Positions 1-64,000 of a stretch of 64,000 nt of DNA are shown piece after piece. Positions within the stretch are counted from its first letter, which is position 1, and the number at the start of each line of letters is the position of its first letter. Position numbers and translations under genes: made by a program. The stretch is from a virus (Duplodnaviria > Heunggongvirae > Uroviricota > Caudoviricetes). Under the pieces are notes generated by a model. That model saw nothing but the letters and a program-made list of their open reading frames with translations, was not told the origin of the DNA and searched no databases. The stretch lies in IMG/VR virus record IMGVR_UViG_3300032018_000003; one strand, given 5' to 3'.

Positions 1-111
1 AAGAATAGGTAAATCAGAATTATGTTGTTCGCAATATTCTATAGCTGCGATTTGGTTCTTATGTTCTTCTATTTTCAATATGTCGTTTATCATTATTGTT
101 TCACTTCCTTT

Positions 112-594
112 TTATTCATCATTTTCTTGATACTTCTTTATTATTTTTGTTTTTCTTTCATTCTCGGCTTGAAGTTCTGATATTTGTTTTAATAAATTAA
201 ATTTATTTTTGTGTTGTATGTTGTGTTGTATGATTAAAAAATTATGTTCTTTTTGTAATTTTATAAATTGTTTTAAACGTATATCATTTATATTGTGAAT
301 TTCTTTGTCTTTCTCTTCTGTTAAAAGTAATAATCTGTTAATTTCTGTTTGTGCTGTGTTCAATAGCATTTCTTTGGTTTGAAGTTCGGAATCTTTCTCT
401 TCTTTATAATTAATATGTATTTGTTCAATACACATTTCTAATTGGTTTATTGTTAAATCTTTAAATCGTATATCGGAGTTGTGGAGTTGTTTTATTTCTT
501 TCAAATCATTGGTATTTAATGCCTCTCTATGCTTAACATATAAATATAATTTATCATACGCACTTTCAAAAGTTTCCTTATCGTTGTTTGGCAT
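112..594 (-). CDS. hypothetical coiled-coil protein (160 aa)
   Basis: ORF from track. Sequence is Lys/Glu/Leu-rich and heptad-like. No catalytic motif seen. Confidence 0.35.
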   Translation of the reverse strand: MPNNDKETFESAYDKLYLYVKHREALNTNDLKEIKQLHNSDIRFKDLTINQLEMCIEQIHINYKEEKDSELQTKEMLLNTAQTEINRLLLLTEEKDKEIHNINDIRLKQFIKLQKEHNFLIIQHNIQHKNKFNLLKQISELQAENERKTKIIKKYQENDE

Positions 595-685
595 TTTTAT
601 ATAACCTCCATAATTTGTAATTTATTATAATCATCTATCCAAGCTATCCATTTCTGTTCTTTAATATAAAATTCTATTGTGTCGG

Positions 686-1027
686 TCATTTTACCACCCA
701 ATTTGCTTTCATTAGTGCTTCATCTAGTGCTTCCGAAACACAACAACCACCATTATAAAAACGAATAGTATAATTTAATTCTTTATCAATTTCAAATATA
801 TCATCTTCTTCATTAACTTCTATTAAGTTTGTTTCATAAACATCATTATTATTTATATAATATTTATTATATTCAATATTTTCTAGTTCTTCTTCCCAAT
901 TTCTATTATATGATTTTAAAAAAAAAATATTATTTTGATTACAAATTCTTTTACAACAATCCTCTTTATTTTCATTTTCTAAATTTAATCTTTTTAATTT
1001 TCCTTTATAATGTACCGTTTCACTCAT
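686..1027 (-). CDS. hypothetical protein with two CC dicysteine pairs (113 aa)
   Basis: ORF from track. Its start overlaps the stop of the upstream gene (ATGA). Confidence 0.3.
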   Translation of the reverse strand: MSETVHYKGKLKRLNLENENKEDCCKRICNQNNIFFLKSYNRNWEEELENIEYNKYYINNNDVYETNLIEVNEEDDIFEIDKELNYTIRFYNGGCCVSEALDEALMKANWVVK

Positions 1028-1290
1028 ATCAAACCACCATCTTTTAAGATTTTAATCTCATTTTCACACCATTCTATTAATTCATCTACGAAATAAGCAT
1101 CATTACAAGTGCAGTTACCTAAAATTTCACTATCTTTTATTGGATTTAAAATAGTTTTGCAGGTTAAGGCGTGGGCTTTTGCGTATTTTTCTATATAACG
1201 TAACATATATCTATCTTTTCGATTGAAATTATTTACGTGTATTTCTACTCTTTTAAATTCATTAACCAAATCTGTGCTTATTGATTTCAT
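1024..1290 (-). CDS. small protein, paralog A of MKSI...EIKILKDGGLI family (88 aa)
   Basis: Conserved N-terminus MKSISTDLVNE, central KAHALTCKTIL motif and C-terminus EIKILKDGGLI. These are shared with ORFs 3607..3834 and 3998..4297. Confidence 0.5.
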   Translation of the reverse strand: MKSISTDLVNEFKRVEIHVNNFNRKDRYMLRYIEKYAKAHALTCKTILNPIKDSEILGNCTCNDAYFVDELIEWCENEIKILKDGGLI

Positions 1291-2078
1291 CTTAATACCT
1301 CTAATGCTCGATTAAGTTTATCTATTTCTTTTTGTTTTCTTTCTATTTCTGATTTGATAAAGTTTATAACTAATTGATTTTCAGTTTTCTTTAATTCTTC
1401 TTCAGTTTTCTTTAATTCTTCTTCAGTTTTCTTTAATTCTTCTTCAGTTTTCTTTAATTCTTCTTCAGTTGGGCTACTCGAAACGAACCTGCCGTAATTG
1501 TTAAGGTTATTATCACCATCGGCATTCGAGTAGTTACTATTAACATTATAAAGGACAACCGCCCGAACTCCGTTTTTACCATCACAACCATCTAAATAAA
1601 ATCCCATAGCTTCTGATTTATTAAATAATTTAAAATAATTTTCTGCATAATTTGATAATAATTTTGTATCTCCTTCACATGCAGCAATCCACGCAGGGTG
1701 TGATTTTACTTCATTTAATGATAACAAATCATCATATTCAGCATCTTTTATATTTAATACAACAGCACCTTTTTCTTTTTTCATTTGATTATATTGTTCG
1801 TCAGTTATAGGTAAAAAACTACTATTAAAATTTTCATCAATATTGATTAGCAATTCACATTTTGGCACAATAATAAACTCTCCTGTTTCATTAAAATTTT
1901 TAGGATACACAACAGCAGTACAAGAGTCTTGCCAAGTTTCAAATAATTTCCTGTCATTATTTTTTTTCAAATCGATTAATCTTGCCTCAACGTTTTGTCT
2001 GAATGTAAAAGCTTTATCTCTAAAGACAGCCATTCCTTTTGCATAAGTATCGTATCTTTTTGATATTTCGTATTTCAT
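1287..2078 (-). CDS. hypothetical protein with 4x TEEELKK tandem repeat (263 aa)
   Basis: ORF from track. The internal peptide repeat is encoded by the 21-bp tandem repeat at 1380-1470. Confidence 0.45.
   Translation of the reverse strand: MKYEISKRYDTYAKGMAVFRDKAFTFRQNVEARLIDLKKNNDRKLFETWQDSCTAVVYPKNFNETGEFIIVPKCELLINIDENFNSSFLPITDEQYNQMKKEKGAVVLNIKDAEYDDLLSLNEVKSHPAWIAACEGDTKLLSNYAENYFKLFNKSEAMGFYLDGCDGKNGVRAVVLYNVNSNYSNADGDNNLNNYGRFVSSSPTEEELKKTEEELKKTEEELKKTEEELKKTENQLVINFIKSEIERKQKEIDKLNRALEVLR
1380..1470. repeat. tandem repeat, 21-bp unit ttcagttttctttaattcttc x4.3
   Basis: Four perfect copies read directly (1380-1400, 1401-1421, 1422-1442, 1443-1463) plus a partial copy. Confidence 0.9.
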
Positions 2079-2401
2079 TGTTTTTTACCTCTTTATTTCG
2101 TTAAACAATACATGTGGTTGTTAAATACTTCCATACAAGCAGGATATTTAACATAGTATTGATAATATATTGATAATAAAATTAATAACATAATAGCAAT
2201 AATTATTAAAATAAGTTTCTTGTCCATCATTTCACCACTTTACTTTTAAAATCTTTACATAATATAGGATTAAATTTCTTTTTCAACCAACATACTCTTA
2301 TATAATAATTATATGTCATTGTTTGAGTATGATGTAAAGACATCTTACTACCAAAGTATTTACATTTTTCACAAAGTTGTAATATTTTCATATCAAACCA
2401 C

Positions 2402-3610
2402 CTATTTATTTTTACATAAATAATAATCGTCTGTTACTTCTTTACATTCGTTTTCATCAAAATTGTATTTATTAGCTTCAATTCCGTTGTAAAAAGCTCT
2501 AGTTGTATTTATTATTATATCATTAATCTTTTGGGTGTATAAATCACAATCTTTTTTTGTCATTGTTTGAAACATATGGTCTCCAACAGAGCACATTACT
2601 TTTTCTGTTATGTTTTCTTTTTTAGGCATTTCACGTCCAGTAGTTATTGTGGTATTACATTCTGGTGGTATTTCACAACCTTTTAACCAAGAATAATTAT
2701 TTAATGAACTAGGGCATAATCCGTGATTTATAACGGGACAAACATCTTCTGTATTATTTTCAATTTTTATTGTAATAGTAGGTAATACTGTTACTCCTAC
2801 ATTTACAGTTGTTGCGTTAAAACTGTATTTATTAACTTCAGTTGTATTTATTATTATAGCATTAATCTTTTGGGTGTATAAATCACAATCTTTTTTTGTC
2901 ATTGTTTGATACATATGGTCTCCAACAGAGCACATTACTTTTTCATTACAATTTTTATAAATGTGAACAGTATGCCCATATTCATTAACATACTCATAAT
3001 CACAATTTTCTTTACTTTCTTCTTTAGGTTTTAATTCATCACACACTTCTGTAACATTTATACGTTTGCAATTAGTAGCATTCAAACAAAAATCTACATA
3101 ACCTATGTATTCACAACTCATTCTAGCATAACCTTTTGGTATTGTTGTTTTTGGTTTTATTTCTGTAATATTATAATAATATTCACAATCTGTTCCAGTT
3201 AGTGTATAATTACCTTTTATAAAATTAGGAGCAGCAGCAACCCACGTATCTTTTTGAGAAAAACAACCATTTGGAAAAGTATAATTGATTGTTGCTGTAT
3301 TGTTTATTGGGTAACTCCAATCATACAAAACATTACTAAATTTACCTAATGTGTTTTGTCTTGTTTTAGTACAATTCGTAATTTCTAAAGAACCATAACC
3401 ATAATACACAATACATTTTTTTGTACCTGTTTCATCAAAAATATGTAGATTTCTTTCTGTAAATTGCTTAAAGTCTGCGTTTGTATCTTTACCTTCAACA
3501 ATATTTGTAAGTATTGAGTCTAAACTATACCCAATCCAAATACCAATCATAAGTGAAATCACTATTATTGTAGCTATTAACATACCATTATCCGAAATTA
3601 AACTTTTCAT
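2402..3610 (-). CDS. Cys-rich membrane-anchored putative glycoprotein with internal duplication (402 aa)
   Basis: N-terminal hydrophobic anchor, about 30 Cys and many N-x-S/T sequons. The peptide KVMCSVGDHM(Y/F)QTMTKKDCDLYTQKIN occurs twice. Confidence 0.5.
   Translation of the reverse strand: MKSLISDNGMLIATIIVISLMIGIWIGYSLDSILTNIVEGKDTNADFKQFTERNLHIFDETGTKKCIVYYGYGSLEITNCTKTRQNTLGKFSNVLYDWSYPINNTATINYTFPNGCFSQKDTWVAAAPNFIKGNYTLTGTDCEYYYNITEIKPKTTIPKGYARMSCEYIGYVDFCLNATNCKRINVTEVCDELKPKEESKENCDYEYVNEYGHTVHIYKNCNEKVMCSVGDHMYQTMTKKDCDLYTQKINAIIINTTEVNKYSFNATTVNVGVTVLPTITIKIENNTEDVCPVINHGLCPSSLNNYSWLKGCEIPPECNTTITTGREMPKKENITEKVMCSVGDHMFQTMTKKDCDLYTQKINDIIINTTRAFYNGIEANKYNFDENECKEVTDDYYLCKNK
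2465..2944. repeat. intragenic direct repeat, copies 2465-2605 and 2825-2944
   Basis: A core of about 104 bp is identical except for 2 mismatches. Upstream similarity continues with a 24-bp in-frame indel. Confidence 0.8.
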
Positions 3611-3834
3611 ATCAAACCACCATCTTTTAATATTTTTATTTCTGATTCACACCATCTTAAAATATGCTCTTTATCTGAACAAAAAATATCATTTTCTCTC
3701 ATAGTATAATTTTCTAAAATAGTTTTATAAGTTAATGCGTGTGCTTTTGCTTTTGTATAATACGTATATCTAATTTGTAAATCTTCCCAGTTTATACTTA
3801 TGTCATTAACTAATTCAGTCGCTATGCTTTTCAT
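3607..3834 (-). CDS. small protein, paralog B of MKSI...ILKDGGLI family (75 aa)
   Basis: N-terminus MKSIATELVND and C-terminus ESEIKILKDGGLI. Overlaps the start of the downstream gene by ATGA. Confidence 0.5.
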   Translation of the reverse strand: MKSIATELVNDISINWEDLQIRYTYYTKAKAHALTYKTILENYTMRENDIFCSDKEHILRWCESEIKILKDGGLI

Positions 3835-3997
3835 TTCTTCACTTCATCCGTTGTATCATTAAAATCAATTCTTACTAAGTCAATACAGCCTCTTAAAATA
3901 CTATCTATATGAGATGGTCTTAATGATTTATTTTTATATTTATGTAATATTAATAATATTTCGTTCATACATTTATAATAATCGTTCATATCTGTTT

Positions 3998-4297
3998 TCA
4001 TATCAAACCACCTTCTTTTAATATTTTTATCTCACTTTCACAATAATCATATATTTGTATTGCTTCTCTTGTTGCACTACACCACCTGTTTTCTAAAATA
4101 GTTTGGCAGGTTAAGGCGTGTTGTTTTGCTTTTGTTAAAATTTTAAAATAATAATCTTCTAATTCACTACCGCCATATCCATCGTCATCTATATTACTAA
4201 GTTTATTAGGGGTTGTATAATGGTCTTCAAATGTTATATTATTATTTTTTAATAATACTATAAATTCATTAACCAAATCTGCACTTATTGATTTCAT
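3998..4297 (-). CDS. small protein, paralog C of MKSI...ILKEGGLI family (99 aa)
   Basis: N-terminus MKSISADLVNE, central KQHALTCQTIL motif and C-terminus ESEIKILKEGGLI. Confidence 0.5.
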   Translation of the reverse strand: MKSISADLVNEFIVLLKNNNITFEDHYTTPNKLSNIDDDGYGGSELEDYYFKILTKAKQHALTCQTILENRWCSATREAIQIYDYCESEIKILKEGGLI

Positions 4298-4509
4298 TGT
4301 CCCACTCCATATGGTTTTTTTATAATAACTTTTTTAGTTTTTCTTTTCTTATCATTTATCCAGTAAAATAAACCATATTCTTGCATTCTATAATGATATG
4401 TAACAGAAACTATTTGTTGAATTATTATTTTTTTATTAAGTTTATTATTTAGATTTACAAAATTTCTTAAATCTATCATACTTTGAAATGTAGCACATTC
4501 TAATTTCAT
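4294..4509 (-). CDS. hypothetical basic protein (71 aa)
   Basis: ORF from track. Translationally coupled to 3998..4297. Confidence 0.3.
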   Translation of the reverse strand: MKLECATFQSMIDLRNFVNLNNKLNKKIIIQQIVSVTYHYRMQEYGLFYWINDKKRKTKKVIIKKPYGVGQ

Positions 4510-4510
4510 A

Positions 4511-4762
4511 TTACATCAACCTGTATTTTAGTATTACCATTTGCATAGCAATTCCTTCTCTTAGTTCCATATATTGCTGATACTTTGGTTCTTCTTTTAA
4601 TGTTCCTTCGTAATCTCTCAATACGTTCTCTGCTTCGTTTAATGCAAAAGAACCAACCATATCGTCGATACTGTTTGCTTTTAATCTATCGTCTAAATAT
4701 TTTATTTTGTCATCTCTGTTCATAATAATCACTCCGTTTAGTTTCACATTCGTATAAATCAA
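4511..4762 (-). CDS. hypothetical protein (83 aa)
   Basis: ORF from track. Confidence 0.3.
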   Translation of the reverse strand: MIYTNVKLNGVIIMNRDDKIKYLDDRLKANSIDDMVGSFALNEAENVLRDYEGTLKEEPKYQQYMELREGIAMQMVILKYRLM

Positions 4763-4883
4763 CTTGATTTTTTAGTCCATATATTCTGAATATACATCTA
4801 TGCAATCAGTAGAAAGATACAATCTCTCGATTTCTTGTGCTCTTTCGATGTTCCATAAAGTTTGTTTATCAGTTTCATTCATC

Positions 4884-5069
4884 TTAATCTTGCCCAAACG
4901 TATCATCTTGACATTTTTGACATAATCCACTAATCATATATTCTTTCATAGAAATATGATTACGAAAATCTTTATTATTTATTGGTTTATTACAAAAAGG
5001 ACAAATTTTATTATTAACTTTTTCTACTTCTTTTGAAAATCCACTTTGTTTCATTATTTCTTTGTTCAT
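4884..5069 (-). CDS. small zinc-ribbon protein (61 aa)
   Basis: Carries CPFC...CQKC cysteine pairs. Confidence 0.4.
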   Translation of the reverse strand: MNKEIMKQSGFSKEVEKVNNKICPFCNKPINNKDFRNHISMKEYMISGLCQKCQDDTFGQD

Positions 5070-5201
5070 TTATTCTACCTCATATAAATCAATTTGATTC
5101 AACCCACATTGTTCACAACGTCCCTTTTCTGCGCGTATAGGACGTTTTCTCCATTCGTGTAGTGTGGTTCTATGTAACCAACACAGTTCGCAAATTTTCA
5201 T
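5070..5201 (-). CDS. small zinc-ribbon protein (43 aa, not in track)
   Basis: Manually translated as MKICELCWLHRTTLHEWRKRPIRAEKGRCEQCGLNQIDLYEVE. Its stop abuts the start of the next gene. Confidence 0.35.
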   Translation of the reverse strand: MKICELCWLHRTTLHEWRKRPIRAEKGRCEQCGLNQIDLYEVE

Positions 5202-5365
5202 TTTTTGTTACTCTCATCAACACCATCACTAAACCCATCATTATAAATTTTATTAATAATATTACAAAGTTCTTGTTCTTTATCACTTTCTTCTTCGTCG
5301 TTATTTATTACTTTTTTAATTTGTTTAAAAATTTTTTCAACATATTTGTCTTTCATGCTTTCACC

Positions 5366-5578
5366 TCAAAAAAATAGTTCATATTCATTAGTTATTATTC
5401 TAATAAAATAGTGTTGTTTTTTTAATATTTTAATAAAATCCTCTAAGTTATATTCATCATTATCTTTTCTATAATCATCTAAATCTATACTAAATTGTTT
5501 AATACATCCGTCTTTAATTTCTATCATTGGATATTGATACTTCTCGTTATCATATAATTTAATTATACTTGTTTTCAT
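5366..5578 (-). CDS. hypothetical protein (70 aa)
   Basis: ORF from track. Confidence 0.3.
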   Translation of the reverse strand: MKTSIIKLYDNEKYQYPMIEIKDGCIKQFSIDLDDYRKDNDEYNLEDFIKILKKQHYFIRIITNEYELFF

Positions 5579-5910
5579 GGTTTCACCTCGTTATATTAGT
5601 ATTATGTAGTGTTGTAAATTCATTATTTGTTTTTTCGTCTATTTCTTCAAAAAATAAAATATCTTGTCCTGCGTTAATAGTTGCTTCAAATCTTGCCTCT
5701 TCTTCATTGTTAGCTTCTATTTCTCCAGTAATTTTAAATTTCATACTTTCACCCTACCAACATACTTTTTCTAAATCGTTTATTATAATTCCATTCCTTT
5801 GGTGAATTTTTTCTTTTTTCGTTTCGTTTACATCTTAAATGTGCATCACCATGCGAATTAATTTGTAATGGTAATAAACAAATTCTACATTTTGTTGTCA
5901 TTTTATATCG

Positions 5911-6108
5911 CTATCCGAAATAATCTTCATCTAATACGCATTTGTTTTGTTTAACTATTACTCTACGTTCAGTATTGTTTATAGGTTTTATTGAAGTTCC
6001 TTTCATATGAAACACATAATATTTAAACCCGAACAAAGCTTTATGTAAACATCTTTTTTTATTAAGTTTATTCTTTTGTAAACATTGTTTAAACTTTTGA
6101 ATTTTCAT
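5911..6108 (-). CDS. hypothetical basic protein (65 aa)
   Basis: ORF from track. Overlaps the upstream gene by ATGA. Confidence 0.3.
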   Translation of the reverse strand: MKIQKFKQCLQKNKLNKKRCLHKALFGFKYYVFHMKGTSIKPINNTERRVIVKQNKCVLDEDYFG

Positions 6109-6293
6109 ACAACTTCCTCAATTTCACAACGTAATTTTATTTTCTTACCGATCATTTCTTTTGGCAATACTATATTTGTGCACACTACTACTCCGGGTCC
6201 AGTCTTACTTTGTAATACAATATATTCATTCTGAATAACTGTATTTTCAGACCCCCTAGCTCGTCTACATAAATACCCTTTGTGTATTATCAT
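6105..6293 (-). CDS. hypothetical protein (62 aa)
   Basis: ORF from track. Confidence 0.3.
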   Translation of the reverse strand: MIIHKGYLCRRARGSENTVIQNEYIVLQSKTGPGVVVCTNIVLPKEMIGKKIKLRCEIEEVV

Positions 6294-6645
6294 TGTATCA
6301 AATTTCCTTTATTATCATATTTACATTTACAATATTTTTTAAAAATTAAAAAATCTAATATTGGTAATTTATATTCCTTTGACATTATCACTACTCGGAT
6401 CGGTTTTATTATCCGTAACTGACATTCCGGGCATATCTTTGGTAGGCTCATGTAGTATTACCTTTTTTATTAAACATCCATTCTCATATTGTAATTCATA
6501 CAATATAGATTCTTTTGGTTCACTATTATGTGTAAACCATAAATTTTCCAACACATTCTCTTTTAAATCCATTTTTGCACCTCAATATTTTAAAATTGGT
6601 TATATATAAAGGATATACAATAACCTTTATATAGGTTTTGTTTCT

Positions 6646-6873
6646 TTACTCGTCGTCTAAGCCGTTTTTTTCAAGTTTAAAAGATTTTTTCTTATCTTTA
6701 ACATATTGTTTAATTGCTTCAACAACAACTTCACCAAACTCTTTGTTACTTACAACGTTCTCTGTGTCGTATATATATAATTTTTTTATTACTGCTTTTA
6801 CATTATCTAATCTTGTAAAAGTTATACAATACTTAACTTCTTGTTTATCTCCTATTCTTATTCGTATCCCCAT
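6646..6873 (-). CDS. hypothetical protein (75 aa)
   Basis: ORF from track. Confidence 0.3.
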   Translation of the reverse strand: MGIRIRIGDKQEVKYCITFTRLDNVKAVIKKLYIYDTENVVSNKEFGEVVVEAIKQYVKDKKKSFKLEKNGLDDE

Positions 6874-7172
6874 ATTATATCACCCAAACTTCTCTTTTAA
6901 TTTTTCATACTGTTGTTTTTCATTAAGTTCTTTTTGATTTTTTTCTCGTTCTTCCTCTTTTCTTCTTTTAATTTCTTCTTCGTCTGTTTCCAATTCTTCA
7001 TGTTGTAATTCTAAATGGTTTCCTTCTTCCCACGAATCAGATTCGACAGACACGTTTAATTATTTATCTGGATATGTTCCTTTATAATTTTGAAGTATTG
7101 ATATAGCTTCATCGAGTGTTCCTTCCAAATCATAATTACTTATTTCACACAATGTCCGTGTTTTTGTTTGTT

Positions 7173-7388
7173 TCATTTTAGATTCTCCCTCAACATTTTA
7201 TTAAACATTAAATATTTATCAATAATTTTTTTATTCTGTTCTAATGTTCTTACTTTAATTATTTCAATATCATCAAACCCTATTTTAGTTAAAAGCTCGT
7301 TTGCTTTTTCTTTACCCACTTTACTTTCAACATAATCAAACAGTGATGTTATTTGGTCTACTGCATTTATAGTATCGTCGTCTATCAT
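7173..7388 (-). CDS. hypothetical protein (71 aa)
   Basis: ORF from track. Confidence 0.3.
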   Translation of the reverse strand: MIDDDTINAVDQITSLFDYVESKVGKEKANELLTKIGFDDIEIIKVRTLEQNKKIIDKYLMFNKMLRENLK

Positions 7389-7399
7389 TATTTAACACC

Positions 7400-7789
7400 T
7401 CACAATAACAATATAAAATAATTATGACTTTTCTGAATAACGTTATGTGTTATCGCATCATCTACTAAATCATCAAACTCGTCATATAGCACATCACAAC
7501 TTACTACATTTCCTTTTGTTTCTATATAAGTTATAAGTTGTTTAAACTTATCCTGAACTTTTTCAATTTCATTTACTCTAGGGTCTTTATTATTTAATAA
7601 CCAAGTCTTAATATAGTTTATATGTTTACATCCTTCAATAGGTTTTCGCATTGTATAATCCATACAACTACATGTATTATCATTAAACTTATATTTTTTC
7701 AACGGAATACTAAATGTTCCGTCGTTATTATAAGTAGGTTGTATTCCCGAATCATATAATTTTTTTCCTTCTTCAATTCTGTCTACCAT
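7400..7789 (-). CDS. SWIM-type zinc-finger protein candidate (129 aa)
   Basis: CSCMDYTMRKPIEGCKH fits the C-x-C-x(n)-C-x-H SWIM signature. Confidence 0.4.
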   Translation of the reverse strand: MVDRIEEGKKLYDSGIQPTYNNDGTFSIPLKKYKFNDNTCSCMDYTMRKPIEGCKHINYIKTWLLNNKDPRVNEIEKVQDKFKQLITYIETKGNVVSCDVLYDEFDDLVDDAITHNVIQKSHNYFILLL

Positions 7790-7994
7790 GTTTTTAACCT
7801 CGGTTTAAATTTTAAAAAATAAAAACTTTATAACAATCTCGTTTGGAATAACCAAAATTTTATGGACTCGAACCACATCTGAATATTCAGTCGCCGACGA
7901 GATTCTGGTTACTTTTACATATGTGTTTTATCCCGCATATGTTCCATATAACGTTGTTATAAAGTCTTATATAATTATAAAAAATAAAAAATAC

Positions 7995-8753
7995 TTATTT
8001 GAATTTCTTAATAATATCCAAATAAGGTTTCTTTCTCTCTTCGAGTTGTTTAATTTCTCTATCAAACGCGTTGATACTATCTGTCGCTTGTCTTAATTGT
8101 GTTTTTGCGTATTCTACTTCTGCGTTTGCTTTTTCTAAATCAAATTGTTTTTTCGCTTCTACTAAATTTACTGGTTTTATTTCATCTATATTCATAGTTT
8201 CACCTTGGTTATTTCGTGTTATTATACAATGTCTGTTTTGTTGTCTTACGTTCGATATAAAAGTATCTATCATTTCTTTTTGTTTTTGTGTGGACTCATC
8301 GTTCCATTTTTTCCACAAATTTTCTGGTTGTACTAACTCAAATCCTTTTTCGTTCGACCATTCACAAAACATTGTTCTTGATTCTTTCATTTTAAGTTCA
8401 AAACTTTCAATACTAGGTGAATATCTTATATCCACAATAGTAAATTTTTTTCCAACTTCTCCTGATGATGTCGAATATCCTGAATATATACATTCTACAA
8501 CATCTCCAATTTTAAATTTTGGTTCGTTTTCAATAATAACTTCTTCTACAATATCTCGAGAAGAACCTGGCGTCGTAGTCGCAGTTCCATCTATCTTATA
8601 CGTTTCTCTTCTAAGAGTTGTATCGAAATCTTGTTCAAAAGGAAACAAGAATATACCTCCTCTTCCACATTCGTCATCTTGCGGAAGTCTTTTTCTAATT
8701 TTAAAAACAGTTCCTGCACCGTCTTTATATGTTTTACCTGCTTCAAGTTTCAT
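7995..8753 (-). CDS. hypothetical protein with C-terminal coiled coil (252 aa)
   Basis: ORF from track. An oligo-T terminator-like tract lies directly after its stop. Confidence 0.4.
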   Translation of the reverse strand: MKLEAGKTYKDGAGTVFKIRKRLPQDDECGRGGIFLFPFEQDFDTTLRRETYKIDGTATTTPGSSRDIVEEVIIENEPKFKIGDVVECIYSGYSTSSGEVGKKFTIVDIRYSPSIESFELKMKESRTMFCEWSNEKGFELVQPENLWKKWNDESTQKQKEMIDTFISNVRQQNRHCIITRNNQGETMNIDEIKPVNLVEAKKQFDLEKANAEVEYAKTQLRQATDSINAFDREIKQLEERKKPYLDIIKKFK

Positions 8754-8914
8754 TTATTTTGTCACCTCATTAAAATCTGTTTTCAATTTCTTGATATTGA
8801 ACGTTATCAATATCACTTAATTTATGGGTATAACAAAAGTTATCGAACTCTTCTAATGTTATATTTCCTGTTGCTTTGTCTAATAGTGCTTCATATATGT
8901 TTTCTCTTGTCATA

Positions 8915-9400
8915 TTAATCAGTCTCCGACAAAACCATTTTGCCTTTTAATCCTTTTACTTTTCCTTTACCATCGAACCGATAACCCCATACTTCGTTAT
9001 CTTCTCCGGTAAAAATCATATCTCCTTTGGTTACTTTATCTTTTAAATAATTTGCTAAATCTTCATCGTCATAGAATTTTTGTTCATAGTCTATAACTAA
9101 AGAATTATCTTCTTTTATTTCTAATGCTTCTATATGATAAAAAACATAATCTCCTGAAAGTTTAATTTTATCTCTCATTATTTTAAAGTTTTTGTGTTCT
9201 CCTTTCGGATTACTTTTAGTTATATTTGAACTACAACTTAAATATTCTGGAGAATTCTCCACACAACATAAAATATCTTTTAATAATTGTTCTTTGCATT
9301 CCTTTTTTACTTTCGTTGTAAATTCTACTCTTGAATAATATCCCATTTCAATCACCTCAACATTCCGCTTGAAAATTACAATATCCTGTTTTCTTGACAC
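8915..9400 (-). CDS. hypothetical protein (161 aa)
   Basis: ORF from track. Confidence 0.35.
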   Translation of the reverse strand: MSRKQDIVIFKRNVEVIEMGYYSRVEFTTKVKKECKEQLLKDILCCVENSPEYLSCSSNITKSNPKGEHKNFKIMRDKIKLSGDYVFYHIEALEIKEDNSLVIDYEQKFYDDEDLANYLKDKVTKGDMIFTGEDNEVWGYRFDGKGKVKGLKGKMVLSETD

Positions 9401-9752
9401 ACTTTAAAATCTTTTTACCTAATTCTAATCGTGCGTACCAAGTTAATTTTTTTATAGCATCTCTACCAACTTCTTCCTTTAATTGTTCGTCATTGTACCC
9501 ACAATCTTTTTTAAAGAATTTATCAAACTTTTCTTTATATTCTCCTAATTCTTCTTCACATTTTTCAATACCTTTTTCAATTTCTGGTAAATGTTCTTTA
9601 TCAAAACAATATTCTAAATAGTTTGGTTGTTGTCCTTCGTAACCGAAAAAATCGGCATCACTACTGCTCTGAACTGCAAACCAAAATTTACCTTCTATGT
9701 CCCCTGTTATATAACGTCCTATGTTAATCAATCCTCCTTCTAATGATCCCAA
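9357..9752 (-). CDS. hypothetical protein (131 aa)
   Basis: ORF from track. Confidence 0.35.
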   Translation of the reverse strand: MGSLEGGLINIGRYITGDIEGKFWFAVQSSSDADFFGYEGQQPNYLEYCFDKEHLPEIEKGIEKCEEELGEYKEKFDKFFKKDCGYNDEQLKEEVGRDAIKKLTWYARLELGKKILKCVKKTGYCNFQAEC

Positions 9753-10156
9753 GTAGCACTTTCGTACTCTGGTAATCCATAAACAATATAACTTTCTAAA
9801 CTTTTAATAACTTCTTCTAACCACAAATACAATTCGTCTTGCGGAACACTTCCTTCACTACATTGGTATCTTAAACAATGTAACGATTTTAATAATTGAA
9901 AATTATTCGGCGTTTTGGTATTATCATTCCATTTAAATTCTGGAACTTTAGAATAGTCATCGTCTCTACAATATCTCATAATAACTGCTTTTTTATTCAT
10001 ATTCCATAATTTGTTTGCTAGTGTTTCAAAATCTTTTGAACTATCTATTTTTTGTTTATCATATAATTCTGAATTTCTTTCTTTAAATTTATTGTTGTAA
10101 AATAATCCCTGAATTATATTGTTCATACATATATCAGATACTATAAAACTACTCAT
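9740..10156 (-). CDS. hypothetical protein (138 aa)
   Basis: ORF from track. Confidence 0.35.
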   Translation of the reverse strand: MSSFIVSDICMNNIIQGLFYNNKFKERNSELYDKQKIDSSKDFETLANKLWNMNKKAVIMRYCRDDDYSKVPEFKWNDNTKTPNNFQLLKSLHCLRYQCSEGSVPQDELYLWLEEVIKSLESYIVYGLPEYESATWDH

Positions 10157-10167
10157 TCGTCTTCACC

Positions 10168-10323
10168 TCAATTCAATTTAGATTTATTATAACAATCCAT
10201 ATTACAAAACACTTTCATAATATGTTGTGTCATATTTCTATAATCAATATCAATCTTAATCTTAACCTTATCAGTATCACTTCTATGAACTAATCTATTA
10301 CAATAATTACATTTGAGTCCCAT
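10168..10323 (-). CDS. small zinc-ribbon protein (51 aa, not in track)
   Basis: Manual translation MGLKCNYCNR...FCNMDC. A GAGGTGA SD lies upstream. Confidence 0.35.
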   Translation of the reverse strand: MGLKCNYCNRLVHRSDTDKVKIKIDIDYRNMTQHIMKVFCNMDCYNKSKLN

Positions 10324-10568
10324 AATTCACCTCGTTATACCCCATTATATAGAGGTTTTTATGTTAAAATACCCCCTAAATTTTGGTTTTAAGGTACTTT
10401 TTTTATATTAAGGTTATTTAACCTTAATAAATGTAATGTAATCAGGATTTCGTTATATCCTTTCAATAGAGAATCGAGAAGATAAGCCTTATCTTCTTGT
10501 GTCGCTTCTCCTGAAAGATATTTTTGAATACTAGTATCTACTTTATTTTCCATTGTTTCATCTCTTTA

Positions 10569-10784
10569 TTAAGAATCTAATTCACACCCACATAAATCAC
10601 AAAAATATTTAAAATTGTTTGTACTGTCATCAAAATAACAATCTGTATCAGTGTCTGCAAATTTCGTTTGTTTTATTTTAACTTCGCCTTCAAACTTATA
10701 TCTTTTAAATGTATTATGTCCACACTCTTTACATTTAATATATTTCATCATCTCACCTCTTATCCGTTGCGTTTTCGTATACAT
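10569..10784 (-). CDS. small zinc-ribbon protein (71 aa)
   Basis: Carries CKECGHN...CDLCGC. Confidence 0.4.
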   Translation of the reverse strand: MYTKTQRIRGEMMKYIKCKECGHNTFKRYKFEGEVKIKQTKFADTDTDCYFDDSTNNFKYFCDLCGCELDS

Positions 10785-10986
10785 AGTCTTCTTTGTTTAA
10801 TTTTTTCATTAACTCTTCTTCGCTCATGTATAATGGTCTTCCACATTTCGGACACGTATATTGTAAATTATTAGTTATTGTGTTTTCAAGAACGTATTCC
10901 GATCCTTTTTTTAATGTACCACTTTCAACTTTATCTCTTCTATAATTAACAAAATCTATTTTATTTTCACATTTTGGACATCTCAT
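10753..10986 (-). CDS. small zinc-ribbon protein (77 aa)
   Basis: Carries MRCPKCEN...CPKCG. Confidence 0.4.
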   Translation of the reverse strand: MRCPKCENKIDFVNYRRDKVESGTLKKGSEYVLENTITNNLQYTCPKCGRPLYMSEEELMKKLNKEDYVYENATDKR

Positions 10987-10987
10987 A

Positions 10988-11134
10988 TTACATCACCTTT
11001 TCAATTTTATCTCGATTAATTTTCGAACATATTGTAATCACATAACAATAACGACATCTACCGAAATCGGTTAATTTATAGTCTATTATCTTATGTCTTT
11101 TTAAACATTTTTCACATATTAAAACTTCTTCCAT
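10988..11134 (-). CDS. small zinc-ribbon protein (48 aa, not in track)
   Basis: Manual translation MEEVLICEKCLKRHK...GRCRYCYVI. Confidence 0.35.
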   Translation of the reverse strand: MEEVLICEKCLKRHKIIDYKLTDFGRCRYCYVITICSKINRDKIEKVM

Positions 11135-11146
11135 AGTATCAACTCC

Positions 11147-12187
11147 TTATGCTGCTTGTAATCCAGAACTCGTTGTTGGTAAAACAACATCTTTTTTCTT
11201 TCGTTTTGGTTTATCTAATAATTCCCAATCAGCAGTTGTGAAATGATAACTGTGTTCATATTTTCCTGTTTTTGTTACTGCCACAAATACTTTAATTCTA
11301 TCTGAATATACTTCAGCAACTTTTCGTATATCACCAGTGTTCATAAATTTTCCTACCGAAGACAAAGATTCTCCGTTATACGATTTAGTTCCTTTCCATT
11401 TTACCAAAACTCCTACACTATATCCCTTAATATTAATCTTTTTCGGTTTTGGTACTTTTACTGGTTTCGGTTTTTTCGGTACTACTCCATCGTATTTTAT
11501 AATGTCTTCTTGTGCTACGAATGCTTCTAAATGTAACGATTTTTTATAACCATCTTCGTTTGCATATAAAACATACGCTGGGTCTGTCCCCGAACGAATT
11601 ATTTCTTTAAATCTATAATAATCTTTATAGTTTGTTTTGTCTGCATTTTTCCACATTAAAAACACATCTTTTTTGTTCGGTATTTTAACTCCGATTGTTC
11701 GTTCTAACATTTTAGGAATCTCACTACTATCTGCCGGTTTATAATAAATCGGACTTAATTGACTAACTAAAACTAATCTTTTTCCTTTGTTTTCGTTATA
11801 CAATTTTTTTAAATCGTCGTGTAACGCATATCCACGATAACCTAAATGACATACTTCAATATCTTCCCATGTCATTTTATCAAGAATATTAGCAAACTCT
11901 TTAAAACTTGCGTCGGTATAACGTTCAGGAACGTCTTCGTTTTCTGTATCTATCCTGACTTCTCGTTTAAACGGGTCCACTTCCAATTTTGTCATTTGAT
12001 CTTCTTTAATTTTATGATAATAACAAATAGTCGCATGTGAATCTACGGTTGCTACTCTATTATTCACCCATTGTTTAAAGTCTGGATTTTTTGTTCTTAT
12101 ACCATTCCAAATTTCTCTTCTTTGGTCCGGTGTAATCCAATACAATTTTCCTGTTTTATCTACAACATAACTTAACATCTGACACAT
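11147..12187 (-). CDS. MCQ-N-terminal family protein, paralog 1 (346 aa)
   Basis: N-terminal module MCQ..S.V..TGK.YW......DSHATIC is shared with 13445..14098. A strong AGGAGG SD lies upstream. Confidence 0.45.
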   Translation of the reverse strand: MCQMLSYVVDKTGKLYWITPDQRREIWNGIRTKNPDFKQWVNNRVATVDSHATICYYHKIKEDQMTKLEVDPFKREVRIDTENEDVPERYTDASFKEFANILDKMTWEDIEVCHLGYRGYALHDDLKKLYNENKGKRLVLVSQLSPIYYKPADSSEIPKMLERTIGVKIPNKKDVFLMWKNADKTNYKDYYRFKEIIRSGTDPAYVLYANEDGYKKSLHLEAFVAQEDIIKYDGVVPKKPKPVKVPKPKKINIKGYSVGVLVKWKGTKSYNGESLSSVGKFMNTGDIRKVAEVYSDRIKVFVAVTKTGKYEHSYHFTTADWELLDKPKRKKKDVVLPTTSSGLQAA

Positions 12188-12253
12188 ATTTAATCCCTCC
12201 TATTTTAATTTCTTTTGAATTCTTATGAACATAAAAAGAAAAAGTAAACAGAC

Positions 12254-12682
12254 TTATACAGTCTGTCCACATTCTTTACATTTACAAACTTCACCAACTA
12301 CTTTAACATCTTTATATGTTTTAAGTCTAGTTAATGTTTTCTTATACTCTGCTTCGTTTTGTACTAATGTATTTCCTCTAATTGTTTCTAATGCTCTGAT
12401 CTGTGCTAATGTTTTTCCTTTATACATTCGTATAACGAACTTCTTAACTTCGTCCACGTGTTTCATTTGATCTTTCGCTTCACAATCTAATTGTCCTGTT
12501 TCTACATTATATTTCCAATTTTGAGTTGCTGATACTCTGTAGAAATTTCTAATCACACTATGCGAATCTGGGTCTGCTTTACCTTTCGCTGCTAATTTTT
12601 TAATCTGTTCTGTTCCTAAGTAGTAGACTTTCTTATTCTTTAAACCTACCACCATACATATACATCCAATTTCTTGACACAT
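12254..12682 (-). CDS. hypothetical protein starting MCQ (142 aa)
   Basis: AGGAGG SD upstream. Shares the MCQ start and ends with CKCKECGQT. Confidence 0.4.
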   Translation of the reverse strand: MCQEIGCICMVVGLKNKKVYYLGTEQIKKLAAKGKADPDSHSVIRNFYRVSATQNWKYNVETGQLDCEAKDQMKHVDEVKKFVIRMYKGKTLAQIRALETIRGNTLVQNEAEYKKTLTRLKTYKDVKVVGEVCKCKECGQTV

Positions 12683-12752
12683 TTTTTCATCCTCCTATTC
12701 GTTTCGTTTTTCTAATTTTATTTATTTCATTAGCGGCGTATAATAAAATAAA

Positions 12753-13448
12753 TTAAAAATCATACATATAATGTCTTTGTGCTTCACGTTCTTCTTGTTC
12801 AATATCTTTATCGGTTTTAGCTTGATCTTCTTTATTCATTGCCGCATAAAGTTTATCGTACTTAGTCCAATCCTCTTCATCTTTTGGTTGTTGTTTCAGT
12901 TTATCTCTAAATCCTAACCAACCGAGAATTCCCTGTTGTCCATAACTACAACTTCCTGTTCCATCATTTTGTCCCCAACCGCTATATCCGCTCCAAACTG
13001 GTTTCGGTCTTATATCAGTAAAGTTCGTAAATTTCTTTCCCGGAACATTTTTAAAAGTAGTTATCTCTTCAACTTTTTGTAATCCGTTCCCTGCTAACAT
13101 ATACTCAACCACACGCGCAATGTCACGTCTAGTTCCATATAAATAACATTCTACAGTTTCATCTTTTAAATTTTCTACTGAACCAAACAATCCATACTTT
13201 TTAGATTGTGTTTCAATAGTGTCTCTAAAAGATACTCCTTGAACCTGTCCTTTAAATATAATATGAAACGTTATTTTTTCATTCACATCATATGTTCTAT
13301 CTACATATGTTACTTGTTCTTTAGTTGTTACTGTCGGTTTATCTTTAATCACTACCACATTTTTATCAACGTTCTTATTATTTTCTTTAATAAATTTGTC
13401 ATAATATCCCTTCTTTTTCCATTTGTTTTTATTACTCATTTTAATCAA
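12753..13448 (-). CDS. acylphosphatase-like domain protein with Gly/Trp-rich C-terminal region (231 aa)
   Basis: FKGQVQGVSFR and GLFGSVENLKDETVECYLYG resemble the two acylphosphatase signatures. Confidence 0.45.
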   Translation of the reverse strand: MIKMSNKNKWKKKGYYDKFIKENNKNVDKNVVVIKDKPTVTTKEQVTYVDRTYDVNEKITFHIIFKGQVQGVSFRDTIETQSKKYGLFGSVENLKDETVECYLYGTRRDIARVVEYMLAGNGLQKVEEITTFKNVPGKKFTNFTDIRPKPVWSGYSGWGQNDGTGSCSYGQQGILGWLGFRDKLKQQPKDEEDWTKYDKLYAAMNKEDQAKTDKDIEQEEREAQRHYMYDF

Positions 13449-14098
13449 TCCTCCTTCTTATCTAGTTTCTTAAAAATAACTTTTCTTATCCGTCGTCCTT
13501 TTGGACATGGATATAAACTATTCTTATAAAAAGTATTTTCATAATTACCTTTAATATATAAACATCTATATTTTATTTCTACTTTATCGTTCCATTGTTT
13601 CTCTTTCACTAATTCTAATACTTTATATTTTCTTCTATAATAATCTAAAACGAAATCGCCAACCTTAATCTTCTTGTTTAATGTAAATAACGGTTTCGGT
13701 TTTAAACAATTATTATCATAATTGATATGTCGTAATTCATTCCTACTAGGAATTAATTCTAATGGAGTATCTTCTAAAATAAGTGTATCTACTTTCGGAT
13801 GTTTCTTTAACCAATACTTTCCTAATTTCATTCTCATCGGGATTAAAGTTCCTGTAATAAATCTTTTAGCATCCCTATCAGTAGAAGTGGTAACACTTGA
13901 ATTATCATCAACTCGCCATTTATTTAATATAGGACAATATTCATATTTACCACAAATATCTTCCTCTGTATTGTTTCCACTAAATTCAGAACATATTGTC
14001 GCATGGGAATCCCATTGTCGACGTCCTTTTCGTTCTTCTATTGGGAACCACAATATCTTCCCTGTCCTCGTTACTGCAAAACTAACAAATTGACACAT
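13445..14098 (-). CDS. MCQ-N-terminal family protein, paralog 2 (217 aa)
   Basis: MCQFVSFAVTRTGKILW...DSHATIC matches the module of 11147..12187. AGGAGG SD upstream. Confidence 0.45.
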   Translation of the reverse strand: MCQFVSFAVTRTGKILWFPIEERKGRRQWDSHATICSEFSGNNTEEDICGKYEYCPILNKWRVDDNSSVTTSTDRDAKRFITGTLIPMRMKLGKYWLKKHPKVDTLILEDTPLELIPSRNELRHINYDNNCLKPKPLFTLNKKIKVGDFVLDYYRRKYKVLELVKEKQWNDKVEIKYRCLYIKGNYENTFYKNSLYPCPKGRRIRKVIFKKLDKKED

Positions 14099-14103
14099 TC
14101 AAA

Positions 14104-14235
14104 TCATTCCTCCTTATACACATTCATAAATTTGTTTTTACATGTTCTACAAGTCCAATAATAAATCCATTCTAAAAACCAAGATTTTCCATCAAACTTT
14201 ATATTATCACTTTTACATTTAGGACAAACCATCAT
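14104..14235 (-). CDS. small zinc-ribbon protein (43 aa, not in track)
   Basis: Manual translation MMVCPKCKSD...WTCRTCKNKF. Its 3' end carries the SD of the MCQ gene. Confidence 0.35.
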   Translation of the reverse strand: MMVCPKCKSDNIKFDGKSWFLEWIYYWTCRTCKNKFMNVYKEE

Positions 14236-14516
14236 AATACCTTCTTATGTTTCAAATCTAAATATATCTTTTTGAAATTATCAATAGTTATTCGTCCTAT
14301 TATAACATACTCTTCCGAACACCTATTTTTATCGTTTGGAATATTCTCCTGTGACAAATCAAGTATATTACTTTCATCAATATTTAAATCAGAAACTTTT
14401 TCTGTTCTGTTTCTAACTATTAAAATATGTTTCTTTGTTTCATCATAATATACATCTGTTCCTAAATTATAAACATACTTCACACTATTAAATATATATC
14501 TCTTTATCATTACCAA
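14232..14516 (-). CDS. hypothetical protein (94 aa)
   Basis: ORF from track. Confidence 0.3.
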   Translation of the reverse strand: MVMIKRYIFNSVKYVYNLGTDVYYDETKKHILIVRNRTEKVSDLNIDESNILDLSQENIPNDKNRCSEEYVIIGRITIDNFKKIYLDLKHKKVL

Positions 14517-14564
14517 CTCACCTCAATATAGTTATCACTACAATAATTATAAATTCAAAAAAAA

Positions 14565-14912
14565 TTACTTTTTGATCAATACTAATCGTCCAATAGACTT
14601 CTCAATTTTAAATCCTTTACACACATCATTTTCTTCAAACTTCTTATTATTGATTTTATAAATTAGATCGTTTAATTCATTCACTATTAATCCAAAGTCA
14701 CTTAAAGAAGTCATTTGTTTATCTTTCAATACAGTTAATATATCAGAACTTAAATCATAAATGTCTGTGTGTTCCTTCTGTGCTAATTCAATAAACAAAT
14801 TTTCAATCGTATATGTTTGTTTGTTTCTTATTCGTTCTGCTTCTTGTTCTAATTCCAAAACTAATTGTTGTTCTTCTAAATCTATTATCATCTGTTGTTC
14901 AACTTCATCCAT
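14565..14912 (-). CDS. hypothetical protein, paralog of 16517..17041 (115 aa)
   Basis: Shared motif NLFIELAQKEHTDIYDLSSDIL compared with SLFRELGQIEHKDVIDLSVDIL. Confidence 0.4.
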   Translation of the reverse strand: MDEVEQQMIIDLEEQQLVLELEQEAERIRNKQTYTIENLFIELAQKEHTDIYDLSSDILTVLKDKQMTSLSDFGLIVNELNDLIYKINNKKFEENDVCKGFKIEKSIGRLVLIKK

Positions 14913-15038
14913 CTTTAATTCACCTTCGTCTTATTTTGTTTATACTATATAATGGTTTTTGTAGTATTTAAATGTTTATGTTTTTAAGTATATAGTTATG
15001 TAACTATTAAAAAGTTACAACAAAAAAATTGCAGGATC

Positions 15039-15263
15039 CTATTTATTCATTTCCTGCATCACGCTTTTAAATAATGGTGTATCTATTCTAATCATATTTA
15101 ATGAATCGTTCTTCAATTGCAAACTCGCAGCGTGCAATTCTTTCGCTCTTGAATTACATCGATTACAAAATTCATTTATACTAATCATATTAGTCTGTGT
15201 TTTTTTATCTATCATATTCATCAACCTCCATATAAGTTTATTATTCATTTTAATCATCTCCAT
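15039..15263 (-). CDS. hypothetical protein (74 aa)
   Basis: ORF from track. Confidence 0.3.
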   Translation of the reverse strand: MEMIKMNNKLIWRLMNMIDKKTQTNMISINEFCNRCNSRAKELHAASLQLKNDSLNMIRIDTPLFKSVMQEMNK

Positions 15264-15585
15264 TCAATATTTTGAATATAGATCTCCGTCTATTACAATG
15301 TATTCGTCTTGGCGATAATCTTTTTGAACTTCTTCTTCCGTATCAAAAATAGATATACCACTATAAATCTTTTTGTATCCTTCCATATTTAAACCTCCGT
15401 TTATAATTTAAATATATTCACATAAAACTATAAATCTGACTAAGCGCAACTTCTTCCATTAACGAACACGATTCTTTTTCTGTCATTGAGTTTTCTTTTA
15501 CTAATTCATCAATAACTTTTTCTACCTTCTTATTAAATTCGATTAACCATTTTTTGTTTTTCATATTTAAACCTCCGTTTATAAT

Positions 15586-15876
15586 TTAAAATAAATCAGG
15601 ATTATAATTATCATCGTCACCATTATAAATAAATGGTTTATCTGGATCCGGAATTAAATCTATTAAATTATCGATATCTACATTCGGCAATTTAGAATAT
15701 TTGATCATTGAATTATCTACTCGTTCAATATCTTTAATCTGTATTATATCGATTAGATTAAAATATTTATCATTAGAAAATTTAAAATTCAAAAACAATT
15801 CTTTCTCGTTTCGTAAAATCTTTATAATTCCATTTGTCACTTCGATTTCCATATCATCAGTCCTCCAACTATTCAA
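15586..15876 (-). CDS. hypothetical acidic protein (96 aa)
   Basis: ORF from track. Confidence 0.3.
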   Translation of the reverse strand: MNSWRTDDMEIEVTNGIIKILRNEKELFLNFKFSNDKYFNLIDIIQIKDIERVDNSMIKYSKLPNVDIDNLIDLIPDPDKPFIYNGDDDNYNPDLF

Positions 15877-15905
15877 AATTCAAAATCAAAATATACATAA
15901 ACCTT

Positions 15906-16232
15906 TTATGGTTCTATATATTTAGTGTCGATTAATTTTTGTATATCGTCTTTAAAAAATTCAAAACTTCTTTTATTGTTAAACATAACGTTTGTTATTC
16001 TTTTTTCTTCGTCTGTTAATATTTTAGATTCGTCATAGCTAATTAAAATATATTCTAATATATATTCTGTTTTCGTTATTATATTTCCTTCCATGTGATC
16101 GTATCTATATAAACTTTTAAATTGAAATTCCATATCGGGATAAATATCTTCAATAGAACTCGGCATCTCTTTTAGATCATTCTGATTAAATTTTCTCGTC
16201 ACCACAAACCTTTCTATTATATTAACATTCAT
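15906..16232 (-). CDS. hypothetical protein (108 aa)
   Basis: ORF from track. Confidence 0.3.
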   Translation of the reverse strand: MNVNIIERFVVTRKFNQNDLKEMPSSIEDIYPDMEFQFKSLYRYDHMEGNIITKTEYILEYILISYDESKILTDEEKRITNVMFNNKRSFEFFKDDIQKLIDTKYIEP

Positions 16233-16496
16233 TATCTCAGTCCTCCAACTATTTAAACTTCAAATCTAATAAGTAATCATAAAAATAAAAAAAGAATCTC
16301 AAGTTATTCAAACTTGAAATTCATTGTCCCAATATTCCATCTCTTCCTGTTCGCTTCTATTATTCATTTTCCGATTCACCCGTTCTTTTAAATTTTAAAT
16401 ATATATGATTATTAAAAAGGAAAATCCTTTTAAAAGTCCATTCAAAAGGATCTATAAATTTGATATACTTATATCTATTAAGTAATCTAAAATAAC

Positions 16497-16529
16497 AAAA
16501 AAAAAAAAATAAAGGTTTAAACAACCTTT
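16497..16529 (-). terminator. hairpin followed by T13 tract (read on minus strand)
   Basis: Stem AAAGGTT/AACCTTT with a 5-nt loop, then 13 T on the minus strand. It sits at the 3' end of gene 16517..17041. Confidence 0.45.
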
Positions 16530-17041
16530 ATAATCTTTTCGATTTTAAAAGTAGTAGGAGTTTCCACTACTTTAAAGTCGTTATACCAATCGGCATCGTT
16601 TCCAATACTACCAACTTCAATATTTTTTTTACTTTCTAATCTATATACATAAACGTTTTTAACGTTATTAACAACGTTTAAAAGTGTTGGGGTATTCCCA
16701 TGTTTATTTGTTTTGTTTTTTAGTATTAAGTGTTTTAATATATCAACACTTAAATCAATTACGTCTTTATGTTCAATTTGTCCGAGTTCCCTAAATAAAC
16801 TACTAATAGTTACTCTATTAGAAGTCGCAATTTTAGATGTCCCATTTTTAATCGACTCGATTTGTTTTTGTAAATCGTCCATTTTTTGTTGTTGTAAAGT
16901 AGTTAACACTTCCGTTATTGGTTTTGTATTAACGTCTTTTAATACAATAGTTTCTTTTGTTTTGTTTTCCATTTTATTCAATCCTCCATATATTATATAT
17001 AACCTTTTGGTTAAATATAAGTTGTTTGTTTTGTTACACAA
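16517..17041 (-). CDS. hypothetical protein, paralog of 14565..14912 (174 aa)
   Basis: Shared 22-aa motif. A TATA-like element plus GGAGG SD lie upstream at 16985-17005. Confidence 0.4.
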   Translation of the reverse strand: MCNKTNNLYLTKRLYIIYGGLNKMENKTKETIVLKDVNTKPITEVLTTLQQQKMDDLQKQIESIKNGTSKIATSNRVTISSLFRELGQIEHKDVIDLSVDILKHLILKNKTNKHGNTPTLLNVVNNVKNVYVYRLESKKNIEVGSIGNDADWYNDFKVVETPTTFKIEKIIKVV

Positions 17042-17100
17042 TAACGTTTAAAACGTTTGTGTTGTGTTTTGTTTTTGTTTTGTTTTGTTTGTTTGGTATA
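17042..17100. repeat. GTTTT/GTTTG-rich tract
   Basis: gttttgtttttgttttgttttgtttgtttgg read directly. Confidence 0.7.
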
Positions 17101-17129
17101 ACACTTTGTTTTATTTGATTGTTTGTGTT

Positions 17130-17630
17130 ATACTAATACTACTATATACCTTTGAGTATATAAATGTTTGTGTTGTGTAACATATACCTTTTATAAAAGA
17201 ATCCCTATTAAATAGTATTACGTTATTGTTACTATATAATAGTATTATTTATTTGTTATTATATAGTAGTAGTTATTAAATTTACAGTAGGATCCTAATT
17301 ATGTTACTATTATATAATAACATTAAACCATAACTACTATAAAGTAATATAAGTCTTAATAGTATATCTCTTCTATATATCTATTATGTATAACAATATA
17401 GTTATACAATTAAGATTATCTTAATAGTATAACTTAATAGTATAACTATATTGTTATATGTAACTACTTAATAGTTTTGATATCTTATAACTACTATATA
17501 GTTTATATTATATGTAACTACTTTAAAGGGATCCTTATTTAATACTACTATATAGTTTAAACTTTTTATAACTACTACTCTCAAGTGTTTAAACACTACT
17601 ACTATAAAGTAACGTTTCAAAATTTCAAAA
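17130..17630. repeat. iteron family A, AACTACTATA(W)AGT and TTAATAGTATAACT copies
   Basis: At least 8 related copies, for example at 17332, 17421, 17434, 17490, 17545, 17568 and 17596. The region has no ORF. Confidence 0.6.
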
Positions 17631-17639
17631 TACCTGCAA

Positions 17640-17935
17640 GTGTAGTAATTTGAAAGTAGTGACACTTTTTTAAAACCTTTTAACTACTTTGAAATAAGTA
17701 TTTGAAGTCGTTATTTAAAAGTGGTAACACCCGAGACGTGCAGGGACGTACTTCTATTTGAAGTGATACGTACCCCCATTTGAAATGGTACGTGACGTAT
17801 AGGGGACGTACCTAGGACGTATATATATTTGAATTAGACGTACCTCGCCTGCATTTGAAAGGGGGTACGTACGTAGGCTAAAAGGGGGTACGTCCTATAT
17901 ATAGACGTAGTATATAAAGGGGGTACGTATCAAGT
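17640..17935 (+). repeat. iteron family B, ATTTGAA(R) plus GGGGGTACGT or GGGACGTAC composite repeats
   Basis: ATTTGAA occurs 7 times. A G-run plus TACGT occurs at 17743, 17769 (inverted), 17802, 17861, 17884 and 17918. This is a local GC-rich island. Confidence 0.65.
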
Positions 17936-18028
17936 GAATTTAGCCATATGTTATCGGTACGCTATAGACTAATATACAAAAAGGTATACCAAATTATCAA
18001 CTATAAAAATTAAAAAGGATTTTTTTTT

Positions 18029-18054
18029 ATTTATTTTCCATATAGAAAATAAAT
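18029..18054. repeat. perfect 10-bp inverted repeat atttattttc / gaaaataaat with 6-nt spacer
   Basis: Read directly. Confidence 0.7.
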
Positions 18055-18158
18055 TTATAAAGACCCCCAAAGATATCTATCCTCAAGGGTTATACTCATA
18101 TCCTTTATAAACTTCCTTTCTATATAGACAATAATTAAATAATACACAACAATACACG

Positions 18159-18296
18159 ATACCAAATATGGAAACGTGGCGATTCTATTAAGCCAGAAGG
18201 GTTATACTACTATTTGTTTATAAAGAACATACTAAAACACAATACCAAATATGGAAACGTGGCGATTCTATTAAGCTAGAAGGGTTATACTACTAT
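18159..18296. repeat. tandem direct repeat, 55-bp unit x2 (18159-18213 and 18242-18296), each preceded by a TTTATAAA TATA-like box
   Basis: The copies differ at 1 position. The period is 83 bp. Confidence 0.8.
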
Positions 18297-18334
18297 GTGT
18301 ATATGAATAGTATAGTGGTATAGACATTAGTATA

Positions 18335-18511
18335 TTAAAACTCGCCTCTATCCTTTCCTTTCCAATAGAGTATCGCACCAAGTCTTATTAATAGAAGTAA
18401 TATTATAATTGCAATTGGAATTATAATTAACCATATTTTAAATATATAGAATAGGAACACTAATATAACAACTGATACTAATCCTGCAAGCAATTGGTTT
18501 ACCCAAGTCAT
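18335..18511 (-). CDS. small two-TM membrane protein (58 aa, not in track)
   Basis: Manual translation MTWVNQLLAGLVSVVILVFLFYIFKIWLIIIPIAIIILLLLIRLGAILYWKGKDRGEF. Confidence 0.3.
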   Translation of the reverse strand: MTWVNQLLAGLVSVVILVFLFYIFKIWLIIIPIAIIILLLLIRLGAILYWKGKDRGEF

Positions 18512-18669
18512 TTTAATACACGTCCGTCTTTATTACTCCTGTGCATGATCATATACTGTAACAATTCAATATCCTCTTTGGTTTGTTTTATTTCTGTAAT
18601 AAGGTTGTCGTGTTTAATATATAATTGTTTTAAGTTGTCTAACATATTTTGTAATGTTACTTCAACCAT
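18508..18669 (-). CDS. small coiled-coil protein (53 aa, not in track)
   Basis: Manual translation MVEVTLQNMLDNLKQLYIKHDNL.... Its stop overlaps the next start (ATGA). Confidence 0.3.
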   Translation of the reverse strand: MVEVTLQNMLDNLKQLYIKHDNLITEIKQTKEDIELLQYMIMHRSNKDGRVLK

Positions 18670-18676
18670 TTATAAT

Positions 18677-19018
18677 TCACTTTATATTATTTATTAATAT
18701 GTTGGTGTCCATCTCTCCACCAACTTTATATTCATATCTCTTTACCATCGCTCGTCCATAAGTACAATTAGTACTATTTATATTTCCATTTATCCATGTC
18801 TCATTACAACCATCTGGATAAGTTACTATCTCTGTTGTCGTTACTAACTTATCTTTATTTAAAACCATCCACAACATTGTACTAAATATAATTACAAGTC
18901 CAATAATAACAATTACTTTTTGTTTGAATGAAATGTCTTTCCAATCCTTTTTAAATTTTAATTTGTTTAATACTTTATCGTCTATCTCGAACGACATATC
19001 TTTATCGTTGTCTGTCAT
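18677..19018 (-). CDS. single-pass membrane protein with Cys/N-glyc-sequon ectodomain (113 aa)
   Basis: Transmembrane segment IIGLVIIFSTMLWMV followed by C..NETWINGNINSTNC. Confidence 0.4.
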   Translation of the reverse strand: MTDNDKDMSFEIDDKVLNKLKFKKDWKDISFKQKVIVIIGLVIIFSTMLWMVLNKDKLVTTTEIVTYPDGCNETWINGNINSTNCTYGRAMVKRYEYKVGGEMDTNILINNIK

Positions 19019-19466
19019 TTTTTATTGTCACCTTGTTTAAACTTTTATCATATATATAAAATGCAAGTAAAGAAAAACACATAGGTAAGAAATAAAACAC
19101 TATCGATAGTGTCGCAAACCCAGTAGCTTTTTCTTGCGTTGTTAGTTGTGCCGATTGAATTACTATCTCAGGATTCATTATACCAGATATATTACTATAA
19201 CAACCTATTCCTAACATTAGTGTCGCCATTGTACAAATAAGTATAAACATATAATAAGTCATATTACTACTGAACTTTCCATAGTTGTATGCAAACCATA
19301 CAAAACCATTTATAAGAACTTTAACTATAAACACGAACCATATACTATTAGTTAATAAGAATAATGGATTACCTTCTCCTGGTAATATAAAAAGAGATGT
19401 GATAGCATCAGTTAAATTTAGAATAGTAAAAACAAAAAGTAAAAAAAATAAAGTTTTGTTTTTCAT
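19002..19466 (-). CDS. multi-pass membrane protein (154 aa)
   Basis: About 4 hydrophobic helices. Confidence 0.4.
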   Translation of the reverse strand: MKNKTLFFLLFVFTILNLTDAITSLFILPGEGNPLFLLTNSIWFVFIVKVLINGFVWFAYNYGKFSSNMTYYMFILICTMATLMLGIGCYSNISGIMNPEIVIQSAQLTTQEKATGFATLSIVFYFLPMCFSLLAFYIYDKSLNKVTIKNDRQR

Positions 19467-19649
19467 TCTACATCACAATTTTATTATAATGTTCCCAATA
19501 ATAAAAACACAAACGTTAATACTGAACCACCAAACACACACAGCGTTCCTATCCTATATAAAACCCATCTATTTATTTGTAATGGTTCGTCCATATGCGA
19601 TTTCATTTTAAGTATATGTTCCGTCATTCCCATTTAGATTCATCTCCTA

Positions 19650-20315
19650 TTATTCTGTAATGTTTGGACTAATACCAATAACTTTGCTCATATCTATTAC
19701 AATGTTGTTTAATAATATAACATGTTTATCAGTCATTGATTGTTTTAATGTAAGTAAAAGCGCTTCCGTGTTTGATACAGGCACATTAAAGTTATATGAT
19801 ACTCCATCAAGGCACGCTATAATAAATTGAACGTGAGCCTCTTCCTGCGCTTGTGGTTGCATTGTAGGAACTTGTTGTTCTCTTTGTGTTCGCATAATCT
19901 CTTGTCTTCTTAACATCTCTTTCTTTTGTTCATATAAGCCTAATAATCTTTCGTGCTCTTGTTGTGCTAAACGTTCTTGTTCTTCTTGTTCTAATAATGC
20001 TTCTTGTTCTGCACGTTGAACTTCATATTCGTTTATTTCTTCTTCAGTATAATCGTTTGGTGTAGGAGTTGTTTCTTCTAAGTCTTGTGGTTCTTGTTCC
20101 TCGTTATAGTCAGGTTCTTTTACTATAACCGCTTCTTTTGCACCAAAGACTTTGGTGTTATTAAACCCTTGTGGTTTATGTTCTGTTAACCCCATAGGTG
20201 TTTGTTGAGCATTATCTGTTACTTTATTCACTACTAATCTTCCGCCTTCTACTCGCATTTTTCCCATTTTAATATCCTCCTTGTTACTATCTTTTTTCTT
20301 AAACATACTAAACAT
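19650..20315 (-). CDS. Glu/Gln-rich coiled-coil protein (221 aa)
   Basis: Contains EQEALLEQEEQERLAQQEHERLL. Confidence 0.4.
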   Translation of the reverse strand: MFSMFKKKDSNKEDIKMGKMRVEGGRLVVNKVTDNAQQTPMGLTEHKPQGFNNTKVFGAKEAVIVKEPDYNEEQEPQDLEETTPTPNDYTEEEINEYEVQRAEQEALLEQEEQERLAQQEHERLLGLYEQKKEMLRRQEIMRTQREQQVPTMQPQAQEEAHVQFIIACLDGVSYNFNVPVSNTEALLLTLKQSMTDKHVILLNNIVIDMSKVIGISPNITE

Positions 20316-20316
20316 A

Positions 20317-20709
20317 TTACTTCACCTTACCATAATGTTTCATATTACTCTTCATTGTTGCACGTAACTCCGGTGTCACTATTAACATTTTTTCAAACGT
20401 TGTTATCTTAGTAATCTGTTCTATCTGTGACGGAGTTAATATAATATTAAGTTTAGCTTTATCTATATCTTCACGTTTGATTATTTCTATTTTAATACTA
20501 CAATTACTTTCTTTATCATTATAATCATTCCAATTATGTTCCTTTAGAAATATTCTTAAACGTTCTTTTATGTTTGCTTCTTTGTCCTCTAATAGTTTTT
20601 TAATTAAATGTATATCTCTATACTTACTAAATAAAGAAGTTATACTCTCATCCTCTTTAAAGACTTCAAGTAGTCTATTTATATCCTGAGTTACTAATGT
20701 TTGTTCCAT
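20317..20709 (-). CDS. hypothetical protein (130 aa)
   Basis: ORF from track. Confidence 0.35.
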   Translation of the reverse strand: MEQTLVTQDINRLLEVFKEDESITSLFSKYRDIHLIKKLLEDKEANIKERLRIFLKEHNWNDYNDKESNCSIKIEIIKREDIDKAKLNIILTPSQIEQITKITTFEKMLIVTPELRATMKSNMKHYGKVK

Positions 20710-20887
20710 TACTGCACCTTTATATCACTACAACATTTTCTTCTATTCTTTTTAGTTAAAAATAATTCGACATTCTTTGGAAACAAATAACACAAATCAT
20801 TAAATCTCATAATAGCTCTATCTTTATCTTTATATAACTCATTGATAACTTGTCCGTTTCCTTTTCTGACAAATATTTCATACACCA

Positions 20888-21802
20888 TTATAATACCTCA
20901 ATAACTTTTGGTGGTGCTATTAAAGTATCAAACCCTTCAGTTAATATTTGTTCTGCTTTCTTCTGCATTAGTTCTTCAAGTAATGGTGTTATATGACTAC
21001 CTTGAGTTATATAAGAAGTTATACTATTGTAGAGTTTCCAACGCGTAACTTTTTGTGTACACGTATCATTCATATAAGTAACTACCTTCTTACCTGTCTT
21101 TGTATCTTTAACTATTACACAAGTAATACCTAATCTTTTTAATATTTGTTCTCTATGTTTAAAACGTTCAAATAATAGTTCACATAACTTGGCACAGTTA
21201 ATCCATTCTGTACTGTCAAGCATACTATCTGAAATCCAGGTTTGTAATTCTGCATTACCGTTAATTATTTTATTAATACCAATACTAACAAACTTATCAA
21301 TCTCCTTTGCTAGTAATTGATTATGTCTAATAGAAAATTGTCCATCTATAAACTTACTTAGTATCATTCCATTCATACAAGCAAGACGTGTTAGTTTAAC
21401 TTGAAAGTTTAATGATGTACTCTTATCATAAGAATTACTTACTCTAAATCCAGTAACAAACTCTTCATTAAGTTTATCAAACTTAAGGTTACGGTTATTA
21501 AAATCAATGTCTGCAAATGCTTTATTACCACTTTGGAACATAGTCATTTTAAATTTGATTCCAAGTCTATCTAATGACTCAGCAATACTATCAAAGTATT
21601 CTTTATGTTGTACCACGTGATAATTATCAGAAACTACATTACACATTTCTTTCTGTGCGTTGTTATATATCCCTCTAAAGTTAGTTACTGGAGTATTATC
21701 TTTACCCCATTGGATAGGTACTAATTGCGCAGTATCAAGTCTCTCTGTTGCTGCCTGAACTTCACCCACTGTTATACATTCTTGTTTTGTTATATTATAC
21801 AT
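20888..21802 (-). CDS. hypothetical protein, possibly DUF932 (phage/plasmid-related) family (304 aa)
   Basis: The region RGIYNNAQKEMCNVVSDNYHVVQHKEYFDSIAESL resembles the conserved DUF932 core. This rests on memory of the family only. Confidence 0.3.
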   Translation of the reverse strand: MYNITKQECITVGEVQAATERLDTAQLVPIQWGKDNTPVTNFRGIYNNAQKEMCNVVSDNYHVVQHKEYFDSIAESLDRLGIKFKMTMFQSGNKAFADIDFNNRNLKFDKLNEEFVTGFRVSNSYDKSTSLNFQVKLTRLACMNGMILSKFIDGQFSIRHNQLLAKEIDKFVSIGINKIINGNAELQTWISDSMLDSTEWINCAKLCELLFERFKHREQILKRLGITCVIVKDTKTGKKVVTYMNDTCTQKVTRWKLYNSITSYITQGSHITPLLEELMQKKAEQILTEGFDTLIAPPKVIEVL

Positions 21803-21870
21803 TTTATATACCTCACATTATATTTATAATAACTAAAGGTAATGGTATTTATATATTTATTGTTTCTAAT

Positions 21871-22398
21871 TTAATCTGCTTTTCTAAATGGTACTATAAT
21901 AAACTTATAAACAACAATACCTACTATCAATGTCACGATCGCAACAAATACCAATATCCATTTTACTATACTACCACTATTGGGATTATCTTCTAATCCA
22001 TTAAGTAACAATGTTATGTCTGATACATACGGTGGTTCTGTTATTTGAATACTATAAAAAGATAATAGTCTAGCATTATATAATTTTTCTAATCTGGTCA
22101 TATTAGAAACATCTGTTATATAATATGTAACTACAACATCATATGTACCAATAGATGTAGTATTGATTTTAATTATGTTATCTTCGGTACACGGACATTC
22201 GTATATACCACTAATAGTTTGGGAACAGTTACCAATAGGATATAAACCAGTAGTTGTATTCTGTCCTACTTCATTTACTTTAATCATATTATAATTGTTA
22301 CACATCGGTACTGTTGTAATGTTAAACTCTGTACCAATGTCGTATGCTGTTACAAAACAACTACATAATAATATTATTATTAGATATATATATTTCAT
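21871..22398 (-). CDS. secreted/membrane-anchored putative glycoprotein (175 aa)
   Basis: Signal peptide MKYIYLIIILLCSCFVTA, a C-terminal transmembrane segment and multiple N-x-S/T sequons. Confidence 0.45.
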   Translation of the reverse strand: MKYIYLIIILLCSCFVTAYDIGTEFNITTVPMCNNYNMIKVNEVGQNTTTGLYPIGNCSQTISGIYECPCTEDNIIKINTTSIGTYDVVVTYYITDVSNMTRLEKLYNARLLSFYSIQITEPPYVSDITLLLNGLEDNPNSGSIVKWILVFVAIVTLIVGIVVYKFIIVPFRKAD

Positions 22399-22787
22399 TG
22401 TACAACCCTCTTTACTCTAGTAGACGCGTGTTTTAAAAACGGTGCTTGAAATACATCTTCGAATTGTTCAATACATATAGGATTTAACCCAAGTTGGTAC
22501 ATAACTAATGCCGGTTGTCTATTAGATTGAAAAATTAAATAGCACCGATAATCTTTCGGTGCGACTTCCATTAATTTAAATAAAAACCCTAGAGCTTGAT
22601 TCCAACTTATTCCTTTAAGTCGTTTGCATTCAATTACGAACTTTTCATCGTCATTACGAACATCTTGTTGTTGTTGAAATCCAAGTTGTTTAGTAAGATA
22701 TGTTCTTGGATATTTTTTCTGTAATGAATAACATGTGTCGTATTCAAGATTAGACCCCTTAGTTTTCGCTGCACGTATAGATGTCAT
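22395..22787 (-). CDS. Holliday-junction resolvase Hjc-like PD-(D/E)xK nuclease candidate (130 aa)
   Basis: KGSNLEYD...DDEKFVIECKRLKG...CYLIF parallels Hjc E...D...E-x-K and its downstream hydrophobic strand. Confidence 0.4.
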   Translation of the reverse strand: MTSIRAAKTKGSNLEYDTCYSLQKKYPRTYLTKQLGFQQQQDVRNDDEKFVIECKRLKGISWNQALGFLFKLMEVAPKDYRCYLIFQSNRQPALVMYQLGLNPICIEQFEDVFQAPFLKHASTRVKRVVQ

Positions 22788-23024
22788 TATACTTCCTCAT
22801 AAAACAAAACGTATCCATAACTAAAAGAATACCCGTGTGTTATTGTTGTAATACTAACTATCTTAATTTTATTACCATTACAAAAATTACAAACTTGTCC
22901 TGCATTATTAAACTGTTTTGATTTCATCATTTTTTATTCTCTCCTCATCGGCATTAACATTCCTGTATAATACATTATTAAAAACATTAATATTACCATT
23001 AATATTCCTATTATATCAATTATA

Positions 23025-23258
23025 CTAACCAAAATTACTACATCCTTTATATTCACATAAACAATTTGATTTGTTATGTATATCAACCAAATTATTGTAT
23101 CTACTACATATCTTATCTGTTAAGTGCGCTTGACACGTTTCACCACAGTTTGTTGTATCTGTATATGTTATATCATACGTCTTTGTACAACCAACAACAA
23201 ATAAACTAACCAATAATAATAAAACTAATGTCAATACAGCAACAAACGGCGGTTTCAT
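23025..23258 (-). CDS. small secreted Cys-rich protein (77 aa)
   Basis: Signal peptide plus 8 Cys. Confidence 0.35.
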   Translation of the reverse strand: MKPPFVAVLTLVLLLLVSLFVVGCTKTYDITYTDTTNCGETCQAHLTDKICSRYNNLVDIHNKSNCLCEYKGCSNFG

Positions 23259-23623
23259 TCAGTGTCCCCATGTATTTTTTCTGCTATCTTTTTATTAAGT
23301 AATACGAATAATATTAGTACTACAATAATACTCAGTATACCGGAAACTGCTTTAACATTTGTAAATATATTTATTATACCATCTATTATTGTAAATATAA
23401 TACCTGGAATTAATATAGCAAATATAAGAGCCAAAATTTTTGCACCAATAACTGTGTCCCAATCTGAATTATGTGTTATACTTTTTATTATAAAATAATA
23501 TATAGTTTCACAAATAATAAGTGTTATTATTGCATATACCCACCAATACTGATGCATTCCTATAGAAAAATCTATACCATCTGGAGTAAACATTAAATTT
23601 AATACATATTGTTTCCATACCAT
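23255..23623 (-). CDS. multi-pass membrane protein (122 aa)
   Basis: Hydrophobic helices. Overlaps its neighbour by ATGA. Confidence 0.35.
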   Translation of the reverse strand: MVWKQYVLNLMFTPDGIDFSIGMHQYWWVYAIITLIICETIYYFIIKSITHNSDWDTVIGAKILALIFAILIPGIIFTIIDGIINIFTNVKAVSGILSIIVVLILFVLLNKKIAEKIHGDTE

Positions 23624-24009
23624 TATATCATTCCTCTCAAAAATCTTCTACTACTCGTCCGTATAACAATATATAATAAAATAAAGATAGCGAATACAGT
23701 GCCATAATTGTTTAATACCCAATCTAATACACCATACGTTCCATCAACTACTCGCGAACTTGTAGTATAACTATCTCCTTGATTTTTATTTGTATAATCA
23801 TACACACGAGACTCTTCTTGCGGTTTATTTATATACATAATTATAAGTGTAATAAATATTATAACCAATAAAACCAATGCTAAATAAAACCATTTAGTTA
23901 TTTTTGGTTTTACTTCGTCGTCTAGTCTTTTGTTTTGTTTTATTTGGTTCATCAGTTGATTTCGGAATGTCCGTGTTAAAATAGTAACTTGGTGGTTGGT
24001 TTTCATCAT
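23623..24009 (-). CDS. membrane protein (128 aa)
   Basis: Two transmembrane segments. Confidence 0.35.
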   Translation of the reverse strand: MMKTNHQVTILTRTFRNQLMNQIKQNKRLDDEVKPKITKWFYLALVLLVIIFITLIIMYINKPQEESRVYDYTNKNQGDSYTTSSRVVDGTYGVLDWVLNNYGTVFAIFILLYIVIRTSSRRFLRGMI

Positions 24010-24173
24010 TTAAATCCTCAGTAAATTCATTATATACTTTATCTTCTTTCTTTTTAAGTTTCATTATTATTGGTATTAACCATTTCAATAATAAATATAT
24101 TAATGGCAAACATAAAAATATTAAAGAAAATAAAAAAAATTTACTCCTTAATAATACTAGTGGGTTAGGCATC

Positions 24174-25148
24174 TTAATTCACCGATACATTTCCTATGTT
24201 TGCACCAGTGCCCATGTTCATTATCATACCCATAGAATCTCCTGTTACCCATTGTGGATAAGTTCCTTTCCATGTTGCTCGCATCATATCAATATAATTA
24301 TTCTGTACCATAAGTGGAGTAAGCTCGTTTTTCTTTAATGCAAGTGCTTGTGCTTCTGCTTCTCCTTTAATTAAAATTGATTTTGCACTTGCTTGTGCTT
24401 CAAGTTCAATCTTCTTAGCATCTGCCTCGTATGTTGCAATTTGTCGTACCTTATTACTTTCTGCTTCTCCCTTAGCAGCTTCAATTTGTCTTAATGCTTC
24501 TTGTTTTTGGTATTCTGCTTCTTGCGCTTTAGATAAAGCTTGTTGTTCAAATACTTTTTTACTTTCAAGAGCGTTCTGAAACTCTATACTATAACCAATA
24601 TTAGAAATTACTACATTATCTAATGTAAGATAGTCTTTTGGAAAGTTTGCTTTAATTTGTGCTATCGCTTTCTCTTTAAGTTCTTCACGTTTCTCGTAAA
24701 GGTTCTTTGAATCGTATTGCGCAGTTACTGTTTTGAATGCTTCAATTACGATACCTTGAATGTTTAATACTACTGGTAAATCTTTATCTACGCCTACTTT
24801 ACTATAAGCATTAACTACATTCTCGCCATTAGTTTTAAAATTGATTTGAATACTAGCATATACTTTCTGTCCTTCTTTATCTGGTGCAGAGTTTGCATCA
24901 TCGATTGTCATGTCCATACGTTTAGTTCTTAAATCGTATTCTTCTACGTGTACAAACGGTGACATGAATTGCCAACCACTTACCATCGTTCCTTTTAATA
25001 CACCCATATCATTTACTACTCCAATATGTGTCGCGTCAACTGTTTTAAAACTTGCTAATCCTACAAAAAACAAGATTAATGCTATTACTATAAATATTCC
25101 TACTACAATTCCTGTTACTGTACTTTGTCCTTTTTTATTCATTTTCAT
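24174..25148 (-). CDS. SPFH/band-7 (stomatin/HflK/prohibitin-like) membrane protein (324 aa)
   Basis: N-terminal transmembrane segment, then a PHB-like core GVVNDMGVLKGTMVSGWQFMSPFVHVEEYDLR, then an Ala/Glu-rich coiled coil. Confidence 0.65.
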   Translation of the reverse strand: MKMNKKGQSTVTGIVVGIFIVIALILFFVGLASFKTVDATHIGVVNDMGVLKGTMVSGWQFMSPFVHVEEYDLRTKRMDMTIDDANSAPDKEGQKVYASIQINFKTNGENVVNAYSKVGVDKDLPVVLNIQGIVIEAFKTVTAQYDSKNLYEKREELKEKAIAQIKANFPKDYLTLDNVVISNIGYSIEFQNALESKKVFEQQALSKAQEAEYQKQEALRQIEAAKGEAESNKVRQIATYEADAKKIELEAQASAKSILIKGEAEAQALALKKNELTPLMVQNNYIDMMRATWKGTYPQWVTGDSMGMIMNMGTGANIGNVSVN

Positions 25149-25157
25149 TCATCTCCT

Positions 25158-25577
25158 TCAACTATATTTCTTATATACTCGTACTGCTAAACACATTCCA
25201 AATATAAATATAAATATTCCTAATAAAAATGTAAATGTTTTAGATACATACGACTGCCAGTTTGGATCGGTTCGTACATCAGAATAAGTTAATACTTCTA
25301 AATATTGATCTCCAGTATATCTACATTCTACTATTTTTGGATCTTTTAATTGTTCTGGTGTACACTCGTGTATAATAAACTTATCTATAGCTTTTTCATC
25401 TGATGTTATTACACTATAAAAAAGTAATCCTGCTAAAAACGTCATACATAAAAAAACTAGTAATGCTAATGGCATTACTTTACGTATATGTATATACTCA
25501 ATTTCATGTACACATACTTGTTTTCTTGCTTCTGAGAACATGTCTTCTTTCTGTTTGTTTTTTTTATTCATTTTCAT
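25158..25577 (-). CDS. membrane protein sharing MKMNKK start with SPFH gene (139 aa)
   Basis: Two transmembrane segments. A duplicated roughly 30-bp start region occurs at 25131-25160 and 25560-25590. Confidence 0.35.
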   Translation of the reverse strand: MKMNKKNKQKEDMFSEARKQVCVHEIEYIHIRKVMPLALLVFLCMTFLAGLLFYSVITSDEKAIDKFIIHECTPEQLKDPKIVECRYTGDQYLEVLTYSDVRTDPNWQSYVSKTFTFLLGIFIFIFGMCLAVRVYKKYS

Positions 25578-25828
25578 TCATCTCCATATTTTATTGGTTT
25601 ACAAATATCTAAACAGTTATCTGTAAATTTTCTGTTAAACTTAAAGTCTTCACATTTGTAAATACATTCATCATAAGTTGTTACATTAGAAATTAATATT
25701 TCTTTTAATATGTCGTAGTTACTACTCACACAATTTTGTGGTTCTTTGTTTTCATATACTAATATTATTGATATAGCTAACAGTATTAGTATTGTTATAC
25801 ACACATATAAATTTTGATTTTCGCCCAT
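25574..25828 (-). CDS. type-II membrane Cys-rich small protein (84 aa)
   Basis: Signal anchor plus 6 Cys. Confidence 0.35.
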   Translation of the reverse strand: MGENQNLYVCITILILLAISIILVYENKEPQNCVSSNYDILKEILISNVTTYDECIYKCEDFKFNRKFTDNCLDICKPIKYGDE

Positions 25829-26059
25829 AATAAACCTTTATACTATTGGTGTTTATATAAGTTACGTTTCTAATTTTTATTCTCTAACAAAATCCACATG
25901 GTCCACCATTCGTACAATTTGAATAATATTGTTGACAACCTAATGCCTGGTTTATACTATATTGAATTATAAAATGTGCTATTACGTTTATCAAAATAAC
26001 AATACCTATAAGAAGACAAAAATATAATAATGTTACTTTTAAGTCTTTATTCATAATTA

Positions 26060-27385
26060 TCAATATTCAAATATGTTTTTCTTAATCTGTGGTTTAATAA
26101 AATAACTTAACTCACTCCACACTCCACTCATATCAATATCCGATATTGTAAAGTTACGGTCTTTAAATTCATCTAATGTACATAGTTTTATACTATTACC
26201 GACGCCCACACCTCTAGTGTTGGGGATAAGAAAGTGTATTCCTGGACCATATTTTTTAGTTATCTGCGCCTGAATTCCACCTAAAGAATTCGAATAATGT
26301 TCTATTTTCTTTACACTTTTTCTCATACACATAAGAGTTGTGTCTTTTTCTAATAGTTCTAATATAATGTTTTTTAAATAAGTTTTACTAAATTTAACTA
26401 TTCCCTTTTCTACTATTTGAGGTACTAAGTAATCCCAAAAAAGTTTTCTAGATAAAGGAGATGTTGATTTTTTTCTTATACCGAGATTTTTTATGACTAA
26501 AGCGTCTTTGGGGTCTTTAAAAATTCCTTTTTTTACATATATATAATTTTTTTGAAGAAGTCCAAACTCATGTTTATTTTTCTGGTCATCTTCGTCTAAA
26601 TCAAATTCGATTTTATTTTTTTTGTTGTCTCCTTTAAAGAAAAACAAATGTTTAATTTCACACTCTAATTCAAAATCAAATGTTGTTTGAGGAAACGGAA
26701 CTGTACTTTTAATATAGTCTATAATTTGTTGTTTGACTTTTAACAATCTTTCAGTGTCCATATAATAATCTAGTATGTATAACGAATCTGTATCAGTATA
26801 TGCAACATCATAACCATTCTCTTTAAACACTTGTCTTGCGTATTTTACCCATTGTTCCCCTAATGAAGTACAATCCTGTGCTGCAGTCATATCATATAAT
26901 AATATAAATGCAGGGTTGTCAGAAACTCCGAAGCTCGTATTTAAGCATATCTTAAACGTGTATTCAAGCGGGTCTACTTTTTTACTTAGTTCTAAATATT
27001 CCTTTACTAACTCTTCTGTTAATACTATTTCTTTTAATTCTAAATCTTTAACGTCTTTTAAATTAATTGTATATATAACTTTACCAATATATTTATCTGC
27101 CTTTTTCATACTAACTACTTTCTTTTCTTCTACTAATACAAATTTTCGTTTATAATAATTTCTTTGATAAAACCATTTACGTTGTAGTTTAGCAACTATA
27201 CCCATTTCATCAGTATAATAAACGCCGCTAACTTTCCATACCCCTCCACCATTCCATGTGGGTCTATTATTAAAATCAAACTCTTTCTTTCTATTTAATA
27301 ATGCGGCTTGAATATATACGTGTGGATATAGAGAAGTATAATCTAATAATATTATATTATATTTTGATTTGTCTATAGTTTCCAT
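26060..27385 (-). CDS. polB: family B DNA polymerase, polymerase-domain fragment (441 aa)
   Basis: Motif A LLDYTSLYPH and motif C YTDTDS are present. It begins immediately after the point where the exonuclease-fragment ORF ends. Confidence 0.85.
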   Translation of the reverse strand: METIDKSKYNIILLDYTSLYPHVYIQAALLNRKKEFDFNNRPTWNGGGVWKVSGVYYTDEMGIVAKLQRKWFYQRNYYKRKFVLVEEKKVVSMKKADKYIGKVIYTINLKDVKDLELKEIVLTEELVKEYLELSKKVDPLEYTFKICLNTSFGVSDNPAFILLYDMTAAQDCTSLGEQWVKYARQVFKENGYDVAYTDTDSLYILDYYMDTERLLKVKQQIIDYIKSTVPFPQTTFDFELECEIKHLFFFKGDNKKNKIEFDLDEDDQKNKHEFGLLQKNYIYVKKGIFKDPKDALVIKNLGIRKKSTSPLSRKLFWDYLVPQIVEKGIVKFSKTYLKNIILELLEKDTTLMCMRKSVKKIEHYSNSLGGIQAQITKKYGPGIHFLIPNTRGVGVGNSIKLCTLDEFKDRNFTISDIDMSGVWSELSYFIKPQIKKNIFEY

Positions 27386-27389
27386 TTTA

Positions 27390-27752
27390 TTACCAACATC
27401 TCATTATAGGATAATACATTATTTTATTAGTAATCAACATAGAGTTTTCATACCACGTCATATTTCTTTTTCCTATATATTCTATTTTTATAAAAGAACA
27501 ATCTAATTTAACATTAAATTTATAAGTATCATTAAAAACACAATAACCATCATTCTCATAATATACTGTTGTGTTTTCGTTCATGTCGTGCATAAAATTA
27601 CAAAGAGTGTCGTTTTTATAAACTAACACGCTGTTTGCTCCAACAAACATTCCATATGATGTACCCATATTATAAATTATTAAAAACAATATAATCATTA
27701 ACAACCAAAACAATATAGTCTTTATTTTATTTATTTTAATCTGTTGTAACAT
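27390..27752 (-). CDS. small type-II membrane Cys protein inserted between polB fragments (120 aa)
   Basis: MLQQIKINK start plus a transmembrane segment. It is a paralog of 27736..28029. Confidence 0.45.
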   Translation of the reverse strand: MLQQIKINKIKTILFWLLMIILFLIIYNMGTSYGMFVGANSVLVYKNDTLCNFMHDMNENTTVYYENDGYCVFNDTYKFNVKLDCSFIKIEYIGKRNMTWYENSMLITNKIMYYPIMRCW

Positions 27753-28029
27753 TATTAACCTCTAAATATTCTTTTGCTTTATTAAAATTATATTTATTAG
27801 AATAACTATATTCACCTTCTATAGATATATTTACACACGTAAAACTATCATAAAGAATAACATCGTTTGTTTTATAATTATAATAACCTTTATAATTACA
27901 AAAATCTTCTGCGGTTGTTAAATCTTCATATATTGACATCCCCATTAAAATAGGTCCACCAACTATACACATTGAAATTATTAATGTAAAATAATCTATT
28001 TCTCCTTTTTTATTTTTAATCTGTTGCAT
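27736..28029 (-). CDS. small type-II membrane Cys protein inserted between polB fragments (97 aa)
   Basis: MQQIKNKKGE start plus a transmembrane segment. It is a paralog of 27390..27752. Confidence 0.45.
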   Translation of the reverse strand: MQQIKNKKGEIDYFTLIISMCIVGGPILMGMSIYEDLTTAEDFCNYKGYYNYKTNDVILYDSFTCVNISIEGEYSYSNKYNFNKAKEYLEVNNVTTD

Positions 28030-28783
28030 GGAACTCTTCCCCGGTAGGATAACTTACATACCCACCACTAATTTTCTCTTCACTCTCATCTTCACCACTA
28101 TCTCCAAATTTATCAGGATACTTTGGTGTCCATCCTAATGAATAACAAATAACTTTATATACAAAACTTGCTGCACTTGCAGTCAAATAAGTTTTTCTAT
28201 TAATATCATCTTCAGGTACGAAATTTTTAAACACACTAAAATAATCTTCAATAAACTCATACAATTTTTTAGTTACTTCTATATCTCTATTAAGATACTC
28301 GCGCATTGTTTTAAGTTCTTCGTTGGTCCATTGTTTTTTATTAAACAAATTCTTATCAACATGTATCTTAGAACTTTCTTCATCTACTAAATGTAATGTC
28401 TTAGTAATATAATCCAAACTAAATTCCATTAGGAGGTCTTTTAACATACCATCTTTAACTTTCATAATTATTGCTCTGTCAACAATTACGTTTCTTAAAT
28501 CAACATATACTTTATTATAAAATTTAATCCCGTGTCGTTTAAGAACATTATTATCATAACCAGGATTATCTTTCTTACCTTCAATATTGAACCCCACGAT
28601 TACTCTGTGCGCATTAATAACCTTTTGTACCTCTGACAAATCTGTTAATATATATGGTTTCCCTGTCTTATAACTATAACAACCAAACAATCGGAACTCA
28701 TCGTTCTCTGCATCGGGCATTCCCTTAGTCGGTGTATATGTTTCAATGTCATATACTAAAACGTCTTTGTCAATGTCTACCAT
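28016..28783 (-). CDS. polB: family B DNA polymerase, 3'-5' exonuclease-domain fragment (255 aa)
   Basis: Exo I YDIETY, Exo II GFNIE..YDNNVL and Exo III YLNRD are present. It ends with the pre-motif-A sequence GGYVSYPTGE. Confidence 0.8.
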   Translation of the reverse strand: MVDIDKDVLVYDIETYTPTKGMPDAENDEFRLFGCYSYKTGKPYILTDLSEVQKVINAHRVIVGFNIEGKKDNPGYDNNVLKRHGIKFYNKVYVDLRNVIVDRAIIMKVKDGMLKDLLMEFSLDYITKTLHLVDEESSKIHVDKNLFNKKQWTNEELKTMREYLNRDIEVTKKLYEFIEDYFSVFKNFVPEDDINRKTYLTASAASFVYKVICYSLGWTPKYPDKFGDSGEDESEEKISGGYVSYPTGEEFHATD

Positions 28784-28959
28784 TTTTTTGACTCCTTATC
28801 AAAATTAAATATTATATTTTGTTTTATTTTTTCTTCCCTTTCTTTATATTCTTTATCTGACATAATTACTATATGATGCGGCGCATTATTCGGAAAAGAC
28901 TTATCCATAACCATCAACGATCGTTTATTTTCATTAGTTATGTTATTCATTGTAATCCC

Positions 28960-29187
28960 CTATTCTTTATCGTTACCATATTCATAAAAACAATAAAACG
29001 AACAAAATACAAAAAATAAATTTAATAAAAAGAAAGGGTTCCAAGTACTAGTACTTTGTATTAAATTACCTGTATATAATAACCCCATAATATTTGCTAT
29101 TAATATCATCCCCCAGAAAGATTTTGTTATTGTTTTTGGTATTTTCATTAATGATTTCTCCACAACGTATGTACTAATCCTAAACAT
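28960..29187 (-). CDS. small membrane protein (75 aa)
   Basis: Hydrophobic helices. Confidence 0.3.
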   Translation of the reverse strand: MFRISTYVVEKSLMKIPKTITKSFWGMILIANIMGLLYTGNLIQSTSTWNPFFLLNLFFVFCSFYCFYEYGNDKE

Positions 29188-29307
29188 ATTAATATTATTC
29201 CTAACGTTCTAACCCAACCACCAATATGTTTACCAAACACATCCATTATTACTGGTATAACAAAACAAAAAATTCCTATAAAGAATAATGGACTTATACT
29301 TGCCATA

Positions 29308-29517
29308 CTATTCGCCTTCGTTTAAAAAACTTGGAATTTTTTTAAAAGAATTATTACAAATGACACATTGTGAATGTTTCAATCTACCATTATATTTAAA
29401 ATCTGTGCTCTTATTACACATGATACAAAAAAGTTTTCTATTATACTTAAACGTTTTTGCCATGCTTTTTTGATACTGTTGTCCTACTGTTAATTTTGTC
29501 ATGTTCATCACCATCAT
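29308..29517 (-). CDS. small zinc-ribbon protein (69 aa, start probably internal MTKLTV)
   Basis: Carries CIMCNKS...CVICNNS. Confidence 0.4.
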   Translation of the reverse strand: MMVMNMTKLTVGQQYQKSMAKTFKYNRKLFCIMCNKSTDFKYNGRLKHSQCVICNNSFKKIPSFLNEGE

Positions 29518-29932
29518 TATTAGTCATACTTTTCATTGTTTTATTAAATACTGTATTAATAATAACCCCTGCGGTAACTGTTGCTGCAATAATCGCAGTC
29601 ATCTCGCTAATTGTTTTTAATAATAATAATCGTCTATTGTTTTTAATAATAATAATCGTTTAAACAACTGTTCCTCGTCTTTTGTAAAAATGTTACTCTT
29701 TAACATTGAATTCAATTCTACCAAAATTAATTCATCTAATAAAAATAAATATTTGTTTTCTTCTTCCGTTTTCATATTAATCCTCTCTCCTCTTTAATTT
29801 TTGTTTGCATACTTTCAGCAAACCTTTTTCTAAATTCTAAATATTCGTCTTTAAGTTTAATTTCGTTTATTATTACTTCTGCAATTTCTCCAGTAACTAC
29901 ACACTGAAATAAATTATATTTCATATCATCGT

Positions 29933-31138
29933 TCATTTCGATTCCCCCTTAAACATACTCTTAAATATTTTTGCTGCTACACTAACTGTCCAACCATTTC
30001 CTGCTAGATGATATAAATGACTTTTTGCTATACCTTCTATAATAATCTCATCTCTTAAAAAACCCTGTAACCTAAAACATTCTTTTGGTGTTAAACGTCT
30101 TATTCTTTGGTTTGTTATTAATACCTCTTTCGGTTCTCCTGCTTGTAAACATCTATGAACATTACTATCTTGTGGAATGTATGTTGTTAAAGGACGATCT
30201 TCTTTCCCATGTTTTAAATGATATATATCTATTTGTTGAGGTTCGTTCTTTTCTAACTCTAATTTTTTTGCTACATCCAACGCTATATTAAAATCGCGTG
30301 TCACTGTATTAAGTAATATTTTATTATCGGCTGCAACGGTACATGTTAATGTTGGACTTATACCATTAACACTATATATTCTTTCTCTATCAAATTCCGC
30401 ATCCATATTTAATTGTACTATTTCGTCAACAAAACACGGTACATCACCACCGACTTTTAATGTTCTACACGGGTTATTTATATCTATAGGTTGTCTTTCT
30501 TTAAAATTACTTTTATTTATACCATTGATTGCTCGTTCAGATAAAAAATAACTTTCATCAACTTCTTTTTCTAATACGTCTTTAAGAAATAATTTAAGTG
30601 GTTCTTTGTTTGGAAATTGAAATTCCATAAAGTCCCATGTGCCTAATTTACATACAAACCAAACACGTTCCCTATTTTGTGGTACACCGTAATCTTTACT
30701 ATTTAATACTTTATGACAAACATCGTAACCTATTTCTCTTAAACAATGTATCATCTTTTCAAACGTTCTACCATCGTCAATACTTAATAGTCCCTTTACG
30801 TTTTCTAATAACATATATTTAGGTTTCTTTACTTTTGCTATTCTTAACACGTCCCAAAATAAAGTTCCTCTAGGATCAAGTTCACCTAAACGTTTTCCAC
30901 TTATAGAAAAACTCTGACAACAAAACCCTGCTGTAAGTAAATTAAAGTCTGGTACTTCTTCCGGTACTATTTTACTTATGTCACCATAGTTTTTTATTTT
31001 ACCATGATTTAATTCATGAATCTTTATTGCATGTTTATCTATCTCTGATATACCTACACATTTAAATGGAAGTCCTAATTGTTTTAATGCAAACAAATCT
31101 GCACCATAACCGGAAAATGTACTAAAGACTTCTATCAT
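29933..31138 (-). CDS. DNA (cytosine-5)-methyltransferase (401 aa)
   Basis: Motif I FSGYGA, a PCQ-type motif GFCCQSFS and ENVKGL are present. Confidence 0.85.
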   Translation of the reverse strand: MIEVFSTFSGYGADLFALKQLGLPFKCVGISEIDKHAIKIHELNHGKIKNYGDISKIVPEEVPDFNLLTAGFCCQSFSISGKRLGELDPRGTLFWDVLRIAKVKKPKYMLLENVKGLLSIDDGRTFEKMIHCLREIGYDVCHKVLNSKDYGVPQNRERVWFVCKLGTWDFMEFQFPNKEPLKLFLKDVLEKEVDESYFLSERAINGINKSNFKERQPIDINNPCRTLKVGGDVPCFVDEIVQLNMDAEFDRERIYSVNGISPTLTCTVAADNKILLNTVTRDFNIALDVAKKLELEKNEPQQIDIYHLKHGKEDRPLTTYIPQDSNVHRCLQAGEPKEVLITNQRIRRLTPKECFRLQGFLRDEIIIEGIAKSHLYHLAGNGWTVSVAAKIFKSMFKGESK

Positions 31139-31275
31139 TATTTAACTTCCTCAATTGCATCCACGGGACATTGTGTTTTAAATTTTTTTAATCTTTTTTG
31201 AGATGTCTCATTATCATCTATTCCACATACATTACAACCAATACATTTATCTTTATTTATTTTAAATTTTACCAT
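31138..31275 (-). CDS. mini ferredoxin-like 4Fe-4S protein (45 aa, not in track)
   Basis: Manual translation MVKFKINKDKCIGCNVCGIDDNETSQKRLKKFKTQCPVDAIEEVK. It has CxxCxxC...CP. Its stop overlaps the MTase start codon. Confidence 0.45.
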   Translation of the reverse strand: MVKFKINKDKCIGCNVCGIDDNETSQKRLKKFKTQCPVDAIEEVK

Positions 31276-31490
31276 ACATACACCTACCACATTTTATATT
31301 TATATAGTTGTTGTTTCTAACTCCTATTCAAAGTCTTTGTTACTACAACCAGTATGATATTCAAGTTGTTTGTTCCATTGTACTGTAGCGGTTTGTTTTT
31401 TAATACCAAGTTTTTCACATTCTTTAATAAACAATTCTTTGGTGTTTACTTTATTATATATCGCTTCATAATTTGTTTTTACCATTCGAT

Positions 31491-31706
31491 TCACTTCTCC
31501 CTTTTATGATTCGTTAAATCCTTTCTACTAAGTTCTTCAAAATATTGTCCTAAACTACTGATGTTTTTATCTAAACAATGAATTTTAATTTTTTTCCACA
31601 TATCCTTAGATAATTTTATTGTTGTAAAAACATATACTTCTTTTTTTCTAAATGAAACATACGACTGAACTGTTTTTTCTTTTTTAATATTATCTCCTTT
31701 CGCCAT
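31491..31706 (-). CDS. putative ribbon-helix-helix (CopG/Arc-like) regulator (71 aa)
   Basis: The N-terminus is basic and beta-strand-like. The whole protein is helical and small. The call is weak. Confidence 0.3.
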   Translation of the reverse strand: MAKGDNIKKEKTVQSYVSFRKKEVYVFTTIKLSKDMWKKIKIHCLDKNISSLGQYFEELSRKDLTNHKREK

Positions 31707-32119
31707 TGTTTAAACCCTTTTAAATTTCGGACACTCATTACTTTTATATTCCGCGCAACTGTTTTTACAATATCGTCCTTGTATACATACTTTATCTCCC
31801 ACATATCCTGCTTTGTGATCCATCTTACCTAATGGACATACATAACTATTATTCTTGTTCGGTTTCGTCATTTATTTCGTCCTCCTTGTTTAATGCTATT
31901 AAAGCTCTTATTAATAGTACTAATACTATTATTAAAAATATAATAAATAATATTAATATAAAAATTAATGTTACGTTGTCCATGTTAGTTTACTTCTCCC
32001 TACTCACTCATTAATGAAAAAAACAAAAAAATGCAAAACATCATATAATGATTAGTAATCAAACACAATACTGCCGCTATAAAAAAATATGGTATGTTTT
32101 TCATGTTCCTATTCTCTAT

Positions 32120-32974
32120 TTATTTAAAATCTCCGTTTAATCCGTGGGTTTCTTTTATTTTTTGTATTTCCTTTTCACTAAAAAAATCATTTTTAAGTTT
32201 AACTATTTTTTTAGTGTCTGTGTTTTTATCAACCATATCTAATATATTTTTTATTACTATATTTTTAGATTTGATTTCTCCTACACCACAACAATTATTA
32301 TTCGCATATATGTTTTTGATTATAAATAAATTATTATCATACAATTTAATTTTTTCTATAAGTTCTTTTATTTTTTTATTTAAATTATTTTTTGTATTAT
32401 TGTATCGTTCTTTATTATTAATATTTTCTAATTCTTTTTCTAATTTTATTAATTCCTCTTTATATTGTTTTGATAATTCACTCAAATCAAAATATGTTTT
32501 CTTAGTTACCTTTTGTAAAACTTTAGATTTATACTTCCATATAAATTCATATTCGTTATTATTCATCTTGAATAATATTAAATTTTTAGCATAAGTTTTA
32601 CCATTAAATATCCAAAGCATTTTATCATAAAACTTTTCACGATTTTTAATATCTTCGGAAGAAATAGGACTATTTTGAAATTCTACAACATATTTTTCAT
32701 TAATCATAACATCTGCAATATGTTTTGTTAATTGTTTTTGTACAATAATTTCTCTATTATTTAATGGAAACTTGTTTTTCCATTCTACGTGCCACTGAGT
32801 TTCTCCCTCTGACCAAGTATCACAATCAGTTCCTTTTTTATGCGCCCAATGCCACACATTAATATCTCCACATTTAGATATTACTTCCTCACCACATAAT
32901 TGACACATTCCTTTTTTTCCTGGTTCTGCAACCGTTTTTTCATTATTACTGTTTATTACATACAACATTTTCAA
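32120..32974 (-). CDS. CoiA-like (competence protein CoiA family) nuclease-domain protein (284 aa)
   Basis: CQLCGEEVISKCGDINVWHWAHKKGTDCD...WH has the CoiA-like Cys cluster plus HWAH. Confidence 0.5.
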   Translation of the reverse strand: MKMLYVINSNNEKTVAEPGKKGMCQLCGEEVISKCGDINVWHWAHKKGTDCDTWSEGETQWHVEWKNKFPLNNREIIVQKQLTKHIADVMINEKYVVEFQNSPISSEDIKNREKFYDKMLWIFNGKTYAKNLILFKMNNNEYEFIWKYKSKVLQKVTKKTYFDLSELSKQYKEELIKLEKELENINNKERYNNTKNNLNKKIKELIEKIKLYDNNLFIIKNIYANNNCCGVGEIKSKNIVIKNILDMVDKNTDTKKIVKLKNDFFSEKEIQKIKETHGLNGDFK

Positions 32975-32978
32975 TCAC

Positions 32979-35681
32979 CTAAAAATCTTCTTTAATTCCT
33001 ATCTGTACTCCAAATAAGGAGGATTCTTTTTTTGGTTCTTCTATTACTTTATTATTTTCTTTTTTTGGTTCTATAGCTTTAAATCTAACGTTTCTATAAT
33101 AATAATCTCGTTGTCTATCCACCATCGTATTTTTATAATCTACTCTTAATATATTTCTTAAATGGTAATTAAAGGTGTTTACTGTATCTATTTCTAAATC
33201 GTTTTCTCCACAAAATTGTGCGTATGCGTCTAATAACATATCTCTTTCAATACTACTTCCACTACAAAATTCAAGACGTCCAGAAATATATTTTTCCGAA
33301 CTACACCCATATATCTTAAATTTGTTTGTTATATCTTCTATAGAATCATTATAACTAAACCCGTTTTGATTTAATATTCTTTTTAATCCTTCTATTGCCC
33401 AATTTAATATTCCTGACATCTCATCTTTACTAAATAAAATGTCGTTTATTACATCGGGATTTCCTTTTTTAATAAGTTTTTTTTCGTCTTCGTTTACTTT
33501 TAATATCTCACTATCGTAATTTTTTTTATCATAAAATTTATATTTAAATTCTATTATCTTAAATCTTAAAAAAGAAGCCTTTGTTTTATCGTCTGGGTCT
33601 GGCATGGTGTTTAAAGATATAATATGCTTTGCAAATGGAGTAAAATCAAGAGATGATAAAAATTTTCTTTTTGCTGATTGCGTGTCTCCCCCCGTTAATT
33701 TTTTAATAGTATTCATATTAATTTTTTTATTTTTATCTACCTCAGAACTTATATTAATATATTTAGAATGTAATTCAGATAATTCAAAAGCATCACTTGC
33801 TAAATTAGATAATTCGAAATTTTTATAGTTTGTTTTACCAAACATTTTCTGAATTATTTTTAAAAATTTACCTTTTCCGTTTCTACCTGAACCAATAAGC
33901 ATAAGAAATTTATCAAATTTAGGAGTTCTGTGCAGACAATAACCAACAAACTCTTGTAAACTTATTTTGTCTTCTATGTTTTGTTTTATATCAATTCCGC
34001 GTTCATCTTTACTTGGCCCAATAACACTATCTAAAAATATTTGAAATTTGTTGTATTCTTTTTCTGAATTGTATGAAACATTTAATCTACTAAAAAATTT
34101 ATATTTTGGATTATAATTAATTAACTTATTTTGCTTTAAATCGTATAAACCGTTTCTTAATGGTATTAAATAACTCGGTTCGTCTGCAAACAATATTTTA
34201 GAATCTGTTTTTGTTGATTCTATATGTTCCATTATTTTATTAAATTTTAAATCTGTATAAGAATTAATTACTGTATTATCATCTAATATATCGTTTTCAA
34301 ACATATCGTAAACTATTTTTTTTAATGTATCTCTTCCATTATTAATATATATACCATTAGTATAAACATATACTTCTGAATGACTTTCGTTTTTTGTAAT
34401 ATAAATTTTATAATTATCTAATATATAATTAACTGCTAAATCCACCCCTTTAGATATTACTATAGGACTTTTACTTCTCATTAAAAAATGTATATCACGT
34501 AACACTTGTGTTCTTTCTTCTTCGTTTTTATGACTTAAATTTAATGGTATTGGTTTTAAATCATTGTGTAGTGCAATAGTTTCTTCAATGTATTCTTTTT
34601 TCATGTCGTCATCTAAAGACAAAAAATATTCTTTATCTTCTTCTTCTGTTATATGAGAATAAAACTCGTCAAATATATCGTTAATGTTTTTTTCTGCCCA
34701 TTTAATTTTTTTCCCAACACATTCTATTTTCCAATGGTCACATATCTCTTGCATTGCGGTTTTAAATGTTATTTCTTCTCCTGAATCTACTTTATGTTTT
34801 GCCTGCCACAACGAAAAAATATTATATCCTTTTGCTTCATGATAACAGTATGCAACCTCGTCATTTATATGAAGGTTTCCTTTTCCATGCATATCATGTA
34901 ATGGACATTTAACTACGGTGTTATTAGATACATCTGTCCCCATATATTCTAAAACATCTTTTATTTTTACTTTCTCACATACCGCCTGCATAAAAGGATT
35001 TAGTTTTTTTATTTTATTTTCTTCTTCTTTTATTTTATCTTCGGTGTTTAATTCAAATGTTTTTTCTAATTCGTTTAATGTTAAATTTGATATTTCACAG
35101 TCTTTAACAATTTCATATCTTCTTCCTGTACCTCTATTAATAGAATTTGGTCCAACAACTTGAGACCCCCTTCCTTGTAAATCTACAAGGGTTGTTCTTT
35201 TTCCATCAACTTCGATAGATACGGGTTTTTTCTTAAATTCTTTATCTAAAAAATAATAATAATGATATAACCCACTTCCACCGGTTTTTACTATAAGAGT
35301 GTCTTTTAAAATTTTTTCTTTTTCTTTTTGATATGTTTCCTCATCAAAATCTATAACTACAAGATTATTAACCCCACATAAAACTCCATAATTATTAACT
35401 TTTATATGATTTAATAGTTTATTATCATCATATCTATAATTAGTACAAAAATCTTTTAAAAATCTTATCTTTACTTTTTTGTTTTCTTTCTTTTCTGAAT
35501 CTAAAATTTCAATAATGTTTTGGTCTTCAAGACGTTGTAATGCAGTTTTATATCCTGTTGTTACTATATCCCCTGTTTTAAATCCGTTTTCTTTGGTATA
35601 AAATAATTCTATTGGTGTTTTTTCATTCAATAGAACGAATCTAAACATATCTTTTTGTAGAACTTTAGGTATTTGAATCAT
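32979..35681 (-). CDS. D5-like primase-helicase (900 aa)
   Basis: A C-terminal SF3-type P-loop LIGSGRNGKGKFL is present. There is also a Zn-binding CPLHDMHGKGNLHINDEVAYCYH segment and an N-terminal prim-pol-like VVIDFDEE. Confidence 0.7.
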   Translation of the reverse strand: MIQIPKVLQKDMFRFVLLNEKTPIELFYTKENGFKTGDIVTTGYKTALQRLEDQNIIEILDSEKKENKKVKIRFLKDFCTNYRYDDNKLLNHIKVNNYGVLCGVNNLVVIDFDEETYQKEKEKILKDTLIVKTGGSGLYHYYYFLDKEFKKKPVSIEVDGKRTTLVDLQGRGSQVVGPNSINRGTGRRYEIVKDCEISNLTLNELEKTFELNTEDKIKEEENKIKKLNPFMQAVCEKVKIKDVLEYMGTDVSNNTVVKCPLHDMHGKGNLHINDEVAYCYHEAKGYNIFSLWQAKHKVDSGEEITFKTAMQEICDHWKIECVGKKIKWAEKNINDIFDEFYSHITEEEDKEYFLSLDDDMKKEYIEETIALHNDLKPIPLNLSHKNEEERTQVLRDIHFLMRSKSPIVISKGVDLAVNYILDNYKIYITKNESHSEVYVYTNGIYINNGRDTLKKIVYDMFENDILDDNTVINSYTDLKFNKIMEHIESTKTDSKILFADEPSYLIPLRNGLYDLKQNKLINYNPKYKFFSRLNVSYNSEKEYNKFQIFLDSVIGPSKDERGIDIKQNIEDKISLQEFVGYCLHRTPKFDKFLMLIGSGRNGKGKFLKIIQKMFGKTNYKNFELSNLASDAFELSELHSKYINISSEVDKNKKINMNTIKKLTGGDTQSAKRKFLSSLDFTPFAKHIISLNTMPDPDDKTKASFLRFKIIEFKYKFYDKKNYDSEILKVNEDEKKLIKKGNPDVINDILFSKDEMSGILNWAIEGLKRILNQNGFSYNDSIEDITNKFKIYGCSSEKYISGRLEFCSGSSIERDMLLDAYAQFCGENDLEIDTVNTFNYHLRNILRVDYKNTMVDRQRDYYYRNVRFKAIEPKKENNKVIEEPKKESSLFGVQIGIKEDF

Positions 35682-35903
35682 CTAATCAAACACTCCTTTA
35701 ATAGTTAAAACAGAAACATTATCAAAAGTTAATAGTATTTTACCTACCTTAATATCATTAAAAAGAAATTCGTTATCAAATACTTCGTTTATATTACCAT
35801 TATAATAGTAAACGTACCCGTTTACATCTTTTTTAGAAATCTTTATTGTCTTATTTCTAATAGATTCAAAATATTCTTTTTTATTCATTCGATTCAATTC
35901 CAT
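35682..35903 (-). CDS. hypothetical protein (73 aa)
   Basis: ORF from track. Its start abuts the primase-helicase stop. Confidence 0.3.
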   Translation of the reverse strand: MELNRMNKKEYFESIRNKTIKISKKDVNGYVYYYNGNINEVFDNEFLFNDIKVGKILLTFDNVSVLTIKGVFD

Positions 35904-35977
35904 AAAGATATTAATCTTTATTATTTAAATAACACTATACCATTTATATAATGTAACTTGTTTATATAGTTTGTGTT

Positions 35978-36536
35978 TCTAAAAAAACTTCTTTATAATA
36001 AAAATTTAGATATAATCTAATTACATAAGTTTTTTTAGAAAATATATATTACATAAGTTTTTTTTCTGTTTTTATAACTATTTATTATAATGTTAAGATT
36101 TTTTAAAAATAGTACTTTTTTGTAGTAACACAATAAATTAACATTTTTTTTGACATTATATATGTTTTCAAAAATATATATTGCGGTATATAATTCCCTA
36201 GGTTTTAGTGTTTTTTTGGTGTTTTTTACCCTTTTTTCTAAAAAAACTTATGTAACGAAAACAGATTTATGTAATGAGGGTATTGTAAAATGCTAGTATA
36301 ACCCATATATCATAGAAAAAAAAATATTACATACGTTACATACGACATTTCGAAAATTGGTATACAAAATATTTCTAAAAAAACTTTATAACCTATTTTT
36401 GTGTATTACCTAAATAGTAGTAAAAACATTAAGCGCGTTGTTAAAAATAATTTTTTTTATATACGAAATGGTATATACGAAAATTATAATATAAAATTCA
36501 TACTGAAGTTGAAAACGCTTATGTAACGTATGTAAT
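35978..36536. promoter_or_regulatory. strand-switch intergenic region with repeated TTACATAAG/CTTATGTAA and TCTAAAAAAACTT motifs
   Basis: TTACATAAG at 36021 and 36049. Its reverse complement at 36248, 36267 (variant) and 36518. TCTAAAAAAACTT at 35978, 36238 and 36374. Confidence 0.45.
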
Positions 36537-36595
36537 TTTCGAATAGTATATTAGAAAAGGTAATTATATAAATACCATTTACTATATTTAACATA

Positions 36596-36736
36596 ATGTT
36601 TAAAGAAATACATTTAGCAGCAATTGATGCTGCGCGTATCTTTGGTGAGGACTATCATCTAAGCTGGATATTTTTCTATCCACTTTGGTTTGTCGCGATC
36701 CTTGTCACGTTTAAAAAAGATAAAGGAGATGTTTAA
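36596..36736 (+). CDS. small membrane protein (46 aa, not in track)
   Basis: Manual translation MFKEIHLAAIDAARIFGEDYHLSWIFFYPLWFVAILVTFKKDKGDV. Confidence 0.3.
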   Translation: MFKEIHLAAIDAARIFGEDYHLSWIFFYPLWFVAILVTFKKDKGDV

Positions 36737-36855
36737 TGAAAGGAACTTGTGATTATTGTGGTGAATATGATTATTTAACATTTAAAGGATTATGTAAAGG
36801 ATGTCATATTAAAGAATATGGTAAAAAAGATTTTGAAGAAAACGAACGGATGTAA
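36736..36855 (+). CDS. small zinc-ribbon protein (39 aa, not in track)
   Basis: MKGTCDYCGEYDYLTFKGLCKGCH with an AGGAG SD upstream. Confidence 0.35.
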   Translation: MKGTCDYCGEYDYLTFKGLCKGCHIKEYGKKDFEENERM

Positions 36856-36896
36856 TATAACATAACACTATTCAATATTAAATAGGGTAACTAATT

Positions 36897-37196
36897 ATGG
36901 TAACTTTGATACAAAAAGAATATTATAAATGTGATTATTGTTCTTATACCGATGAAGATGAAGATGATGTAAAAGAACATATGATAGAACATCAAGAATC
37001 TCCTATCAAAAAAGAAGAAGATGTATATGTTTGTGATGTATGTAAAGAAGAATTTAAAAGAAGTACTTACGCAGTAACGTGTGAAGATAAACATAAAAAC
37101 AATAATGATAAAAGATATCAAGCGTTTCTTGAAGATCAACAAAGAACTAAATTGTTGTGTGAAGGTAATAAACCTAACCAAAAAAAACTTTTCTAG
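36897..37196 (+). CDS. C2H2-like zinc-finger acidic protein (99 aa)
   Basis: Carries CDYCSYTDEDEDDVKEHMIEH and CDVCKEEFKRS. Confidence 0.4.
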   Translation: MVTLIQKEYYKCDYCSYTDEDEDDVKEHMIEHQESPIKKEEDVYVCDVCKEEFKRSTYAVTCEDKHKNNNDKRYQAFLEDQQRTKLLCEGNKPNQKKLF

Positions 37197-37202
37197 TAAT
37201 TC

Positions 37203-37224
37203 AAACAAATATATATATAAATCC
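37203..37224 (+). promoter_or_regulatory. plus-arm promoter motif AAACAAATATATATATAAATCC
   Basis: One of at least 8 copies of the A-A-C-W-ATATA(TA)TAAATA(C)C element that lie 20-60 bp upstream of plus-strand genes. Confidence 0.4.
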
Positions 37225-37275
37225 ATAAAGATATATTTTCTATTAGTTATAGTTATCAAAGGGAGGACGATTAAA

Positions 37276-38154
37276 ATGAATATGAAAATGTTATTAATTA
37301 TGGTGTTTACAATAATTCTGGGTGCAGGTATAGTATCTGCGTATACAACCACAGCAATGTGTAGTTACGCAACAACAACAGATGGTACTGATTGGAACCC
37401 AATGAGTAACGATACGTACACGACAATAACATTTACTGGAGACACTTCATTTAATTCATTAACTGACGTTACTCCTAGATTAAATACTACTTTTTTCTAT
37501 TGTGAGAATTTTGTACCAGCAAATAAATCAGTAAGTTCTTTATTCTATTATCATCCGGGTACTATTGTAGGTACTGCAGCTATTATGAATGTTACTAATA
37601 GTACAGGAACCGTTGTAGGTGGTGGTAATTATACAGTAGCAAACAATACCGCGGGATTAACAACATTAACATGGTCATTTAATACAGCTTCTTTTAATGA
37701 TACAACTTTAAGAGTATGTTATAATAAAACATTAGTTAAAGTTACAAACGTAGCATATAATGATATTGCACATCCAAACGGAGTATTATGTACTAGTTGT
37801 ACTTTATTATCAGCAACAGGTGGCGCAGATTTCGGACAGACTTATAGTGTAAGATTAGCAAGACCAGAACTTAACGGAACTAGTTATGCAGCATACTGGA
37901 CATTAGCAACACGAACTTGTGTAGCACGTGACGGATGCCAAGCAACAAGAACAATTGTGTTTGCAGGTTACGCATTAATTGCATTGTTTGCAATAGTAGG
38001 AGCAGCATTCTTTATAGTTAATATTGTAGGAAAAGGCGGAGCCGATATGGCGACTGCAGGAGTAATGGTAGTTACTATTATAGGACTTGCTATTGTTATA
38101 CTTGTAGGATACTTAATAACAGGAATTGTAAGTACCGCGATATGTACCGTCTAA
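37276..38154 (+). CDS. secreted, C-terminally membrane-anchored putative glycoprotein (292 aa, start set at MNMKM)
   Basis: AAAGGGAGGA SD upstream, a signal peptide, more than 12 N-x-S/T sequons and two C-terminal transmembrane helices. Confidence 0.55.
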   Translation: MNMKMLLIMVFTIILGAGIVSAYTTTAMCSYATTTDGTDWNPMSNDTYTTITFTGDTSFNSLTDVTPRLNTTFFYCENFVPANKSVSSLFYYHPGTIVGTAAIMNVTNSTGTVVGGGNYTVANNTAGLTTLTWSFNTASFNDTTLRVCYNKTLVKVTNVAYNDIAHPNGVLCTSCTLLSATGGADFGQTYSVRLARPELNGTSYAAYWTLATRTCVARDGCQATRTIVFAGYALIALFAIVGAAFFIVNIVGKGGADMATAGVMVVTIIGLAIVILVGYLITGIVSTAICTV

Positions 38155-38159
38155 TAGAA

Positions 38160-38181
38160 TAGACGGATTTATTTTTTTTTT
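38160..38181 (+). terminator. oligo-T (T10) terminator
   Basis: gacggatttatttttttttt lies directly after the stop of 37276..38154. Confidence 0.4.
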
Positions 38182-38248
38182 GATTATATTTTAGAAACAC
38201 AAAGTATATAAACATAACGTCCCCCATATATACTTTGGTGATCATAAT

Positions 38249-38509
38249 ATGAAAAAAGTAATATTAGTATTGATGTGTTTGGTGTTAGCACAAGCAGCAT
38301 TCTCATTAAATTTTGAATTGAATAAAGACACAGATTTTACTAAAGAGAGATGTTTAATAAAAATGTCTTATGCGGACGATAGTAGATATTTTGTACAACA
38401 GTGTGCACAACCAACATATTTAGATATGTTTTATTCTACACACAAAGTACCGTTTGGTTATTTATATGAAAATAATCTAAAGGTAGCACCTATCTTTTGT
38501 AGTAATTAA
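38249..38509 (+). CDS. small secreted Cys protein (86 aa)
   Basis: Signal peptide MKKVILVLMCLVLAQAAFS. Confidence 0.45.
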   Translation: MKKVILVLMCLVLAQAAFSLNFELNKDTDFTKERCLIKMSYADDSRYFVQQCAQPTYLDMFYSTHKVPFGYLYENNLKVAPIFCSN

Positions 38510-38539
38510 TTTTTTTCTTTCTTTTTATCTTCTAATTCT

Positions 38540-38561
38540 AAACAAATATATATATAAATCT
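38540..38561 (+). promoter_or_regulatory. plus-arm promoter motif copy
   Basis: aaacaaatatatatataaatct is nearly identical to the copy at 37203. Confidence 0.4.
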
Positions 38562-38681
38562 AATATGACGTATATGATTATATATTTACAGATATGACAT
38601 TCTTTCCAGATGCCCACATCTGTTTCCTTGGTATGTTCTCACACAACTATCAAGGTTTTATAATTATAGGAGGACAACACA

Positions 38682-39077
38682 ATGTTAAAACCAATACCAA
38701 GAATGAATATAATGGGTAAGATACTAGGCGGCACTACAGCAAGGACTGGCGGTGTAGTAGGCAATATTCTAGGACATAATAAGTTTGGTGGGGCGACAAT
38801 GAGTAGACAGCACCAATGGGGTTCATTCTCAACCACACAAAAGAATTCATTAAGAAAGAAGTATCCTGATTCTGATGGTGACGGAGTTCCTAATAGATGG
38901 GATTGTCAACCCCATAATAAAAGATTCCAAGAGGAAGAAGATGAAGATGAAGAGTATGACCAAGAAGAAAGTAAAAAATATTTTGAAGAATTAGAAAAAA
39001 AGAGAGAAAAAGAAGAAAAAGAAAAAAGAGAAAACTATTTATACTTTAAAGGATGGAAAAAAATGAGAGGAGAATAA
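38682..39077 (+). CDS. thrombospondin type-3 repeat protein with KE-rich tail (131 aa)
   Basis: YPDSDGDGVPNRWDCQP matches the DxDxDGxxDxxD calcium-binding repeat. GGAGG SD upstream. Confidence 0.5.
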   Translation: MLKPIPRMNIMGKILGGTTARTGGVVGNILGHNKFGGATMSRQHQWGSFSTTQKNSLRKKYPDSDGDGVPNRWDCQPHNKRFQEEEDEDEEYDQEESKKYFEELEKKREKEEKEKRENYLYFKGWKKMRGE

Positions 39078-39354
39078 ACAATGGCAAAAACCACACAAGA
39101 TATATTTAATAGAGTAATGAACGTGAAGTTTGAACAATCTATATTTTCACACAATAACAATAAAAAGAAAGGATCTAAAAGACACGAAGAAGAAGAGGAG
39201 GACGATTAATATGGCAGATACTAAAAAAACAGTAAATAAAATGTTAAGTGGACAACCAACCACATCAGAAAAGATTTATAAGAATACAACAAGTAAACCA
39301 CACGATAAGATAGTTAATAAAATAATTAAAAGATAGTTGGGAGACTAAATAACA

Positions 39355-39675
39355 ATGGGTAATTTTTATAGTGATTATTTCTTTGGTAACAAAGACGGAC
39401 AATCATCTCAAGTACCGCAAGGTAATTCCGGTGGCGGAATGTATGGTGGTATACCAAGACGAACACCTTCGCTTGGCGGAAGTAGTATGTCTACGTTTGG
39501 ACAAGGAGTACCGGCAAAAAGAACTTTCTATTCAAGAAATAGCATGCAAGAAGCTGAACAAATGTGTATTCAAGCAGGGTATAGACCAATAGGTAAATTA
39601 GTTAATAAACATGGACAAAATATTGTCTTTGGCCGAATAATTCAACAACAAGCACAACAAAGAAGTTATAATTAA
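39355..39675 (+). CDS. Gly/Ser/Gln-rich hypothetical protein (106 aa)
   Basis: ORF from track. Confidence 0.35.
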   Translation: MGNFYSDYFFGNKDGQSSQVPQGNSGGGMYGGIPRRTPSLGGSSMSTFGQGVPAKRTFYSRNSMQEAEQMCIQAGYRPIGKLVNKHGQNIVFGRIIQQQAQQRSYN

Positions 39676-39876
39676 AGGTATTATAATGAACTCTCAACTT
39701 AAACTAGGTATTAGAACAGAACGAGAACATCGTAGTACTTATATGTTTATTCAAAACTATTATAAAAAGTTTGGTAAGATGCCGAGTCAAACTGATGTAT
39801 ATAAACACATTGCTTCTAATCATCTTTCTGAAAATCCTAAATATTATACAAAACTAAATAAAGCGAGGTTGTAATA

Positions 39877-42003
39877 ATGTTTAACATAGATAAATCATTA
39901 AAAAATATAATGGGTACTACTAAACGAAGTTCTAACACATTTAATTTTAAACAAAAGTCTCCTATGTTTAAACCAGTAACTTCTAATAGAACTAATAATA
40001 TAGTTAATAATATGTTATCTAATAAACAATACAAACCCGCGTCACCTAAAATGCAGATGCAATGGAAATCATTTTCTACACCAATGAAAAACATTATGCG
40101 TTCTAAATATCCTGATAGTGATGGTGACAGAATACCTGACCGATGGGATTGCAAACCAAATAATCCTTTTATGACAATGGCGTTTATATATCCAACAGAA
40201 CAGGAAATGAAAAGAACTGGTGTTAAAAAAATAAGTTTCCCAGTTAAAAAATTATATAATATGAGAGCTGATTATGGCATTGATAAAACAAAAACATTTC
40301 GTGGAGATAATACATCTTTTAGTAATTCAGAGGAAAGAATTCGTACAAAGATAGAAAATGATTGGCGAGAAAAAAATAAAGAAAGAATAGAATTAAATAG
40401 TAACGTAAATCAACTTTTATTAGATGATGCTATTAGAACAAATACATTGGATGATTGGAACCCGACACGTATAGAACCTCCATATCCTGAAAGAAAAGAA
40501 GTGTTTAAAGAATATGTTAAAGAAGAAAAAGATAAATATGAAAAAGAAAAAGGATTTAAATTAGGTTCTCCAAAAATAAAAAAAAGTAGTTATTATTATG
40601 TTGCGACTTTACCAATAAAGTTTACTAAAGAACAATTAAATGAAAAAAGAAAAAATGTAATGGTAACAGGTCATACACAAGTAGAAGAAGATTTTATGGG
40701 TAGACATGGTGGGTATATTCCAAATTCTCCTGAAGCTGATAAATATATGAATAATTTAACAGAAGCTATACAATCAGAAAAACCACTCGTGCCACCAATT
40801 GATTTATCTATGAACGATATAAGAAATAAACATACTGGTGAAGCTCGACATAGATTAAGTGTATTACAAAATATAAAACAAAAAAATGTAGATATTATAG
40901 TACCAGACACTCACGATTATAAAACTATAATACATAAAGGAAATTTAAAAATAGTTCCTAGAAGTGAAGAAGAAGAAAAAGAATGGAGAAGAAACAGAAC
41001 TCCAGTAGAACAAATATATCCGGAACATGCACCAATAGAAAAACAACAAGAGTGGAAAAATACACCAGAAGCAGAGAAGGAAGTTATTAGAGAATTATTA
41101 CCCGATGGTGATGGTGACAATAAACCAAAAGGATTTGATTGTGATGATACTAATAAAAATAAACAGGATAGTAAACCTAACAGATTAATGCGACAAAGAA
41201 TTGATAACGCAAATATTCAATTTCTTCATCCAAACGTCAAAACTGCTTTTCGTAATCAATCTTCAATTATACCAGATAAATATAGACAAAACGTTTTTAT
41301 GGGAACTTTAAAAAGACATCCAGAAATAATAACAGAAATAGAACGTAAACCCAAAGTTTCTTTTATGTTATATAACGAAAAAGAATATAAACAAATGTAT
41401 CCTGAAAGAAAAAATATACCTAACGGCGTAATGTTAAGTCAATCATATAATCGTTTACATGGCGAAGATTTGGAAGATTCTCTTGTAGTAGCATTAAATA
41501 TAGATAAAGGGGCAAATCGTTCTCCACAACAAAGAGCAAGAACAACACTACATGAGTTTGGACATGTTCATAGTTATCAAACACAACCAAAAGGTGCTTT
41601 TGTAGAACGGTATGGTAGAGAATTAGCAAGAAAGGTTCCGTATGAGGAACTGACAGAAGAAAAAATAGCAAACGAATACGCCGATTCTATAATGTATGCT
41701 GCTCCAGAAGAAAAAAGATATAATGAAATTACTAATATAAAAGCGCAAGAAATAAAAGAAAGGGATGAAAGTTCAAAAAAACAAGGAGTTTCTCGAGAAG
41801 AAATTGTTCCACAACTAGTAGATGAATGGAATTCTTTTTTAGATGAACAATCAAACGTTGTAAAACAAAAAAAAGAAGAACGATCTTATGAAGAGCATAG
41901 AAAATTATTTAATGAAGATACTCCTATAGAACCCTCTATCGAACAAGATACTCAAGAATACCCTCGTGACAGAGAAGATAAAATGAACGTGTGGGAAAAG
42001 TAA
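39877..42003 (+). CDS. HExxH zinc metallopeptidase with two thrombospondin type-3 repeats (708 aa)
   Basis: TTLHEFGHVH zinc motif. YPDSDGDRIPDRWDCKP and LPDGDGDNKPKGFDCDD repeats. The N-terminus is a paralog of 38682..39077. Confidence 0.55.
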   Translation: MFNIDKSLKNIMGTTKRSSNTFNFKQKSPMFKPVTSNRTNNIVNNMLSNKQYKPASPKMQMQWKSFSTPMKNIMRSKYPDSDGDRIPDRWDCKPNNPFMTMAFIYPTEQEMKRTGVKKISFPVKKLYNMRADYGIDKTKTFRGDNTSFSNSEERIRTKIENDWREKNKERIELNSNVNQLLLDDAIRTNTLDDWNPTRIEPPYPERKEVFKEYVKEEKDKYEKEKGFKLGSPKIKKSSYYYVATLPIKFTKEQLNEKRKNVMVTGHTQVEEDFMGRHGGYIPNSPEADKYMNNLTEAIQSEKPLVPPIDLSMNDIRNKHTGEARHRLSVLQNIKQKNVDIIVPDTHDYKTIIHKGNLKIVPRSEEEEKEWRRNRTPVEQIYPEHAPIEKQQEWKNTPEAEKEVIRELLPDGDGDNKPKGFDCDDTNKNKQDSKPNRLMRQRIDNANIQFLHPNVKTAFRNQSSIIPDKYRQNVFMGTLKRHPEIITEIERKPKVSFMLYNEKEYKQMYPERKNIPNGVMLSQSYNRLHGEDLEDSLVVALNIDKGANRSPQQRARTTLHEFGHVHSYQTQPKGAFVERYGRELARKVPYEELTEEKIANEYADSIMYAAPEEKRYNEITNIKAQEIKERDESSKKQGVSREEIVPQLVDEWNSFLDEQSNVVKQKKEERSYEEHRKLFNEDTPIEPSIEQDTQEYPRDREDKMNVWEK

Positions 42004-42322
42004 ACTATATAAATATAAATATTATTCTATATTATATGTTATATAAAGTGTTAAGAAATCTTCTATTTTTGATAGTATTGGGGTATATTACATTGAGTAC
42101 TATTCAAACTTTAATAGTAGCCATTCATAAAGAACAAATATGTACTGTTGCGAATCCAACGGGAGAAATTTCTAAAGGATATGTTTCTGCACTAAAGACA
42201 TACCAACCGTTACACAACACAACTTGGGTAGATAAAAATATATTACAACGCGGAATACAGTTTGAAGTTTGGAGAAATAGTTTACCTATAAGTTGGACTT
42301 TTTGGATGAAGTGTTAAGAAAC

Positions 42323-42340
42323 ACAAACTATATAAATACC
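42323..42340 (+). promoter_or_regulatory. plus-arm promoter motif copy ACAAACTATATAAATACC
   Basis: Lies 55 bp upstream of 42395. Confidence 0.4.
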
Positions 42341-42394
42341 TATAAGTATTATAATTAACATAAAACGTAAAACAACGTTTGGAGACGTAAACCT

Positions 42395-42988
42395 ATGGTA
42401 AATGAATTTGAAGACAGCGAAGAACAACCGCCAAAAGAAGCAGGATTTTCTAAGACTTTTGAAGACACTACAGAACCACAAACAGATGACATAATGGCAT
42501 CCGGGTCAAACAGTATTACTTTTGATTGGAAGAATGCTAAGAAAAAATCTAAGTTTGCAGCAAGAACCGACCTTAATGGTAAAACAGTAGAAATCGTTTC
42601 TGCCGATATTGAAATTCCAGGAGTAGACTTACCTTGGAGCACTACAAGAGACAAAACAAAAAAGGTTAAATACTGTACATTGAAAATAACATATGATAAC
42701 GGGCAAGGCGAAAATTTTTCAGGGGTAAGAATATTTGAAAGAATAGAAAAAGGTAAATCTCTTTATTCGCAACCTAGCTGGACTAAGGATAGACAAAACC
42801 AAGCAAGTGAATTGTTAGGATATTATGCAGACTTTAAGAAAAAGGATATTAATTCTGTGGACCCAAATACTGAACTGATGTCGTTTCTAAACAGCCATCC
42901 GAAAGTATTAATTAAATCTGTCGAAGTAGAAAATCCTAAGACAAGAGAAAAGTTAAAGAAAAACCTAATTGGTTCTTTTATTAATTAA
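42395..42988 (+). CDS. hypothetical protein (197 aa)
   Basis: ORF from track. The promoter motif ACAAACTATATAAATACC lies upstream. Confidence 0.35.
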   Translation: MVNEFEDSEEQPPKEAGFSKTFEDTTEPQTDDIMASGSNSITFDWKNAKKKSKFAARTDLNGKTVEIVSADIEIPGVDLPWSTTRDKTKKVKYCTLKITYDNGQGENFSGVRIFERIEKGKSLYSQPSWTKDRQNQASELLGYYADFKKKDINSVDPNTELMSFLNSHPKVLIKSVEVENPKTREKLKKNLIGSFIN

Positions 42989-43045
42989 TTTTTTTATTTT
43001 TTTCTTTTTATTTTAAATTTTAATTAGTTATATGTAGGTTAATGT

Positions 43046-43387
43046 ATGGAAAAAATAATTTGGAACAATAAAATAATAAAAGCAGATTTTAAAAAAGGAG
43101 ATAGAATTAAAGTTATTAATACTTTATTAATGTGTGGGCAATATTATAATTATGCAAGAATTTTTATGAAATATAATATTATGTTAGAAGTTAAAAAAAT
43201 TCATAAATGTACACATTGTAATAAAAAAACAAAACCGTTTTTCACGTATGGATGTAGTATAATAAAAAAAGATAATGATAAATTAATAAAAACATTGGAA
43301 AAAGTAAAAAAACCAGACGATGTTTTAATATTTGATTATGCAACATTATTATATTATTATAGATGTAATGATATAAAAAAGGTATGA
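43046..43387 (+). CDS. hypothetical protein with CTHCNKK motif (113 aa)
   Basis: ORF from track. Confidence 0.3.
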   Translation: MEKIIWNNKIIKADFKKGDRIKVINTLLMCGQYYNYARIFMKYNIMLEVKKIHKCTHCNKKTKPFFTYGCSIIKKDNDKLIKTLEKVKKPDDVLIFDYATLLYYYRCNDIKKV

Positions 43388-45561
43388 AAATGATAAGAAG
43401 TTCATTTTCCCAAACTAATATGTTTAGTCACTACCCTCGTCAATGGTATTTTAAGTATGTATTAAAGATTAAGGAAGTATCAGATTTTTCTTACGCGAAT
43501 GGTGGTACAGCCGTACACAAAACCGTTGAACAATTATTATTAAAAAACATAACTGAAATTGAAGCATTAAAAGAATTCTTTAATAACCAATGGGATAGTT
43601 TTAATTTAAGTAGTTCTATAATAAAACATATGAAAGACAAATATTGGTTAATGGTACTTAATGCAAGAGAACGAAATATTGAATGTACCGATATAGAAAG
43701 TGAAATAAATTTTCCTGATGTTCGTATGTTTTTAGATATATTAAATAAAAACACTTGGGAAATTAGAGATTTAAAGACGAGTAAACGTGATGATAAACAC
43801 GATAAAGAATATACCGATCAAACATTACTATACGCGTGGGGAATATTGCGACAATATAATGTACTCCCGAGAAAACTAACTGTCGATTATTTACAATATT
43901 CCGGTAGTAAAGGTATATTAGAAATTGTACCAACACAACAAGACATTGATAGAATTTCTAAATGGTATAACGATTGTGGATCAGAAATGGAAGCGTTATC
44001 TAATTTAAAGATTTGTCCAGCTAAATGTAAAGAATGTAACCCGTGGTGTAGTTTTACAAAAGAATGTGCTGCAGAAGAGAATGAATTTACTGTTAAATTA
44101 AATATATGGAACAGTTTAATATTTATTAATTGCGAGTTTAATGATATAATAAATAAACAATTACATAAGAAATTTAGTTATGTTCAAACCAAAGACGCAT
44201 ATATGAATAAGAAATGGAACAAACAAAACCCCACTATAGATTTTTATAATGAAACTAAACATAGTTTACCATTAGGGTTTAAGACACAACTAATAAAAAC
44301 GTTTACTGATTATTGTGAATGGAAGAAATGTAAACTAAATTTAATTATTAATGATACACGCCAGTTTAATGAAGCTAAAATAATAATGCCAGAAAAATTC
44401 TTGAACGGAAATGAGTTAAGATACTATCAAAAGGATGCAGTTAAAGTAGTATTAGATAATAAAATTGTTTCAATACAGTCCGCAACCGGAAGTGGTAAAA
44501 CAGAGATGTCAATAGATGTTATTAGACAATTAGGATATAAAACATTGTTTATTGTCGATAGAAAAGAATTAATGAAACAAACAATAGAACGAATAGAAAA
44601 ATGTTTAGGTGTAGAGGTTGGTAAGTTAGGTGAAGGGGAACGAGATTTAAAACATATTACTGTTGGTATGATACAAACAATTAATAGTAACATAAACAAT
44701 AACGATCAAGAAATTATAGATTATTTGAAAACAATTAGGTTTACTATATTTGATGAAGCTCATAAATGCGCAGCAGATTCTTTTATTACATTAAATAAGT
44801 GTCTTAATAATTCTGAATATAAACTTCTTATGTCGGGAACTTTAAGACGTAATGATGGAGAAGATATGAAATTATATTCTATTGGTGGTGAAATTAAATA
44901 TACCAAACAAGCAAAAGAATTAATAAACGAAGATATCCTTATGAATCCTAAAGTTTATTTTATTAAAGATTATATGACACGCGAACAAGAACACGAAATA
45001 AGACTATCGTGTAGTACAGGATTAATTAACGCGGAAGACCAATATCCTATTTTTTATGATAAGTTTATCGTTACAAATAGTTTAAGAAACGAATTAATAA
45101 AACAAGTAGTAGATGTAGTTAGTAAAAACAACAAGAAAGTTTTAATATTAGTTAAGTTGATAGAACATGGAAAAATATTAGAACAGTTAATTCCTAATAG
45201 TAAATATTTGTATGGCGAAACACCAAAAAAGGAACGGGAAGAAATATTTAACGATTTTTCTCATGGTAATCTTAATGTAATGATTTCTATGGTAACGATG
45301 ATGAGTGAAGGATTAGATTGGCCGTCACTTGAACTTTTTTTGATGGCGAGTGGTATAAAAACAGATAATAAAATAATACAAGGCATTGGCAGAATATTAC
45401 GTAAATGTAAAAATAAAGAACAACCAAAATATATTGATTTTATGGATTATGGTGGTATGATTAGGAATGCCAGCGTGTGTAGACGTCGTGCATTAAGACG
45501 TGAAGGATATTATATTAACGAAGTTACATTAGACGAGTTCATAGAAACACAAACTATATAA
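43384..45561 (+). CDS. Cas4-like RecB-family nuclease fused to SF2 DEAH helicase (725 aa)
   Basis: N-terminal nuclease motifs and the Cys cluster CPAKCKECNPWCSFTKEC. C-terminal helicase motif I SATGSGKT, motif II FDEAH and motif VI-like QGIGRILR. Confidence 0.6.
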   Translation: MKMIRSSFSQTNMFSHYPRQWYFKYVLKIKEVSDFSYANGGTAVHKTVEQLLLKNITEIEALKEFFNNQWDSFNLSSSIIKHMKDKYWLMVLNARERNIECTDIESEINFPDVRMFLDILNKNTWEIRDLKTSKRDDKHDKEYTDQTLLYAWGILRQYNVLPRKLTVDYLQYSGSKGILEIVPTQQDIDRISKWYNDCGSEMEALSNLKICPAKCKECNPWCSFTKECAAEENEFTVKLNIWNSLIFINCEFNDIINKQLHKKFSYVQTKDAYMNKKWNKQNPTIDFYNETKHSLPLGFKTQLIKTFTDYCEWKKCKLNLIINDTRQFNEAKIIMPEKFLNGNELRYYQKDAVKVVLDNKIVSIQSATGSGKTEMSIDVIRQLGYKTLFIVDRKELMKQTIERIEKCLGVEVGKLGEGERDLKHITVGMIQTINSNINNNDQEIIDYLKTIRFTIFDEAHKCAADSFITLNKCLNNSEYKLLMSGTLRRNDGEDMKLYSIGGEIKYTKQAKELINEDILMNPKVYFIKDYMTREQEHEIRLSCSTGLINAEDQYPIFYDKFIVTNSLRNELIKQVVDVVSKNNKKVLILVKLIEHGKILEQLIPNSKYLYGETPKKEREEIFNDFSHGNLNVMISMVTMMSEGLDWPSLELFLMASGIKTDNKIIQGIGRILRKCKNKEQPKYIDFMDYGGMIRNASVCRRRALRREGYYINEVTLDEFIETQTI

Positions 45562-45570
45562 ATATAAAAC
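45549..45570 (+). promoter_or_regulatory. plus-arm promoter motif copy ACAAACTATATAAATATAAAAC
   Basis: Lies upstream of 45585. Confidence 0.35.
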
Positions 45571-45775
45571 GGTGTAATAACAATATGGAAATTAAAACTA
45601 AAAATCAAATATGTGAAACTTTTCATTGTCTTGGTGCAGCATTATCACCAACGCTTAGAAGAGATTTGGGTATATCACAAATAGAGTGGATGGAAATAAA
45701 AACTTATAGGGGAAAAGAGGAAACCTTTTCTATAGTAAAAGGAATGGGCAATAAAATACCGGGAGATGAATTAAA

Positions 45776-46480
45776 ATGAAGATTGACAAAACAGAGATAG
45801 TAAACTTTTTTAAGAAAATTAGAATGGATAAAGACGAAAAGATTGAAGAAGCAAAATTTAACTTTGATACTAATGGACTTAAAGTATTAGCAACGTCTAA
45901 TACTAAATCAACACAAGTGAGTGCATTATTAAAACCTGCTGCATTTAAAGAATATGAAAAAATTGGTGTAGTAGCAATAAACGATCTTACTAATGTTCAA
46001 GGAGTATTTGATAGATTTAAAGGAGTTATTACAATTAAAAAAAGTGGTAATTGTATGATAGTGAATGGGGACAACAAAAAAGTTGATATTGAATTGGTAA
46101 GCGAACAGTTTCTTGTAAATGAAAAAGAACCCCAAGGATTAGTTTTTGAGAACGAAATTATTATTGATAGTACAACATTAAAAGAAATTGTTGCAGACAT
46201 TGAACTTAATAAAGAAGCAGAATTAATTGTTACTACAGGAGATAAGGTAGTTAAATTTAGTAATACCGGAAAATATAAATTTGAGACTACACTTGAAGCA
46301 CCATTATGTAAAGTAGGAACTGTAGTAAAATTCGGTCAAGCATTTATTGATGCAACAAAAAATCTTAATGGTATGTTGAAACTACATGTAGGAACAAATT
46401 ATCCATGTAAGATTGTTGAAGAGTCTGATATAAGTACAATAAGTATAATTATTGCACCGCGTATAGCCGACTCAGAGTGA
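45776..46480 (+). CDS. candidate sliding clamp (PCNA-like), weak (234 aa)
   Basis: The size and alternating hydrophobic pattern fit PCNA, and it lies directly upstream of the RFC-like gene. No strict motif was seen. Confidence 0.35.
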   Translation: MKIDKTEIVNFFKKIRMDKDEKIEEAKFNFDTNGLKVLATSNTKSTQVSALLKPAAFKEYEKIGVVAINDLTNVQGVFDRFKGVITIKKSGNCMIVNGDNKKVDIELVSEQFLVNEKEPQGLVFENEIIIDSTTLKEIVADIELNKEAELIVTTGDKVVKFSNTGKYKFETTLEAPLCKVGTVVKFGQAFIDATKNLNGMLKLHVGTNYPCKIVEESDISTISIIIAPRIADSE

Positions 46481-46518
46481 ATTTTTTATTTTTTATAATA
46501 TGATAAGGAGATACAAAA

Positions 46519-46794
46519 ATGTCAACAAGTAATATATTATTTTGGTGCGCAATAGGTATTGCAGTATTAGGCTTAATTTATGTTGGTACGATTGAAACGA
46601 TAGGTACAAAAAATATAGATTGTTATGATGAACATAACCAAAAAATACTTGACCACGTGTGTGAAGAGAAACAAGCAATAAATATATTTGGAATGACTGG
46701 TTCGGAAAAAGAACTTTGTTCGTATTCAGTAATTGATATATTACTTATATTTATATTGTTTGCTGGTAGTATATTAACTATACGAATGTATTAA
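46519..46794 (+). CDS. small membrane protein (91 aa)
   Basis: AAGGAGA SD upstream and two transmembrane segments. Confidence 0.35.
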   Translation: MSTSNILFWCAIGIAVLGLIYVGTIETIGTKNIDCYDEHNQKILDHVCEEKQAINIFGMTGSEKELCSYSVIDILLIFILFAGSILTIRMY

Positions 46795-46816
46795 AAAAAT
46801 ATAATGAGGAACACAA

Positions 46817-47713
46817 ATGACATTCAACCCTAAAGATATTGTTTGGACCGAGAAATATAGACCCAAATTAGTAAACGAAATTGTTGGAGATTTTAAAGAT
46901 AAGATAAAAGAGTATCTTAAAAATTCTGATAACATGCCACATTTTTTATTTTACTCACGTACTCCTGGAACCGGGAAAACAACAATTGTAAAAGCAATCA
47001 TTAATGAACTTGGTTGTGATAGTATAACAATAAACAGTTCCGATGATAGAGGTATAGAAGCAATAAGAGAAAAGGTTAAAGAGTTTGCTAAATCTAAAAG
47101 TAGTAATGGTAATAGGCGTTGTGTATTCTTAGACGAAATTGATGGTGCGACTCGTCCTGCACAAGATGCTCTTCGTAATATAATGGAGACATACGCAAGT
47201 AACGCATTTTTTTGCCTCACATGTAATAATATAAATAAGGTTTCGGATGCGATACAATCACGTTGTGTATGTATAAATTTCGCATACCCAAATAGAGACG
47301 AGATAAAAAAATATCTTGAAATGATATGTGAAAAAGAAAATTTAAATTATACTGATGAAGGACTTGATGAAATATTAAAATATAATTATCCTAGTATAAG
47401 AAATTGTGTTATATGTTTACAAGACTTGAAAACCGAAAGTAAAGATATAACAAAAGAAAATATTAAACCTATTAATAGTATGTTTGAAGAAATGTGGCAG
47501 AAAATAAAAAACAAAGAGTGGAAGGATATTAAAATTATTATAATGGAGAGTACACTTGACGCGAGAGAACTTAATACTTATTTTTGGGAGAAAGCATTAG
47601 AAGAAGAAAATATTAAAATTATTCAAACATGTTGTAGAAATGAAAAGGATATTAGTACTGGTGCAGATGCTAATATTATAGTAGTAACAAGTTTAATTGA
47701 GATGGTAAAATGA
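46817..47713 (+). CDS. rfc: replication factor C small-subunit-like clamp loader (298 aa)
   Basis: WTEKYRP box, P-loop RTPGTGKTT, Walker B FLDEIDG and SRC motif QSRCV. Confidence 0.8.
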   Translation: MTFNPKDIVWTEKYRPKLVNEIVGDFKDKIKEYLKNSDNMPHFLFYSRTPGTGKTTIVKAIINELGCDSITINSSDDRGIEAIREKVKEFAKSKSSNGNRRCVFLDEIDGATRPAQDALRNIMETYASNAFFCLTCNNINKVSDAIQSRCVCINFAYPNRDEIKKYLEMICEKENLNYTDEGLDEILKYNYPSIRNCVICLQDLKTESKDITKENIKPINSMFEEMWQKIKNKEWKDIKIIIMESTLDARELNTYFWEKALEEENIKIIQTCCRNEKDISTGADANIIVVTSLIEMVK

Positions 47714-48078
47714 CAACATTAAAAGAAGAATTAATTAAAAAACTTAATGAATCAGATTCTCATAAACATTTAGAAAAATTTACTATTGAGAAAGAAATAA
47801 TAGAGGCGTATAGAAAAATTAACAGTAATAAAAAAGATAACGAAAAACTCAAATTGTTAAAAATGTATGAAGAAGGATTTAAAGACGCAGTAATGTTTTG
47901 TTTAGACAAGAAAGAATGTGGACTTGATAGAAGTAATAACGACATGTATATTAAATTATTACAAAGGTTGTCTCCTTTTATACGAGACGAATTGACTTTT
48001 GGTGATGCTTTTGAAGTTATTCAAGTATGTGAGAAAAAAACAAGCGATATTATAGTTGAAAAAATTAATAATATGTGA
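47710..48078 (+). CDS. hypothetical protein (122 aa)
   Basis: ORF from track. Overlaps rfc by ATGA. Confidence 0.3.
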   Translation: MTTLKEELIKKLNESDSHKHLEKFTIEKEIIEAYRKINSNKKDNEKLKLLKMYEEGFKDAVMFCLDKKECGLDRSNNDMYIKLLQRLSPFIRDELTFGDAFEVIQVCEKKTSDIIVEKINNM

Positions 48079-48090
48079 TGGTGAAATAAA

Positions 48091-48417
48091 ATGGACGATG
48101 CAAGTTTAAAACGAGATCATGATGAGTTAATGGAATCTTTAGATAAAAAAATAAAAGGAACCGAATTAGAAAAACAAATGTTTAAAAATGGTACTAACTA
48201 TGGAATACAAATCGGAGCCTTATTAGTTTATGATAGGTTATTAAAATTACATTCGAGTAAAACGTTTTCTAAAAATTTTATTGAAGATTTGGAAAAATGT
48301 AAAAGTATAACAGACAAAGAAGAAAAACTTAAATCACTATTTAAAGAGTTACATAAAGTATTTATTGGTACTGCAGTGAAATATACAGGAAAACCTATTA
48401 TTGGCGCAGAGTGGTGA
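48091..48417 (+). CDS. hypothetical protein (108 aa)
   Basis: ORF from track. Confidence 0.3.
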   Translation: MDDASLKRDHDELMESLDKKIKGTELEKQMFKNGTNYGIQIGALLVYDRLLKLHSSKTFSKNFIEDLEKCKSITDKEEKLKSLFKELHKVFIGTAVKYTGKPIIGAEW

Positions 48418-48423
48418 AATAGA

Positions 48424-48696
48424 ATGGATGATGAATTAAAAGGAATTGTTATTATATTTTGTCTTATTATTGGTGCATGTACTATATTTTTTACAATATT
48501 TCAAATTAATGAAAATGATAAAACAGAAATGTTTAAATGTTTAGAAGTATGTAATGATAAAACAGAGACACCTAATATGATACAATGTCAAAAAGGTTGT
48601 GAATTATTACGAAATGAAATTAATATGACAAGTGACGCTAATAATACTTATATACATGGATATTTTACAAACGAATTTATTAAGGAGATAAAATAA
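48424..48696 (+). CDS. small membrane Cys protein (90 aa)
   Basis: One transmembrane segment plus 4 Cys. Confidence 0.3.
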   Translation: MDDELKGIVIIFCLIIGACTIFFTIFQINENDKTEMFKCLEVCNDKTETPNMIQCQKGCELLRNEINMTSDANNTYIHGYFTNEFIKEIK

Positions 48697-48804
48697 ATGG
48701 TACTAACTATATCTTCTCCGATAATATCACTATTATTTACTTTTATTGGTATATATATTATGTTTCATATAACTAATGAATATGGCTATTCGGAGTAAAT
48801 ATTA

Positions 48805-49323
48805 ATGGACATATTTTACGTAATAAACAATTTATATACAAATAAGAAATCTCAATGGATCATAGAATTAGATGATAAAGAATTACAAGAGAATAAAATA
48901 GAACCTTTTATGATACAACGTTTTTTGTCTATGAATGATGAAGTAAGACAACTAACGCGATGGTTGGATAAATACACGTTTACTATATCACCAAAGATGT
49001 ATATAAGTTTAGCATGGAGCGTATTACCTAAATATCAAAAACCTCCTTATGTTCCGTACATTAAGATAAAAACAAAAGAGGACGAGTATTGTTTCATTTT
49101 GCCAAAGATAAGACAACATTTACAATTAAGTCATAACGATTATAACGCATTGAAAAGCAGATTAATAAAAAACATTGAGACAGATAAATTTAATTGGTTT
49201 GCATTTTATGGTGTGCCAAAGAGCTATTATAAATTTTATAATTTAAATTTTGAAAATGTTAAAACCTTTGGCGAGACAGAAAAGAAACCTGTAGAAGTGG
49301 GTTTAAGTAAATGGGGATTATAA
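48805..49323 (+). CDS. hypothetical protein (172 aa)
   Basis: ORF from track. Confidence 0.3.
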   Translation: MDIFYVINNLYTNKKSQWIIELDDKELQENKIEPFMIQRFLSMNDEVRQLTRWLDKYTFTISPKMYISLAWSVLPKYQKPPYVPYIKIKTKEDEYCFILPKIRQHLQLSHNDYNALKSRLIKNIETDKFNWFAFYGVPKSYYKFYNLNFENVKTFGETEKKPVEVGLSKWGL

Positions 49324-49881
49324 ATGTTAATTAAACAAATGTATAACGGTTTTACTGGTTTAATAGATGTTGGTAGAAATGTTTTGTTTGTGGAGTTATC
49401 TAACGCAGGAACATTTATAGATAACGATAAAATATTAGATAAATGTTTAATGGAAAATTATATTGTATTTATTGATAACGATAATTTTAATCAAAAAGAA
49501 GATATTATAAAAATAATTAAAACAATTAATAAAAGAAACAATCAGATTAAAATTTGGATCTATTGTACACCAATTAATAAATTAGCAAGTAAATTGGAAA
49601 ATGTTAATTATATTGTTATGTGCGATGGTAATACAAACTATGATAAAGTTAAAGATGTTATTATAGAACATTATGTTTCATATAATAGTTTGTTTGTATT
49701 TAATGTAGCAACACAGTTAGACATAGAAAGCGTATATAAAATAGTTAATTTGTTTTTAATACCAAAGAAATTAGTTTATCTTACTACAGATACAGATAAT
49801 TTTAAAATGTTACAGGATAGTGCAATGTTAAACAAATACAATTTTTGTTTAGATTTTAAGAAAATGTTGTGGGACGAATGA
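49324..49881 (+). CDS. hypothetical protein (185 aa)
   Basis: ORF from track. Confidence 0.3.
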   Translation: MLIKQMYNGFTGLIDVGRNVLFVELSNAGTFIDNDKILDKCLMENYIVFIDNDNFNQKEDIIKIIKTINKRNNQIKIWIYCTPINKLASKLENVNYIVMCDGNTNYDKVKDVIIEHYVSYNSLFVFNVATQLDIESVYKIVNLFLIPKKLVYLTTDTDNFKMLQDSAMLNKYNFCLDFKKMLWDE

Positions 49882-50228
49882 AACAGATATACAGTTATAA
49901 CGTCATAGAAATATTACATGTTCATAAAGTAAATGAAGTCACTGAAGATATTATATTTTTTAAGAATAGACATAAACATATATTAAACATTAAAACTACT
50001 ATGTCGTTAGATGATGAAGAAATCTTAGATATGTATCTATTTAGAAAATATATAGAACAGATATTAAGCGCACTTAGTTTTGATATTAAAGATAAAACCT
50101 ATGATATGTTAGCAACATATATTAAGAATAAGATAACCGAACAGTTTACAAATCACGATATAGAAATAGATATAAGAGAAGATAATGTTACAGGAATAGT
50201 TTTTAAGTTCGACGAGCTAGAAACGTAA
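49869..50228 (+). CDS. hypothetical acidic protein (119 aa)
   Basis: ORF from track. Confidence 0.3.
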   Translation: MGRMKQIYSYNVIEILHVHKVNEVTEDIIFFKNRHKHILNIKTTMSLDDEEILDMYLFRKYIEQILSALSFDIKDKTYDMLATYIKNKITEQFTNHDIEIDIREDNVTGIVFKFDELET

Positions 50229-50242
50229 CCTATATAAATACC
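50227..50242 (+). promoter_or_regulatory. plus-arm promoter motif copy AACCTATATAAATACC
   Basis: Lies upstream of 50261. Confidence 0.4.
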
Positions 50243-50260
50243 ATATAATATATACTATAT

Positions 50261-50827
50261 ATGGTTATAGTAAATAATATTGTTATTAATACTTTAGTTC
50301 AGCAAAGAACTGCACTAATAATGCATTTTGAGAAGAAACTTATTACTGAAGAAGTATATAAAAAACAACTTGAAGAAATTAATTTTAAACTTAAACAACA
50401 ACAAGATTTGTTTATTAAAGATGCGCAAAAAACAATAGACGAAGAAATAAAAGAAGTTAGAAAACAAAACTTGAAAAAAGAAGTTATTAAAAAAGTTATA
50501 GAAGAAAAGAAAATAGAGTTACCACGATTGGTATTGAAACCAATACTTATTACCAAACCAATTAAATTTCATCCAAAAAAAGAAGTTGGAGTTCCTTCAT
50601 TAAGAAGTATTATAATAAAAACATTATGCGGCGGTATAGTTAAATCACACGATGATGTTATACGTGAAGTTAAAAAGGTTTTACCTAATATAGATGATAA
50701 AAAAATATTATATTTTTCAAAATACACAATCCTTTCAGTTAAGAAAGGAGATTTAAGATATAAAGAATATAAGTGGGAAGACGAAAGATTTTTATTAACA
50801 AGGAGTGATATACAATGCCAAAAGTAA
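50261..50827 (+). CDS. Lys/Glu-rich hypothetical protein (188 aa or shorter)
   Basis: ORF from track. The promoter motif lies at 50227-50242. Confidence 0.3.
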   Translation: MVIVNNIVINTLVQQRTALIMHFEKKLITEEVYKKQLEEINFKLKQQQDLFIKDAQKTIDEEIKEVRKQNLKKEVIKKVIEEKKIELPRLVLKPILITKPIKFHPKKEVGVPSLRSIIIKTLCGGIVKSHDDVIREVKKVLPNIDDKKILYFSKYTILSVKKGDLRYKEYKWEDERFLLTRSDIQCQK

Positions 50828-51510
50828 CATTTGATACATATGGAGATAGAAAAGAAGATACGTTTGAAGAAAAAAAACACAGTTCTCTATGGGATAAAAC
50901 TAAAGGCTGGTTTAAAAAACAAGCAGAGAAGAAAGAAGAAGATAATAAGTTTAAAGAAGAAATTCGTTCAGAGGCGTTAAAAGAAGCTAAAGTTGAAGTT
51001 GTACCGATTCTACAGAAACAATATAAACAACAAGAAATTGATAGATTAACAGGAAAAAATAAAGGTGATCTAATGGAAAAATTTAAAAATAGTTTAAGTG
51101 GCGCAAACGGAAGTTTTATTGCAAGTGATGAGAAGTTGGATAGAATGCTAGGAAAAAAAAAAGTTAATGTAGACTCTTCATCAAAAGAAGAATCTTCTAC
51201 TGGTGGGTTAGCAAGTAACGATAAATTAATGGGAATGTTAGGAAAAAACAAAGACAAAATTAAAGAAGAGAACCATACAAAAGGCGTTTCTAATGACGAT
51301 ATTATGAATATGATGAGTACAAGTAGTGGAAAACACAGTAACAAAAATGCAGTAGACGAAGATAAAATTAAACGTGGCTTAAAAATTAAAGAAGATAAAG
51401 AGAATTCTAAAGTAGTTGATAATGATAAAATTAGTTCTATGTTAGGAAAGTCTGGTAGTAATAGTAGTACACAAGATAAACTTGATAGAATGCTTGGTAA
51501 GAAAAAATAA
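50815..51510 (+). CDS. repeat protein with 5 copies of an (S/T)xDK(L/I)xxMLGKxK module (231 aa)
   Basis: SDEKLDRMLGKKK, SNDKLMGMLGKNK, SNDDIMNMMSTS, DNDKISSMLGKSG and TQDKLDRMLGKKK read directly. Confidence 0.4.
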   Translation: MPKVTFDTYGDRKEDTFEEKKHSSLWDKTKGWFKKQAEKKEEDNKFKEEIRSEALKEAKVEVVPILQKQYKQQEIDRLTGKNKGDLMEKFKNSLSGANGSFIASDEKLDRMLGKKKVNVDSSSKEESSTGGLASNDKLMGMLGKNKDKIKEENHTKGVSNDDIMNMMSTSSGKHSNKNAVDEDKIKRGLKIKEDKENSKVVDNDKISSMLGKSGSNSSTQDKLDRMLGKKK

Positions 51511-51532
51511 AACTTTTGTGGGGAAAAGAATT

Positions 51533-51742
51533 ATGATAAGTAATAACCAACAGATAAAGATAAATGGGTTTTCTTTAGAAGTTATTGATATGTATACTAA
51601 ATTAAAAACGTTGTACGTATTAGAATCTTTTTTTAAAGAATATCCGAAAAAAGCAATAGATATAAAAGGGTATATTAAAATAAAAGAAGTTGCGATTAAA
51701 GAAACTAAAGAACAGTTACATATAGTTAATGATGAAGTTTAA
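51533..51742 (+). CDS. hypothetical protein (69 aa from internal ATG of track ORF 51482..51742)
   Basis: ORF from track. Confidence 0.3.
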   Translation: MISNNQQIKINGFSLEVIDMYTKLKTLYVLESFFKEYPKKAIDIKGYIKIKEVAIKETKEQLHIVNDEV

Positions 51743-51750
51743 GGAGAACA

Positions 51751-52302
51751 ATGAATATAGAATATTCATTAAAGATGCCAAAGGGTTGGCATAAAAGTAC
51801 AGAACAAGAAAGGTTTTATAGTTGGAGTAATATTAAAATTTCTTTAACTCATTTTGAAAATATAATGAAACTATTATCAGCCAAAGATATAGTTCTTACA
51901 TCGAACAATAACGATTCTGCAGTGTCTGTTTTTTTTACATTATATACAAAACGATTATGTTTATATTTAGATAAATGGGATCGTAGAGAAGATAATATAA
52001 CTGCTATTAGTATGTTCTTAGAAAATCTAATAAAAAGTAAAAAATATGTTGGGGACAACATTGTACTTTATTGTCTTTCTAATTTAAAAGAAAATCCCAC
52101 AACATTAACTTCTATAGTAACTAATATTAAAAAACCATTGTGGTGTAATATATTAGAAGTTGAAGAAACGTGTACTAAGGAAGAAGTTAAAACACAATAC
52201 CATAAATTATGTAAAATAATGCACCCGGACAATGGTGGTAGCGCAGACGAGTTTATATTACTTAAACAGGCGTACGATGAAGGAATGTTGAATGCAAAAT
52301 GA
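51751..52302 (+). CDS. J-domain (DnaJ-like) protein, J domain at the C-terminus (183 aa)
   Basis: EEVKTQYHKLCKIMHPDNGGSADEFILLKQAYD matches helix II, the HPD tripeptide and helix III. Confidence 0.55.
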   Translation: MNIEYSLKMPKGWHKSTEQERFYSWSNIKISLTHFENIMKLLSAKDIVLTSNNNDSAVSVFFTLYTKRLCLYLDKWDRREDNITAISMFLENLIKSKKYVGDNIVLYCLSNLKENPTTLTSIVTNIKKPLWCNILEVEETCTKEEVKTQYHKLCKIMHPDNGGSADEFILLKQAYDEGMLNAK

Positions 52303-53578
52303 AATTTCTTTTGGTATTAAAACAGACGAAGTAAAAGAAACTTTTTTTGATGAGACATTAATAGAAAATAAAAATTCAGTTGAGTTACATAATTGGCAAC
52401 GAGAGGGAATTAAATATTTCTTTAGTAATGGTGGTAAAGCAATATTTAACTGTCCTACGGGAGTTGGAAAAACGTTTTTTGCTATAGAATTATTAAAAGA
52501 AATATTGAAACGAGAACCGGAACTTAGAATTCTTATTGTTGTACCAAAAAATGTTATTATGGAAACGGGTTGGTATCAAGAATTGTATAACAATGGTTTT
52601 GGATTACAAGACATTGGTATTTTTTATGGTAATATAAAAGAAATATGTAAGATTACTATTACAAACATGCAGAGTATAGATAAAATACCATTAGAAATAT
52701 TTAGTGTAATCGTTCTTGATGAAGCACATTCGTACGGGACGACTAAAAATTTAATTTGGGTCGAACACGACTTTAAATATAAAATAGGTTTATCCGCAAC
52801 AATTGAACGTACTGATGGTAAACATTGGGATATAATTAAGGCACATAATTATAATGTTTTTAAATATACACCGAAAGAAGCATTAAAAGACGGAATTCTT
52901 AATACTTTTTATTATTATGATATTGGTGTAGAGATGGATGACAACACCAAACAAGATTATGATAACCTTTCTCAAGAAATTTATATGATGTACCAGATGC
53001 ACGGAAACTATAACATCATAATGCGACGTAAAGATGGTATCACAAACGCACTATTAAGTAAACTAACAAAACGAAAACAAATGGTTAATAACTATAATAG
53101 AAAGTTTGAAGTTATACGAACTATATGTGATAAGCATAAGAACAATAAGATAATTGTATTTTCACAGTTTAATGATCAAACCAATAAGTTATATTGGGAA
53201 TTATTAGAGATTGGTGTCAAAGCAGTAATAATACATTCCGGGGTAGATAAAGAAGAAGTTGATAGGATAATGATGGGGTTAAAAAAACAAGACACTTTCT
53301 GTATTTTAACCACCAAGAAGCTAGATGAAGGTTGGAACCTACCAAAGCTAGACGTTGCAATAATAACAGCAGGTGATAGCTCTGATAGGCAGACAATACA
53401 ACGAATGGGTAGGGTATTACGAAAAAAAGAAAAAGCTAGTGTGTTATATCAAACTTATTGTCTTGATACTATTGAAGAAACGGATGCCATACAACGTGCA
53501 AAAACATTTAAAGAACTTTGTGTAGATTACAAAGAATATGTTTTTTATAATAATGATAACACATTTGTATTAGATTGA
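52292..53578 (+). CDS. SF2 DEAH-box helicase (428 aa)
   Basis: Motif I NCPTGVGKTF, motif II VLDEAH, motif III SAT and motif VI QRMGRVLR. Confidence 0.7.
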   Translation: MQNEISFGIKTDEVKETFFDETLIENKNSVELHNWQREGIKYFFSNGGKAIFNCPTGVGKTFFAIELLKEILKREPELRILIVVPKNVIMETGWYQELYNNGFGLQDIGIFYGNIKEICKITITNMQSIDKIPLEIFSVIVLDEAHSYGTTKNLIWVEHDFKYKIGLSATIERTDGKHWDIIKAHNYNVFKYTPKEALKDGILNTFYYYDIGVEMDDNTKQDYDNLSQEIYMMYQMHGNYNIIMRRKDGITNALLSKLTKRKQMVNNYNRKFEVIRTICDKHKNNKIIVFSQFNDQTNKLYWELLEIGVKAVIIHSGVDKEEVDRIMMGLKKQDTFCILTTKKLDEGWNLPKLDVAIITAGDSSDRQTIQRMGRVLRKKEKASVLYQTYCLDTIEETDAIQRAKTFKELCVDYKEYVFYNNDNTFVLD

Positions 53579-53746
53579 TAAAAAACAATACATTTATATA
53601 TAATATATATATAATATATGGTGGGCATAGGAATGGATAAGGTTTTTGCAAAGAATTTACTTATTTTATTAGGACTAGGTGTATTAATGGCAGGACTTTG
53701 TGGTTTCTTAGCATGGTGGTTTATTTTTGATGGGTGGTTATGCTAA

Positions 53747-54877
53747 ATGGTGTTTAATGAAGATAATCTAGGTATTGCACGTAAACGTCTAGTAGAAAAA
53801 ATTATTCTTAGTAATTGGTTAGTTAAATCTCCTATAGACAGAACTTATACATACAACGAACTTCTTTTTGTTATTCAAGAGATGATGCAATCGGAAGGTA
53901 AAAATTATTTAGAACTTAATAGTGCTAATAGAGGATATGAAATATTTAGAAATTTTGTTGAATTACTTCTTTATAGAAATCTTGCTAATTATGATAGTAT
54001 GATATTACTCACTAGTCCTAAAGGAACTGGAAAATCATCAGCAGCAATTATGATTGCGAGATATTGGTGTAAATTATTAGGAAGAAATTTCGATCCAGAA
54101 AAAAACATAGCTTATAATAATAACGATGTATCAAATAAAATAGATGAGTTAGCTCCTTTTTCTGCACTTATTTGTGATGAGGCAGTACGGTTTGCTCTTT
54201 CGTCAGAATGGGCAAAAAAAGAACATCGTGAATTGAGAAAAAAACTTGCACAGGTAAGAACAAAACATTTTTTATTTATTTTATGTTTTCCATTAAAAGT
54301 ATATAAACTAGAAAGTACGTACCTCCAAAGCTATGTTAATTATTGGGTTGATCTTTATGCTAGAGGCCGAAGTGTAATATATATTAAAAACGCAAATCCT
54401 ACTCAAGATGGTTGGGCATTAAAAGAATTTGATAAAGTCGTTGGAAGTTATAATGAATTTACTTCAGAAGAACAAATAAAACAAAAGTTAATGAAACATC
54501 CGAATTATTGGCAAATGATGAAAATTCCAAAAGTACCTGAACACGTTTATGAAAAATATATGAAAACGCGAGAACGAAATGTATATGATAGTGAAGATGG
54601 TAATTTATTAGCTAGTACATCCAAAGAAGAAATATATCGTGCATTATTAATATTAGCATTAAAAGATATAATGACTAACGATACAACATTATCAATGAAT
54701 AGAATTATATTACACATAAAAAACCAGTACGATATAACTATAAATAAAAGTATAGTACAATTTATTCTTGAAGATAGTAAACAATTAATAAGTAAAGTAA
54801 GAGAACAAGTATTTGATGGTAACATTGATGAAAAATACCAGACAGAAAATAAACCAACTGGAAAAATAAATGAATGA
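53747..54877 (+). CDS. P-loop NTPase (possible packaging or replication ATPase) (376 aa)
   Basis: Walker A LTSPKGTGKSS and Walker B LICDEAVRF. Confidence 0.5.
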   Translation: MVFNEDNLGIARKRLVEKIILSNWLVKSPIDRTYTYNELLFVIQEMMQSEGKNYLELNSANRGYEIFRNFVELLLYRNLANYDSMILLTSPKGTGKSSAAIMIARYWCKLLGRNFDPEKNIAYNNNDVSNKIDELAPFSALICDEAVRFALSSEWAKKEHRELRKKLAQVRTKHFLFILCFPLKVYKLESTYLQSYVNYWVDLYARGRSVIYIKNANPTQDGWALKEFDKVVGSYNEFTSEEQIKQKLMKHPNYWQMMKIPKVPEHVYEKYMKTRERNVYDSEDGNLLASTSKEEIYRALLILALKDIMTNDTTLSMNRIILHIKNQYDITINKSIVQFILEDSKQLISKVREQVFDGNIDEKYQTENKPTGKINE

Positions 54878-55283
54878 TTCAGAATTACAAAACAAAATAT
54901 GGAACATAGAATGTATTGCTGATGAGATTAAAGAATTCCCACAAACTTATGGCACAATATTAAAAAAAAAATTAACTAATAGTACACAAGAATTTATTTT
55001 ACGTAGAAAATTAAACATATTATGTAACGATGGTACAATATGTAGAAGTATGGTACCGGGAACACGTTTTGGTAGAGTAATATTTTATTGTTTACCAAAG
55101 AAATATACTATACTAGTAGAAAACGAAAGAATAGGTATTGAAGTATTTGTATTTTACGATTTCGAAAATATAAACGATTTATTAATTAAAGTAAATAAAT
55201 ATTGGAAGTTAAAGGAATATTGTTGGGAAGAACATAACGAAGAAAGAACATTTTTAACAGGACATGTATTAAAATGGATATAA
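54870..55283 (+). CDS. hypothetical protein (137 aa)
   Basis: ORF from track. Overlaps the ATPase gene. Confidence 0.3.
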   Translation: MNDSELQNKIWNIECIADEIKEFPQTYGTILKKKLTNSTQEFILRRKLNILCNDGTICRSMVPGTRFGRVIFYCLPKKYTILVENERIGIEVFVFYDFENINDLLIKVNKYWKLKEYCWEEHNEERTFLTGHVLKWI

Positions 55284-55510
55284 AAACAAAAGATATTGTG
55301 GGTATTATTGTAAGCGTTATTATAATTATAGTTGCAATTTATTTTGCTATAAATAGTATGGGAAACCAATATAAATATAATTGTTTTGAGAACGATACTA
55401 TAAAAAATATAACGGAACACCAATTTAATTGTGTTACAATAGATTGTACTACAAAAACATGTATAACATATAGAAACGAACATAAAATAAATATAACAGG
55501 TATAACATGA
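55274..55510 (+). CDS. small membrane Cys protein (78 aa)
   Basis: One transmembrane segment, 4 Cys and N-x-S/T sequons. Confidence 0.3.
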   Translation: MDIKTKDIVGIIVSVIIIIVAIYFAINSMGNQYKYNCFENDTIKNITEHQFNCVTIDCTTKTCITYRNEHKINITGIT

Positions 55511-55893
55511 ACATAGGAAATTTATTAATAATGGTTATATTATGTTATTATATAATATACATATTAACATTATGTTTTTCTGTAGAAAAAAAATTAAAAA
55601 CGTTTGATAGAAATGTCGAATTAGATAAATTGAGATTAATTCAACATAAAACATTAGAAGAACAAAAGAATTTTCTTGATTTGAAAGAGCCCAAAGAAAC
55701 TTGGCACTTTAGTTGGTTATGGTTATGGTGTACTTTTTTACAATTATGTATTTATGTTACAGTGTATTATACATTGTATAAAATATTAGATTATTATAAT
55801 ATAGAAAGTCCATTATGGTTAGGTATAACTTTTTTGATTGGGTTACCTATACTAATGAATTTTATTTTAAAAAAGTTTAATATGAATAATTAG
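55507..55893 (+). CDS. multi-pass membrane protein (128 aa)
   Basis: Three hydrophobic helices. Confidence 0.3.
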   Translation: MNIGNLLIMVILCYYIIYILTLCFSVEKKLKTFDRNVELDKLRLIQHKTLEEQKNFLDLKEPKETWHFSWLWLWCTFLQLCIYVTVYYTLYKILDYYNIESPLWLGITFLIGLPILMNFILKKFNMNN

Positions 55894-55943
55894 TTAGATA
55901 TATAAATGAGTTATACTATATAATATATAAAAATGGTGATTAA

Positions 55944-56483
55944 ATGACAGTAATAGCAATGATTGGGCGTAGAAGACACAGAAATCCTTTTAGAGGAGCA
56001 GTACAGGTATTGAATGGAGTATTTGCTTTTCAGGAGCATATGTGGATAATAATAAACAGTTCTTTTAACATGGCAAAAAAACAAGCGAAAGAATCCGATA
56101 AAAACATAGCGTTCATTGTAACAAAAGAAAAAGAGAACGAAGATTTAATATATTGTATTGAATGGATAAAAATAGTGGTTCAAGGAACAGAAGAACAGGA
56201 ACAAGAAGAATATGACGAATTTAATAAAATGTACGAACAATGTGGTAAGATCATTAAGAAAGATTTAAACATTGGTAGTGTTGATAATAATATGAAACAA
56301 CACTTTAAAACAAAAATGTTAAATTTAACTGAACTAAAAGACGCTTATGAAAAAGGATACGGCGCGACACGTGATAATAGTATATCACAGAAACTTCTTG
56401 AATTGGGTATTCTAACACATCTTAAAATAGAAAAAGACTATGAAAATCGTGATATGACACGAAAGCAAGATATTGGTGTATAA
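55944..56483 (+). CDS. hypothetical protein (179 aa)
   Basis: ORF from track. Confidence 0.3.
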   Translation: MTVIAMIGRRRHRNPFRGAVQVLNGVFAFQEHMWIIINSSFNMAKKQAKESDKNIAFIVTKEKENEDLIYCIEWIKIVVQGTEEQEQEEYDEFNKMYEQCGKIIKKDLNIGSVDNNMKQHFKTKMLNLTELKDAYEKGYGATRDNSISQKLLELGILTHLKIEKDYENRDMTRKQDIGV

Positions 56484-56485
56484 CA

Positions 56486-56764
56486 ATGGTAGTTATTAAT
56501 ATGGTAGTGGAATTGAATTTAGCAAGAAGAGTTGCTATGTTTAATGCAGAAGCAAACAAAATAGATAGAAATCATAATAACGTTCTGTTTGGTACAGATA
56601 GTACTAAACAATTAAAACAAAAGATGATAGAACGAGATAAGATGGTATATATAATAAGAACTAATTTTCGTAATTTAGATATTAATAAAATATTAAGTAA
56701 CCCGGAACAAGGAATTAAGAATTCTACAGATGTTGATAAAATAATGAATATTATTGCGACATAG
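56486..56764 (+). CDS. hypothetical protein (92 aa)
   Basis: ORF from track. Confidence 0.3.
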   Translation: MVVINMVVELNLARRVAMFNAEANKIDRNHNNVLFGTDSTKQLKQKMIERDKMVYIIRTNFRNLDINKILSNPEQGIKNSTDVDKIMNIIAT

Positions 56765-56766
56765 GA

Positions 56767-56784
56767 CAAATATATATATAAACA
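56767..56784 (+). promoter_or_regulatory. plus-arm promoter motif copy ACAAATATATATATAAAC
   Basis: Lies upstream of 56806. Confidence 0.35.
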
Positions 56785-56805
56785 AGCAATTATATTATAG
56801 TTATT

Positions 56806-59800
56806 ATGGCGTCAACTTCTTCAACAAGTTCAATGAGCACTAACCCAAACAAGGTTAGTTATACTGGATTGGGGTTAAGTGGTGGCAGTTCACCAGTACC
56901 ATCAAGTTCATCTTCTTCTGGCGGTGGTAGTTCTTCATCAGTAAATCCAGGTTCTCTTAATGTTGGTAGTAAATATACAGGCCCACAAAGCAGTAGTTCT
57001 TCAACGCCATCAAGCGGGGCATCAGGTAGTTCTTCTTCAACAAGCGGGTCATCAAGTGGTTCCACTAGTGGTTCAACATCAAGACATTCACATTCAGGCG
57101 GTGGCGGAAGTTCTTCTCCAGCACCAGAAGTTAATGTGTTTGGCGTATCAACACCCGTACAATCATTAGAAGTTGCTTCTAAAGTAGATACTAATATGTT
57201 TGGTATGCAAACATTACAACAAAGTAATGTTCCATCTTCAGCTAAACAAGATACTAATATGTTTGGATTACCACAACTGCAACAGAGCAGTGGTAGCGCA
57301 AACGTTAATATTGACAGGCCTGCAAACTGGGTAAGTAATGAACAGAATACTCCAACAACAGATTGGGGTAATATAGGACTAGGCGAACAACAGCTCATAA
57401 AAAATAATCCTGGTGGATATGTCACTTTTGGTAGTAAAGTAATGCCAAACAAATTCATAACTTCTGGTGAAGGTAGCGGGTATGGTGGAACACAATCTGC
57501 GGAATTTAATGAAACTACCGGTAAATTTGAGATTACTACTAATATAAACTCTCTTGGCGGATTTGCTAAAACTGATATTAAACCAACAACCATTTCGTTA
57601 TCTAAATCAGAGTTTGCTACACAGTATCCAGATATGAGTAAACAGTTTAGTTTAAATAGAGAAAGACTTGCCTCTGATTTTGTACCACAATATTTGAACA
57701 TTGGTTCTAGTTTAGGGTCTCCAGATATGTCTAGTTCTATGAACAAAATATATGGAAAAGTTATGTCTAATATACCACAGTATGCTGAAATTGGTAAAAC
57801 GTTTAATACACAAAATAAAATTAATCAAATATTAGGTACAAATACACCAAATTTACCACAACAATCAAAAACTTTTCAATACGCCCAGAATTTTTTATAT
57901 TCTCCTACTACTGGTAGAGATATTATAACAACAGAACGAAGCGTTATTCCTAGTGAGTATATGAATTTTGGTAGAAGTTTAGGAAATCAGTATTCGCCAT
58001 TACCAAAAGCAAGTCCGTTTGCTCCAATTATAGATATATCTAAATTTAATACGGGTGTTATAAAAGAATTAAATTTAAAAGAACCTTTTATTCCAACGTC
58101 TATTGGTAATATGGGAACACAAGAAAAAGTACAAAACGCACCGTATGTTGATATAACACCAAGAAAAGATACTTCGTTACCACCTTCTGTTTTTGGTGCT
58201 AGTAGTAATAAAGCAGAAAACAAATTTTTAGATTATGTGTATAAAAATTTCGAAATTACAAAAGATGAAAAAAATAGTACTATATATAAAACAAAAAATG
58301 ATATTTCTATAGAAGACGCAAACAAAAAAATAGAAATTGCGAATGCGTTACAACAACAAGCGATTGCAGAAGCCAAAACCGCCCAATTACCAGATAGTTT
58401 TATTGCGTTGCGACAAAAACAAATGAATGTCTTGGATATGGAAAAAACATTTTCTAAAGATTCGTATTCCTTTTCTCCAGACAACTTTCAACAAGCATTG
58501 ACATATCAAGGAGTTAAAAGTATAGGGCAACCAGGAGTATTAAATAAATTATATGGTGGTATATCTTTAGCTACCAATTTAGGAGTAGAATATGTTAAAT
58601 GGGAAGGAATTGGTGCGGTTGCTGGCGCAGGATTAGGATTAGCATCAACAGGAATTGGTAAAGTTGCATCGTTATCAACAAAACCAAGCAATATTCTTGT
58701 AAGAATAAACCCACTATTATCAAAAAGTTCTAATATAATTTCAGTATCTAAACCAATAACAACAAGTACTGGTTTTTTTGGAAATGTAGCAAAACCAATT
58801 TTAAATACCGGTAAAGAAATAGGAAAAGAAACAATCAGTATTTTAGGCAGCACTCCAGGAGTAATAGGATTATCGACAGTATATGGAACATATGAAGGAG
58901 TTAAAAAAGATAGTGTTATTGAAGGAGTAATGGCGGGAGCGACTTTTGGTACGAGCGCATTTGGTTTTGAAAAAGGGTTTGGAGCAATATCAAGTTATAA
59001 AAATATAGAAACTCCATTTTTAGAAAATAAACAGATTTTTACTTCTGAAGTTAAAGGTTCACGACAAATAGAAACTACACCGTTTGAAAGAGGATATAAA
59101 AGCAAAGAAACTTTTAAAGGTACTGGTAAAACTGGAGATTTATTATATACTGGTTATACGACAGTACCAAATTTAAGAACTGGTACAGGAACTATAGAAT
59201 ATGGAATCACAAATTTAAAAAATAAAAATATAGTATTCTCAGGAACGGGAACAATAGATTTATTTAAATCAAAAACATTATCTAGTTCTACACGTGGGGA
59301 AACAACAATTTCAAAAATAGAAACGGAAACAATTTCTAGATTAAATAAAGAAAAAATTCCTACAATAGAAAAAACCACAATAATGAGAATTGGAAATACA
59401 AACACGCCGAATTTTTATAATGAACTTATTTCAAAGGATACTACAACGCCTACAATGAATATATTAGAACAATTTTCTCAAAAAGCGTCTGTATCAAGAT
59501 ATCCTTCAGGAGCAATTAAAACAAATTTATTTCCACAAGGAACTATAGAAACAACAAGTAAAATACTTCCAACAAAAATGGTATTAGGAAATTACAATAC
59601 TTATGTTATTAAACCAACAGTAAGTAAAGTATTTGATGCAGGATTAGACTTAGGTACAAAAATTAAAAGTACTAGTAATATGTTTAAAGGTAAAAAAGCG
59701 ACGGCTGAGGTTGGGTTTGGTAATTTTGGCAATACTTATGGTTCAATGCCAAGACCTGGAGAATTGTTTGGTGAATCAGGATTGATAAAACCTATGGAAT

Positions 59801-60441
59801 CTACTTTTTCTAAAACAATAACCCCTGCAAAAAACGAAATGTCTTTTAGTTCACAATTTAGTATGCCGTCATCAAGATTATTGATAAATAATGAAATGAA
59901 GTTTGGTGGAATGTTAAAAATGGTATCTTCTGTTGGAAGTGGTAGTGCTAATAATTATATTAGTGATTATTTTAGTATGCCAAATATAAATACGAAAAAT
60001 TTAACAAAAAACGAAAATAGAATAAGAAATGATTTTTCTTCATTACCAAAAGAAATGTTTACTGGAATGCCAAAAACAGACACGGGTGGCATGCCAAAAA
60101 CTGATACAGGAGCAATATCAAAAGCAGATACAACGGATTATACTAAACCAAACACAGATTTTAATTTTAGAGGAGAAATATTACCACCAATAACTATACC
60201 AACTCCTTTTATGCCACCGTTTTTTAGACCAAAACCAAAACAACAATCTTTTTATAAAAATACTACAAAAAACAGTAACCAAAAAACATATAGTAATTAT
60301 TTAGCTGATATTACAGGTAAAACGTTTAAAAGTAAAGAACCAACACAACGAGAACGTGCACAAACCGCAGTAGAACGTGGATTTGGTAAACTAACTGGTG
60401 GGAATTTTAAGAAATCTTTTGGTAGTGCAAATTTTAGATAG
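56806..60441 (+). CDS. large structural protein, tape-measure-like (1211 aa)
   Basis: Poly-Ser/Gly low-complexity N-terminus. A glycine-zipper hydrophobic core GIGAVAGAGLGLASTGIGKVAS. A tandem GMPKTDTG repeat. Confidence 0.45.
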   Translation: MASTSSTSSMSTNPNKVSYTGLGLSGGSSPVPSSSSSSGGGSSSSVNPGSLNVGSKYTGPQSSSSSTPSSGASGSSSSTSGSSSGSTSGSTSRHSHSGGGGSSSPAPEVNVFGVSTPVQSLEVASKVDTNMFGMQTLQQSNVPSSAKQDTNMFGLPQLQQSSGSANVNIDRPANWVSNEQNTPTTDWGNIGLGEQQLIKNNPGGYVTFGSKVMPNKFITSGEGSGYGGTQSAEFNETTGKFEITTNINSLGGFAKTDIKPTTISLSKSEFATQYPDMSKQFSLNRERLASDFVPQYLNIGSSLGSPDMSSSMNKIYGKVMSNIPQYAEIGKTFNTQNKINQILGTNTPNLPQQSKTFQYAQNFLYSPTTGRDIITTERSVIPSEYMNFGRSLGNQYSPLPKASPFAPIIDISKFNTGVIKELNLKEPFIPTSIGNMGTQEKVQNAPYVDITPRKDTSLPPSVFGASSNKAENKFLDYVYKNFEITKDEKNSTIYKTKNDISIEDANKKIEIANALQQQAIAEAKTAQLPDSFIALRQKQMNVLDMEKTFSKDSYSFSPDNFQQALTYQGVKSIGQPGVLNKLYGGISLATNLGVEYVKWEGIGAVAGAGLGLASTGIGKVASLSTKPSNILVRINPLLSKSSNIISVSKPITTSTGFFGNVAKPILNTGKEIGKETISILGSTPGVIGLSTVYGTYEGVKKDSVIEGVMAGATFGTSAFGFEKGFGAISSYKNIETPFLENKQIFTSEVKGSRQIETTPFERGYKSKETFKGTGKTGDLLYTGYTTVPNLRTGTGTIEYGITNLKNKNIVFSGTGTIDLFKSKTLSSSTRGETTISKIETETISRLNKEKIPTIEKTTIMRIGNTNTPNFYNELISKDTTTPTMNILEQFSQKASVSRYPSGAIKTNLFPQGTIETTSKILPTKMVLGNYNTYVIKPTVSKVFDAGLDLGTKIKSTSNMFKGKKATAEVGFGNFGNTYGSMPRPGELFGESGLIKPMESTFSKTITPAKNEMSFSSQFSMPSSRLLINNEMKFGGMLKMVSSVGSGSANNYISDYFSMPNINTKNLTKNENRIRNDFSSLPKEMFTGMPKTDTGGMPKTDTGAISKADTTDYTKPNTDFNFRGEILPPITIPTPFMPPFFRPKPKQQSFYKNTTKNSNQKTYSNYLADITGKTFKSKEPTQRERAQTAVERGFGKLTGGNFKKSFGSANFR

Positions 60442-60447
60442 TACAAT

Positions 60448-60469
60448 AACAATATATATATAAATACCC
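60448..60469 (+). promoter_or_regulatory. plus-arm promoter motif copy AACAATATATATATAAATACCC
   Basis: Lies upstream of 60489. Confidence 0.4.
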
Positions 60470-60488
60470 ATAGACACACTTATATGAT

Positions 60489-60827
60489 ATGAGGATACTG
60501 AATTCTATGTTCAATAACAAAAAAGGTCAATTGGGAAGCCTTTTCAAATACTGGCAATATATTTTATTTGCTATTATATCGTGTTTTGGAGTATTGATTA
60601 TATTTAAATTCATGTTTCAGGTAGCGTTCAAAGGTTATATATACCCGATTTTCGTTACAACAGTACAACAATCGACAATACCACCAGCAACACAGGCAAT
60701 TATATTAGCAAACTATAACAATATTCCAACATATATAACAATTTGTTTCGGTGGAGTATTATGTATCATATTAATTTATTTAATAATGTTGGCATTTAAG
60801 GAGGAATCCGAAAATGTTTACAGATGA
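60489..60827 (+). CDS. membrane protein (112 aa)
   Basis: Three transmembrane segments. Confidence 0.35.
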   Translation: MRILNSMFNNKKGQLGSLFKYWQYILFAIISCFGVLIIFKFMFQVAFKGYIYPIFVTTVQQSTIPPATQAIILANYNNIPTYITICFGGVLCIILIYLIMLAFKEESENVYR

Positions 60828-61122
60828 TAATAAAGGACAAACTGCAAGTACTGGTTGGGCAGTAATTTTTTTCCTATTAATATTAGTACCAATAGCAGTA
60901 ATATTTATTATATTTAATCAAGTAATGAGTGAGTATCTTGTACCAATATCTGGCTCAATGGTAATGAATACCACATCATTAAATGCGAGTGCAAGAACTG
61001 CGATGATTACAGAAATGACGCGGTACGATTTGATATGGTACGCGTTACCGATAGTTATTATTATTGCTTTAGTATTATGGTTAATAATAAATGCTATGAA
61101 ACGAAGAAATGGTGAATACTAA
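60814..61122 (+). CDS. membrane protein (102 aa)
   Basis: Two or three transmembrane segments. Confidence 0.35.
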   Translation: MFTDDNKGQTASTGWAVIFFLLILVPIAVIFIIFNQVMSEYLVPISGSMVMNTTSLNASARTAMITEMTRYDLIWYALPIVIIIALVLWLIINAMKRRNGEY

Positions 61123-61124
61123 AA

Positions 61125-64000
61125 ATGAAACTTAAATTTATTTTGTTTATTATTGTATGTTTATTAGTTTCTGGTGTCGCGAATGCTACTTGGTGGAATA
61201 CGTCGTATCAATATAAAATGTTAATCAATACTTCAAATTTCACAACATCAACTTTTTTTTATATAAATGGAAGTAATGGTGTTGATATAAAGGGTACTAT
61301 AATTTATCCTATTGCAAGAACTACAACAGGTAATGTTTCTTTATATTTCAATAATGCAACCGATTACTCTATTATTGAAAATGATACTATTGTTCAAAAT
61401 AATATTTATTCAAATGAAGTAATAGCATATTATAAAGCTGATGAAACTTCTTCATCTTCTAATTTAATAGATGCTATTGAACGTTATAATTTTACACAAG
61501 TTGGAAGTCCTTTATCAACTACAGGAAAAATATTAAATGGTAGAGTTGTTAATAATACAGGTGTACAATATTTTAATAGAGATAATGCTTTTTTAAGTCC
61601 TTTAAGTACTGCTGATTTTACTATTACTTTGTGGATTAAAAGATTACAAAGTGAGGAGAATACAATTATTTTTTCATCAGGACTTACAACAGGTAGTAAT
61701 AATCAAGGAGTTACTATATATTGGAAAGACGCAGATGCTAATAAAATTGCTTTCAGAGGTATTGGTTCAGATACAACAGGATATGTAGTTGCATCGACAT
61801 CTACTCTTGCACAAGATACTTGGTATATGGTAACAGTTAAAAAAAATTCAACACATATATCTCTTTTTATTAATGGTATATTTAATAATACTGCAACATA
61901 TACTCAAACAGGAAATTGGTGGAGTTCAACCAACGCAGCAGTAGGTTGTATATATTTAAGTGGTTCTCCTTCAGCATCAAATATTCCAAAAAATAATATT
62001 GATGATTTAGTTATTTATAATAAATCTTTATCTTCAGCTGAAATATTACAAAGGTATAATAATAATATAAATGTAAACGGTTTTGGTGATGTATATGCAA
62101 CAGAACAAGGTGGATCAGGGACTCCAATAGTTAATAGTATTAATATAACAACATATTATTCAGGTGGTGGTTATACAAGCGAATATATTTATGTACCATT
62201 CCAAAACATTACTTGTATCACAAACACAACTAGTGCTAATAGTATTAAATATAATTGGTTTGTAAATAGTATTAGTGTTTTAAATAATAGTATTGTATTA
62301 CCATTATCAGGAATTAATGTTGGGGACAATATTTATTGTCAAGTTAATGCGACAAATAGTACTTTCAATACATCAACACTCGCAAATTCACGTGTATATA
62401 CAGTTTTAGGTAGCGTGTTTCAATTTAGTAACACTGGTAATAATTGGAATTTAAATAATTTAACAGTATTTACTGGTAGTAAACACAATTTATCAATAAA
62501 CATAACCTTTGCACAATCTGATTTATTTGCTACATATTTAAACGTTACTTGTGATATTACTGGTACTATTTTTAGTGCGACAAATACTTCTATAAATACT
62601 AGTACTTTAAATTATTATATTAATAATATATCTTTAAATTATCCATTCCAACGTTGTAGAATTTTTATGACTAGTTCTGATTCGCACACTGCGCAATTAA
62701 TTCCTAATTATATTCAACAAAAAACAACAAAAGGAATTTTGTTTAATACTAGTATATCAAACATAGAAATAACGTCAAACGAAAACGATTATAATGATAT
62801 TAGTACACGAAAATTAATGGACAGAGTTACGTTTGAGTTTGATTATAATAGTAAATCATTGACACGAAGTTATACAGTACATTCGGATAATAAATTATAT
62901 TATTTACCTAATAGTAGATATAAAGGACATTTTGTAAGTTGGAACGAACAAACAAAAATAGGTAACTGGATAGATTTCGAGCAACAAAATAGTGATAATT
63001 ATAATTATGATATAAATAAAATAGATGATTATACTTATACTGTTATTGTATCACCAATAATATTAATACCGGATGAAGAAATTGTATTAGAACAAAAAGG
63101 AATCTTAAAATTTTTAGGTATTGGTGAATTGGAAACTATTGAAGAAGCGAAAATAAATGATTATGGTATTGATAATATAAAATTCGAAACTCTTGGTAAT
63201 ACTAATGTATATAATTTAACTGCATTTTTTTATATTGGTGGGCAAATTAATTTGAGTTCATTTAATAAATATGATAATAGTAATATTACTAATTATAGTG
63301 TAGTAGTATCGACATCAAGTGGATTTCCACCAATTTCACAAACTTTTAATATAGTCAACAAAAGTGGATTAGGATTTATTGAGAATGTTACTAATGGTAC
63401 ATATATATTTAATTTTACTACACCATACTTTTTTGATTCTATACAAACTGTTATTATGAACAACGTATCAAAGAGTGTATTATACAATACTTCACAATCG
63501 TTATTATCGATTTATGTGACTGATTTACTTATCGGCCAACCAGTAACGAATTATTCAGTTTATTTATATGACGGAACTTTTTTAACACAACGAAACGTTA
63601 CAACAATAAATGGTTATATTTCAATACCACTTAACGCAACAACATATTTATATAATGTAACTGGACCAGGGTATTTGATTGCTGGTGGTACAACCGCGCC
63701 TACATATAAAGAAAATTTAACATTAACTGTTGGATTGGGGTATTTAGCAAATTTTACTATTTGGGACGAAGTTACTGGTGGATTGTTTAATATGGGTGAT
63801 GCGACATTACCAACATTAATGATATATTGTCCAACAAGCAATATAATATATAATTTATCAGTAAATAAATTTACTGTACCAGTAAGTTGTGTATATAGTA
63901 AATTCCAAATTCAAATGTATTTTAATGATACTGGTACTACACCAATATATAGAACTTATATTATTGCACCAACTGCATTGAAAGGAATAAACGCTTATTT
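61125..64000 (+). CDS. secreted LamG/concanavalin-A-like domain protein, 3' truncated by window edge (>958 aa)
   Basis: Signal peptide MKLKFILFIIVCLLVSGVANA. LamG signature TITLWIK...DTWYMVTVKKNSTHISLFINGI...IDDLVIYNKSLSSAEI. Dense N-x-S/T sequons. No in-frame stop was seen up to position 64000. Confidence 0.55.
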   Translation, partial: MKLKFILFIIVCLLVSGVANATWWNTSYQYKMLINTSNFTTSTFFYINGSNGVDIKGTIIYPIARTTTGNVSLYFNNATDYSIIENDTIVQNNIYSNEVIAYYKADETSSSSNLIDAIERYNFTQVGSPLSTTGKILNGRVVNNTGVQYFNRDNAFLSPLSTADFTITLWIKRLQSEENTIIFSSGLTTGSNNQGVTIYWKDADANKIAFRGIGSDTTGYVVASTSTLAQDTWYMVTVKKNSTHISLFINGIFNNTATYTQTGNWWSSTNAAVGCIYLSGSPSASNIPKNNIDDLVIYNKSLSSAEILQRYNNNINVNGFGDVYATEQGGSGTPIVNSINITTYYSGGGYTSEYIYVPFQNITCITNTTSANSIKYNWFVNSISVLNNSIVLPLSGINVGDNIYCQVNATNSTFNTSTLANSRVYTVLGSVFQFSNTGNNWNLNNLTVFTGSKHNLSINITFAQSDLFATYLNVTCDITGTIFSATNTSINTSTLNYYINNISLNYPFQRCRIFMTSSDSHTAQLIPNYIQQKTTKGILFNTSISNIEITSNENDYNDISTRKLMDRVTFEFDYNSKSLTRSYTVHSDNKLYYLPNSRYKGHFVSWNEQTKIGNWIDFEQQNSDNYNYDINKIDDYTYTVIVSPIILIPDEEIVLEQKGILKFLGIGELETIEEAKINDYGIDNIKFETLGNTNVYNLTAFFYIGGQINLSSFNKYDNSNITNYSVVVSTSSGFPPISQTFNIVNKSGLGFIENVTNGTYIFNFTTPYFFDSIQTVIMNNVSKSVLYNTSQSLLSIYVTDLLIGQPVTNYSVYLYDGTFLTQRNVTTINGYISIPLNATTYLYNVTGPGYLIAGGTTAPTYKENLTLTVGLGYLANFTIWDEVTGGLFNMGDATLPTLMIYCPTSNIIYNLSVNKFTVPVSCVYSKFQIQMYFNDTGTTPIYRTYIIAPTALKGINAY

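Follow-up and report, generated by a model that had tools for sequence, protein, structure and literature searches.

Two open reading frames on the plus strand of a viral DNA stretch of 64,000 nucleotides (the window) encode proteins of 131 amino acids (38682-39077) and 708 amino acids (39877-42003), which on balance, and judged as one explanation, belong to a large, previously undescribed modular family that combines a constant leader with swappable enzymes and is carried by uncultivated, AT-rich double-stranded DNA viruses of roughly 65-116 kb. The larger product is most likely an intracellular effector of early infection that is processed by its own protease, with enzymes that act inside the host cell and not on its wall. 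The virus lineage in question has neither a cultured member nor database annotation, and its family provides a clean natural system, in which one leader and one repeated module of ~50 aa frame ParB-like, zinc protease, GNAT, ART/Tpt1 and HNH domains.

The element common to all of these proteins is the module (consensus GAS..QxQWKxFS...R....D(S/T)DGDxVPxxWDCxPxN), in which Q, W, D, D, D, P, D, C and N are invariant. It is composed of a helix (GAS..QxQWKxFS...K...R) and, as its C-terminal half, an acidic loop (D-x-D-G-D-x-V-P-x-x-W-D-C-x-P-x-N) that resembles thrombospondin type-3 (TSP3) repeats. The N-terminal copies in the 131-aa and 708-aa proteins are 52% identical over 62 aa (BLASTP, E 6e-23), as the sequence-only reading had recognized, and the module of the smaller protein also aligns with an internal copy in the larger one (34% over 47 aa, E 3e-7). 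In the window, a module HMM detects exactly three copies (domain E-values 1e-26 to 4e-19): copy 1 at 38775..38939 (+; residues 32-86 of the 131-aa protein, E 2e-26), copy 2 at 40021..40179 (+; residues 49-101 of the 708-aa protein, E 1e-26), and copy 3, of the internal type KQQEW..., at 41017..41175 (+; residues 381-433, E 4.5e-19). Their acidic loops, DSDGDGVPNRWDC (38868-38906, +), DSDGDRIPDRWDC (40114-40152, +) and DGDGDNKPKGFDC (41104-41142, +), all follow the pattern D-x-D-G-D-x-x-P-x-x-x-D-C, and the regular expression D.D.D.{6}DC matches the six-frame translation of the window three times, compared to zero matches in 200 shuffles. At the DNA level, only about 17 nt around GATGGTGAC are conserved between the three copies; this modest identity led us to reject the idea that module copies drive recent recombination.

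All three loops carry D at positions 1, 3, 5 and 12, in agreement with the calcium-binding pattern DxDxDGxxDxxD, while position 9 varies between N, D and K; the loop consensus of the family is D(S/T)DGD(R/G)VP(D/N)xWD. A similar loop (D-x-D-x-D-G-x-P-D-x-x-D followed by C-x-P-x-N) is present in TSP3 repeats, bacterial TSP3-like proteins and the Ca-binding domain of the B components of binary toxins (anthrax PA, C2-II, Vip). The best, non-significant PDB profile matches to the module are the segment DTDRDGIPDEW of C2-II and Vip and an OmpA TSP3-like protein. Generic bacterial TSP3-like proteins, exemplified by locus L012, have the loop in common with the module, and the matches listed from a scan of GTDB genomes are all loop-only matches in such proteins. 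However, the proposal that the loops are genuine TSP3 repeats does not hold in the family sense: the loops are part of a larger, novel 50-aa module, neither window protein matches Pfam TSP_3 (PF02412) at E<=1, the family member P0003 reaches 6.9 bits where the cut-off is 25, and just one among 88 family members reaches E 0.0088. The module also falls below the Binary_toxB threshold. Tandem arrays with paired cysteines are absent; the units in the 708-aa protein are single, lie 330 aa apart, and contain one invariant cysteine each, which leaves no disulfide-paired cysteines. Moreover, the module possesses a preceding conserved helix with invariant Q and W, which TSP3 repeats lack, and its carriers, in contrast to TSP3 proteins and binary toxins, are apparently intracellular viral proteins. 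The module might bind Ca2+; it could thereby act as a folded, calcium-dependent junction, and also provide a handle by which the proteins are sorted or tethered.

The 131-aa protein is a leader-only paralog: an N-terminus with h-h-N-I-h-G motifs (MNIMGKILG, GVVGNILG) and one module are followed by an acidic/lysine-rich tail (residues 84-131), and P0036, P0038 and P0140 are small homologs with the same layout. The 708-aa protein has the composition of a polyvalent-type protein, i.e., a leader that starts with the motif IDKSLKNIMG (39886..39915, +; residues 4-13), a ParB/Srx-like region, an internal module, a zincin-like peptidase, and an acidic, low-complexity C-terminal tail (41827..42000, +; residues 651-708), which was read from the sequence and for which the search gave no homologs other than the window's own protein. 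The domain order module, ParB, module, peptidase recurs in P0011 and P0114.

Residues 100-385 (40174..41031, +) are predicted from sequence to form a ParB/Srx-like domain that contains an alpha/beta insertion. Its core motif, GEARHR (40837-40854, +; residues 321-326), is of the GxxRxxA type with the active-site arginine, and its H and R are invariant, its G nearly so, in 12-14 aligned domains. The peptidase domain follows at 41194..41826 (+; residues 440-650) and contains the HEFGH motif described earlier (residues 559-563, nt 41551-41565). H559, E560 and H563 are invariant in 16 aligned domains, and E595, located in the segment EEKIANE (41644-41676, +) 32 residues after H563, is at least 90% conserved, as is A598. 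In the predicted model, the domain adopts a zincin core fold with an N-terminal helix and a three-stranded sheet; the HExxH motif lies on helix 111-130 and the conserved glutamate on helix 154-167. Sequence and model thus assign a zincin-like, gluzincin-type peptidase to the 708-aa protein, with E595 as putative third zinc ligand. The same arrangement of HExxH on one helix, glutamate on a later one, and a core of N-terminal helix and three-stranded sheet is seen in ImmA/IrrE (M78), SprT/Wss1 (WLM), ArdC MPTase, M34 anthrax-LF-like proteins and minigluzincins. Of the two classes originally considered, the gluzincin assignment therefore stands, whereas the metzincin one, which calls for HExxHxxGxxH and a Met-turn, does not: the sequence HEFGHVHSYQ lacks the glycine at +3, and H565 is not conserved in homologs. 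Pfam families Peptidase_M78, MPTase-PolyVal, SprT-like, WLM and ATLF give no match at E<=1 with the protein or at E<=10 with the excised domain, and other family members show weak peptidase matches (ATLF 0.0033, M78 0.0031). Similarly, neither the whole protein nor the module or the peptidase domain has significant PDB-sequence matches (phmmer and profile searches).

The extent of the family became apparent from a phmmer search with the 708-aa protein against 1.84 billion representatives (E<=1e-3), which yielded 171 matches, almost all via residues ~48-100 and ~385-435. The module is a new, easily searchable marker for such effectors in metagenomes, defining at least 171 clusters at 50% identity. 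It occurs in 151 of 152 cluster representatives (198 copies, 1-4 per protein; a single copy in 113 of the 151) and always between domains, ahead of each cargo domain. A ParB-like domain is present in 25 members and this peptidase subfamily in 17, with both in 5; Pfam annotation of 88 members adds GNAT, Tpt1/KptA, PARP, HNH_repeat, an intein, and several weak metallopeptidase families. Domain orders are mosaic (P0001-P0004), median protein length is 257 aa, and genes for two to three leader proteins adjoin one another in the window as well as in L001, L002, L004 and L039. A kinase-like nature of the L039 paralogs, which was considered as well, found no support in the PDB search or Pfam. In a metagenome scan, true family members were found on contigs of 1-5 kb only, and tblastn with the 708-aa protein against GenBank phages gave no match; a word-indexed search with the module alignment retrieved one protein.

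Polyvalent proteins, regarded as the first weapons deployed by a phage or plasmid on entering a cell, provide the closest precedent. As defined by Iyer et al. (2017; PMC5512222), they have the MPTase as main hub domain, which is partnered by DdrB-like ParB, ART, GNAT and kinase domains, and those of phages usually adjoin late or virion genes. The family described here likewise combines at least two distinct effector or enzymatic domains in one viral polypeptide, with a zincin-like MPTase hub, ParB/Srx and GNAT/ART partners, shuffled architectures and tandem paralogs. By analogy, the closest counterpart of the 708-aa protein may be DdrB of phage P1, which consists of ParB and a C-terminal MPTase in the same order and is processed and packaged (PMC5512222). 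Direct homology was not detected: in hhalign comparisons with DdrB, the HExxH helix alone aligns (probability 9%) and nothing is found for the ParB part, which makes the relation one of architecture and not of demonstrable homology. Searches of the 708-aa protein against Pfam, PHROG and NCBIfam return none of MPTase-PolyVal, ddrB-ParB, ParBc, M78 or SprT at E<=1, and for the 131-aa protein, too, these collections yield no peptidase, ParB or TSP3 match. In contrast to the polyvalent proteins, the family is marked by a constant N-terminal leader and by a putative calcium-loop junction module, both undescribed in PMC5512222, its members are smaller, and it is embedded among replication genes.

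This genomic setting contradicts the suggestion that the two ORFs are located among envelope and structural genes. Instead of late or virion genes, the wider neighborhood in the window comprises a primase, a nuclease-helicase, a PCNA-like clamp (45776-46480) and a clamp loader, and this cluster is syntenic in related viral contigs, with the same context in L004, L038 and L042; such a setting weakens a step in which the proteins are packaged into virions. No structural genes were recognized in the window or related loci, a result that speaks neither for nor against virion association. The presumed secreted glycoprotein upstream does have a basis, namely a membrane protein rich in sequons (37273-38154) and a small secreted protein (38249-38509), but not the structural setting ascribed to it, and terminator-like hairpins separate these genes from the operon studied here. 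Scanning for sigma-70 promoters revealed no enrichment, and tRNAs were not found. Since helicase, primase and clamp loader have only distant matches (25-35% identity) to unrelated phages, no taxonomic placement of the virus can be derived from them.

Based on these observations, the proteins would most likely act in the host cell at the onset of infection, either by early expression or after entering together with the DNA. Cleavage of the polyprotein by the zinc peptidase, which might take place at the junction modules or close to them and possibly extend to host targets, would free the ParB-like nuclease or NTP-binding effector. A virion-associated or secreted, Ca2+-stabilized TSP3-repeat metalloprotease that attacks the host envelope during entry or lysis, or matures the capsid, appears improbable in comparison. 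Such a protease would account for the resemblance of the acidic loops to extracellular calcium loops and for the membrane and secreted proteins encoded 0.2-1.4 kb upstream; moreover, phage polyvalent proteins can be packaged (PMC5512222), by analogy with which virion association of the 708-aa protein is possible, and two weak BFVD matches are annotated as “minor capsid component” or “minor capsid protein.” However, the N-terminus is hydrophilic, and a signal peptide or transmembrane segment is absent, and neither a family nor a fold of cell-wall hydrolases was detected. The zincin core with its HExxH motif is instead joined to a ParB/Srx-like domain, in a family whose cargo consists of enzymes working inside cells. 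The replication-gene neighbors and the intervening hairpins argue in the same direction. Finally, the prohead proteases known so far belong to the serine proteases and have other folds. The proposal of a secreted, cell-wall-degrading or capsid-maturation protease is thus replaced by that of an enzyme which is probably involved in intracellular processing or itself an effector, rather than in degrading the envelope.

Two further alternatives place the peptidase inside the cell as well. It could be a DNA-associated replication or repair protease similar to SprT/Wss1 that removes DNA-bound proteins, with the ParB-like domain as DNA recruiter and the module helix tethering cargo to the PCNA-like clamp of the virus. 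The invariant Q-x-x-W-x-x-F/M of this helix indeed has PIP-box-like spacing, but it lacks the second aromatic position that a PIP box has (F-S), many other zincins, YbeY among them, reach equal scores, and cargo that includes GNAT, ART/Tpt1 and HNH-repeat domains, together with the rapid shuffling, is more in keeping with conflict effectors than with a core replication factor, so that we regard this role as unlikely. Less probable still is a regulatory protease of the ImmA/IrrE type, with a repressor or defense regulator as its substrate in an M78-like switch. The sequence E-K-I-A-N-E-Y-A on the third-ligand helix resembles the ImmA/IrrE signature, E..AN.FA; IrrE, CapP and an IrrE-like phage protein are among the fold matches, and one family member matches Peptidase_M78 (E 0.003). 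Yet the 708-aa protein itself lacks such a Pfam match, an HTH/Xre partner gene is not adjacent, and the multidomain mosaic architecture differs from that of ImmA/IrrE modules.

Within the favored explanation of an intracellular effector, the leader deserves separate attention. It comprises a short amphipathic motif ([IF]DKxLxxh[LM]G), a low-complexity spacer and the ~50-aa module, and the motif, written in full as [IF]-D-[KN]-x-[LI]-x-x-h-[LM]-G, is present in at least 58 of 152 representatives, in addition to MFDIDKILG variants. Constant N-terminal leaders are known from packaged phage proteins, namely the capsid-targeting sequence (CTS) of T4 internal proteins and the MuF-fused polymorphic toxins. 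As in these systems, otherwise unrelated cargo proteins from adjacent genes carry a constant leader, and the motif has about the same length as the T4 CTS; however, the leader has no sequence similarity to either and contains no MuF domain. A speculative possibility, to which we assign a low probability, is that the leader is a new device for sorting and release. The N-terminal motif (h-D-K-x-L-x-x-h-L-G|K) would then direct proteins to the capsid or a hub and signal cleavage, by a logic like that of the T4 CTS, and the module would be a Ca2+ switch: the TSP3-like module might keep cargo enzymes folded or tethered inside a calcium-rich particle, and cutting by the fused zinc protease might free them in the low-calcium host cytoplasm. 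In contrast to the T4 CTS, the motif also occurs internally, four to five times, in a charged protein (50815-51510) that is encoded next to a J-domain protein (51751-52302).

Short products are also encoded between the two main ORFs. A 62-aa DUF5661 protein (39686..39874, +; Pfam PF18905, E 7e-8), whose stop codon lies 2 nt upstream of the start of the 708-aa gene, has a positional homolog in L042 (8941-9066). Two tiny ORFs of 42 and 41 aa (39081..39336, +) carry the same short motif as the leader (IFNRVMN; TVNKMLSG...KIVNKIIKR) and have positional homologs in L042 and L001; when all six frames of the window were searched for the motif, three of five matches fell within 39.1-40.0 kb.

The two neighbouring genes on which the sequence-only reading had centred lie in an AT-rich window (GC 25-33%), in which the coding strand changes over at about 36 kb, as does the GC skew. 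Both open reading frames were recovered as that reading gave them, encoding proteins of 131 aa (38682-39077, +) and 708 aa (39877-42003, +), and its acidic motifs were confirmed at three sites (38868-38906, 40114-40152 and 41104-41142): the pattern D.D.D.{6}DC has three matches in the six-frame translation of the window, versus none in 200 shuffles. The N-terminal parts are paralogous, as had been proposed (52% identity over 62 aa, E 6e-23), and this part of the 131-aa protein also matches an internal copy in the 708-aa protein (E 3e-7). A word-indexed search returned only three relatives; an exhaustive phmmer search of 1.84 billion cluster representatives returned 171 at E<=1e-3, nearly all aligning to two stretches of the 708-aa query, residues ~48-100 and ~385-435. 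An anchored alignment built from 141 N-terminal and 43 internal copies yields a module of ~50 aa, a helix followed by an acidic loop, with the consensus (K)GAS..xQxQWKxFSxxxKNxxRxxxxD(S/T)DGD(R/G)(V/I)P(D/N)x(W/F/Y)DC(Q/E)PxNxx(K/R)QD, whose invariant residues are Q, W, D, D, D, P, D, C and N; internal copies read KQQEW...DTDGDxVPDEYDCEP. With an HMM of the module, 198 copies were detected across 151 of the 152 family representatives (one in 113 proteins, two in 31, three in five, four in two), in every case between other domains, and exactly three in the window. Because the module is conserved around them in these copies, the acidic loops are the C-terminal half of a larger domain, apparently undescribed so far.

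The earlier assignment of the loops to thrombospondin type-3 (TSP3) repeats holds only in part: the loop resembles a TSP3-type calcium loop, but neither window protein obtains a TSP_3 score in a Pfam search, the units never occur in tandem, and each carries one Cys. The module is TSP3-resembling and lies outside the TSP3 family. The best PDB profile matches of the loop, to calcium loops of C2-II, Vip1/Vip4 and an OmpA-family TSP3-like protein, are non-significant (E 0.14-1.3); single family members make weak Pfam contacts (Binary_toxB, E 0.0017; TSP_3, E 0.0088), and near-identical loops occur in generic secreted bacterial proteins (e.g., DRDGDGVPNRFDSRPNNPYRD in contig L012). Judged by its motif, the module plausibly binds Ca2+ and might serve as a folded junction or handle. 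The module helices at 40051-40074 and 41050-41073 have the spacing Q-x-x-W-x-x-F/M, with F or M three residues past W, which would fit a PIP-box-like clamp-binding peptide; a PCNA-like clamp is encoded by the virus itself (45776-46480).

Residues 440-650 of the 708-aa protein are a zincin-like peptidase of the gluzincin type. HEFGH occupies residues 559-563, as the sequence-only reading had it, and among 16 aligned homologous domains P482, H559, E560 and H563 are invariant and E595 and A598 near-invariant, giving the pattern fHExxHxxQ ... P..E..A..y. In the AlphaFold model of the domain (pLDDT 74, pTM 0.68), an N-terminal helix precedes a sheet of three strands, and E595 sits on a helix that comes after the HExxH helix. 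Its BFVD matches are IrrE-like and SprT-like phage proteins. Since E595 supplies a putative third zinc ligand, the peptidase reading stands at superfamily level; of the metzincin or gluzincin character once suggested, the latter is retained, the metzincin signature being absent from the domain. Residues 100-385 hold a likely ParB/Srx-like core (...LTEAIQSEKPLVPPIDL...HTGEARHRLSVLQNIKQKNVDIIVP), with H325 and R326 invariant across family copies. No Pfam model matches this region; a profile of the family copies, run on PDB sequences, matched SbnI (E 0.01), ParB and sulfiredoxin, and the ParB/Srx superfamily accounts for 11 of its 14 matches.

The family is a mosaic. In P0001-P0004, leader, ParB-like and HExxH domains are joined in differing orders, and the window order (module, ParB-like, module, peptidase) recurs in P0011 and P0114. 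Further cargo found by Pfam in 88 members includes GNAT acetyltransferases, Tpt1/KptA and PARP-type ADP-ribosyltransferases, HNH-associated repeats and an intein. A leader-Tpt1-like-module-peptidase protein adjoins P0002 in locus L002, and L004, a 116-kb IMG/VR contig, encodes proteins of 1146 and 659 aa with ParB-like, GNAT-like and HEAGH segments. Scant room for cargo is left in the 59 of 152 representatives that are at most 200 aa long; the 131-aa protein consists of a leader alone, as do its small homologs. In L039 (NCBI GCA_029972165.1, contig JARKUL010001496.1, 7371-14705), each of three tandem paralogs (875, 833 and 732 aa) opens with the module and continues with a Gly-rich-loop motif (IGKGYYGAVFG...YVVK) of kinase-like look that has no Pfam or PDB support; the three adjoin TROVE/Ro60-like, vWA and Band_7 genes. 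This architecture of variable enzymatic cargo, MPTase hub, tandem paralogs and constant leader is that of the polyvalent proteins named by Iyer et al. (2017; PMC5512222); polyvalent effectors with MPTase and ParB-like domains are an already known kind. [quoted passage not shown] Direct homology to P1 DdrB is not detectable, hhalign aligning the HExxH helix only, and PMC5512222 makes no mention of a calcium module. No description of the lineage, its leader or its TSP3-like junction module is present in the libraries and literature searched.

The leader genes are flanked on one side by a PrimPol/D5-type primase-helicase gene (32979-35681, -) and on the other by a replication-type run comprising a 197-aa protein gene, a PD-(D/E)XK nuclease-SF2 helicase (43384-45561), the clamp and an RFC/gp44-like clamp loader (46817-47713). 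This order is the same in L038 (a second assembly of the same virus), L004 and L042 (a 66-kb contig), and no capsid, portal, terminase or tail genes were recognised in the window or related loci. The genes for the sequon-rich membrane protein (37273-38154) and the small secreted protein upstream are followed by terminator-like hairpins, and no homologs of either were seen at this position in L004 and L042. The placement among envelope and structural genes is therefore unsupported, as are the ideas of a cell-wall-degrading enzyme and of a maturation protease that it had favoured, given the replication context and the hydrophilic N-terminus of the 708-aa protein, which lacks a transmembrane segment. 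Rivals of the polyvalent-effector reading are that envelope or maturation protease, an ImmA/IrrE-like regulatory protease and a SprT/Wss1-like protease that associates with DNA and is tethered to the clamp.

Beyond the observed domain anatomy, conserved catalytic residues, modular shuffling and replication-cluster context, the precedent of polyvalent proteins suggests that the proteins act within the host at an early stage of infection. The zincin domain would process the polyprotein, probably at junctions, and may also attack host proteins, while the ParB-like part could be a nuclease or an NTP-dependent effector. As delivery route, early expression is mildly favoured over packaging by the replication context, and the N-terminal motif that the proteins share points to a partner in common, for sorting or binding.

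This motif, [IF]-D-[KN]-x-[LI]-x-x-h-[LM]-G (e.g., MFNIDKSLKNIMG, MFDIDKILGKKK), starts most members; at least 58 of 152 representatives carry it, variants being additional. The Asn/Ser/Lys-rich spacer that follows can repeat it, with about eight copies in a 364-aa protein of L001. Unexpectedly, the same motif, as DK(L/I)xxMLGK, recurs in four to five copies, including the C-terminus, in a charged 231-aa protein (50815-51510, +) encoded beside J-domain (51751-52302) and SF2 helicase (52292-53578) genes; repeats and neighbourhood are both kept in L042 (homolog at 1581-2084, -). Related KKIVNNIIG-like motifs stand at the head or end of several tiny ORFs (40-75 aa) adjoining leader genes, in runs whose position is kept in three related contigs (window 39081-39336, +; L001 5369-5765 and 7346-7726; L042 8316-9672); with one regex, three of five six-frame window matches fall within 39.1-40.0 kb. 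A 62-aa DUF5661 protein (39686-39874, +; E 7e-8) has its stop 2 nt ahead of the 708-aa gene start, and L042 has a similar small ORF (MNQLQKGIMVESEHK...) at the same position.

Elsewhere in the window, the GC skew changes sign and its cumulative curve reaches its minimum at a divergent intergenic region within 35700-37350, a possible origin or early-promoter region. Next come the gene for a 99-aa protein carrying C2H2-like zinc-finger pairs (36897-37196) and then that of the membrane protein with its many N-x-S/T sequons. Similarity to family-B DNA polymerases is divided among at least two ORFs (26060-28783, -), one with a weak Pfam DNA_pol_B match (26060-27385, -) and one with a PHROG DNA polymerase match (28016-28783, -), separated by a 120-aa ORF; this polB gene could be split, interrupted or degraded. 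A 1211-aa protein (56806-60441, +) without a family match combines a long N-terminus rich in Ser/Gly with a hydrophobic central stretch rich in Gly/Ala, and two small ORFs downstream (60489-61122, +) with long hydrophobic stretches encode probable membrane proteins; a morphogenesis or envelope module may begin here. The minus-strand arm carries accessory genes for an acylphosphatase-domain protein (12753-13448, -), a DUF932 protein (20888-21802, -), an SPFH/Band_7 protein (24174-25148, -), a C5 cytosine DNA methyltransferase (29933-31138, -) and a CoiA-like nuclease (32120-32974, -). In L042, region 15983-21202 contains an intein with LAGLIDADG within the clamp-loader gene, together with QueD/PTPS and GTP cyclohydrolase I genes, which suggests 7-deazaguanine DNA modification in that related virus.

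Follow-up and report, generated by a model that had tools for sequence, protein, structure and literature searches.

A viral fusion of a Cas4/Dna2-type nuclease domain with an XPB/UvsW-type SF2 helicase, encoded beside sliding clamp and clamp loader genes

What might an uncultured virus do with a nuclease and a helicase joined in one polypeptide and encoded next to its clamp and clamp loader? Replication and repair rely heavily on helicase-nuclease machines (RecBCD, AddAB, AdnAB, Dna2-Sgs1, XPB-Bax1, and Hef), which are large or multi-subunit. We analyzed such a gene in a 64,000-nucleotide stretch of viral DNA (IMG/VR record IMGVR_UViG_3300032018_000003), hereafter the window. A first-pass annotation made from the sequence had described a single polypeptide with a Cas4-like Fe-S nuclease fused to an SF2 DEAH helicase. 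The ORF list contained a 725-aa frame on the + strand exactly where the gene had been placed, and translation reproduced the coordinates and the strings quoted in that annotation. Pfam searches with both halves found a nuclease in the N-terminus and helicase domains in the rest. The fusion of a Cas4/Dna2-type nuclease domain with an XPB/UvsW-type motor in one chain was thus confirmed. The features of the locus are as follows.

42395–42988, + strand: upstream partner gene, 197 aa, with an acidic N-terminus (conserved in viral loci)
43384–45561, + strand: nuclease-helicase fusion, whole gene, 725 aa (ORF list)
43384–44079, + strand: RecB/Cas4-family PD-(D/E)xK nuclease domain, residues 1–232
43432–43434, + strand: Tyr17, where the C-x-R-x-W/F motif canonically has its N-terminal cluster Cys (alignments, column counts)
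43696–43833, + strand: nuclease catalytic core E105, D118, D129-x-K131, Q146...Y150 (translation, counts in 125 relatives)
44014–44067, + strand: C211-x3-C215-x2-C218-x3-C222-x5-C228, putative metal or Fe-S site (translation, family Cys-class counts)
44080–44412, + strand: middle domain, residues 233–343, shared with the N-terminal region of UvsW-like phage helicases that stand alone
44413–44883, + strand: helicase RecA-like domain 1 with Q motif, motifs I, II, III, and RED-like motif (Pfam ResIII, translations)
44884–45123, + strand: variable helical insertion between the RecA-like domains, residues 501–580 (AF2 secondary structure)
45124–45483, + strand: helicase RecA-like domain 2 with motif VI (Pfam Helicase_C, translation)
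45776–46480, + strand: PCNA-like sliding clamp, the nearest conserved gene on the downstream side (NCBIfam, weak Pfam, synteny)
46817–47713, + strand: clamp loader (RFC / T4 gp44-like AAA+; phrog_168, Pfam, synteny)

The gene is far beyond chance, because its 2.2-kb ORF lies in DNA of 28% GC and full-length relatives were found with E values down to 0. The protein was identical to database entry P0001 (723 aa), encoded on a 97-kb contig. The start in that entry agrees with the second ATG, at 43390, which is probably the true start (723 aa), since the AAAGG sequence (43378–43382) lies 7 nt before 43390 and only 1 nt before 43384.

The N-terminal half matched Pfam PDDEXK_1 (PF12705) over residues 6–224 (E 3.7e-16, 60.3 bits, cutoff 22), and the match spanned positions 2–242 of the 247 in the profile. 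Neither phmmer nor the family profile matched this half to PDB sequences, and tblastn gave no match to it among 50,697 cultured phage records; with these sequence searches empty, a comparison of folds was needed. In whole-protein fold searches the helicase core drew the matches and left the nuclease uninformed on; a separate domain model was used instead. Its predicted structure has the PD-(D/E)xK fold and was closest to AdnAB, Dna2, and Cas4-family nucleases, so that both Pfam and the structure prediction agree with the nuclease proposed for the N-terminus. The proposed conserved catalytic D/E/K set was also invariant or nearly so: D118, D129, and K131 were kept in all 125 relatives, Y150 in 124, E105 in 123, and Q146 in 121. 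A degenerate or inactive domain was rejected because of this invariance; in the window protein the motif reads D129-L-K131. Metal-dependent exo- or endonuclease action on single-stranded DNA is predicted from the family assignment. The nuclease is Cas4-like, not a Cas4: the PADLOC Cas4 match had an E value of only 9.8e-5. A CRISPR-associated Cas4 proper was rejected, as the fusion lies among clamp, clamp loader, and unknown genes, with no cas context.

In Cas4, AddB, and Dna2, the "iron staple" is formed by four Cys ligands, one N-terminal (in a C-x-R motif) and three C-terminal, the latter usually spaced C-x2-C-x5-C. The cysteine cluster of the window protein, CPAKCKECNPWCSFTKEC (44014–44067), contains five cysteines, of which only C218, C222, and C228 line up with C-x3-C-x5-C, the spacing kept widely in this family. 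Position 17, occupied by the canonical N-terminal Cys in 83 of 125 relatives, is Tyr in the window protein and Phe in its closest relative (P0187). The pattern of 1+3 (or more) Cys was found in 69 of the 125 relatives and was lost in 51. Overall, the cluster is kept by about 59% of the family and absent altogether in about 41% (P0012 is one such member), and in a few members the ligand was apparently relocated. From the first-pass description of a Cas4-like Fe-S nuclease, the C-terminal cysteine cluster stands; the Fe-S cluster itself is putative, and it would lack its canonical first ligand, with Tyr17 in that place. The family is thus a natural experiment on whether the iron-staple cluster is needed in Cas4/AddB/Dna2-type nucleases.

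The SF2 core was intact, with the Q motif and motifs I, II, III, and VI all present. RecA-like domain 1 matched Pfam ResIII (residues 344–488, E 2.8e-23) and contained the Q motif (R346, Y348, Q349), motif I SATGSGKT (44479–44502), motif II FDEAH (44749–44763), and motif III with the RED-like motif, SGTLRRNDG (44833–44859). In the RED alignment, SGTLR-R-N-D-G of the window protein corresponds to TATPE-R-D-D-G of StXPBII and TATFE-R-E-D-G of AfXPB. Q349, G371, K372, and D457 were kept in 142 of 142 relatives, E458 in 141, and the RED-motif residues in most of them (R489 in 117, D491 in 104). RecA-like domain 2 matched Pfam Helicase_C (residues 573–674, E 1.2e-11) and, below its cutoff, ERCC3_RAD25_C; the motif VI residues Q666, G669, R670, and R673 (QGIGRILR, 45379–45402) were kept in 140 of 142. 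The insertion between the two domains, which we do not equate with the XPB thumb, was the least conserved stretch within the motor in the same relatives.

The nearest characterized relatives of the motor, by both sequence and fold, were XPB and UvsW. The closest solved motor was Sulfurisphaera tokodaii XPBII (StXPBII; sequence E 4e-24, Foldseek 1e-23), and the Foldseek top matches included its complexes with Bax1 and forked DNA. The phage replication-recombination helicases of phrog_16 were matched with 229 bits. NF045503, the XPB equivalog of NCBIfam, gave 76.6 bits, with a cutoff of 610, which points to a relative of XPB and not an orthologue. No SF1 family was matched by the motor in Pfam. 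The motor is an XPB/UvsW/D10-type SF2 helicase: the SF2 assignment made from motifs I, II, and VI holds, and the DEAH motif is present, but DEAH does not hold as a family label. A DEAH/RHA helicase was rejected because 30 of the 142 relatives have DExQ and no HA2 or OB_NTP_bind match was found by Pfam. The tblastn matches to Herelleviridae helicases start at query residues 233–255 and, on the helicase side, where those genes begin; the T4 UvsW alignment begins at residue 294, and helicase-only relatives start near profile position 235. By analogy with these relatives, 3'→5' translocation and branch migration are predicted for the motor. The C-terminal tail is not conserved, and therefore no clamp binding is claimed; inspection of the alignment revealed no conserved clamp-binding motif at this variable end.

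The fusion was conserved across more than 100 clusters of uncultured viruses at 50% identity. No fused member was found in 185,579 species genomes, and no cultured phage record covered more than 66% of the window protein used as the query; the distribution is restricted to viruses. A nuclease-domain HMM run over 56 loci matched only fused proteins; no standalone nuclease, as expected of a split-gene precursor, was found there beside unfused helicases. One locus, L052, probably holds a fused member truncated where its contig ends, and the contig behind another, L005, is circular and 95.6 kb long. Source annotations call the relatives only "superfamily II DNA or RNA helicase", and we found no description of a nuclease-SF2 fusion of this architecture in the papers searched, in line with the first-pass remark that it is not a standard described one. 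As the family is common in metagenomes, the architecture is undescribed rather than rare.

The position of the gene immediately upstream of the clamp and clamp loader genes, proposed earlier, was borne out, and both genes were found beside the fusion in every locus examined. The clamp matched the NCBIfam "DNA polymerase sliding clamp" family at 9e-9, below the cutoff, with weak Pfam matches to Rad1 and PCNA_N, and was syntenic with the fusion in four other loci. The clamp loader matched phrog_168 at 5e-61 and Pfam AAA and DNA_pol3_delta2; it is 30–35% identical to those of T4-like phages and syntenic across loci. The 197-aa partner was found upstream of the fusion in five of five viral loci, adjacent in three, with 43–47% identity. 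It had no profile match in PHROGs, NCBIfam, or PDB sequences, and Pfam gave only a marginal NAR2; an SSB-like role is our guess. The primase and polymerase are only distantly related to anything cultured, and no tRNA genes were found. A component of a defense system was rejected in view of the absence of fused members from cellular genomes, the Cas4/RecB-type nuclease, and the replication-module context.

With moderate confidence, we read the product of this gene as a viral enzyme that processes DNA with one chain and belongs to the replication-recombination module, in which the motor would feed the 5' strand to the nuclease. The C-terminal SF2 motor would translocate on DNA at the expense of ATP, tracking 3'→5' by analogy with XPB and UvsW, and would act on branched DNA or on DNA ends by opening or migrating them, while the middle domain would aid in engaging forks or junctions. 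As a 5'-ended single strand is displaced, it would pass into the N-terminal nuclease, of the Cas4/Dna2/AdnAB type, to be degraded or clipped there. This would result in 5'-strand resection or in the removal of 5' flaps or regressed-fork arms, and the 3' tails or clean junctions left behind would serve recombination-dependent replication and the restart of forks. In Sgs1-Dna2, RecQ-RecJ, and AddAB, the proposed job is done by separate subunits. The polarity and substrate suggested here are borrowed from distant relatives at about 20% identity. With a pTM of only 0.62, the full-length model does not settle how the nuclease sits relative to the motor or whether a DNA path connects the two. Not every gene in a phage replication module codes for a replication protein. 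Missing partners prove little, because most ORFs of the window belong to no detectable family; a separate recombinase or Mre11/Rad50-type nuclease may be encoded in the approximately 33 kb of the 97-kb genome beyond the window. What the analysis shows is the identity of the domains, their intact active sites, the fold of the nuclease, the viral distribution, and the conserved place near the clamp and its loader; polarity, substrate, coupling of the two activities, and biological role are inferred.

A bolder version, possible but put forward only tentatively, is that of a self-sufficient one-polypeptide end-resection/fork machine built on an XPB/UvsW motor, which would replace a Mre11/Rad50-type (T4 gp46/47) nuclease and prime recombination-dependent replication in a large, apparently strictly lytic lineage of uncultured viruses. 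Its metal cluster would be evolutionarily optional, and in the subclade of the window protein a ligand would have shifted from the N-terminus into the C-terminal loop. Sgs1-Dna2 or AddAB would have its viral counterpart in such an enzyme.

The neighborhood also bears on other roles. If the protein were a Dna2-like Okazaki or flap processor on the replisome, cutting long 5' flaps or RNA-DNA primers on the lagging strand with a motor that only positions it, the nearby clamp and clamp loader genes would point to lagging-strand maturation tied to the clamp. We consider this unlikely: the motor is of the SF2 XPB/UvsW type and not the SF1B 5'→3' type of Dna2, and its expected polarity is opposite, so the domains cannot share one strand in the manner of Dna2. 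The C-terminus shows no conserved clamp-binding motif, and a FEN or RNase H may be encoded in the third of the genome beyond the window. An enzyme that moves along unmodified host DNA and shreds it, in the way of Cas3 or restriction motor-nucleases, or that acts against defense, with viral DNA shielded by base modification, would have the N-terminal nuclease on an SF2 translocase typical of HsdR, PbeA, and SauUSI; the motor resembles PbeA (PADLOC 1e-25), an HKD DNase with an SF2 helicase (PMC10853773), and SauUSI and HsdR were among the fold matches. A C5 cytosine methylase is encoded in the window (29933–31138), and genes of the 7-deazaguanine type (PTPS, GTP cyclohydrolase I, radical SAM) were found a few kb downstream in related genomes. 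This role seems quite improbable to us, since PbeA scored 88 bits and phrog_16 reached the 229 bits given above, nucleases of this type handle single strands or ends, and the protein has no target-recognition or modification-reading domain. The conserved neighbors are replisome genes, not modification genes, and no link to any defense or counter-defense locus was seen; the anti-defense role suggested in the first pass thus found no supporting evidence.

The resemblance to StXPBII, which gave the top sequence and Foldseek matches, including the Bax1 and forked-DNA complexes, together with the XPB-type RED motif (R-x-D-G) after motif III, recalls archaeal XPB, which works with a nuclease partner (PMC7293015). 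An excision-repair enzyme of this kind would use its motor to make a bubble where a lesion or stalled complex lies and its nuclease to incise one strand at the junction. We regard this as very improbable, given the XPB equivalog score below its cutoff and a Bax1 nuclease that is VRR-Nuc-like, of another branch than Cas4/RecB. The nearest nuclease folds are those of resection/exonuclease-type enzymes needing an end, and the context is one of replication, with no damage-recognition partner evident.

Both activities are carried here by one 725-aa chain, and this type of motor-nuclease pairing was found described nowhere in the papers searched. If the proposed strand-feeding enzyme is real, it would provide a compact model of an SF2 translocase passing a strand to a Cas4/Dna2-type nuclease and would show how recombination-dependent replication begins in a major group of uncultured viruses that has no obvious Mre11/Rad50 or RecBCD analogues. 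Genes now tagged only "superfamily II helicase" could be better annotated. The practical value is modest: biochemists or tool builders could gain a small motor-nuclease.

Among known systems, the analogy with AddAB and Dna2 drawn in the first pass applies to the nuclease half, whose fold is nearest AdnAB, Dna2, and Cas4-family enzymes, but not to the motor, which is SF2 and not their SF1. Dna2, a nuclease-helicase of eukaryotes and archaea, has an SF1B 5'→3' motor C-terminal to its nuclease, exceeds 1000 aa as compared with about 725 aa here, has the canonical first Cys ligand that the window protein lacks, and showed no detectable sequence similarity to the nuclease domain of the window protein, a profile of which matched nothing among PDB sequences. 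AdnAB, AddAB, and RecBCD are Chi-regulated hetero-oligomers of bacterial cells with SF1A UvrD-like motors and a C-terminal nuclease, whereas the fusion is a single viral gene with one SF2 motor and an N-terminal nuclease. T4 UvsW, T5 D10, and the Herelleviridae UvsW-like proteins (phrog_16) align with the motor and middle domain from their N-termini, at about 20–29% identity, but have no nuclease domain; phage helicases of the UvsW type act in replication and recombination on forks, D-loops, and junctions (PMC5180179).

Archaeal XPB-Bax1 shares with the fusion a related motor, the closest one solved, with a RED-type motif and a nuclease half; it combines a helicase with a restriction-endonuclease-fold nuclease at forked DNA, Bax1 consisting of a VRR-Nuc-like nuclease and a Cas2-like domain (PMC7293015). 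However, that association is non-covalent and belongs to a cellular repair system, and ours is covalent and viral. UvrD-Cas4-like fusions and YprA-associated Cas4-like nucleases of the PF12705 branch (Hudaiberdiev et al. 2017, PMC5704561) also place a Cas4-like nuclease with a helicase outside CRISPR loci; the former are SF1 fusions in bacterial and archaeal defense-type neighborhoods, and the nuclease of the YprA-like SF2 helicases is an unfused neighbor, whereas an XPB/UvsW-type SF2 motor is fused to it here, in viral replication modules. PbeA, SauUSI, and HsdR have the same order of nuclease and then SF2 motor, and related motors, but the nucleases of PbeA and SauUSI are HKD/PLD and that of HsdR is of another PD-(D/E)xK branch, unlike the Cas4/RecB-type nuclease of the window protein; they are cellular, with a defense context and specificity or modification partners, and the fusion is viral and found in a replication context. 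The fusion is a new pairing of familiar parts, not a new kind of machine.

The open reading frame at 43384..45561 (+), encoding 725 aa, was found exactly where the first-pass annotation had placed it, and all amino acid strings quoted there were recovered on translation, including the following:

44014-44067 (+), cysteine-cluster string CPAKCKECNPWCSFTKEC
44479-44502 (+), motif I, SATGSGKT
44749-44763 (+), motif II, FDEAH

Motif VI was located by translation as well:

45379-45402 (+), motif VI, QGIGRILR

The G+C content across the whole window was 25-33%; an open frame of 2.2 kb is therefore improbable by chance. The product (hereafter, the fusion) has the same sequence as the database entry P0001 (723 aa, encoded on a 97-kb contig), which begins at the second ATG, 43390. 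This ATG is probably the true start, because the sequence AAAGG (43378-43382) precedes it by 7 nt but 43384 by just 1 nt. Residues are numbered according to the 725-aa version.

The N-terminal part, previously annotated as a PD-(D/E)xK nuclease, was indeed assigned by Pfam to PDDEXK_1 (PF12705; residues 6-224, 60 bits with a cutoff of 22), followed by ResIII/DEAD (residues 344-488) and Helicase_C (residues 573-674) domains. Among PHROGs, phage 'DNA helicase' (phrog_16, 1.8e-67) and 'exonuclease' (phrog_69, 6.7e-19) were matched. The earlier assignment of the C-terminal part to SF2 helicases with motifs I, II and VI was correct, the motor being of the XPB/UvsW type rather than of the 'DEAH family'. 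The middle domain (residues 233-343) belongs to the helicase lineage. Helicase-only relatives (about 460 aa) start at the residue 233 boundary, and tblastn matches to 'UvsW-like' helicases of Herelleviridae start at query residues 233-255 and, on the subject side, right at the beginning of the genes; the alignment with UvsW starts at query residue 294.

The AlphaFold2 model, built from a 24-sequence family alignment, was confident (mean pLDDT 87.4), with a pTM of 0.62 that leaves the mutual arrangement of the domains uncertain. Comparison of the nuclease domain with known nucleases gave scores of 13.4 for RecE, 13.0 for MGME1, 12.1 for Cas4-Cas1, 12.0 for Cas4, 11.5 for AddA, 11.4 for SSO0001 Cas4, 10.8 for Exo5, 9.3 for AddB, 8.7 for RecB and 8.0 for lambda exonuclease; the modelled fold appeared closest to the AdnAB, Dna2, AddAB, RecB and Cas4 nucleases. 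No PDB sequence was matched by this domain using phmmer or the family profile, nor was any match found by tblastn in cultured phages; this resemblance in fold could not be shown by sequence methods alone.

A word-indexed search revealed 27 further two-part (nuclease plus motor) proteins with 37-69% identity, on contigs of up to 129 kb. When 1.84 billion cluster representatives were searched exhaustively with a profile, at least 150 matches were obtained; those listed all had E <= 1e-101, and most of them were 680-790 aa long and covered the whole profile. At the 50% identity level, the family thus comprises well over 100 clusters; it is common in metagenomes, and in databases its members are labelled only 'superfamily II DNA or RNA helicase'. 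The catalytic residues of the nuclease were kept across the relatives: among 125 complete domains, H45, D118, D129 and K131 were invariant, and Y150, E105 and Q146 were present in 124, 123 and 121, respectively. The motor was analyzed in 142 full-length members free of inteins, whose identity to the window protein ranges from 25% to 69% (median 30%): Q349, G371, K372 and D457 were found in all sequences, E458 in 141, and Q666, G669, R670 and R673 in 140. Such conservation in both domains indicates that the predicted nuclease and motor activities are held together by selection.

Inteins of about 190-370 aa were present in at least 13 relatives (P0003, P0007, P0024, P0044, P0054, P0090, P0091, P0099, P0122, P0123, P0153, P0164 and P0182) at two helicase sites, given here as window equivalents:

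44488-44502 (+), near residues 369-373, within motif I (Walker A)
44755-44760 (+), near residues 458-459, within motif II

The fusion gene of the window contains no intein. Inteins at such ATPase-motif sites are typical of indispensable replication and recombination ATPases.

An N-terminal C-x-R-x-W/F motif retained its cysteine, which we take to be at the first-ligand position of Cas4/AddB/Dna2-type nucleases, in 83 of the 125 relatives. The widely kept C-terminal set, C-x3-C-x5-C, corresponds to C218, C222 and C228 of the window protein, which has Tyr17 (43432-43434) at the N-terminal position and five C-terminal cysteines (C211, C215, C218, C222 and C228). In its closest relative, P0187 (the 730-aa protein of the P0002 cluster, 69% identical), this position is occupied by Phe and the extra upstream cysteine is shared; P0003 and P0015 also lack the N-terminal cysteine and have four C-terminal ones. 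This suggests that in these members a ligand has moved from the N-terminal to the C-terminal cysteine region; in the subclade of the window protein, the N-terminal cysteine was apparently lost (to Tyr or Phe) and an extra upstream one gained. The 1+3 (or more) pattern was found in 69 of the 125 proteins and a 'C-terminal only' pattern in 5, and 51 (about 41%) had two or fewer cysteines in the region, the latter falling in two different sequence contexts. The putative metal-binding cysteines are, judging by the alignment, evolutionarily labile, and the 51 depleted members indicate that the cluster is dispensable for family function. Of the Fe-S site proposed earlier, the cysteine cluster stands; Fe-S itself is unproven, the pattern of the window protein is non-canonical (Tyr17), and the putative metal may be either Fe-S or Zn.

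No fused member was found among 185,579 bacterial and archaeal species, each represented by one genome, where only the helicase part was matched (identity <=29%), and no cultured phage record covered >66% of the query. At least one full-length member was present in IMG/VR on an 82.6-kb viral contig, and another relative was encoded on a 95.6-kb contig called circular by VirSorter. Found on viral contigs but not in these cellular genomes or cultured phage records, the gene seems restricted to uncultured viruses, probably strictly lytic, with genomes of about 95-130 kb and 25-30% GC.

The clamp and clamp-loader genes reported downstream of the fusion were confirmed as part of a block recurring in the window and four other viral loci: it consists of the genes for a 197-aa protein, the fusion, a clamp of the PCNA type and a clamp loader resembling RFC/gp44, together with two more conserved genes. 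The 197-aa protein was encoded upstream of the fusion in all five loci, adjacent to it in three:

42395-42988 (+), window
9386-9982, locus L001
9312-9983, locus L004
8022-8618, locus L005
9362-9946, locus L051

These proteins are 43-47% identical, have an acidic N-terminal tail and gave no recognisable family in profile searches; they may be functional partners of the fusion, perhaps DNA-binding. The block is broken up by non-conserved ORFs, probably selfish insertions, in the window (43046-43387 (+), a 113-aa Cys-containing ORF that separates the fusion from the partner gene and whose stop codon overlaps ATG 43384) and in L005 (8668-10014, 12429-13268 and 14214-15395, including DUF4379 and homing-endonuclease-like DUF559 genes). 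The 129-kb viral contig bearing the relative P0020 contains a TnpB/IS605 OrfB-like gene (HTH_OrfB_IS605, Cas12f1-like_TNB; L001 3048-4307).

Replication genes are also present in the rest of the + strand arm of the window and in the adjacent - strand arm:

26060-27385 (-) and 28016-28783 (-), family B polymerase
29933-31138 (-), C5 cytosine methylase
32120-32974 (-), CoiA-like nuclease (CoiA_N and CoiA nuclease-like domain)
32979-35681, PrimPol-D5 primase-helicase
52292-53578 (+), second, unfused XPB-like SF2 helicase, 428 aa, lacking a nuclease domain

RecA/UvsX-like, Rad50/SbcC-like, FEN and RNase H proteins were not recognised in these 64 kb; however, no family was detected for most of the ORFs, and the window leaves about 33 kb of the genome uncovered. 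The CoiA-like gene, adjoining that of the primase-helicase, adds a further candidate PD-(D/E)xK-type nuclease to the replication module. The second XPB-like helicase is 22% identical to the fusion's motor, has a RED-like sequence after motif III as well ('ERTDG') and gives a stronger match to PbeA/dnd_restrict_1 than was obtained with the fusion. The 255-aa and 441-aa polymerase ORFs (PolB/Pol II matches of the latter being weak) correspond to different parts of one 753-aa ORF (IMG/VR locus L052, 3792-6053) and are separated by ORF 27390-27752 (-); the polymerase seems to be divided in two, which may mean a genuinely split gene, an element lying between the parts or a frameshift introduced by sequencing.

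At about 36 kb, gene orientation, GC skew and AT skew all flip: up to this point the genes lie on the - strand and the skew is negative, and beyond it the genes lie on the + strand and the skew is positive. The primase arm and the fusion-bearing arm diverge from this junction, possibly a replication origin or divergent promoter region. The products of 38682-39077 (+) and 39877-42003 (+) have in common the motif 'KYPDSDGD(G/R)(V/I)P(N/D)RWDC', resembling the calcium-binding thrombospondin-type-3 repeat; the latter (708 aa, with a homologue in L004) repeats a similar 'DGDGD...FDCDD' element. Two ORFs are very large. No family was matched by 56806-60441 (+; 1211 aa). The ORF at 61116-63998 (+; at least 961 aa, running off the window) contains a Laminin_G_3 (concanavalin-like lectin) domain, probably encodes a fibre or other structural protein and marks the start of a structural module.

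In the fusion, a RecB/Cas4-type nuclease whose active site is intact is joined to an XPB/UvsW-type ATPase whose motifs are intact; the fusion is kept over deep divergence and has a fixed place in a viral replisome gene block. The characterised relatives of the motor work on branched DNA: in recombination-dependent replication, UvsW and T5 D10 perform branch migration and act on forks, D-loops and junctions (PMC5180179), and XPB, which opens DNA, has the Bax1 nuclease as its partner at forked DNA (PMC7293015). The closest nuclease folds (AdnAB, Dna2, AddAB, RecB and Cas4) belong to enzymes degrading a single strand that a motor feeds to them or that is threaded in by its free end. From these two sets of relatives, we propose that the motor would track 3'->5', as XPB and UvsW do, open ends or branch points and hand the 5'-ended strand to the N-terminal nuclease; either 5' resection or the trimming of flaps and fork arms would result, priming recombination-dependent replication or restarting forks. 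We give this proposal as a whole slightly better than an even chance.

A Dna2-like processor of Okazaki flaps, acting with the adjacent clamp, is in our opinion unlikely. Still less probable is a role in shredding host DNA that lacks modification, or in some other kind of conflict: the domain order resembles that of HsdR, PbeA and SauUSI, and base-modification genes occur in these viruses, but the replication context of the gene, the end-dependent type of its nuclease and the better match to phage replication helicases argue against it. Regarding such genes, L004 (15866-21078) and L005 (18558-20891) encode PTPS (QueD-like), GTP cyclohydrolase I and radical-SAM proteins within a few kb after the clamp loader, which suggests 7-deazaguanine-type DNA modification in the related genomes; deazaguanine genes were not found in the window. 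An excision-repair enzyme similar to XPB-Bax1 is the least probable of these alternatives.

Helicase-nuclease fusions are a well-known kind of protein (Dna2, AddAB, AdnAB, RecBCD, Cas3, HsdR, Hef, WRN). The Cas4 phylogenomics study presents two arrangements of PF12705 domains, namely fusion with UvrD-like SF1 helicases, in defence contexts, and association without fusion with YprA-like SF2 helicases; the combination with an XPB/UvsW-type motor was absent from it (PMC5704561). In the global survey of dsDNA-virus replication proteins, close viral homologues of Dna2 were not found (PMC4889955). No description of an XPB/UvsW motor fused to a Cas4/Dna2-type nuclease was found in the literature searched, which does not prove that none exists. 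Overall, the first-pass observation was confirmed and its interpretation supported, with corrections on Fe-S, helicase class and abundance. The pairing of motor and nuclease types and the optional metal cluster are noteworthy and readily testable points for specialists, though not very surprising. In PbeA (PMC10853773) and SauUSI, an HKD nuclease is joined to an SF2 motor related to that of the fusion, and the partner of XPB, Bax1, is VRR-Nuc-like and a protein of its own. The XPB/UvsW-type motor is therefore repeatedly combined with nucleases that differ in fold, and its pairing with a Cas4/Dna2-type nuclease in the fusion is one more such combination.

Follow-up and report, generated by a model that had tools for sequence, protein, structure and literature searches.

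A probable viral DNA processivity module that combines a PCNA-type sliding clamp with a gp44/gp62-type clamp loader

An uncultivated, AT-rich virus-like replicon of ~97 kb (28% GC), without a close cultured relative, encodes a sliding clamp that aligns to PCNA, a clamp-loader ATPase related to gp44 of phage T4, and a small helical protein homologous to T4 gp62. We interpret the region between 45.5 and 49.3 kb of the window (the whole stretch of 64,000 nucleotides that was analysed) as the processivity module of a virus-encoded family B DNA polymerase (PolB) replisome, comprising a PCNA-type clamp and a gp44/gp62-type loader, with a probability of roughly 0.8. It is well known that viruses encode clamps and loaders of their own, and the function of the module is therefore unsurprising: it is a viral replication module of an ordinary kind, whose combination of parts takes a middle place between what is known from archaea and from T4. 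In earlier surveys viral clamps were divided into PCNA, β and gp45 groups, to each of which a loader of its own type belonged, and gp44/gp62 loaders were found only alongside gp45-like bacteriophage clamps (PMC3201878, PMC4889955). New with respect to these surveys is the occurrence of a gp44/gp62-type loader together with a PCNA-alignable clamp and with a gp62-like protein that ends in a PIP-like tail. The features discussed below are collected in Table 1.

Table 1. Positions in the window of the processivity module, its flanking elements and the presumed polymerase client
Feature	Position	Strand	Remarks
Split family B DNA polymerase, presumed clamp client	26060..28783	-	exonuclease part 28016-28783, polymerase part 26060-27385
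Promoter-like element TAGAAACACAAACTATATAAATA (BRE-like stretch and TATA box)	45542..45564	+	function inferred from sequence
ORF, first gene of the unit	45585..45779	+	64 aa; stop overlaps the clamp start (ATGA)
PCNA-type sliding clamp subunit, presumed homotrimeric ring	45776..46480	+	234 aa, pI 5.5, C-terminus IIAPRIADSE
Oligo-T element ATTTTTTATTTTTTATAA, no hairpin, possible terminator or attenuator	46481..46498	+	right after the clamp stop; function inferred
Predicted membrane ORF between clamp and loader	46519..46794	+	91 aa; hydrophobic N- and C-terminal segments
gp44/RFC-small-subunit-type AAA+ clamp-loader ATPase	46817..47713	+	298 aa; from motifs, PHROG_168 and solved structures
Three small ORFs between ATPase and gp62-like gene	47710..48696	+	122, 108 and 90 aa
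gp62-like fifth clamp-loader subunit	48805..49323	+	172 aa, pI 9.2, all-helical, collar-type, no AAA+ module

The clamp and ATPase genes lie on the plus strand exactly where the original prediction, made from the sequence alone, had placed them, and its suggestion that the former encodes a PCNA-like sliding clamp was borne out when the fold was checked against PCNA. The protein exhibits the fold of PCNA processivity factors, two repeated β-α-β-β-β domains with an interdomain connecting loop, so a fold other than that of a clamp can be set aside, and the profile of its family matches P. furiosus PCNA over the full length (E 4e-9). The single sequence matches the NCBIfam archaeal clamp NF002222 with E 9e-9 and 35.2 bits against a cut-off of 207, and Pfam PCNA_N with 13.6 bits against a cut-off of 20.3; judging by these comparisons it is a PCNA homolog, yet one below the curated membership thresholds. 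The family is acidic (pI ~5.3) and carries the C-terminal APR(V/I)E of PCNA; acidic pI has been used as a criterion for ring-forming clamps that operate with loaders (PMC3201878), and a closed homotrimeric ring is presumed here by analogy. The window clamp does not match the profile of the gp45 family (PHROG_223), its hhalign similarity to gp45 is marginal (E 7.5e-4, probability 25%), and tblastn against 50,697 phage records returned no match for it; divergent relatives of the clamp match gp45 profiles too.

The ATPase has all the motifs by which an RFC-type clamp loader had been recognized in it: W10-TEKYRP16 (RFC box II), the P-loop P50-GTGKTT56, Walker B D106-EID109 and S148-RC150, to which sensor 1, sensor 2 (R195), the lid and the collar can be added. 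Among 29 family members K54, E107, S148 and R149 are invariant, while D106, D109 and C150 are conserved in at least 90%. It matches PHROG_168 ("clamp loader") at 5e-61 over residues 1-296, Pfam AAA at 3.9e-17 and DNA_pol3_delta2 at 2.1e-9, and among solved structures the archaeal RFC small subunit (RFC-S) 1iqp at 1.9e-42, yeast RFC4 at 6e-36 and T4 gp44 at 5e-30; the alignment with both gp44 and RFC-S continues through the collar. The nearest cellular RFC found by tblastn against genomes is archaeal (~40% identity over the AAA+ module), whereas identity to gp44 is 25-30%, and none of the 185,579 species-representative genomes searched by tblastn contains a close copy. The details of the alignment nevertheless side with the phage protein: two indels are common to the ATPase and gp44, namely 5 residues missing after ELGCD and 1 residue inserted ahead of the P-loop. 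The xWRxN insertion that follows the P-loop helix in archaeal RFC-S is absent from it, as from gp44. Its match to NCBIfam RFC-S (NF001679; 3e-56) reaches 190.8 bits and stays below the cut-off of 303. In a neighbour-joining tree, calculated from capped distances after bacterial outliers and two partial sequences had been dropped, and comprising neither eukaryotic RFC nor full-length euryarchaeal RFC-S, it groups with moderate support (72% bootstrap) with viral loaders, including bacteriophage gp44s, and outside the sampled archaeal RFC-S. The expected archaeo-eukaryotic affinity of the module stands, and a place among cellular RFC-S does not; the original interpretation is partly supported.

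The module does not end with the ATPase gene at 47713, as had been supposed, and continues to 49323. Besides the ATPase gene, tblastn detected no other RFC-like gene in the window, and the third component of the module is the gp62-like protein. Among 48,164 chains, T4 gp62 is its top structural match, and hhalign of its family against gp62 relatives gives a probability of 99.7% (E 1.9e-25), with a target alignment (A6) that includes metagenomic sequences retrieved by the query family's own profile; these sequences are independently recognized by a T4-like gp62 HMM. In many IMG/VR loci, and in 39 library representatives, the family HMM and the T4-like gp62 HMM pick out identical ORFs, and three family members match PHROG_225, the T4 gp62 family. 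A comparison of the family alignment profile with solved structures produced only noise, and hhalign of the family against T4 gp62 alone was negative; the homology is visible only via structure and intermediate sequences. Like members of PHROG_225, the protein is small and all-helical, has a collar homologous to that of gp62 and is encoded near the ATPase gene. Neither a P-loop nor an AAA+ match was found in it with Pfam, PHROG and NCBIfam, so it does not have the AAA+ module plus collar of an RFC large subunit (RFC-L). The loader is of the viral gp44 plus gp62 type without RFC-L, and not the cellular set of RFC-S, RFC-L and PCNA. The gp62-like ORF had been overlooked in the original prediction.

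The gp62-like protein terminates in VEVGLSKWGL, which resembles a PIP box but does not have the Q of the motif Qxx[LIM]xx[FYW][FYWL]. Of the 110 full-length representatives of the family, 49 have the consensus [QK]xGL[DE]xW[F/GL]-COOH, and a [QK]xGLxxW[F/GL] tail is absent from the four T4-type gp62 sequences examined. Archaeal RFC-L has a PIP-like tail at its C-terminus, and we take the tail of the 172-aa protein to resemble also the PIP motifs of archaeal PolB and FEN-1. The peptide EKKPVEVGLSKWGL and the PolB tail are candidate clamp-binding peptides.

The order clamp-ATPase-gp62-like corresponds to that of T4 genes 45-44-62, and a clamp, an ATPase and a small subunit follow each other in this order also in Vibrio, Acinetobacter and Salmonella phages. 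All related metagenomic loci examined carry the trio together, and the same order is found in L001, L018/L024, L019/L023, L020, L025 and L026. It speaks against the proposed module that in the window the three genes are split up by small, non-conserved ORFs. The clamp and the ATPase had been described as direct neighbours, but the 91-aa membrane ORF sits between them; it matches no Pfam or PHROG family, lies outside the conserved module and is absent from the relatives, whose clamp and loader genes either adjoin each other or have other, unrelated small ORFs between them. The 122-, 108- and 90-aa ORFs and the 64-aa ORF likewise have no Pfam or PHROG match, and no tblastn match was found for the former three in related loci or for the latter in five of them.

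In front of the 64-aa ORF, TATATAAA occupies positions -30 to -23 relative to the ATG at 45585, and the TATA box contains the codon at which the helicase gene upstream stops. The exact CTATATAAATA occurs five times, always between genes and co-oriented with them, TATATAAA is located at -30 to -32 of the ATG in eight genes, mostly without a Shine-Dalgarno (SD) site, and TAGAAACnnAAC-TATATAAATA stands at a fixed -30 before SD-less ATGs. SD sites of the GGAGG/GGTGA type precede 52 of 67 genes. The related loci did not show the exact spacing of TATATAAA and contained only looser TATA-like motifs. The 18-mer ATTTTTTATTTTTTATAA recurs after the gene at 7995-8753 on the minus strand, and runs of five or more T are found in 13 of 44 post-gene gaps, compared with 8% of genic windows. 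Scans for sigma-70-like promoters and for intrinsic terminators gave results at or below chance, with no enrichment of the former and none of the latter on the plus strand.

Of the replication genes that had been listed together with the loader, a split PolB, a D5-like primase-helicase and two SF2 helicases are present. The exonuclease part of PolB has a DIET motif, the polymerase part has DYTSLYP and YTDTDS and ends in KKNIFEY, and the gap between them holds two small membrane ORFs; the matches are weak to Pfam DNA_pol_B, 8e-8 to NCBIfam Pol II and 1.6e-5 (BLASTP) to T4 gp43. The primase-helicase is a PrimPol-D5_N-SF3 fusion. The element is largely self-sufficient for replication, in support of the original prediction on this point. 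Comparison of the 708-aa, 1211-aa and 376-aa proteins with solved structures gave no informative match, and neither tRNA genes nor matches to Rfam families were found in the DNA. When proteins of the window were looked up by exact sequence, no record turned up.

If the solved complexes of T4 and RFC are taken as models, the parts would work together as follows. The clamp would form a homotrimeric ring, four subunits of the loader would be provided by the ATPase, and the gp62-like collar protein, without an ATPase module, would take the fifth ("A") position. The ATP-bound 4:1 pentamer would bind and open the clamp, with the [QK]xGLxxW tail of the gp62-like subunit docked in the hydrophobic pocket of the clamp in the manner of archaeal PIP boxes. 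The complex would then recognize the primer-template junctions that the PrimPol-D5 primase-helicase produces, and ATP hydrolysis via the SRC arginine fingers would close and release the clamp, which would tether the split PolB, probably through the C-terminal tail of the polymerase. The genes may be co-transcribed, starting from a promoter at 45554, and part of the transcripts may already end behind the clamp gene.

With the T4 system (gp45 clamp and gp44/gp62 loader, structure 3u5z; PHROG_223, _168 and _225) the module shares the gene order, an ATPase with a full-length match to PHROG_168 and with the indels of gp44, and a small subunit homologous by fold and profile, without an AAA+ module in either case. 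It differs in the clamp, which is PCNA-like by sequence and only marginally gp45-like, in the tail of the gp62-like protein (n=4 for T4-type gp62), and in the primase-helicase, which is of the D5/SF3 type where T4 has gp41/gp61. A T4-like genome was rejected, as BLASTP of the ORFs from T4 1-50 kb against the window detects only gp44 (1e-32) and gp43 out of the replication core that T4-like phages share (gp41, gp61, gp43, uvsX, gp46/47, gp55 and others), and PHROG scans of 19 window ORFs, including 8 of the 10 longest, revealed no T4-type structural families. With the archaeal PCNA-RFC system it shares the PCNA fold, an acidic and presumably ring-forming clamp with its C-terminal motif, and RFC box II, P-loop, DExD and SRC in an AAA+ module, but not RFC-L, and its fifth subunit is without an ATPase module. 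Magroviruses (Aoguangviridae), uncultivated viruses of Poseidoniales with genomes of 90-100 kb and ~31% GC, have divergent replication and morphogenesis blocks, and their genes include PCNA, a loader of the RFC type and a PolB that is split in some of them; the papers that describe them do not mention a gp62-like subunit (PMC5434244, PMC10768690). A magrovirus identity, suggested by size, GC content, split PolB and the RFC and PCNA pair, was dropped: by published description magroviruses possess an MCM helicase and a separate archaeo-eukaryotic primase, whereas the window has the PrimPol-D5_N-SF3 fusion, and no MCM helicase was found in it. Sphingomonas phage PAU, a non-T4-like phage with a T4-like clamp and a gp44/gp62 loader (PMC4889955), is by description a precedent both for such a module outside T4-like genomes and for a cryptic clamp found because a loader was present; its clamp, however, is gp45-like and its host bacterial.

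It is improbable that the genes are cellular-type archaeal RFC-S and PCNA, captured recently, with the viral RFC-S assembling with the RFC-L of the host. Archaeal RFC-S does head the matches among solved structures and in NCBIfam and is the closest cellular sequence by tblastn, and the profile of the clamp finds PCNA from both archaea and eukaryotes, with the C-terminal motif retained; yet both proteins score far under the NCBIfam cut-offs for the cellular families, the loader has its indels in common with gp44 and clusters with viral loaders, no close copy exists among the species representatives, and a dedicated fifth subunit is encoded and conserved, so host RFC-L is not needed. Still less credit, and very little, is given to the 234-aa protein being a repair clamp like 9-1-1/Rad1 or acting chiefly as a transcriptional co-activator, as T4 gp45 does at late promoters; it may act in transcription in addition to replication.

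Which host carries the gp44/gp62-type module together with its PCNA-type clamp is a separate question. The original prediction argued for an archaeal host from the replisome parts, and this inference is unsafe, since bacteriophages carry such modules routinely and the type of module does not identify the host; the grammar of promoters and terminators makes the same host plausible, and we lean slightly towards an archaeal rather than a bacterial one. BRE/TATA-like promoters at -30 of SD-less starts, oligo-T without hairpins after genes, the lack of enrichment of sigma-70-like sites, the archaeal origin of the nearest cellular RFC and a relative from a Loki's Castle sediment metagenome point in this direction. 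A carrier that infects a low-GC bacterium as a phage, a very divergent T4-type relative in which the "archaeal" features are an AT-rich coincidence or belong to a virus-specific transcription system, is a serious alternative, if somewhat short of even odds. It agrees with the gene order 45-44-62 and with the presence of a gp62-like subunit, with strong use of GGAGG-type SD sites at 28% GC, with a CoiA-like nuclease and a P4-family primase domain in the window and a DnaB-like helicase in the relative L025, and with matches in a phage collection (n=2,686), all to named bacteriophages among the matches listed. An RNA polymerase encoded by the virus could just as well be the user of the conserved 22-nt promoter, and TATAAATA is the T4 late-promoter consensus as well. 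Earlier reports of gp44/gp62 loaders, confined to bacteriophages (PMC3201878, PMC4889955), also count against an archaeal host. A phage of this kind is harder to reconcile with the lack of any further gene of the first 50 kb of T4 by BLASTP, with a clamp that matches PCNA by sequence but gp45 only weakly, and with TATA boxes at -30 with no intervening SD site and neither sigma-70 nor intrinsic-terminator signals. The PIP-like tail, with its resemblance to archaeal PolB and FEN-1 motifs, also fits it poorly.

Two consequences concern annotation: uncultivated viruses annotated with "RFC only" may have a small fifth subunit that was overlooked, and a replisome of the RFC/PCNA type should not by itself decide the assignment of an archaeal host. 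As the clamp aligns to PCNA and its divergent relatives match gp45 profiles, the PCNA and gp45 groups, formerly connected by structure only, become linked by sequence, and because the family bridges them, ideas on how the minimal T4 loader originated can be tested by phylogeny and biochemistry. It is a tentative and rather doubtful proposal that the lineage is an evolutionary intermediate between the archaeal PCNA/RFC and the T4 gp45/gp44/gp62 systems, in which the large subunit may have shrunk to a gp62-like collar protein while the archaeal-style PIP box was kept and the clamp stayed recognizable as PCNA. Should the host be archaeal, the minimal T4-type loader would not be an invention of bacteriophages and would be common to viruses of both prokaryotic domains, and this would give a clue to the origin of the T4 module.

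The ORF upstream of the loader genes, originally put forward as a PCNA-like candidate, encodes a DNA clamp that is closer to PCNA than to gp45, the clamp of phage T4. As a single sequence it gave only borderline matches to Rad1 and PCNA_N in Pfam, scored 9e-9 against the archaeal sliding-clamp model of NCBIfam, and matched no PHROG family and nothing in 50,697 phage records; its 33 homologs are all metagenomic. The profile of this family was aligned end to end with the PCNA of P. furiosus (4e-9), and the following 59 among the matches listed were likewise PCNAs. AlphaFold2 predicts, with very high confidence (pLDDT 95, pTM 0.90), a structure with the double β-α-β-β-β repeat, for which Foldseek returned the A. 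fulgidus PCNA as the top match (E 2.8e-14, TM 0.86); thus, in tests for another fold, profile, model and structural search all led to a DNA clamp. The family is acidic (pI ~5.3) and ends with (I/V)APR(V/I)E(D/E), resembling the ...LLAPRVEE terminus of P. furiosus PCNA. Its match to gp45 is marginal (hhalign E 7.5e-4). Because divergent members match both types of profiles, namely the clamps from the related loci L025 (6e-38 with the window-family HMM, 3.4e-7 with the gp45 profile) and L019 (2.6e-7 with PHROG_223, i.e. gp45, and also the window-family HMM), the family can be regarded as intermediate in sequence between gp45 and PCNA.

The loader ATPase possesses the RFC-type motifs ascribed to it in the original prediction, WTEKYRP (10-16), PGTGKTT (50-56), DEID (106-109) and SRC (148-150), and its catalytic residues are invariant or nearly so in 29 family members. 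It matches PHROG_168, the family of the T4 loader ATPase gp44, over its whole length (5e-61), and among the solved structures archaeal RFC-S (1.9e-42), yeast RFC4 (6e-36) and T4 gp44 (5e-30). The NCBIfam archaeal RFC-S model detects it with E 3e-56, at 190.8 bits, far below the curated cut-off of 303; sequence identity is ~40% to archaeal RFC-S in the AAA+ module and, along the entire protein, ~30% to gp44 of phages. Two indels in the alignment are common to the window family and gp44 and not to archaeal RFC-S: the xWRxN segment that follows ELGCD is missing, and there is one extra residue ahead of the P-loop. A neighbour-joining tree (43 sequences, 200 bootstraps, rooted on archaeal RFC-L), which is distance-based, moderately supported and calculated without eukaryotic RFCs or full-length euryarchaeal RFC-S, sets the viral loaders, without exception, apart from the archaeal RFC-S sampled (72% bootstrap). 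The window family (73%), with an IMG/VR contig as its sister, falls outside the clade of T4-like, Ackermannviridae, cyanophage and marine IMG/VR loaders (74%). The claim of an archaeo-eukaryotic-type clamp loader therefore holds as regards the RFC-type ATPase, while the position on the viral side of the tree and the gp44 indels speak for a gp44-type loader rather than a cellular archaeal RFC-S.

The original prediction overlooked a 172-aa protein related to gp62, the small loader subunit of T4. It matches PHROG_225 weakly (2.6e-4), as do two further members of its family; from the match of T4 gp62 to it (1.2e-58), PHROG_225 can be identified as the gp62 family. We found 23 close homologs of the 172-aa protein, as well as 174 clusters in a library of 1.84 billion proteins. 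Of the family's top 150 library matches, 39 are recognized by a small HMM of T4-type gp62 proteins, which in many IMG/VR loci also hits the same ORFs as the window-family HMM. The family profile matches an alignment headed by T4 gp62 with a probability of 99.7% (E 1.9e-25, 148 columns); T4 gp62 as a single sequence is undetectable from the family, therefore the link is transitive. The protein lacks the ATPase module, and a tblastn search of the window for a further RFC-like gene found none. The family terminates with [QK]xGL[DE]xW[F/GL]-COOH (e.g. KKGLDMWF, VGLDAWF, SGLELWGL; VEVGLSKWGL in the window copy), a tail which may be a counterpart of the PIP boxes at the C-termini of archaeal PolB and FEN-1. 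The 172-aa ORF is the sole one in the window with a [QK]xGLxxW-type motif at the extreme C-terminus, and the tail is missing from the four T4-type gp62 proteins examined. At the other end, MDIFYV... (48805-48816) is comparable with MDIFELL in gp62 of Vibrio phage F86 and MSLFKDD in T4 gp62, the loci compared with the window being L103 (2961-2975) and L022 (gp62 start); M-x-[IL]-F may be a conserved N-terminal motif of gp62-like subunits.

The order clamp, ATPase, gp62-like subunit is kept in all related loci examined (L001, L018/L024, L019/L023, L020/L021, L025 and L026), with the small ORFs that separate the three window genes missing or different. It is also the 45-44-62 order of T4 and of Vibrio, Acinetobacter and Salmonella phages, and in cyanophages it is interrupted by unrelated genes, as in the window. 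No close relative was found in cultured phages or in 185,579 species-representative genomes; the relatives are metagenomic. Their contigs reach 183 kb, and one derives from SDBV01, an assembly of deep-sea sediment from Loki's Castle. A T4-like genome was ruled out as the carrier, since BLASTP with the genes of the first 50 kb of T4 matched only gp44 and gp43 (PolB). In L025, a 109-kb IMG/VR contig whose loader ATPase is 41% identical to that of the window, a DnaB-like SF4 helicase (16836-18296, 3e-29) takes the place of a primase-helicase of the D5 type, so that the clamp/loader module is combined with differing helicase systems. Just downstream of the module, L001 (12736-20816) and L020 (13452-18664) carry 7-deazaguanine-type genes (QueD-like PTPS, GTP cyclohydrolase GCHY-1, a radical SAM enzyme and a weak TGT match), which suggests DNA modification. 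The window ORF 49324-49881 is homologous to a gene of this block; PTPS and GCHY-1 are absent from the scanned window ORFs.

The window has a GC content of 28% and short, tightly packed genes. A minus-strand block reaches to ~36 kb and a plus-strand block, which includes the clamp and loader genes, begins at ~36.6 kb; the sign of the GC skew switches at the same place. The ~700-bp non-coding stretch between the diverging blocks (35904-36595) is a candidate replication origin. Here TTACATAAGTTTTTTTAGAAA units are repeated in either orientation, among them a perfect inverted pair of 22 nt (36021-36042 / 36234-36255), and TTTCTAAAAAAACTT is present in three exact copies. Another non-coding, repeat-dense region of 1.36 kb (16973-18334) includes tandem pairs of 83 nt (18135-18300) and 54 nt (17454-17561) and, in an unusually GC-rich patch (17764-17932), AAAGGGGGTACGT three times with inverted copies. 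PolB is split just upstream of motif A (26060-28783, -), with two small hydrophobic ORFs (27390-27752 and 27736-28029) between the halves; in the related locus L023 the ORF preceding the polymerase part has an intein-splicing domain. No tRNA genes, Rfam families or genes for capsid, portal or terminase were found in the window, and 33 kb of the contig, whose reported length is 97 kb, lie outside it. The ORF 61125-64000 (+), which runs off the window end (>958 aa), has a hydrophobic, signal-like stretch at the N-terminus and contains a concanavalin-A-like lectin domain (Laminin_G_3, 2.4e-17); its product may be located at the surface or bind a receptor. For the 1211-aa ORF ahead of it (56806-60441), no search gave a match.

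Features of the clamp/loader module and other annotated elements of the window
Feature	Position	Strand	Basis
PCNA-type sliding clamp, 234 aa	45776-46480	+	family profile, structure model
Loader ATPase, 298 aa	46817-47713	+	RFC/gp44 motifs and profile matches
gp62-like loader subunit, 172 aa	48805-49323	+	PHROG_225, profile-profile match
PD-(D/E)XK + SF2 helicase	43384-45561	+	
Second SF2 helicase	52292-53578	+	
PrimPol-D5_N-SF3 primase-helicase	32979-35681	-	
Split family B polymerase, exonuclease ORF	28016-28783	-	
Split family B polymerase, polymerase ORF	26060-27385	-	
Acylphosphatase-domain protein	12753-13439		
SPFH/Band-7 protein	24174-25148		
DNA methyltransferase	29933-31138		PHROG_116, 1.4e-86
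CoiA-like nuclease	32120-32968		
DnaJ-domain protein	51751-52302		
TAGAAACnnAAC-TATATAAATA element, first five sites	25829-25860, 31276-31307, 36564-36595, 42005-42035, 42328-42338		
TAGAAACnnAAC-TATATAAATA element, other four sites	45542-45584, 50219-50260, 56775-56805, 60456-60488		

Archaeal genes typically have BRE/TATA elements at -26/-27, with the first gene leaderless and Shine-Dalgarno sites on internal genes. In the window, eight genes are preceded by a recurring promoter-like element with a BRE-like and a TATA-like part, TAGAAACnnAAC-TATATAAATA. The distance from the start of TATATAAA to the ATG is fixed at -30 to -32; a Shine-Dalgarno site is missing from most of these genes, whereas overall 52 of the 67 genes have sites of the GGAGG/GAGGTGA type. 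This spacing and distribution match the archaeal pattern and lean towards an archaeal host. At three sites the upstream gene has its stop codon within or right beside the TATA box. Oligo-T tracts without a hairpin stand behind 13 of 44 genes, compared to 8% of genic windows, and look like archaeal-type terminators; ATTTTTTATTTTTTATAA, an 18-mer immediately behind the clamp gene (46481-46498, +), has an identical copy downstream of the gene 7995-8753 (-). Further tracts directly behind stop codons are found after 38154, 38509, 42988, 14912 and 16972. In the window, neither sigma-70-like sites nor intrinsic terminators exceed chance.

On the other hand, the conserved 22-nt promoter could serve a virus-encoded polymerase, TATAAATA is also the core of T4 late promoters, and the exact TAGAAACnnAAC-TATATAAATA spacing rule was not recovered in relatives, all of which count against an archaeal host. 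So does the DnaB-like helicase of L025, whose own host may be bacterial, and so does the fact that gp62-type loaders are so far known only in phages (PMC3201878). Weighing promoters and terminators against these points, we consider an archaeal host slightly better than an even bet. The original observation of a clamp loader accompanied by a PCNA-like clamp is confirmed, and its interpretation is supported in part; the argument for an archaeal host from the replisome parts does not hold, because archaeo-eukaryotic-type replication parts are widely carried by phages, so that the replisome type cannot decide the host (PMC4889955).

If the assembly resembles the T4 and RFC complexes of solved structure, the ATPase would contribute four subunits and the gp62-like protein one to a pentamer that opens the trimeric clamp, with the gp62-like tail docked in the clamp pocket. 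The clamp would be loaded at primer-template junctions, released upon ATP hydrolysis, and would then tether the split PolB. Putative promoters at 45554 and 50230 would bracket the module, and the T-tract behind the clamp gene could yield the clamp in excess of the loader. The function of the module is ordinary; the combination of a PCNA-type clamp with a gp44/gp62-type loader bearing a PIP-like tail is a new variation in architecture, which links two known systems.
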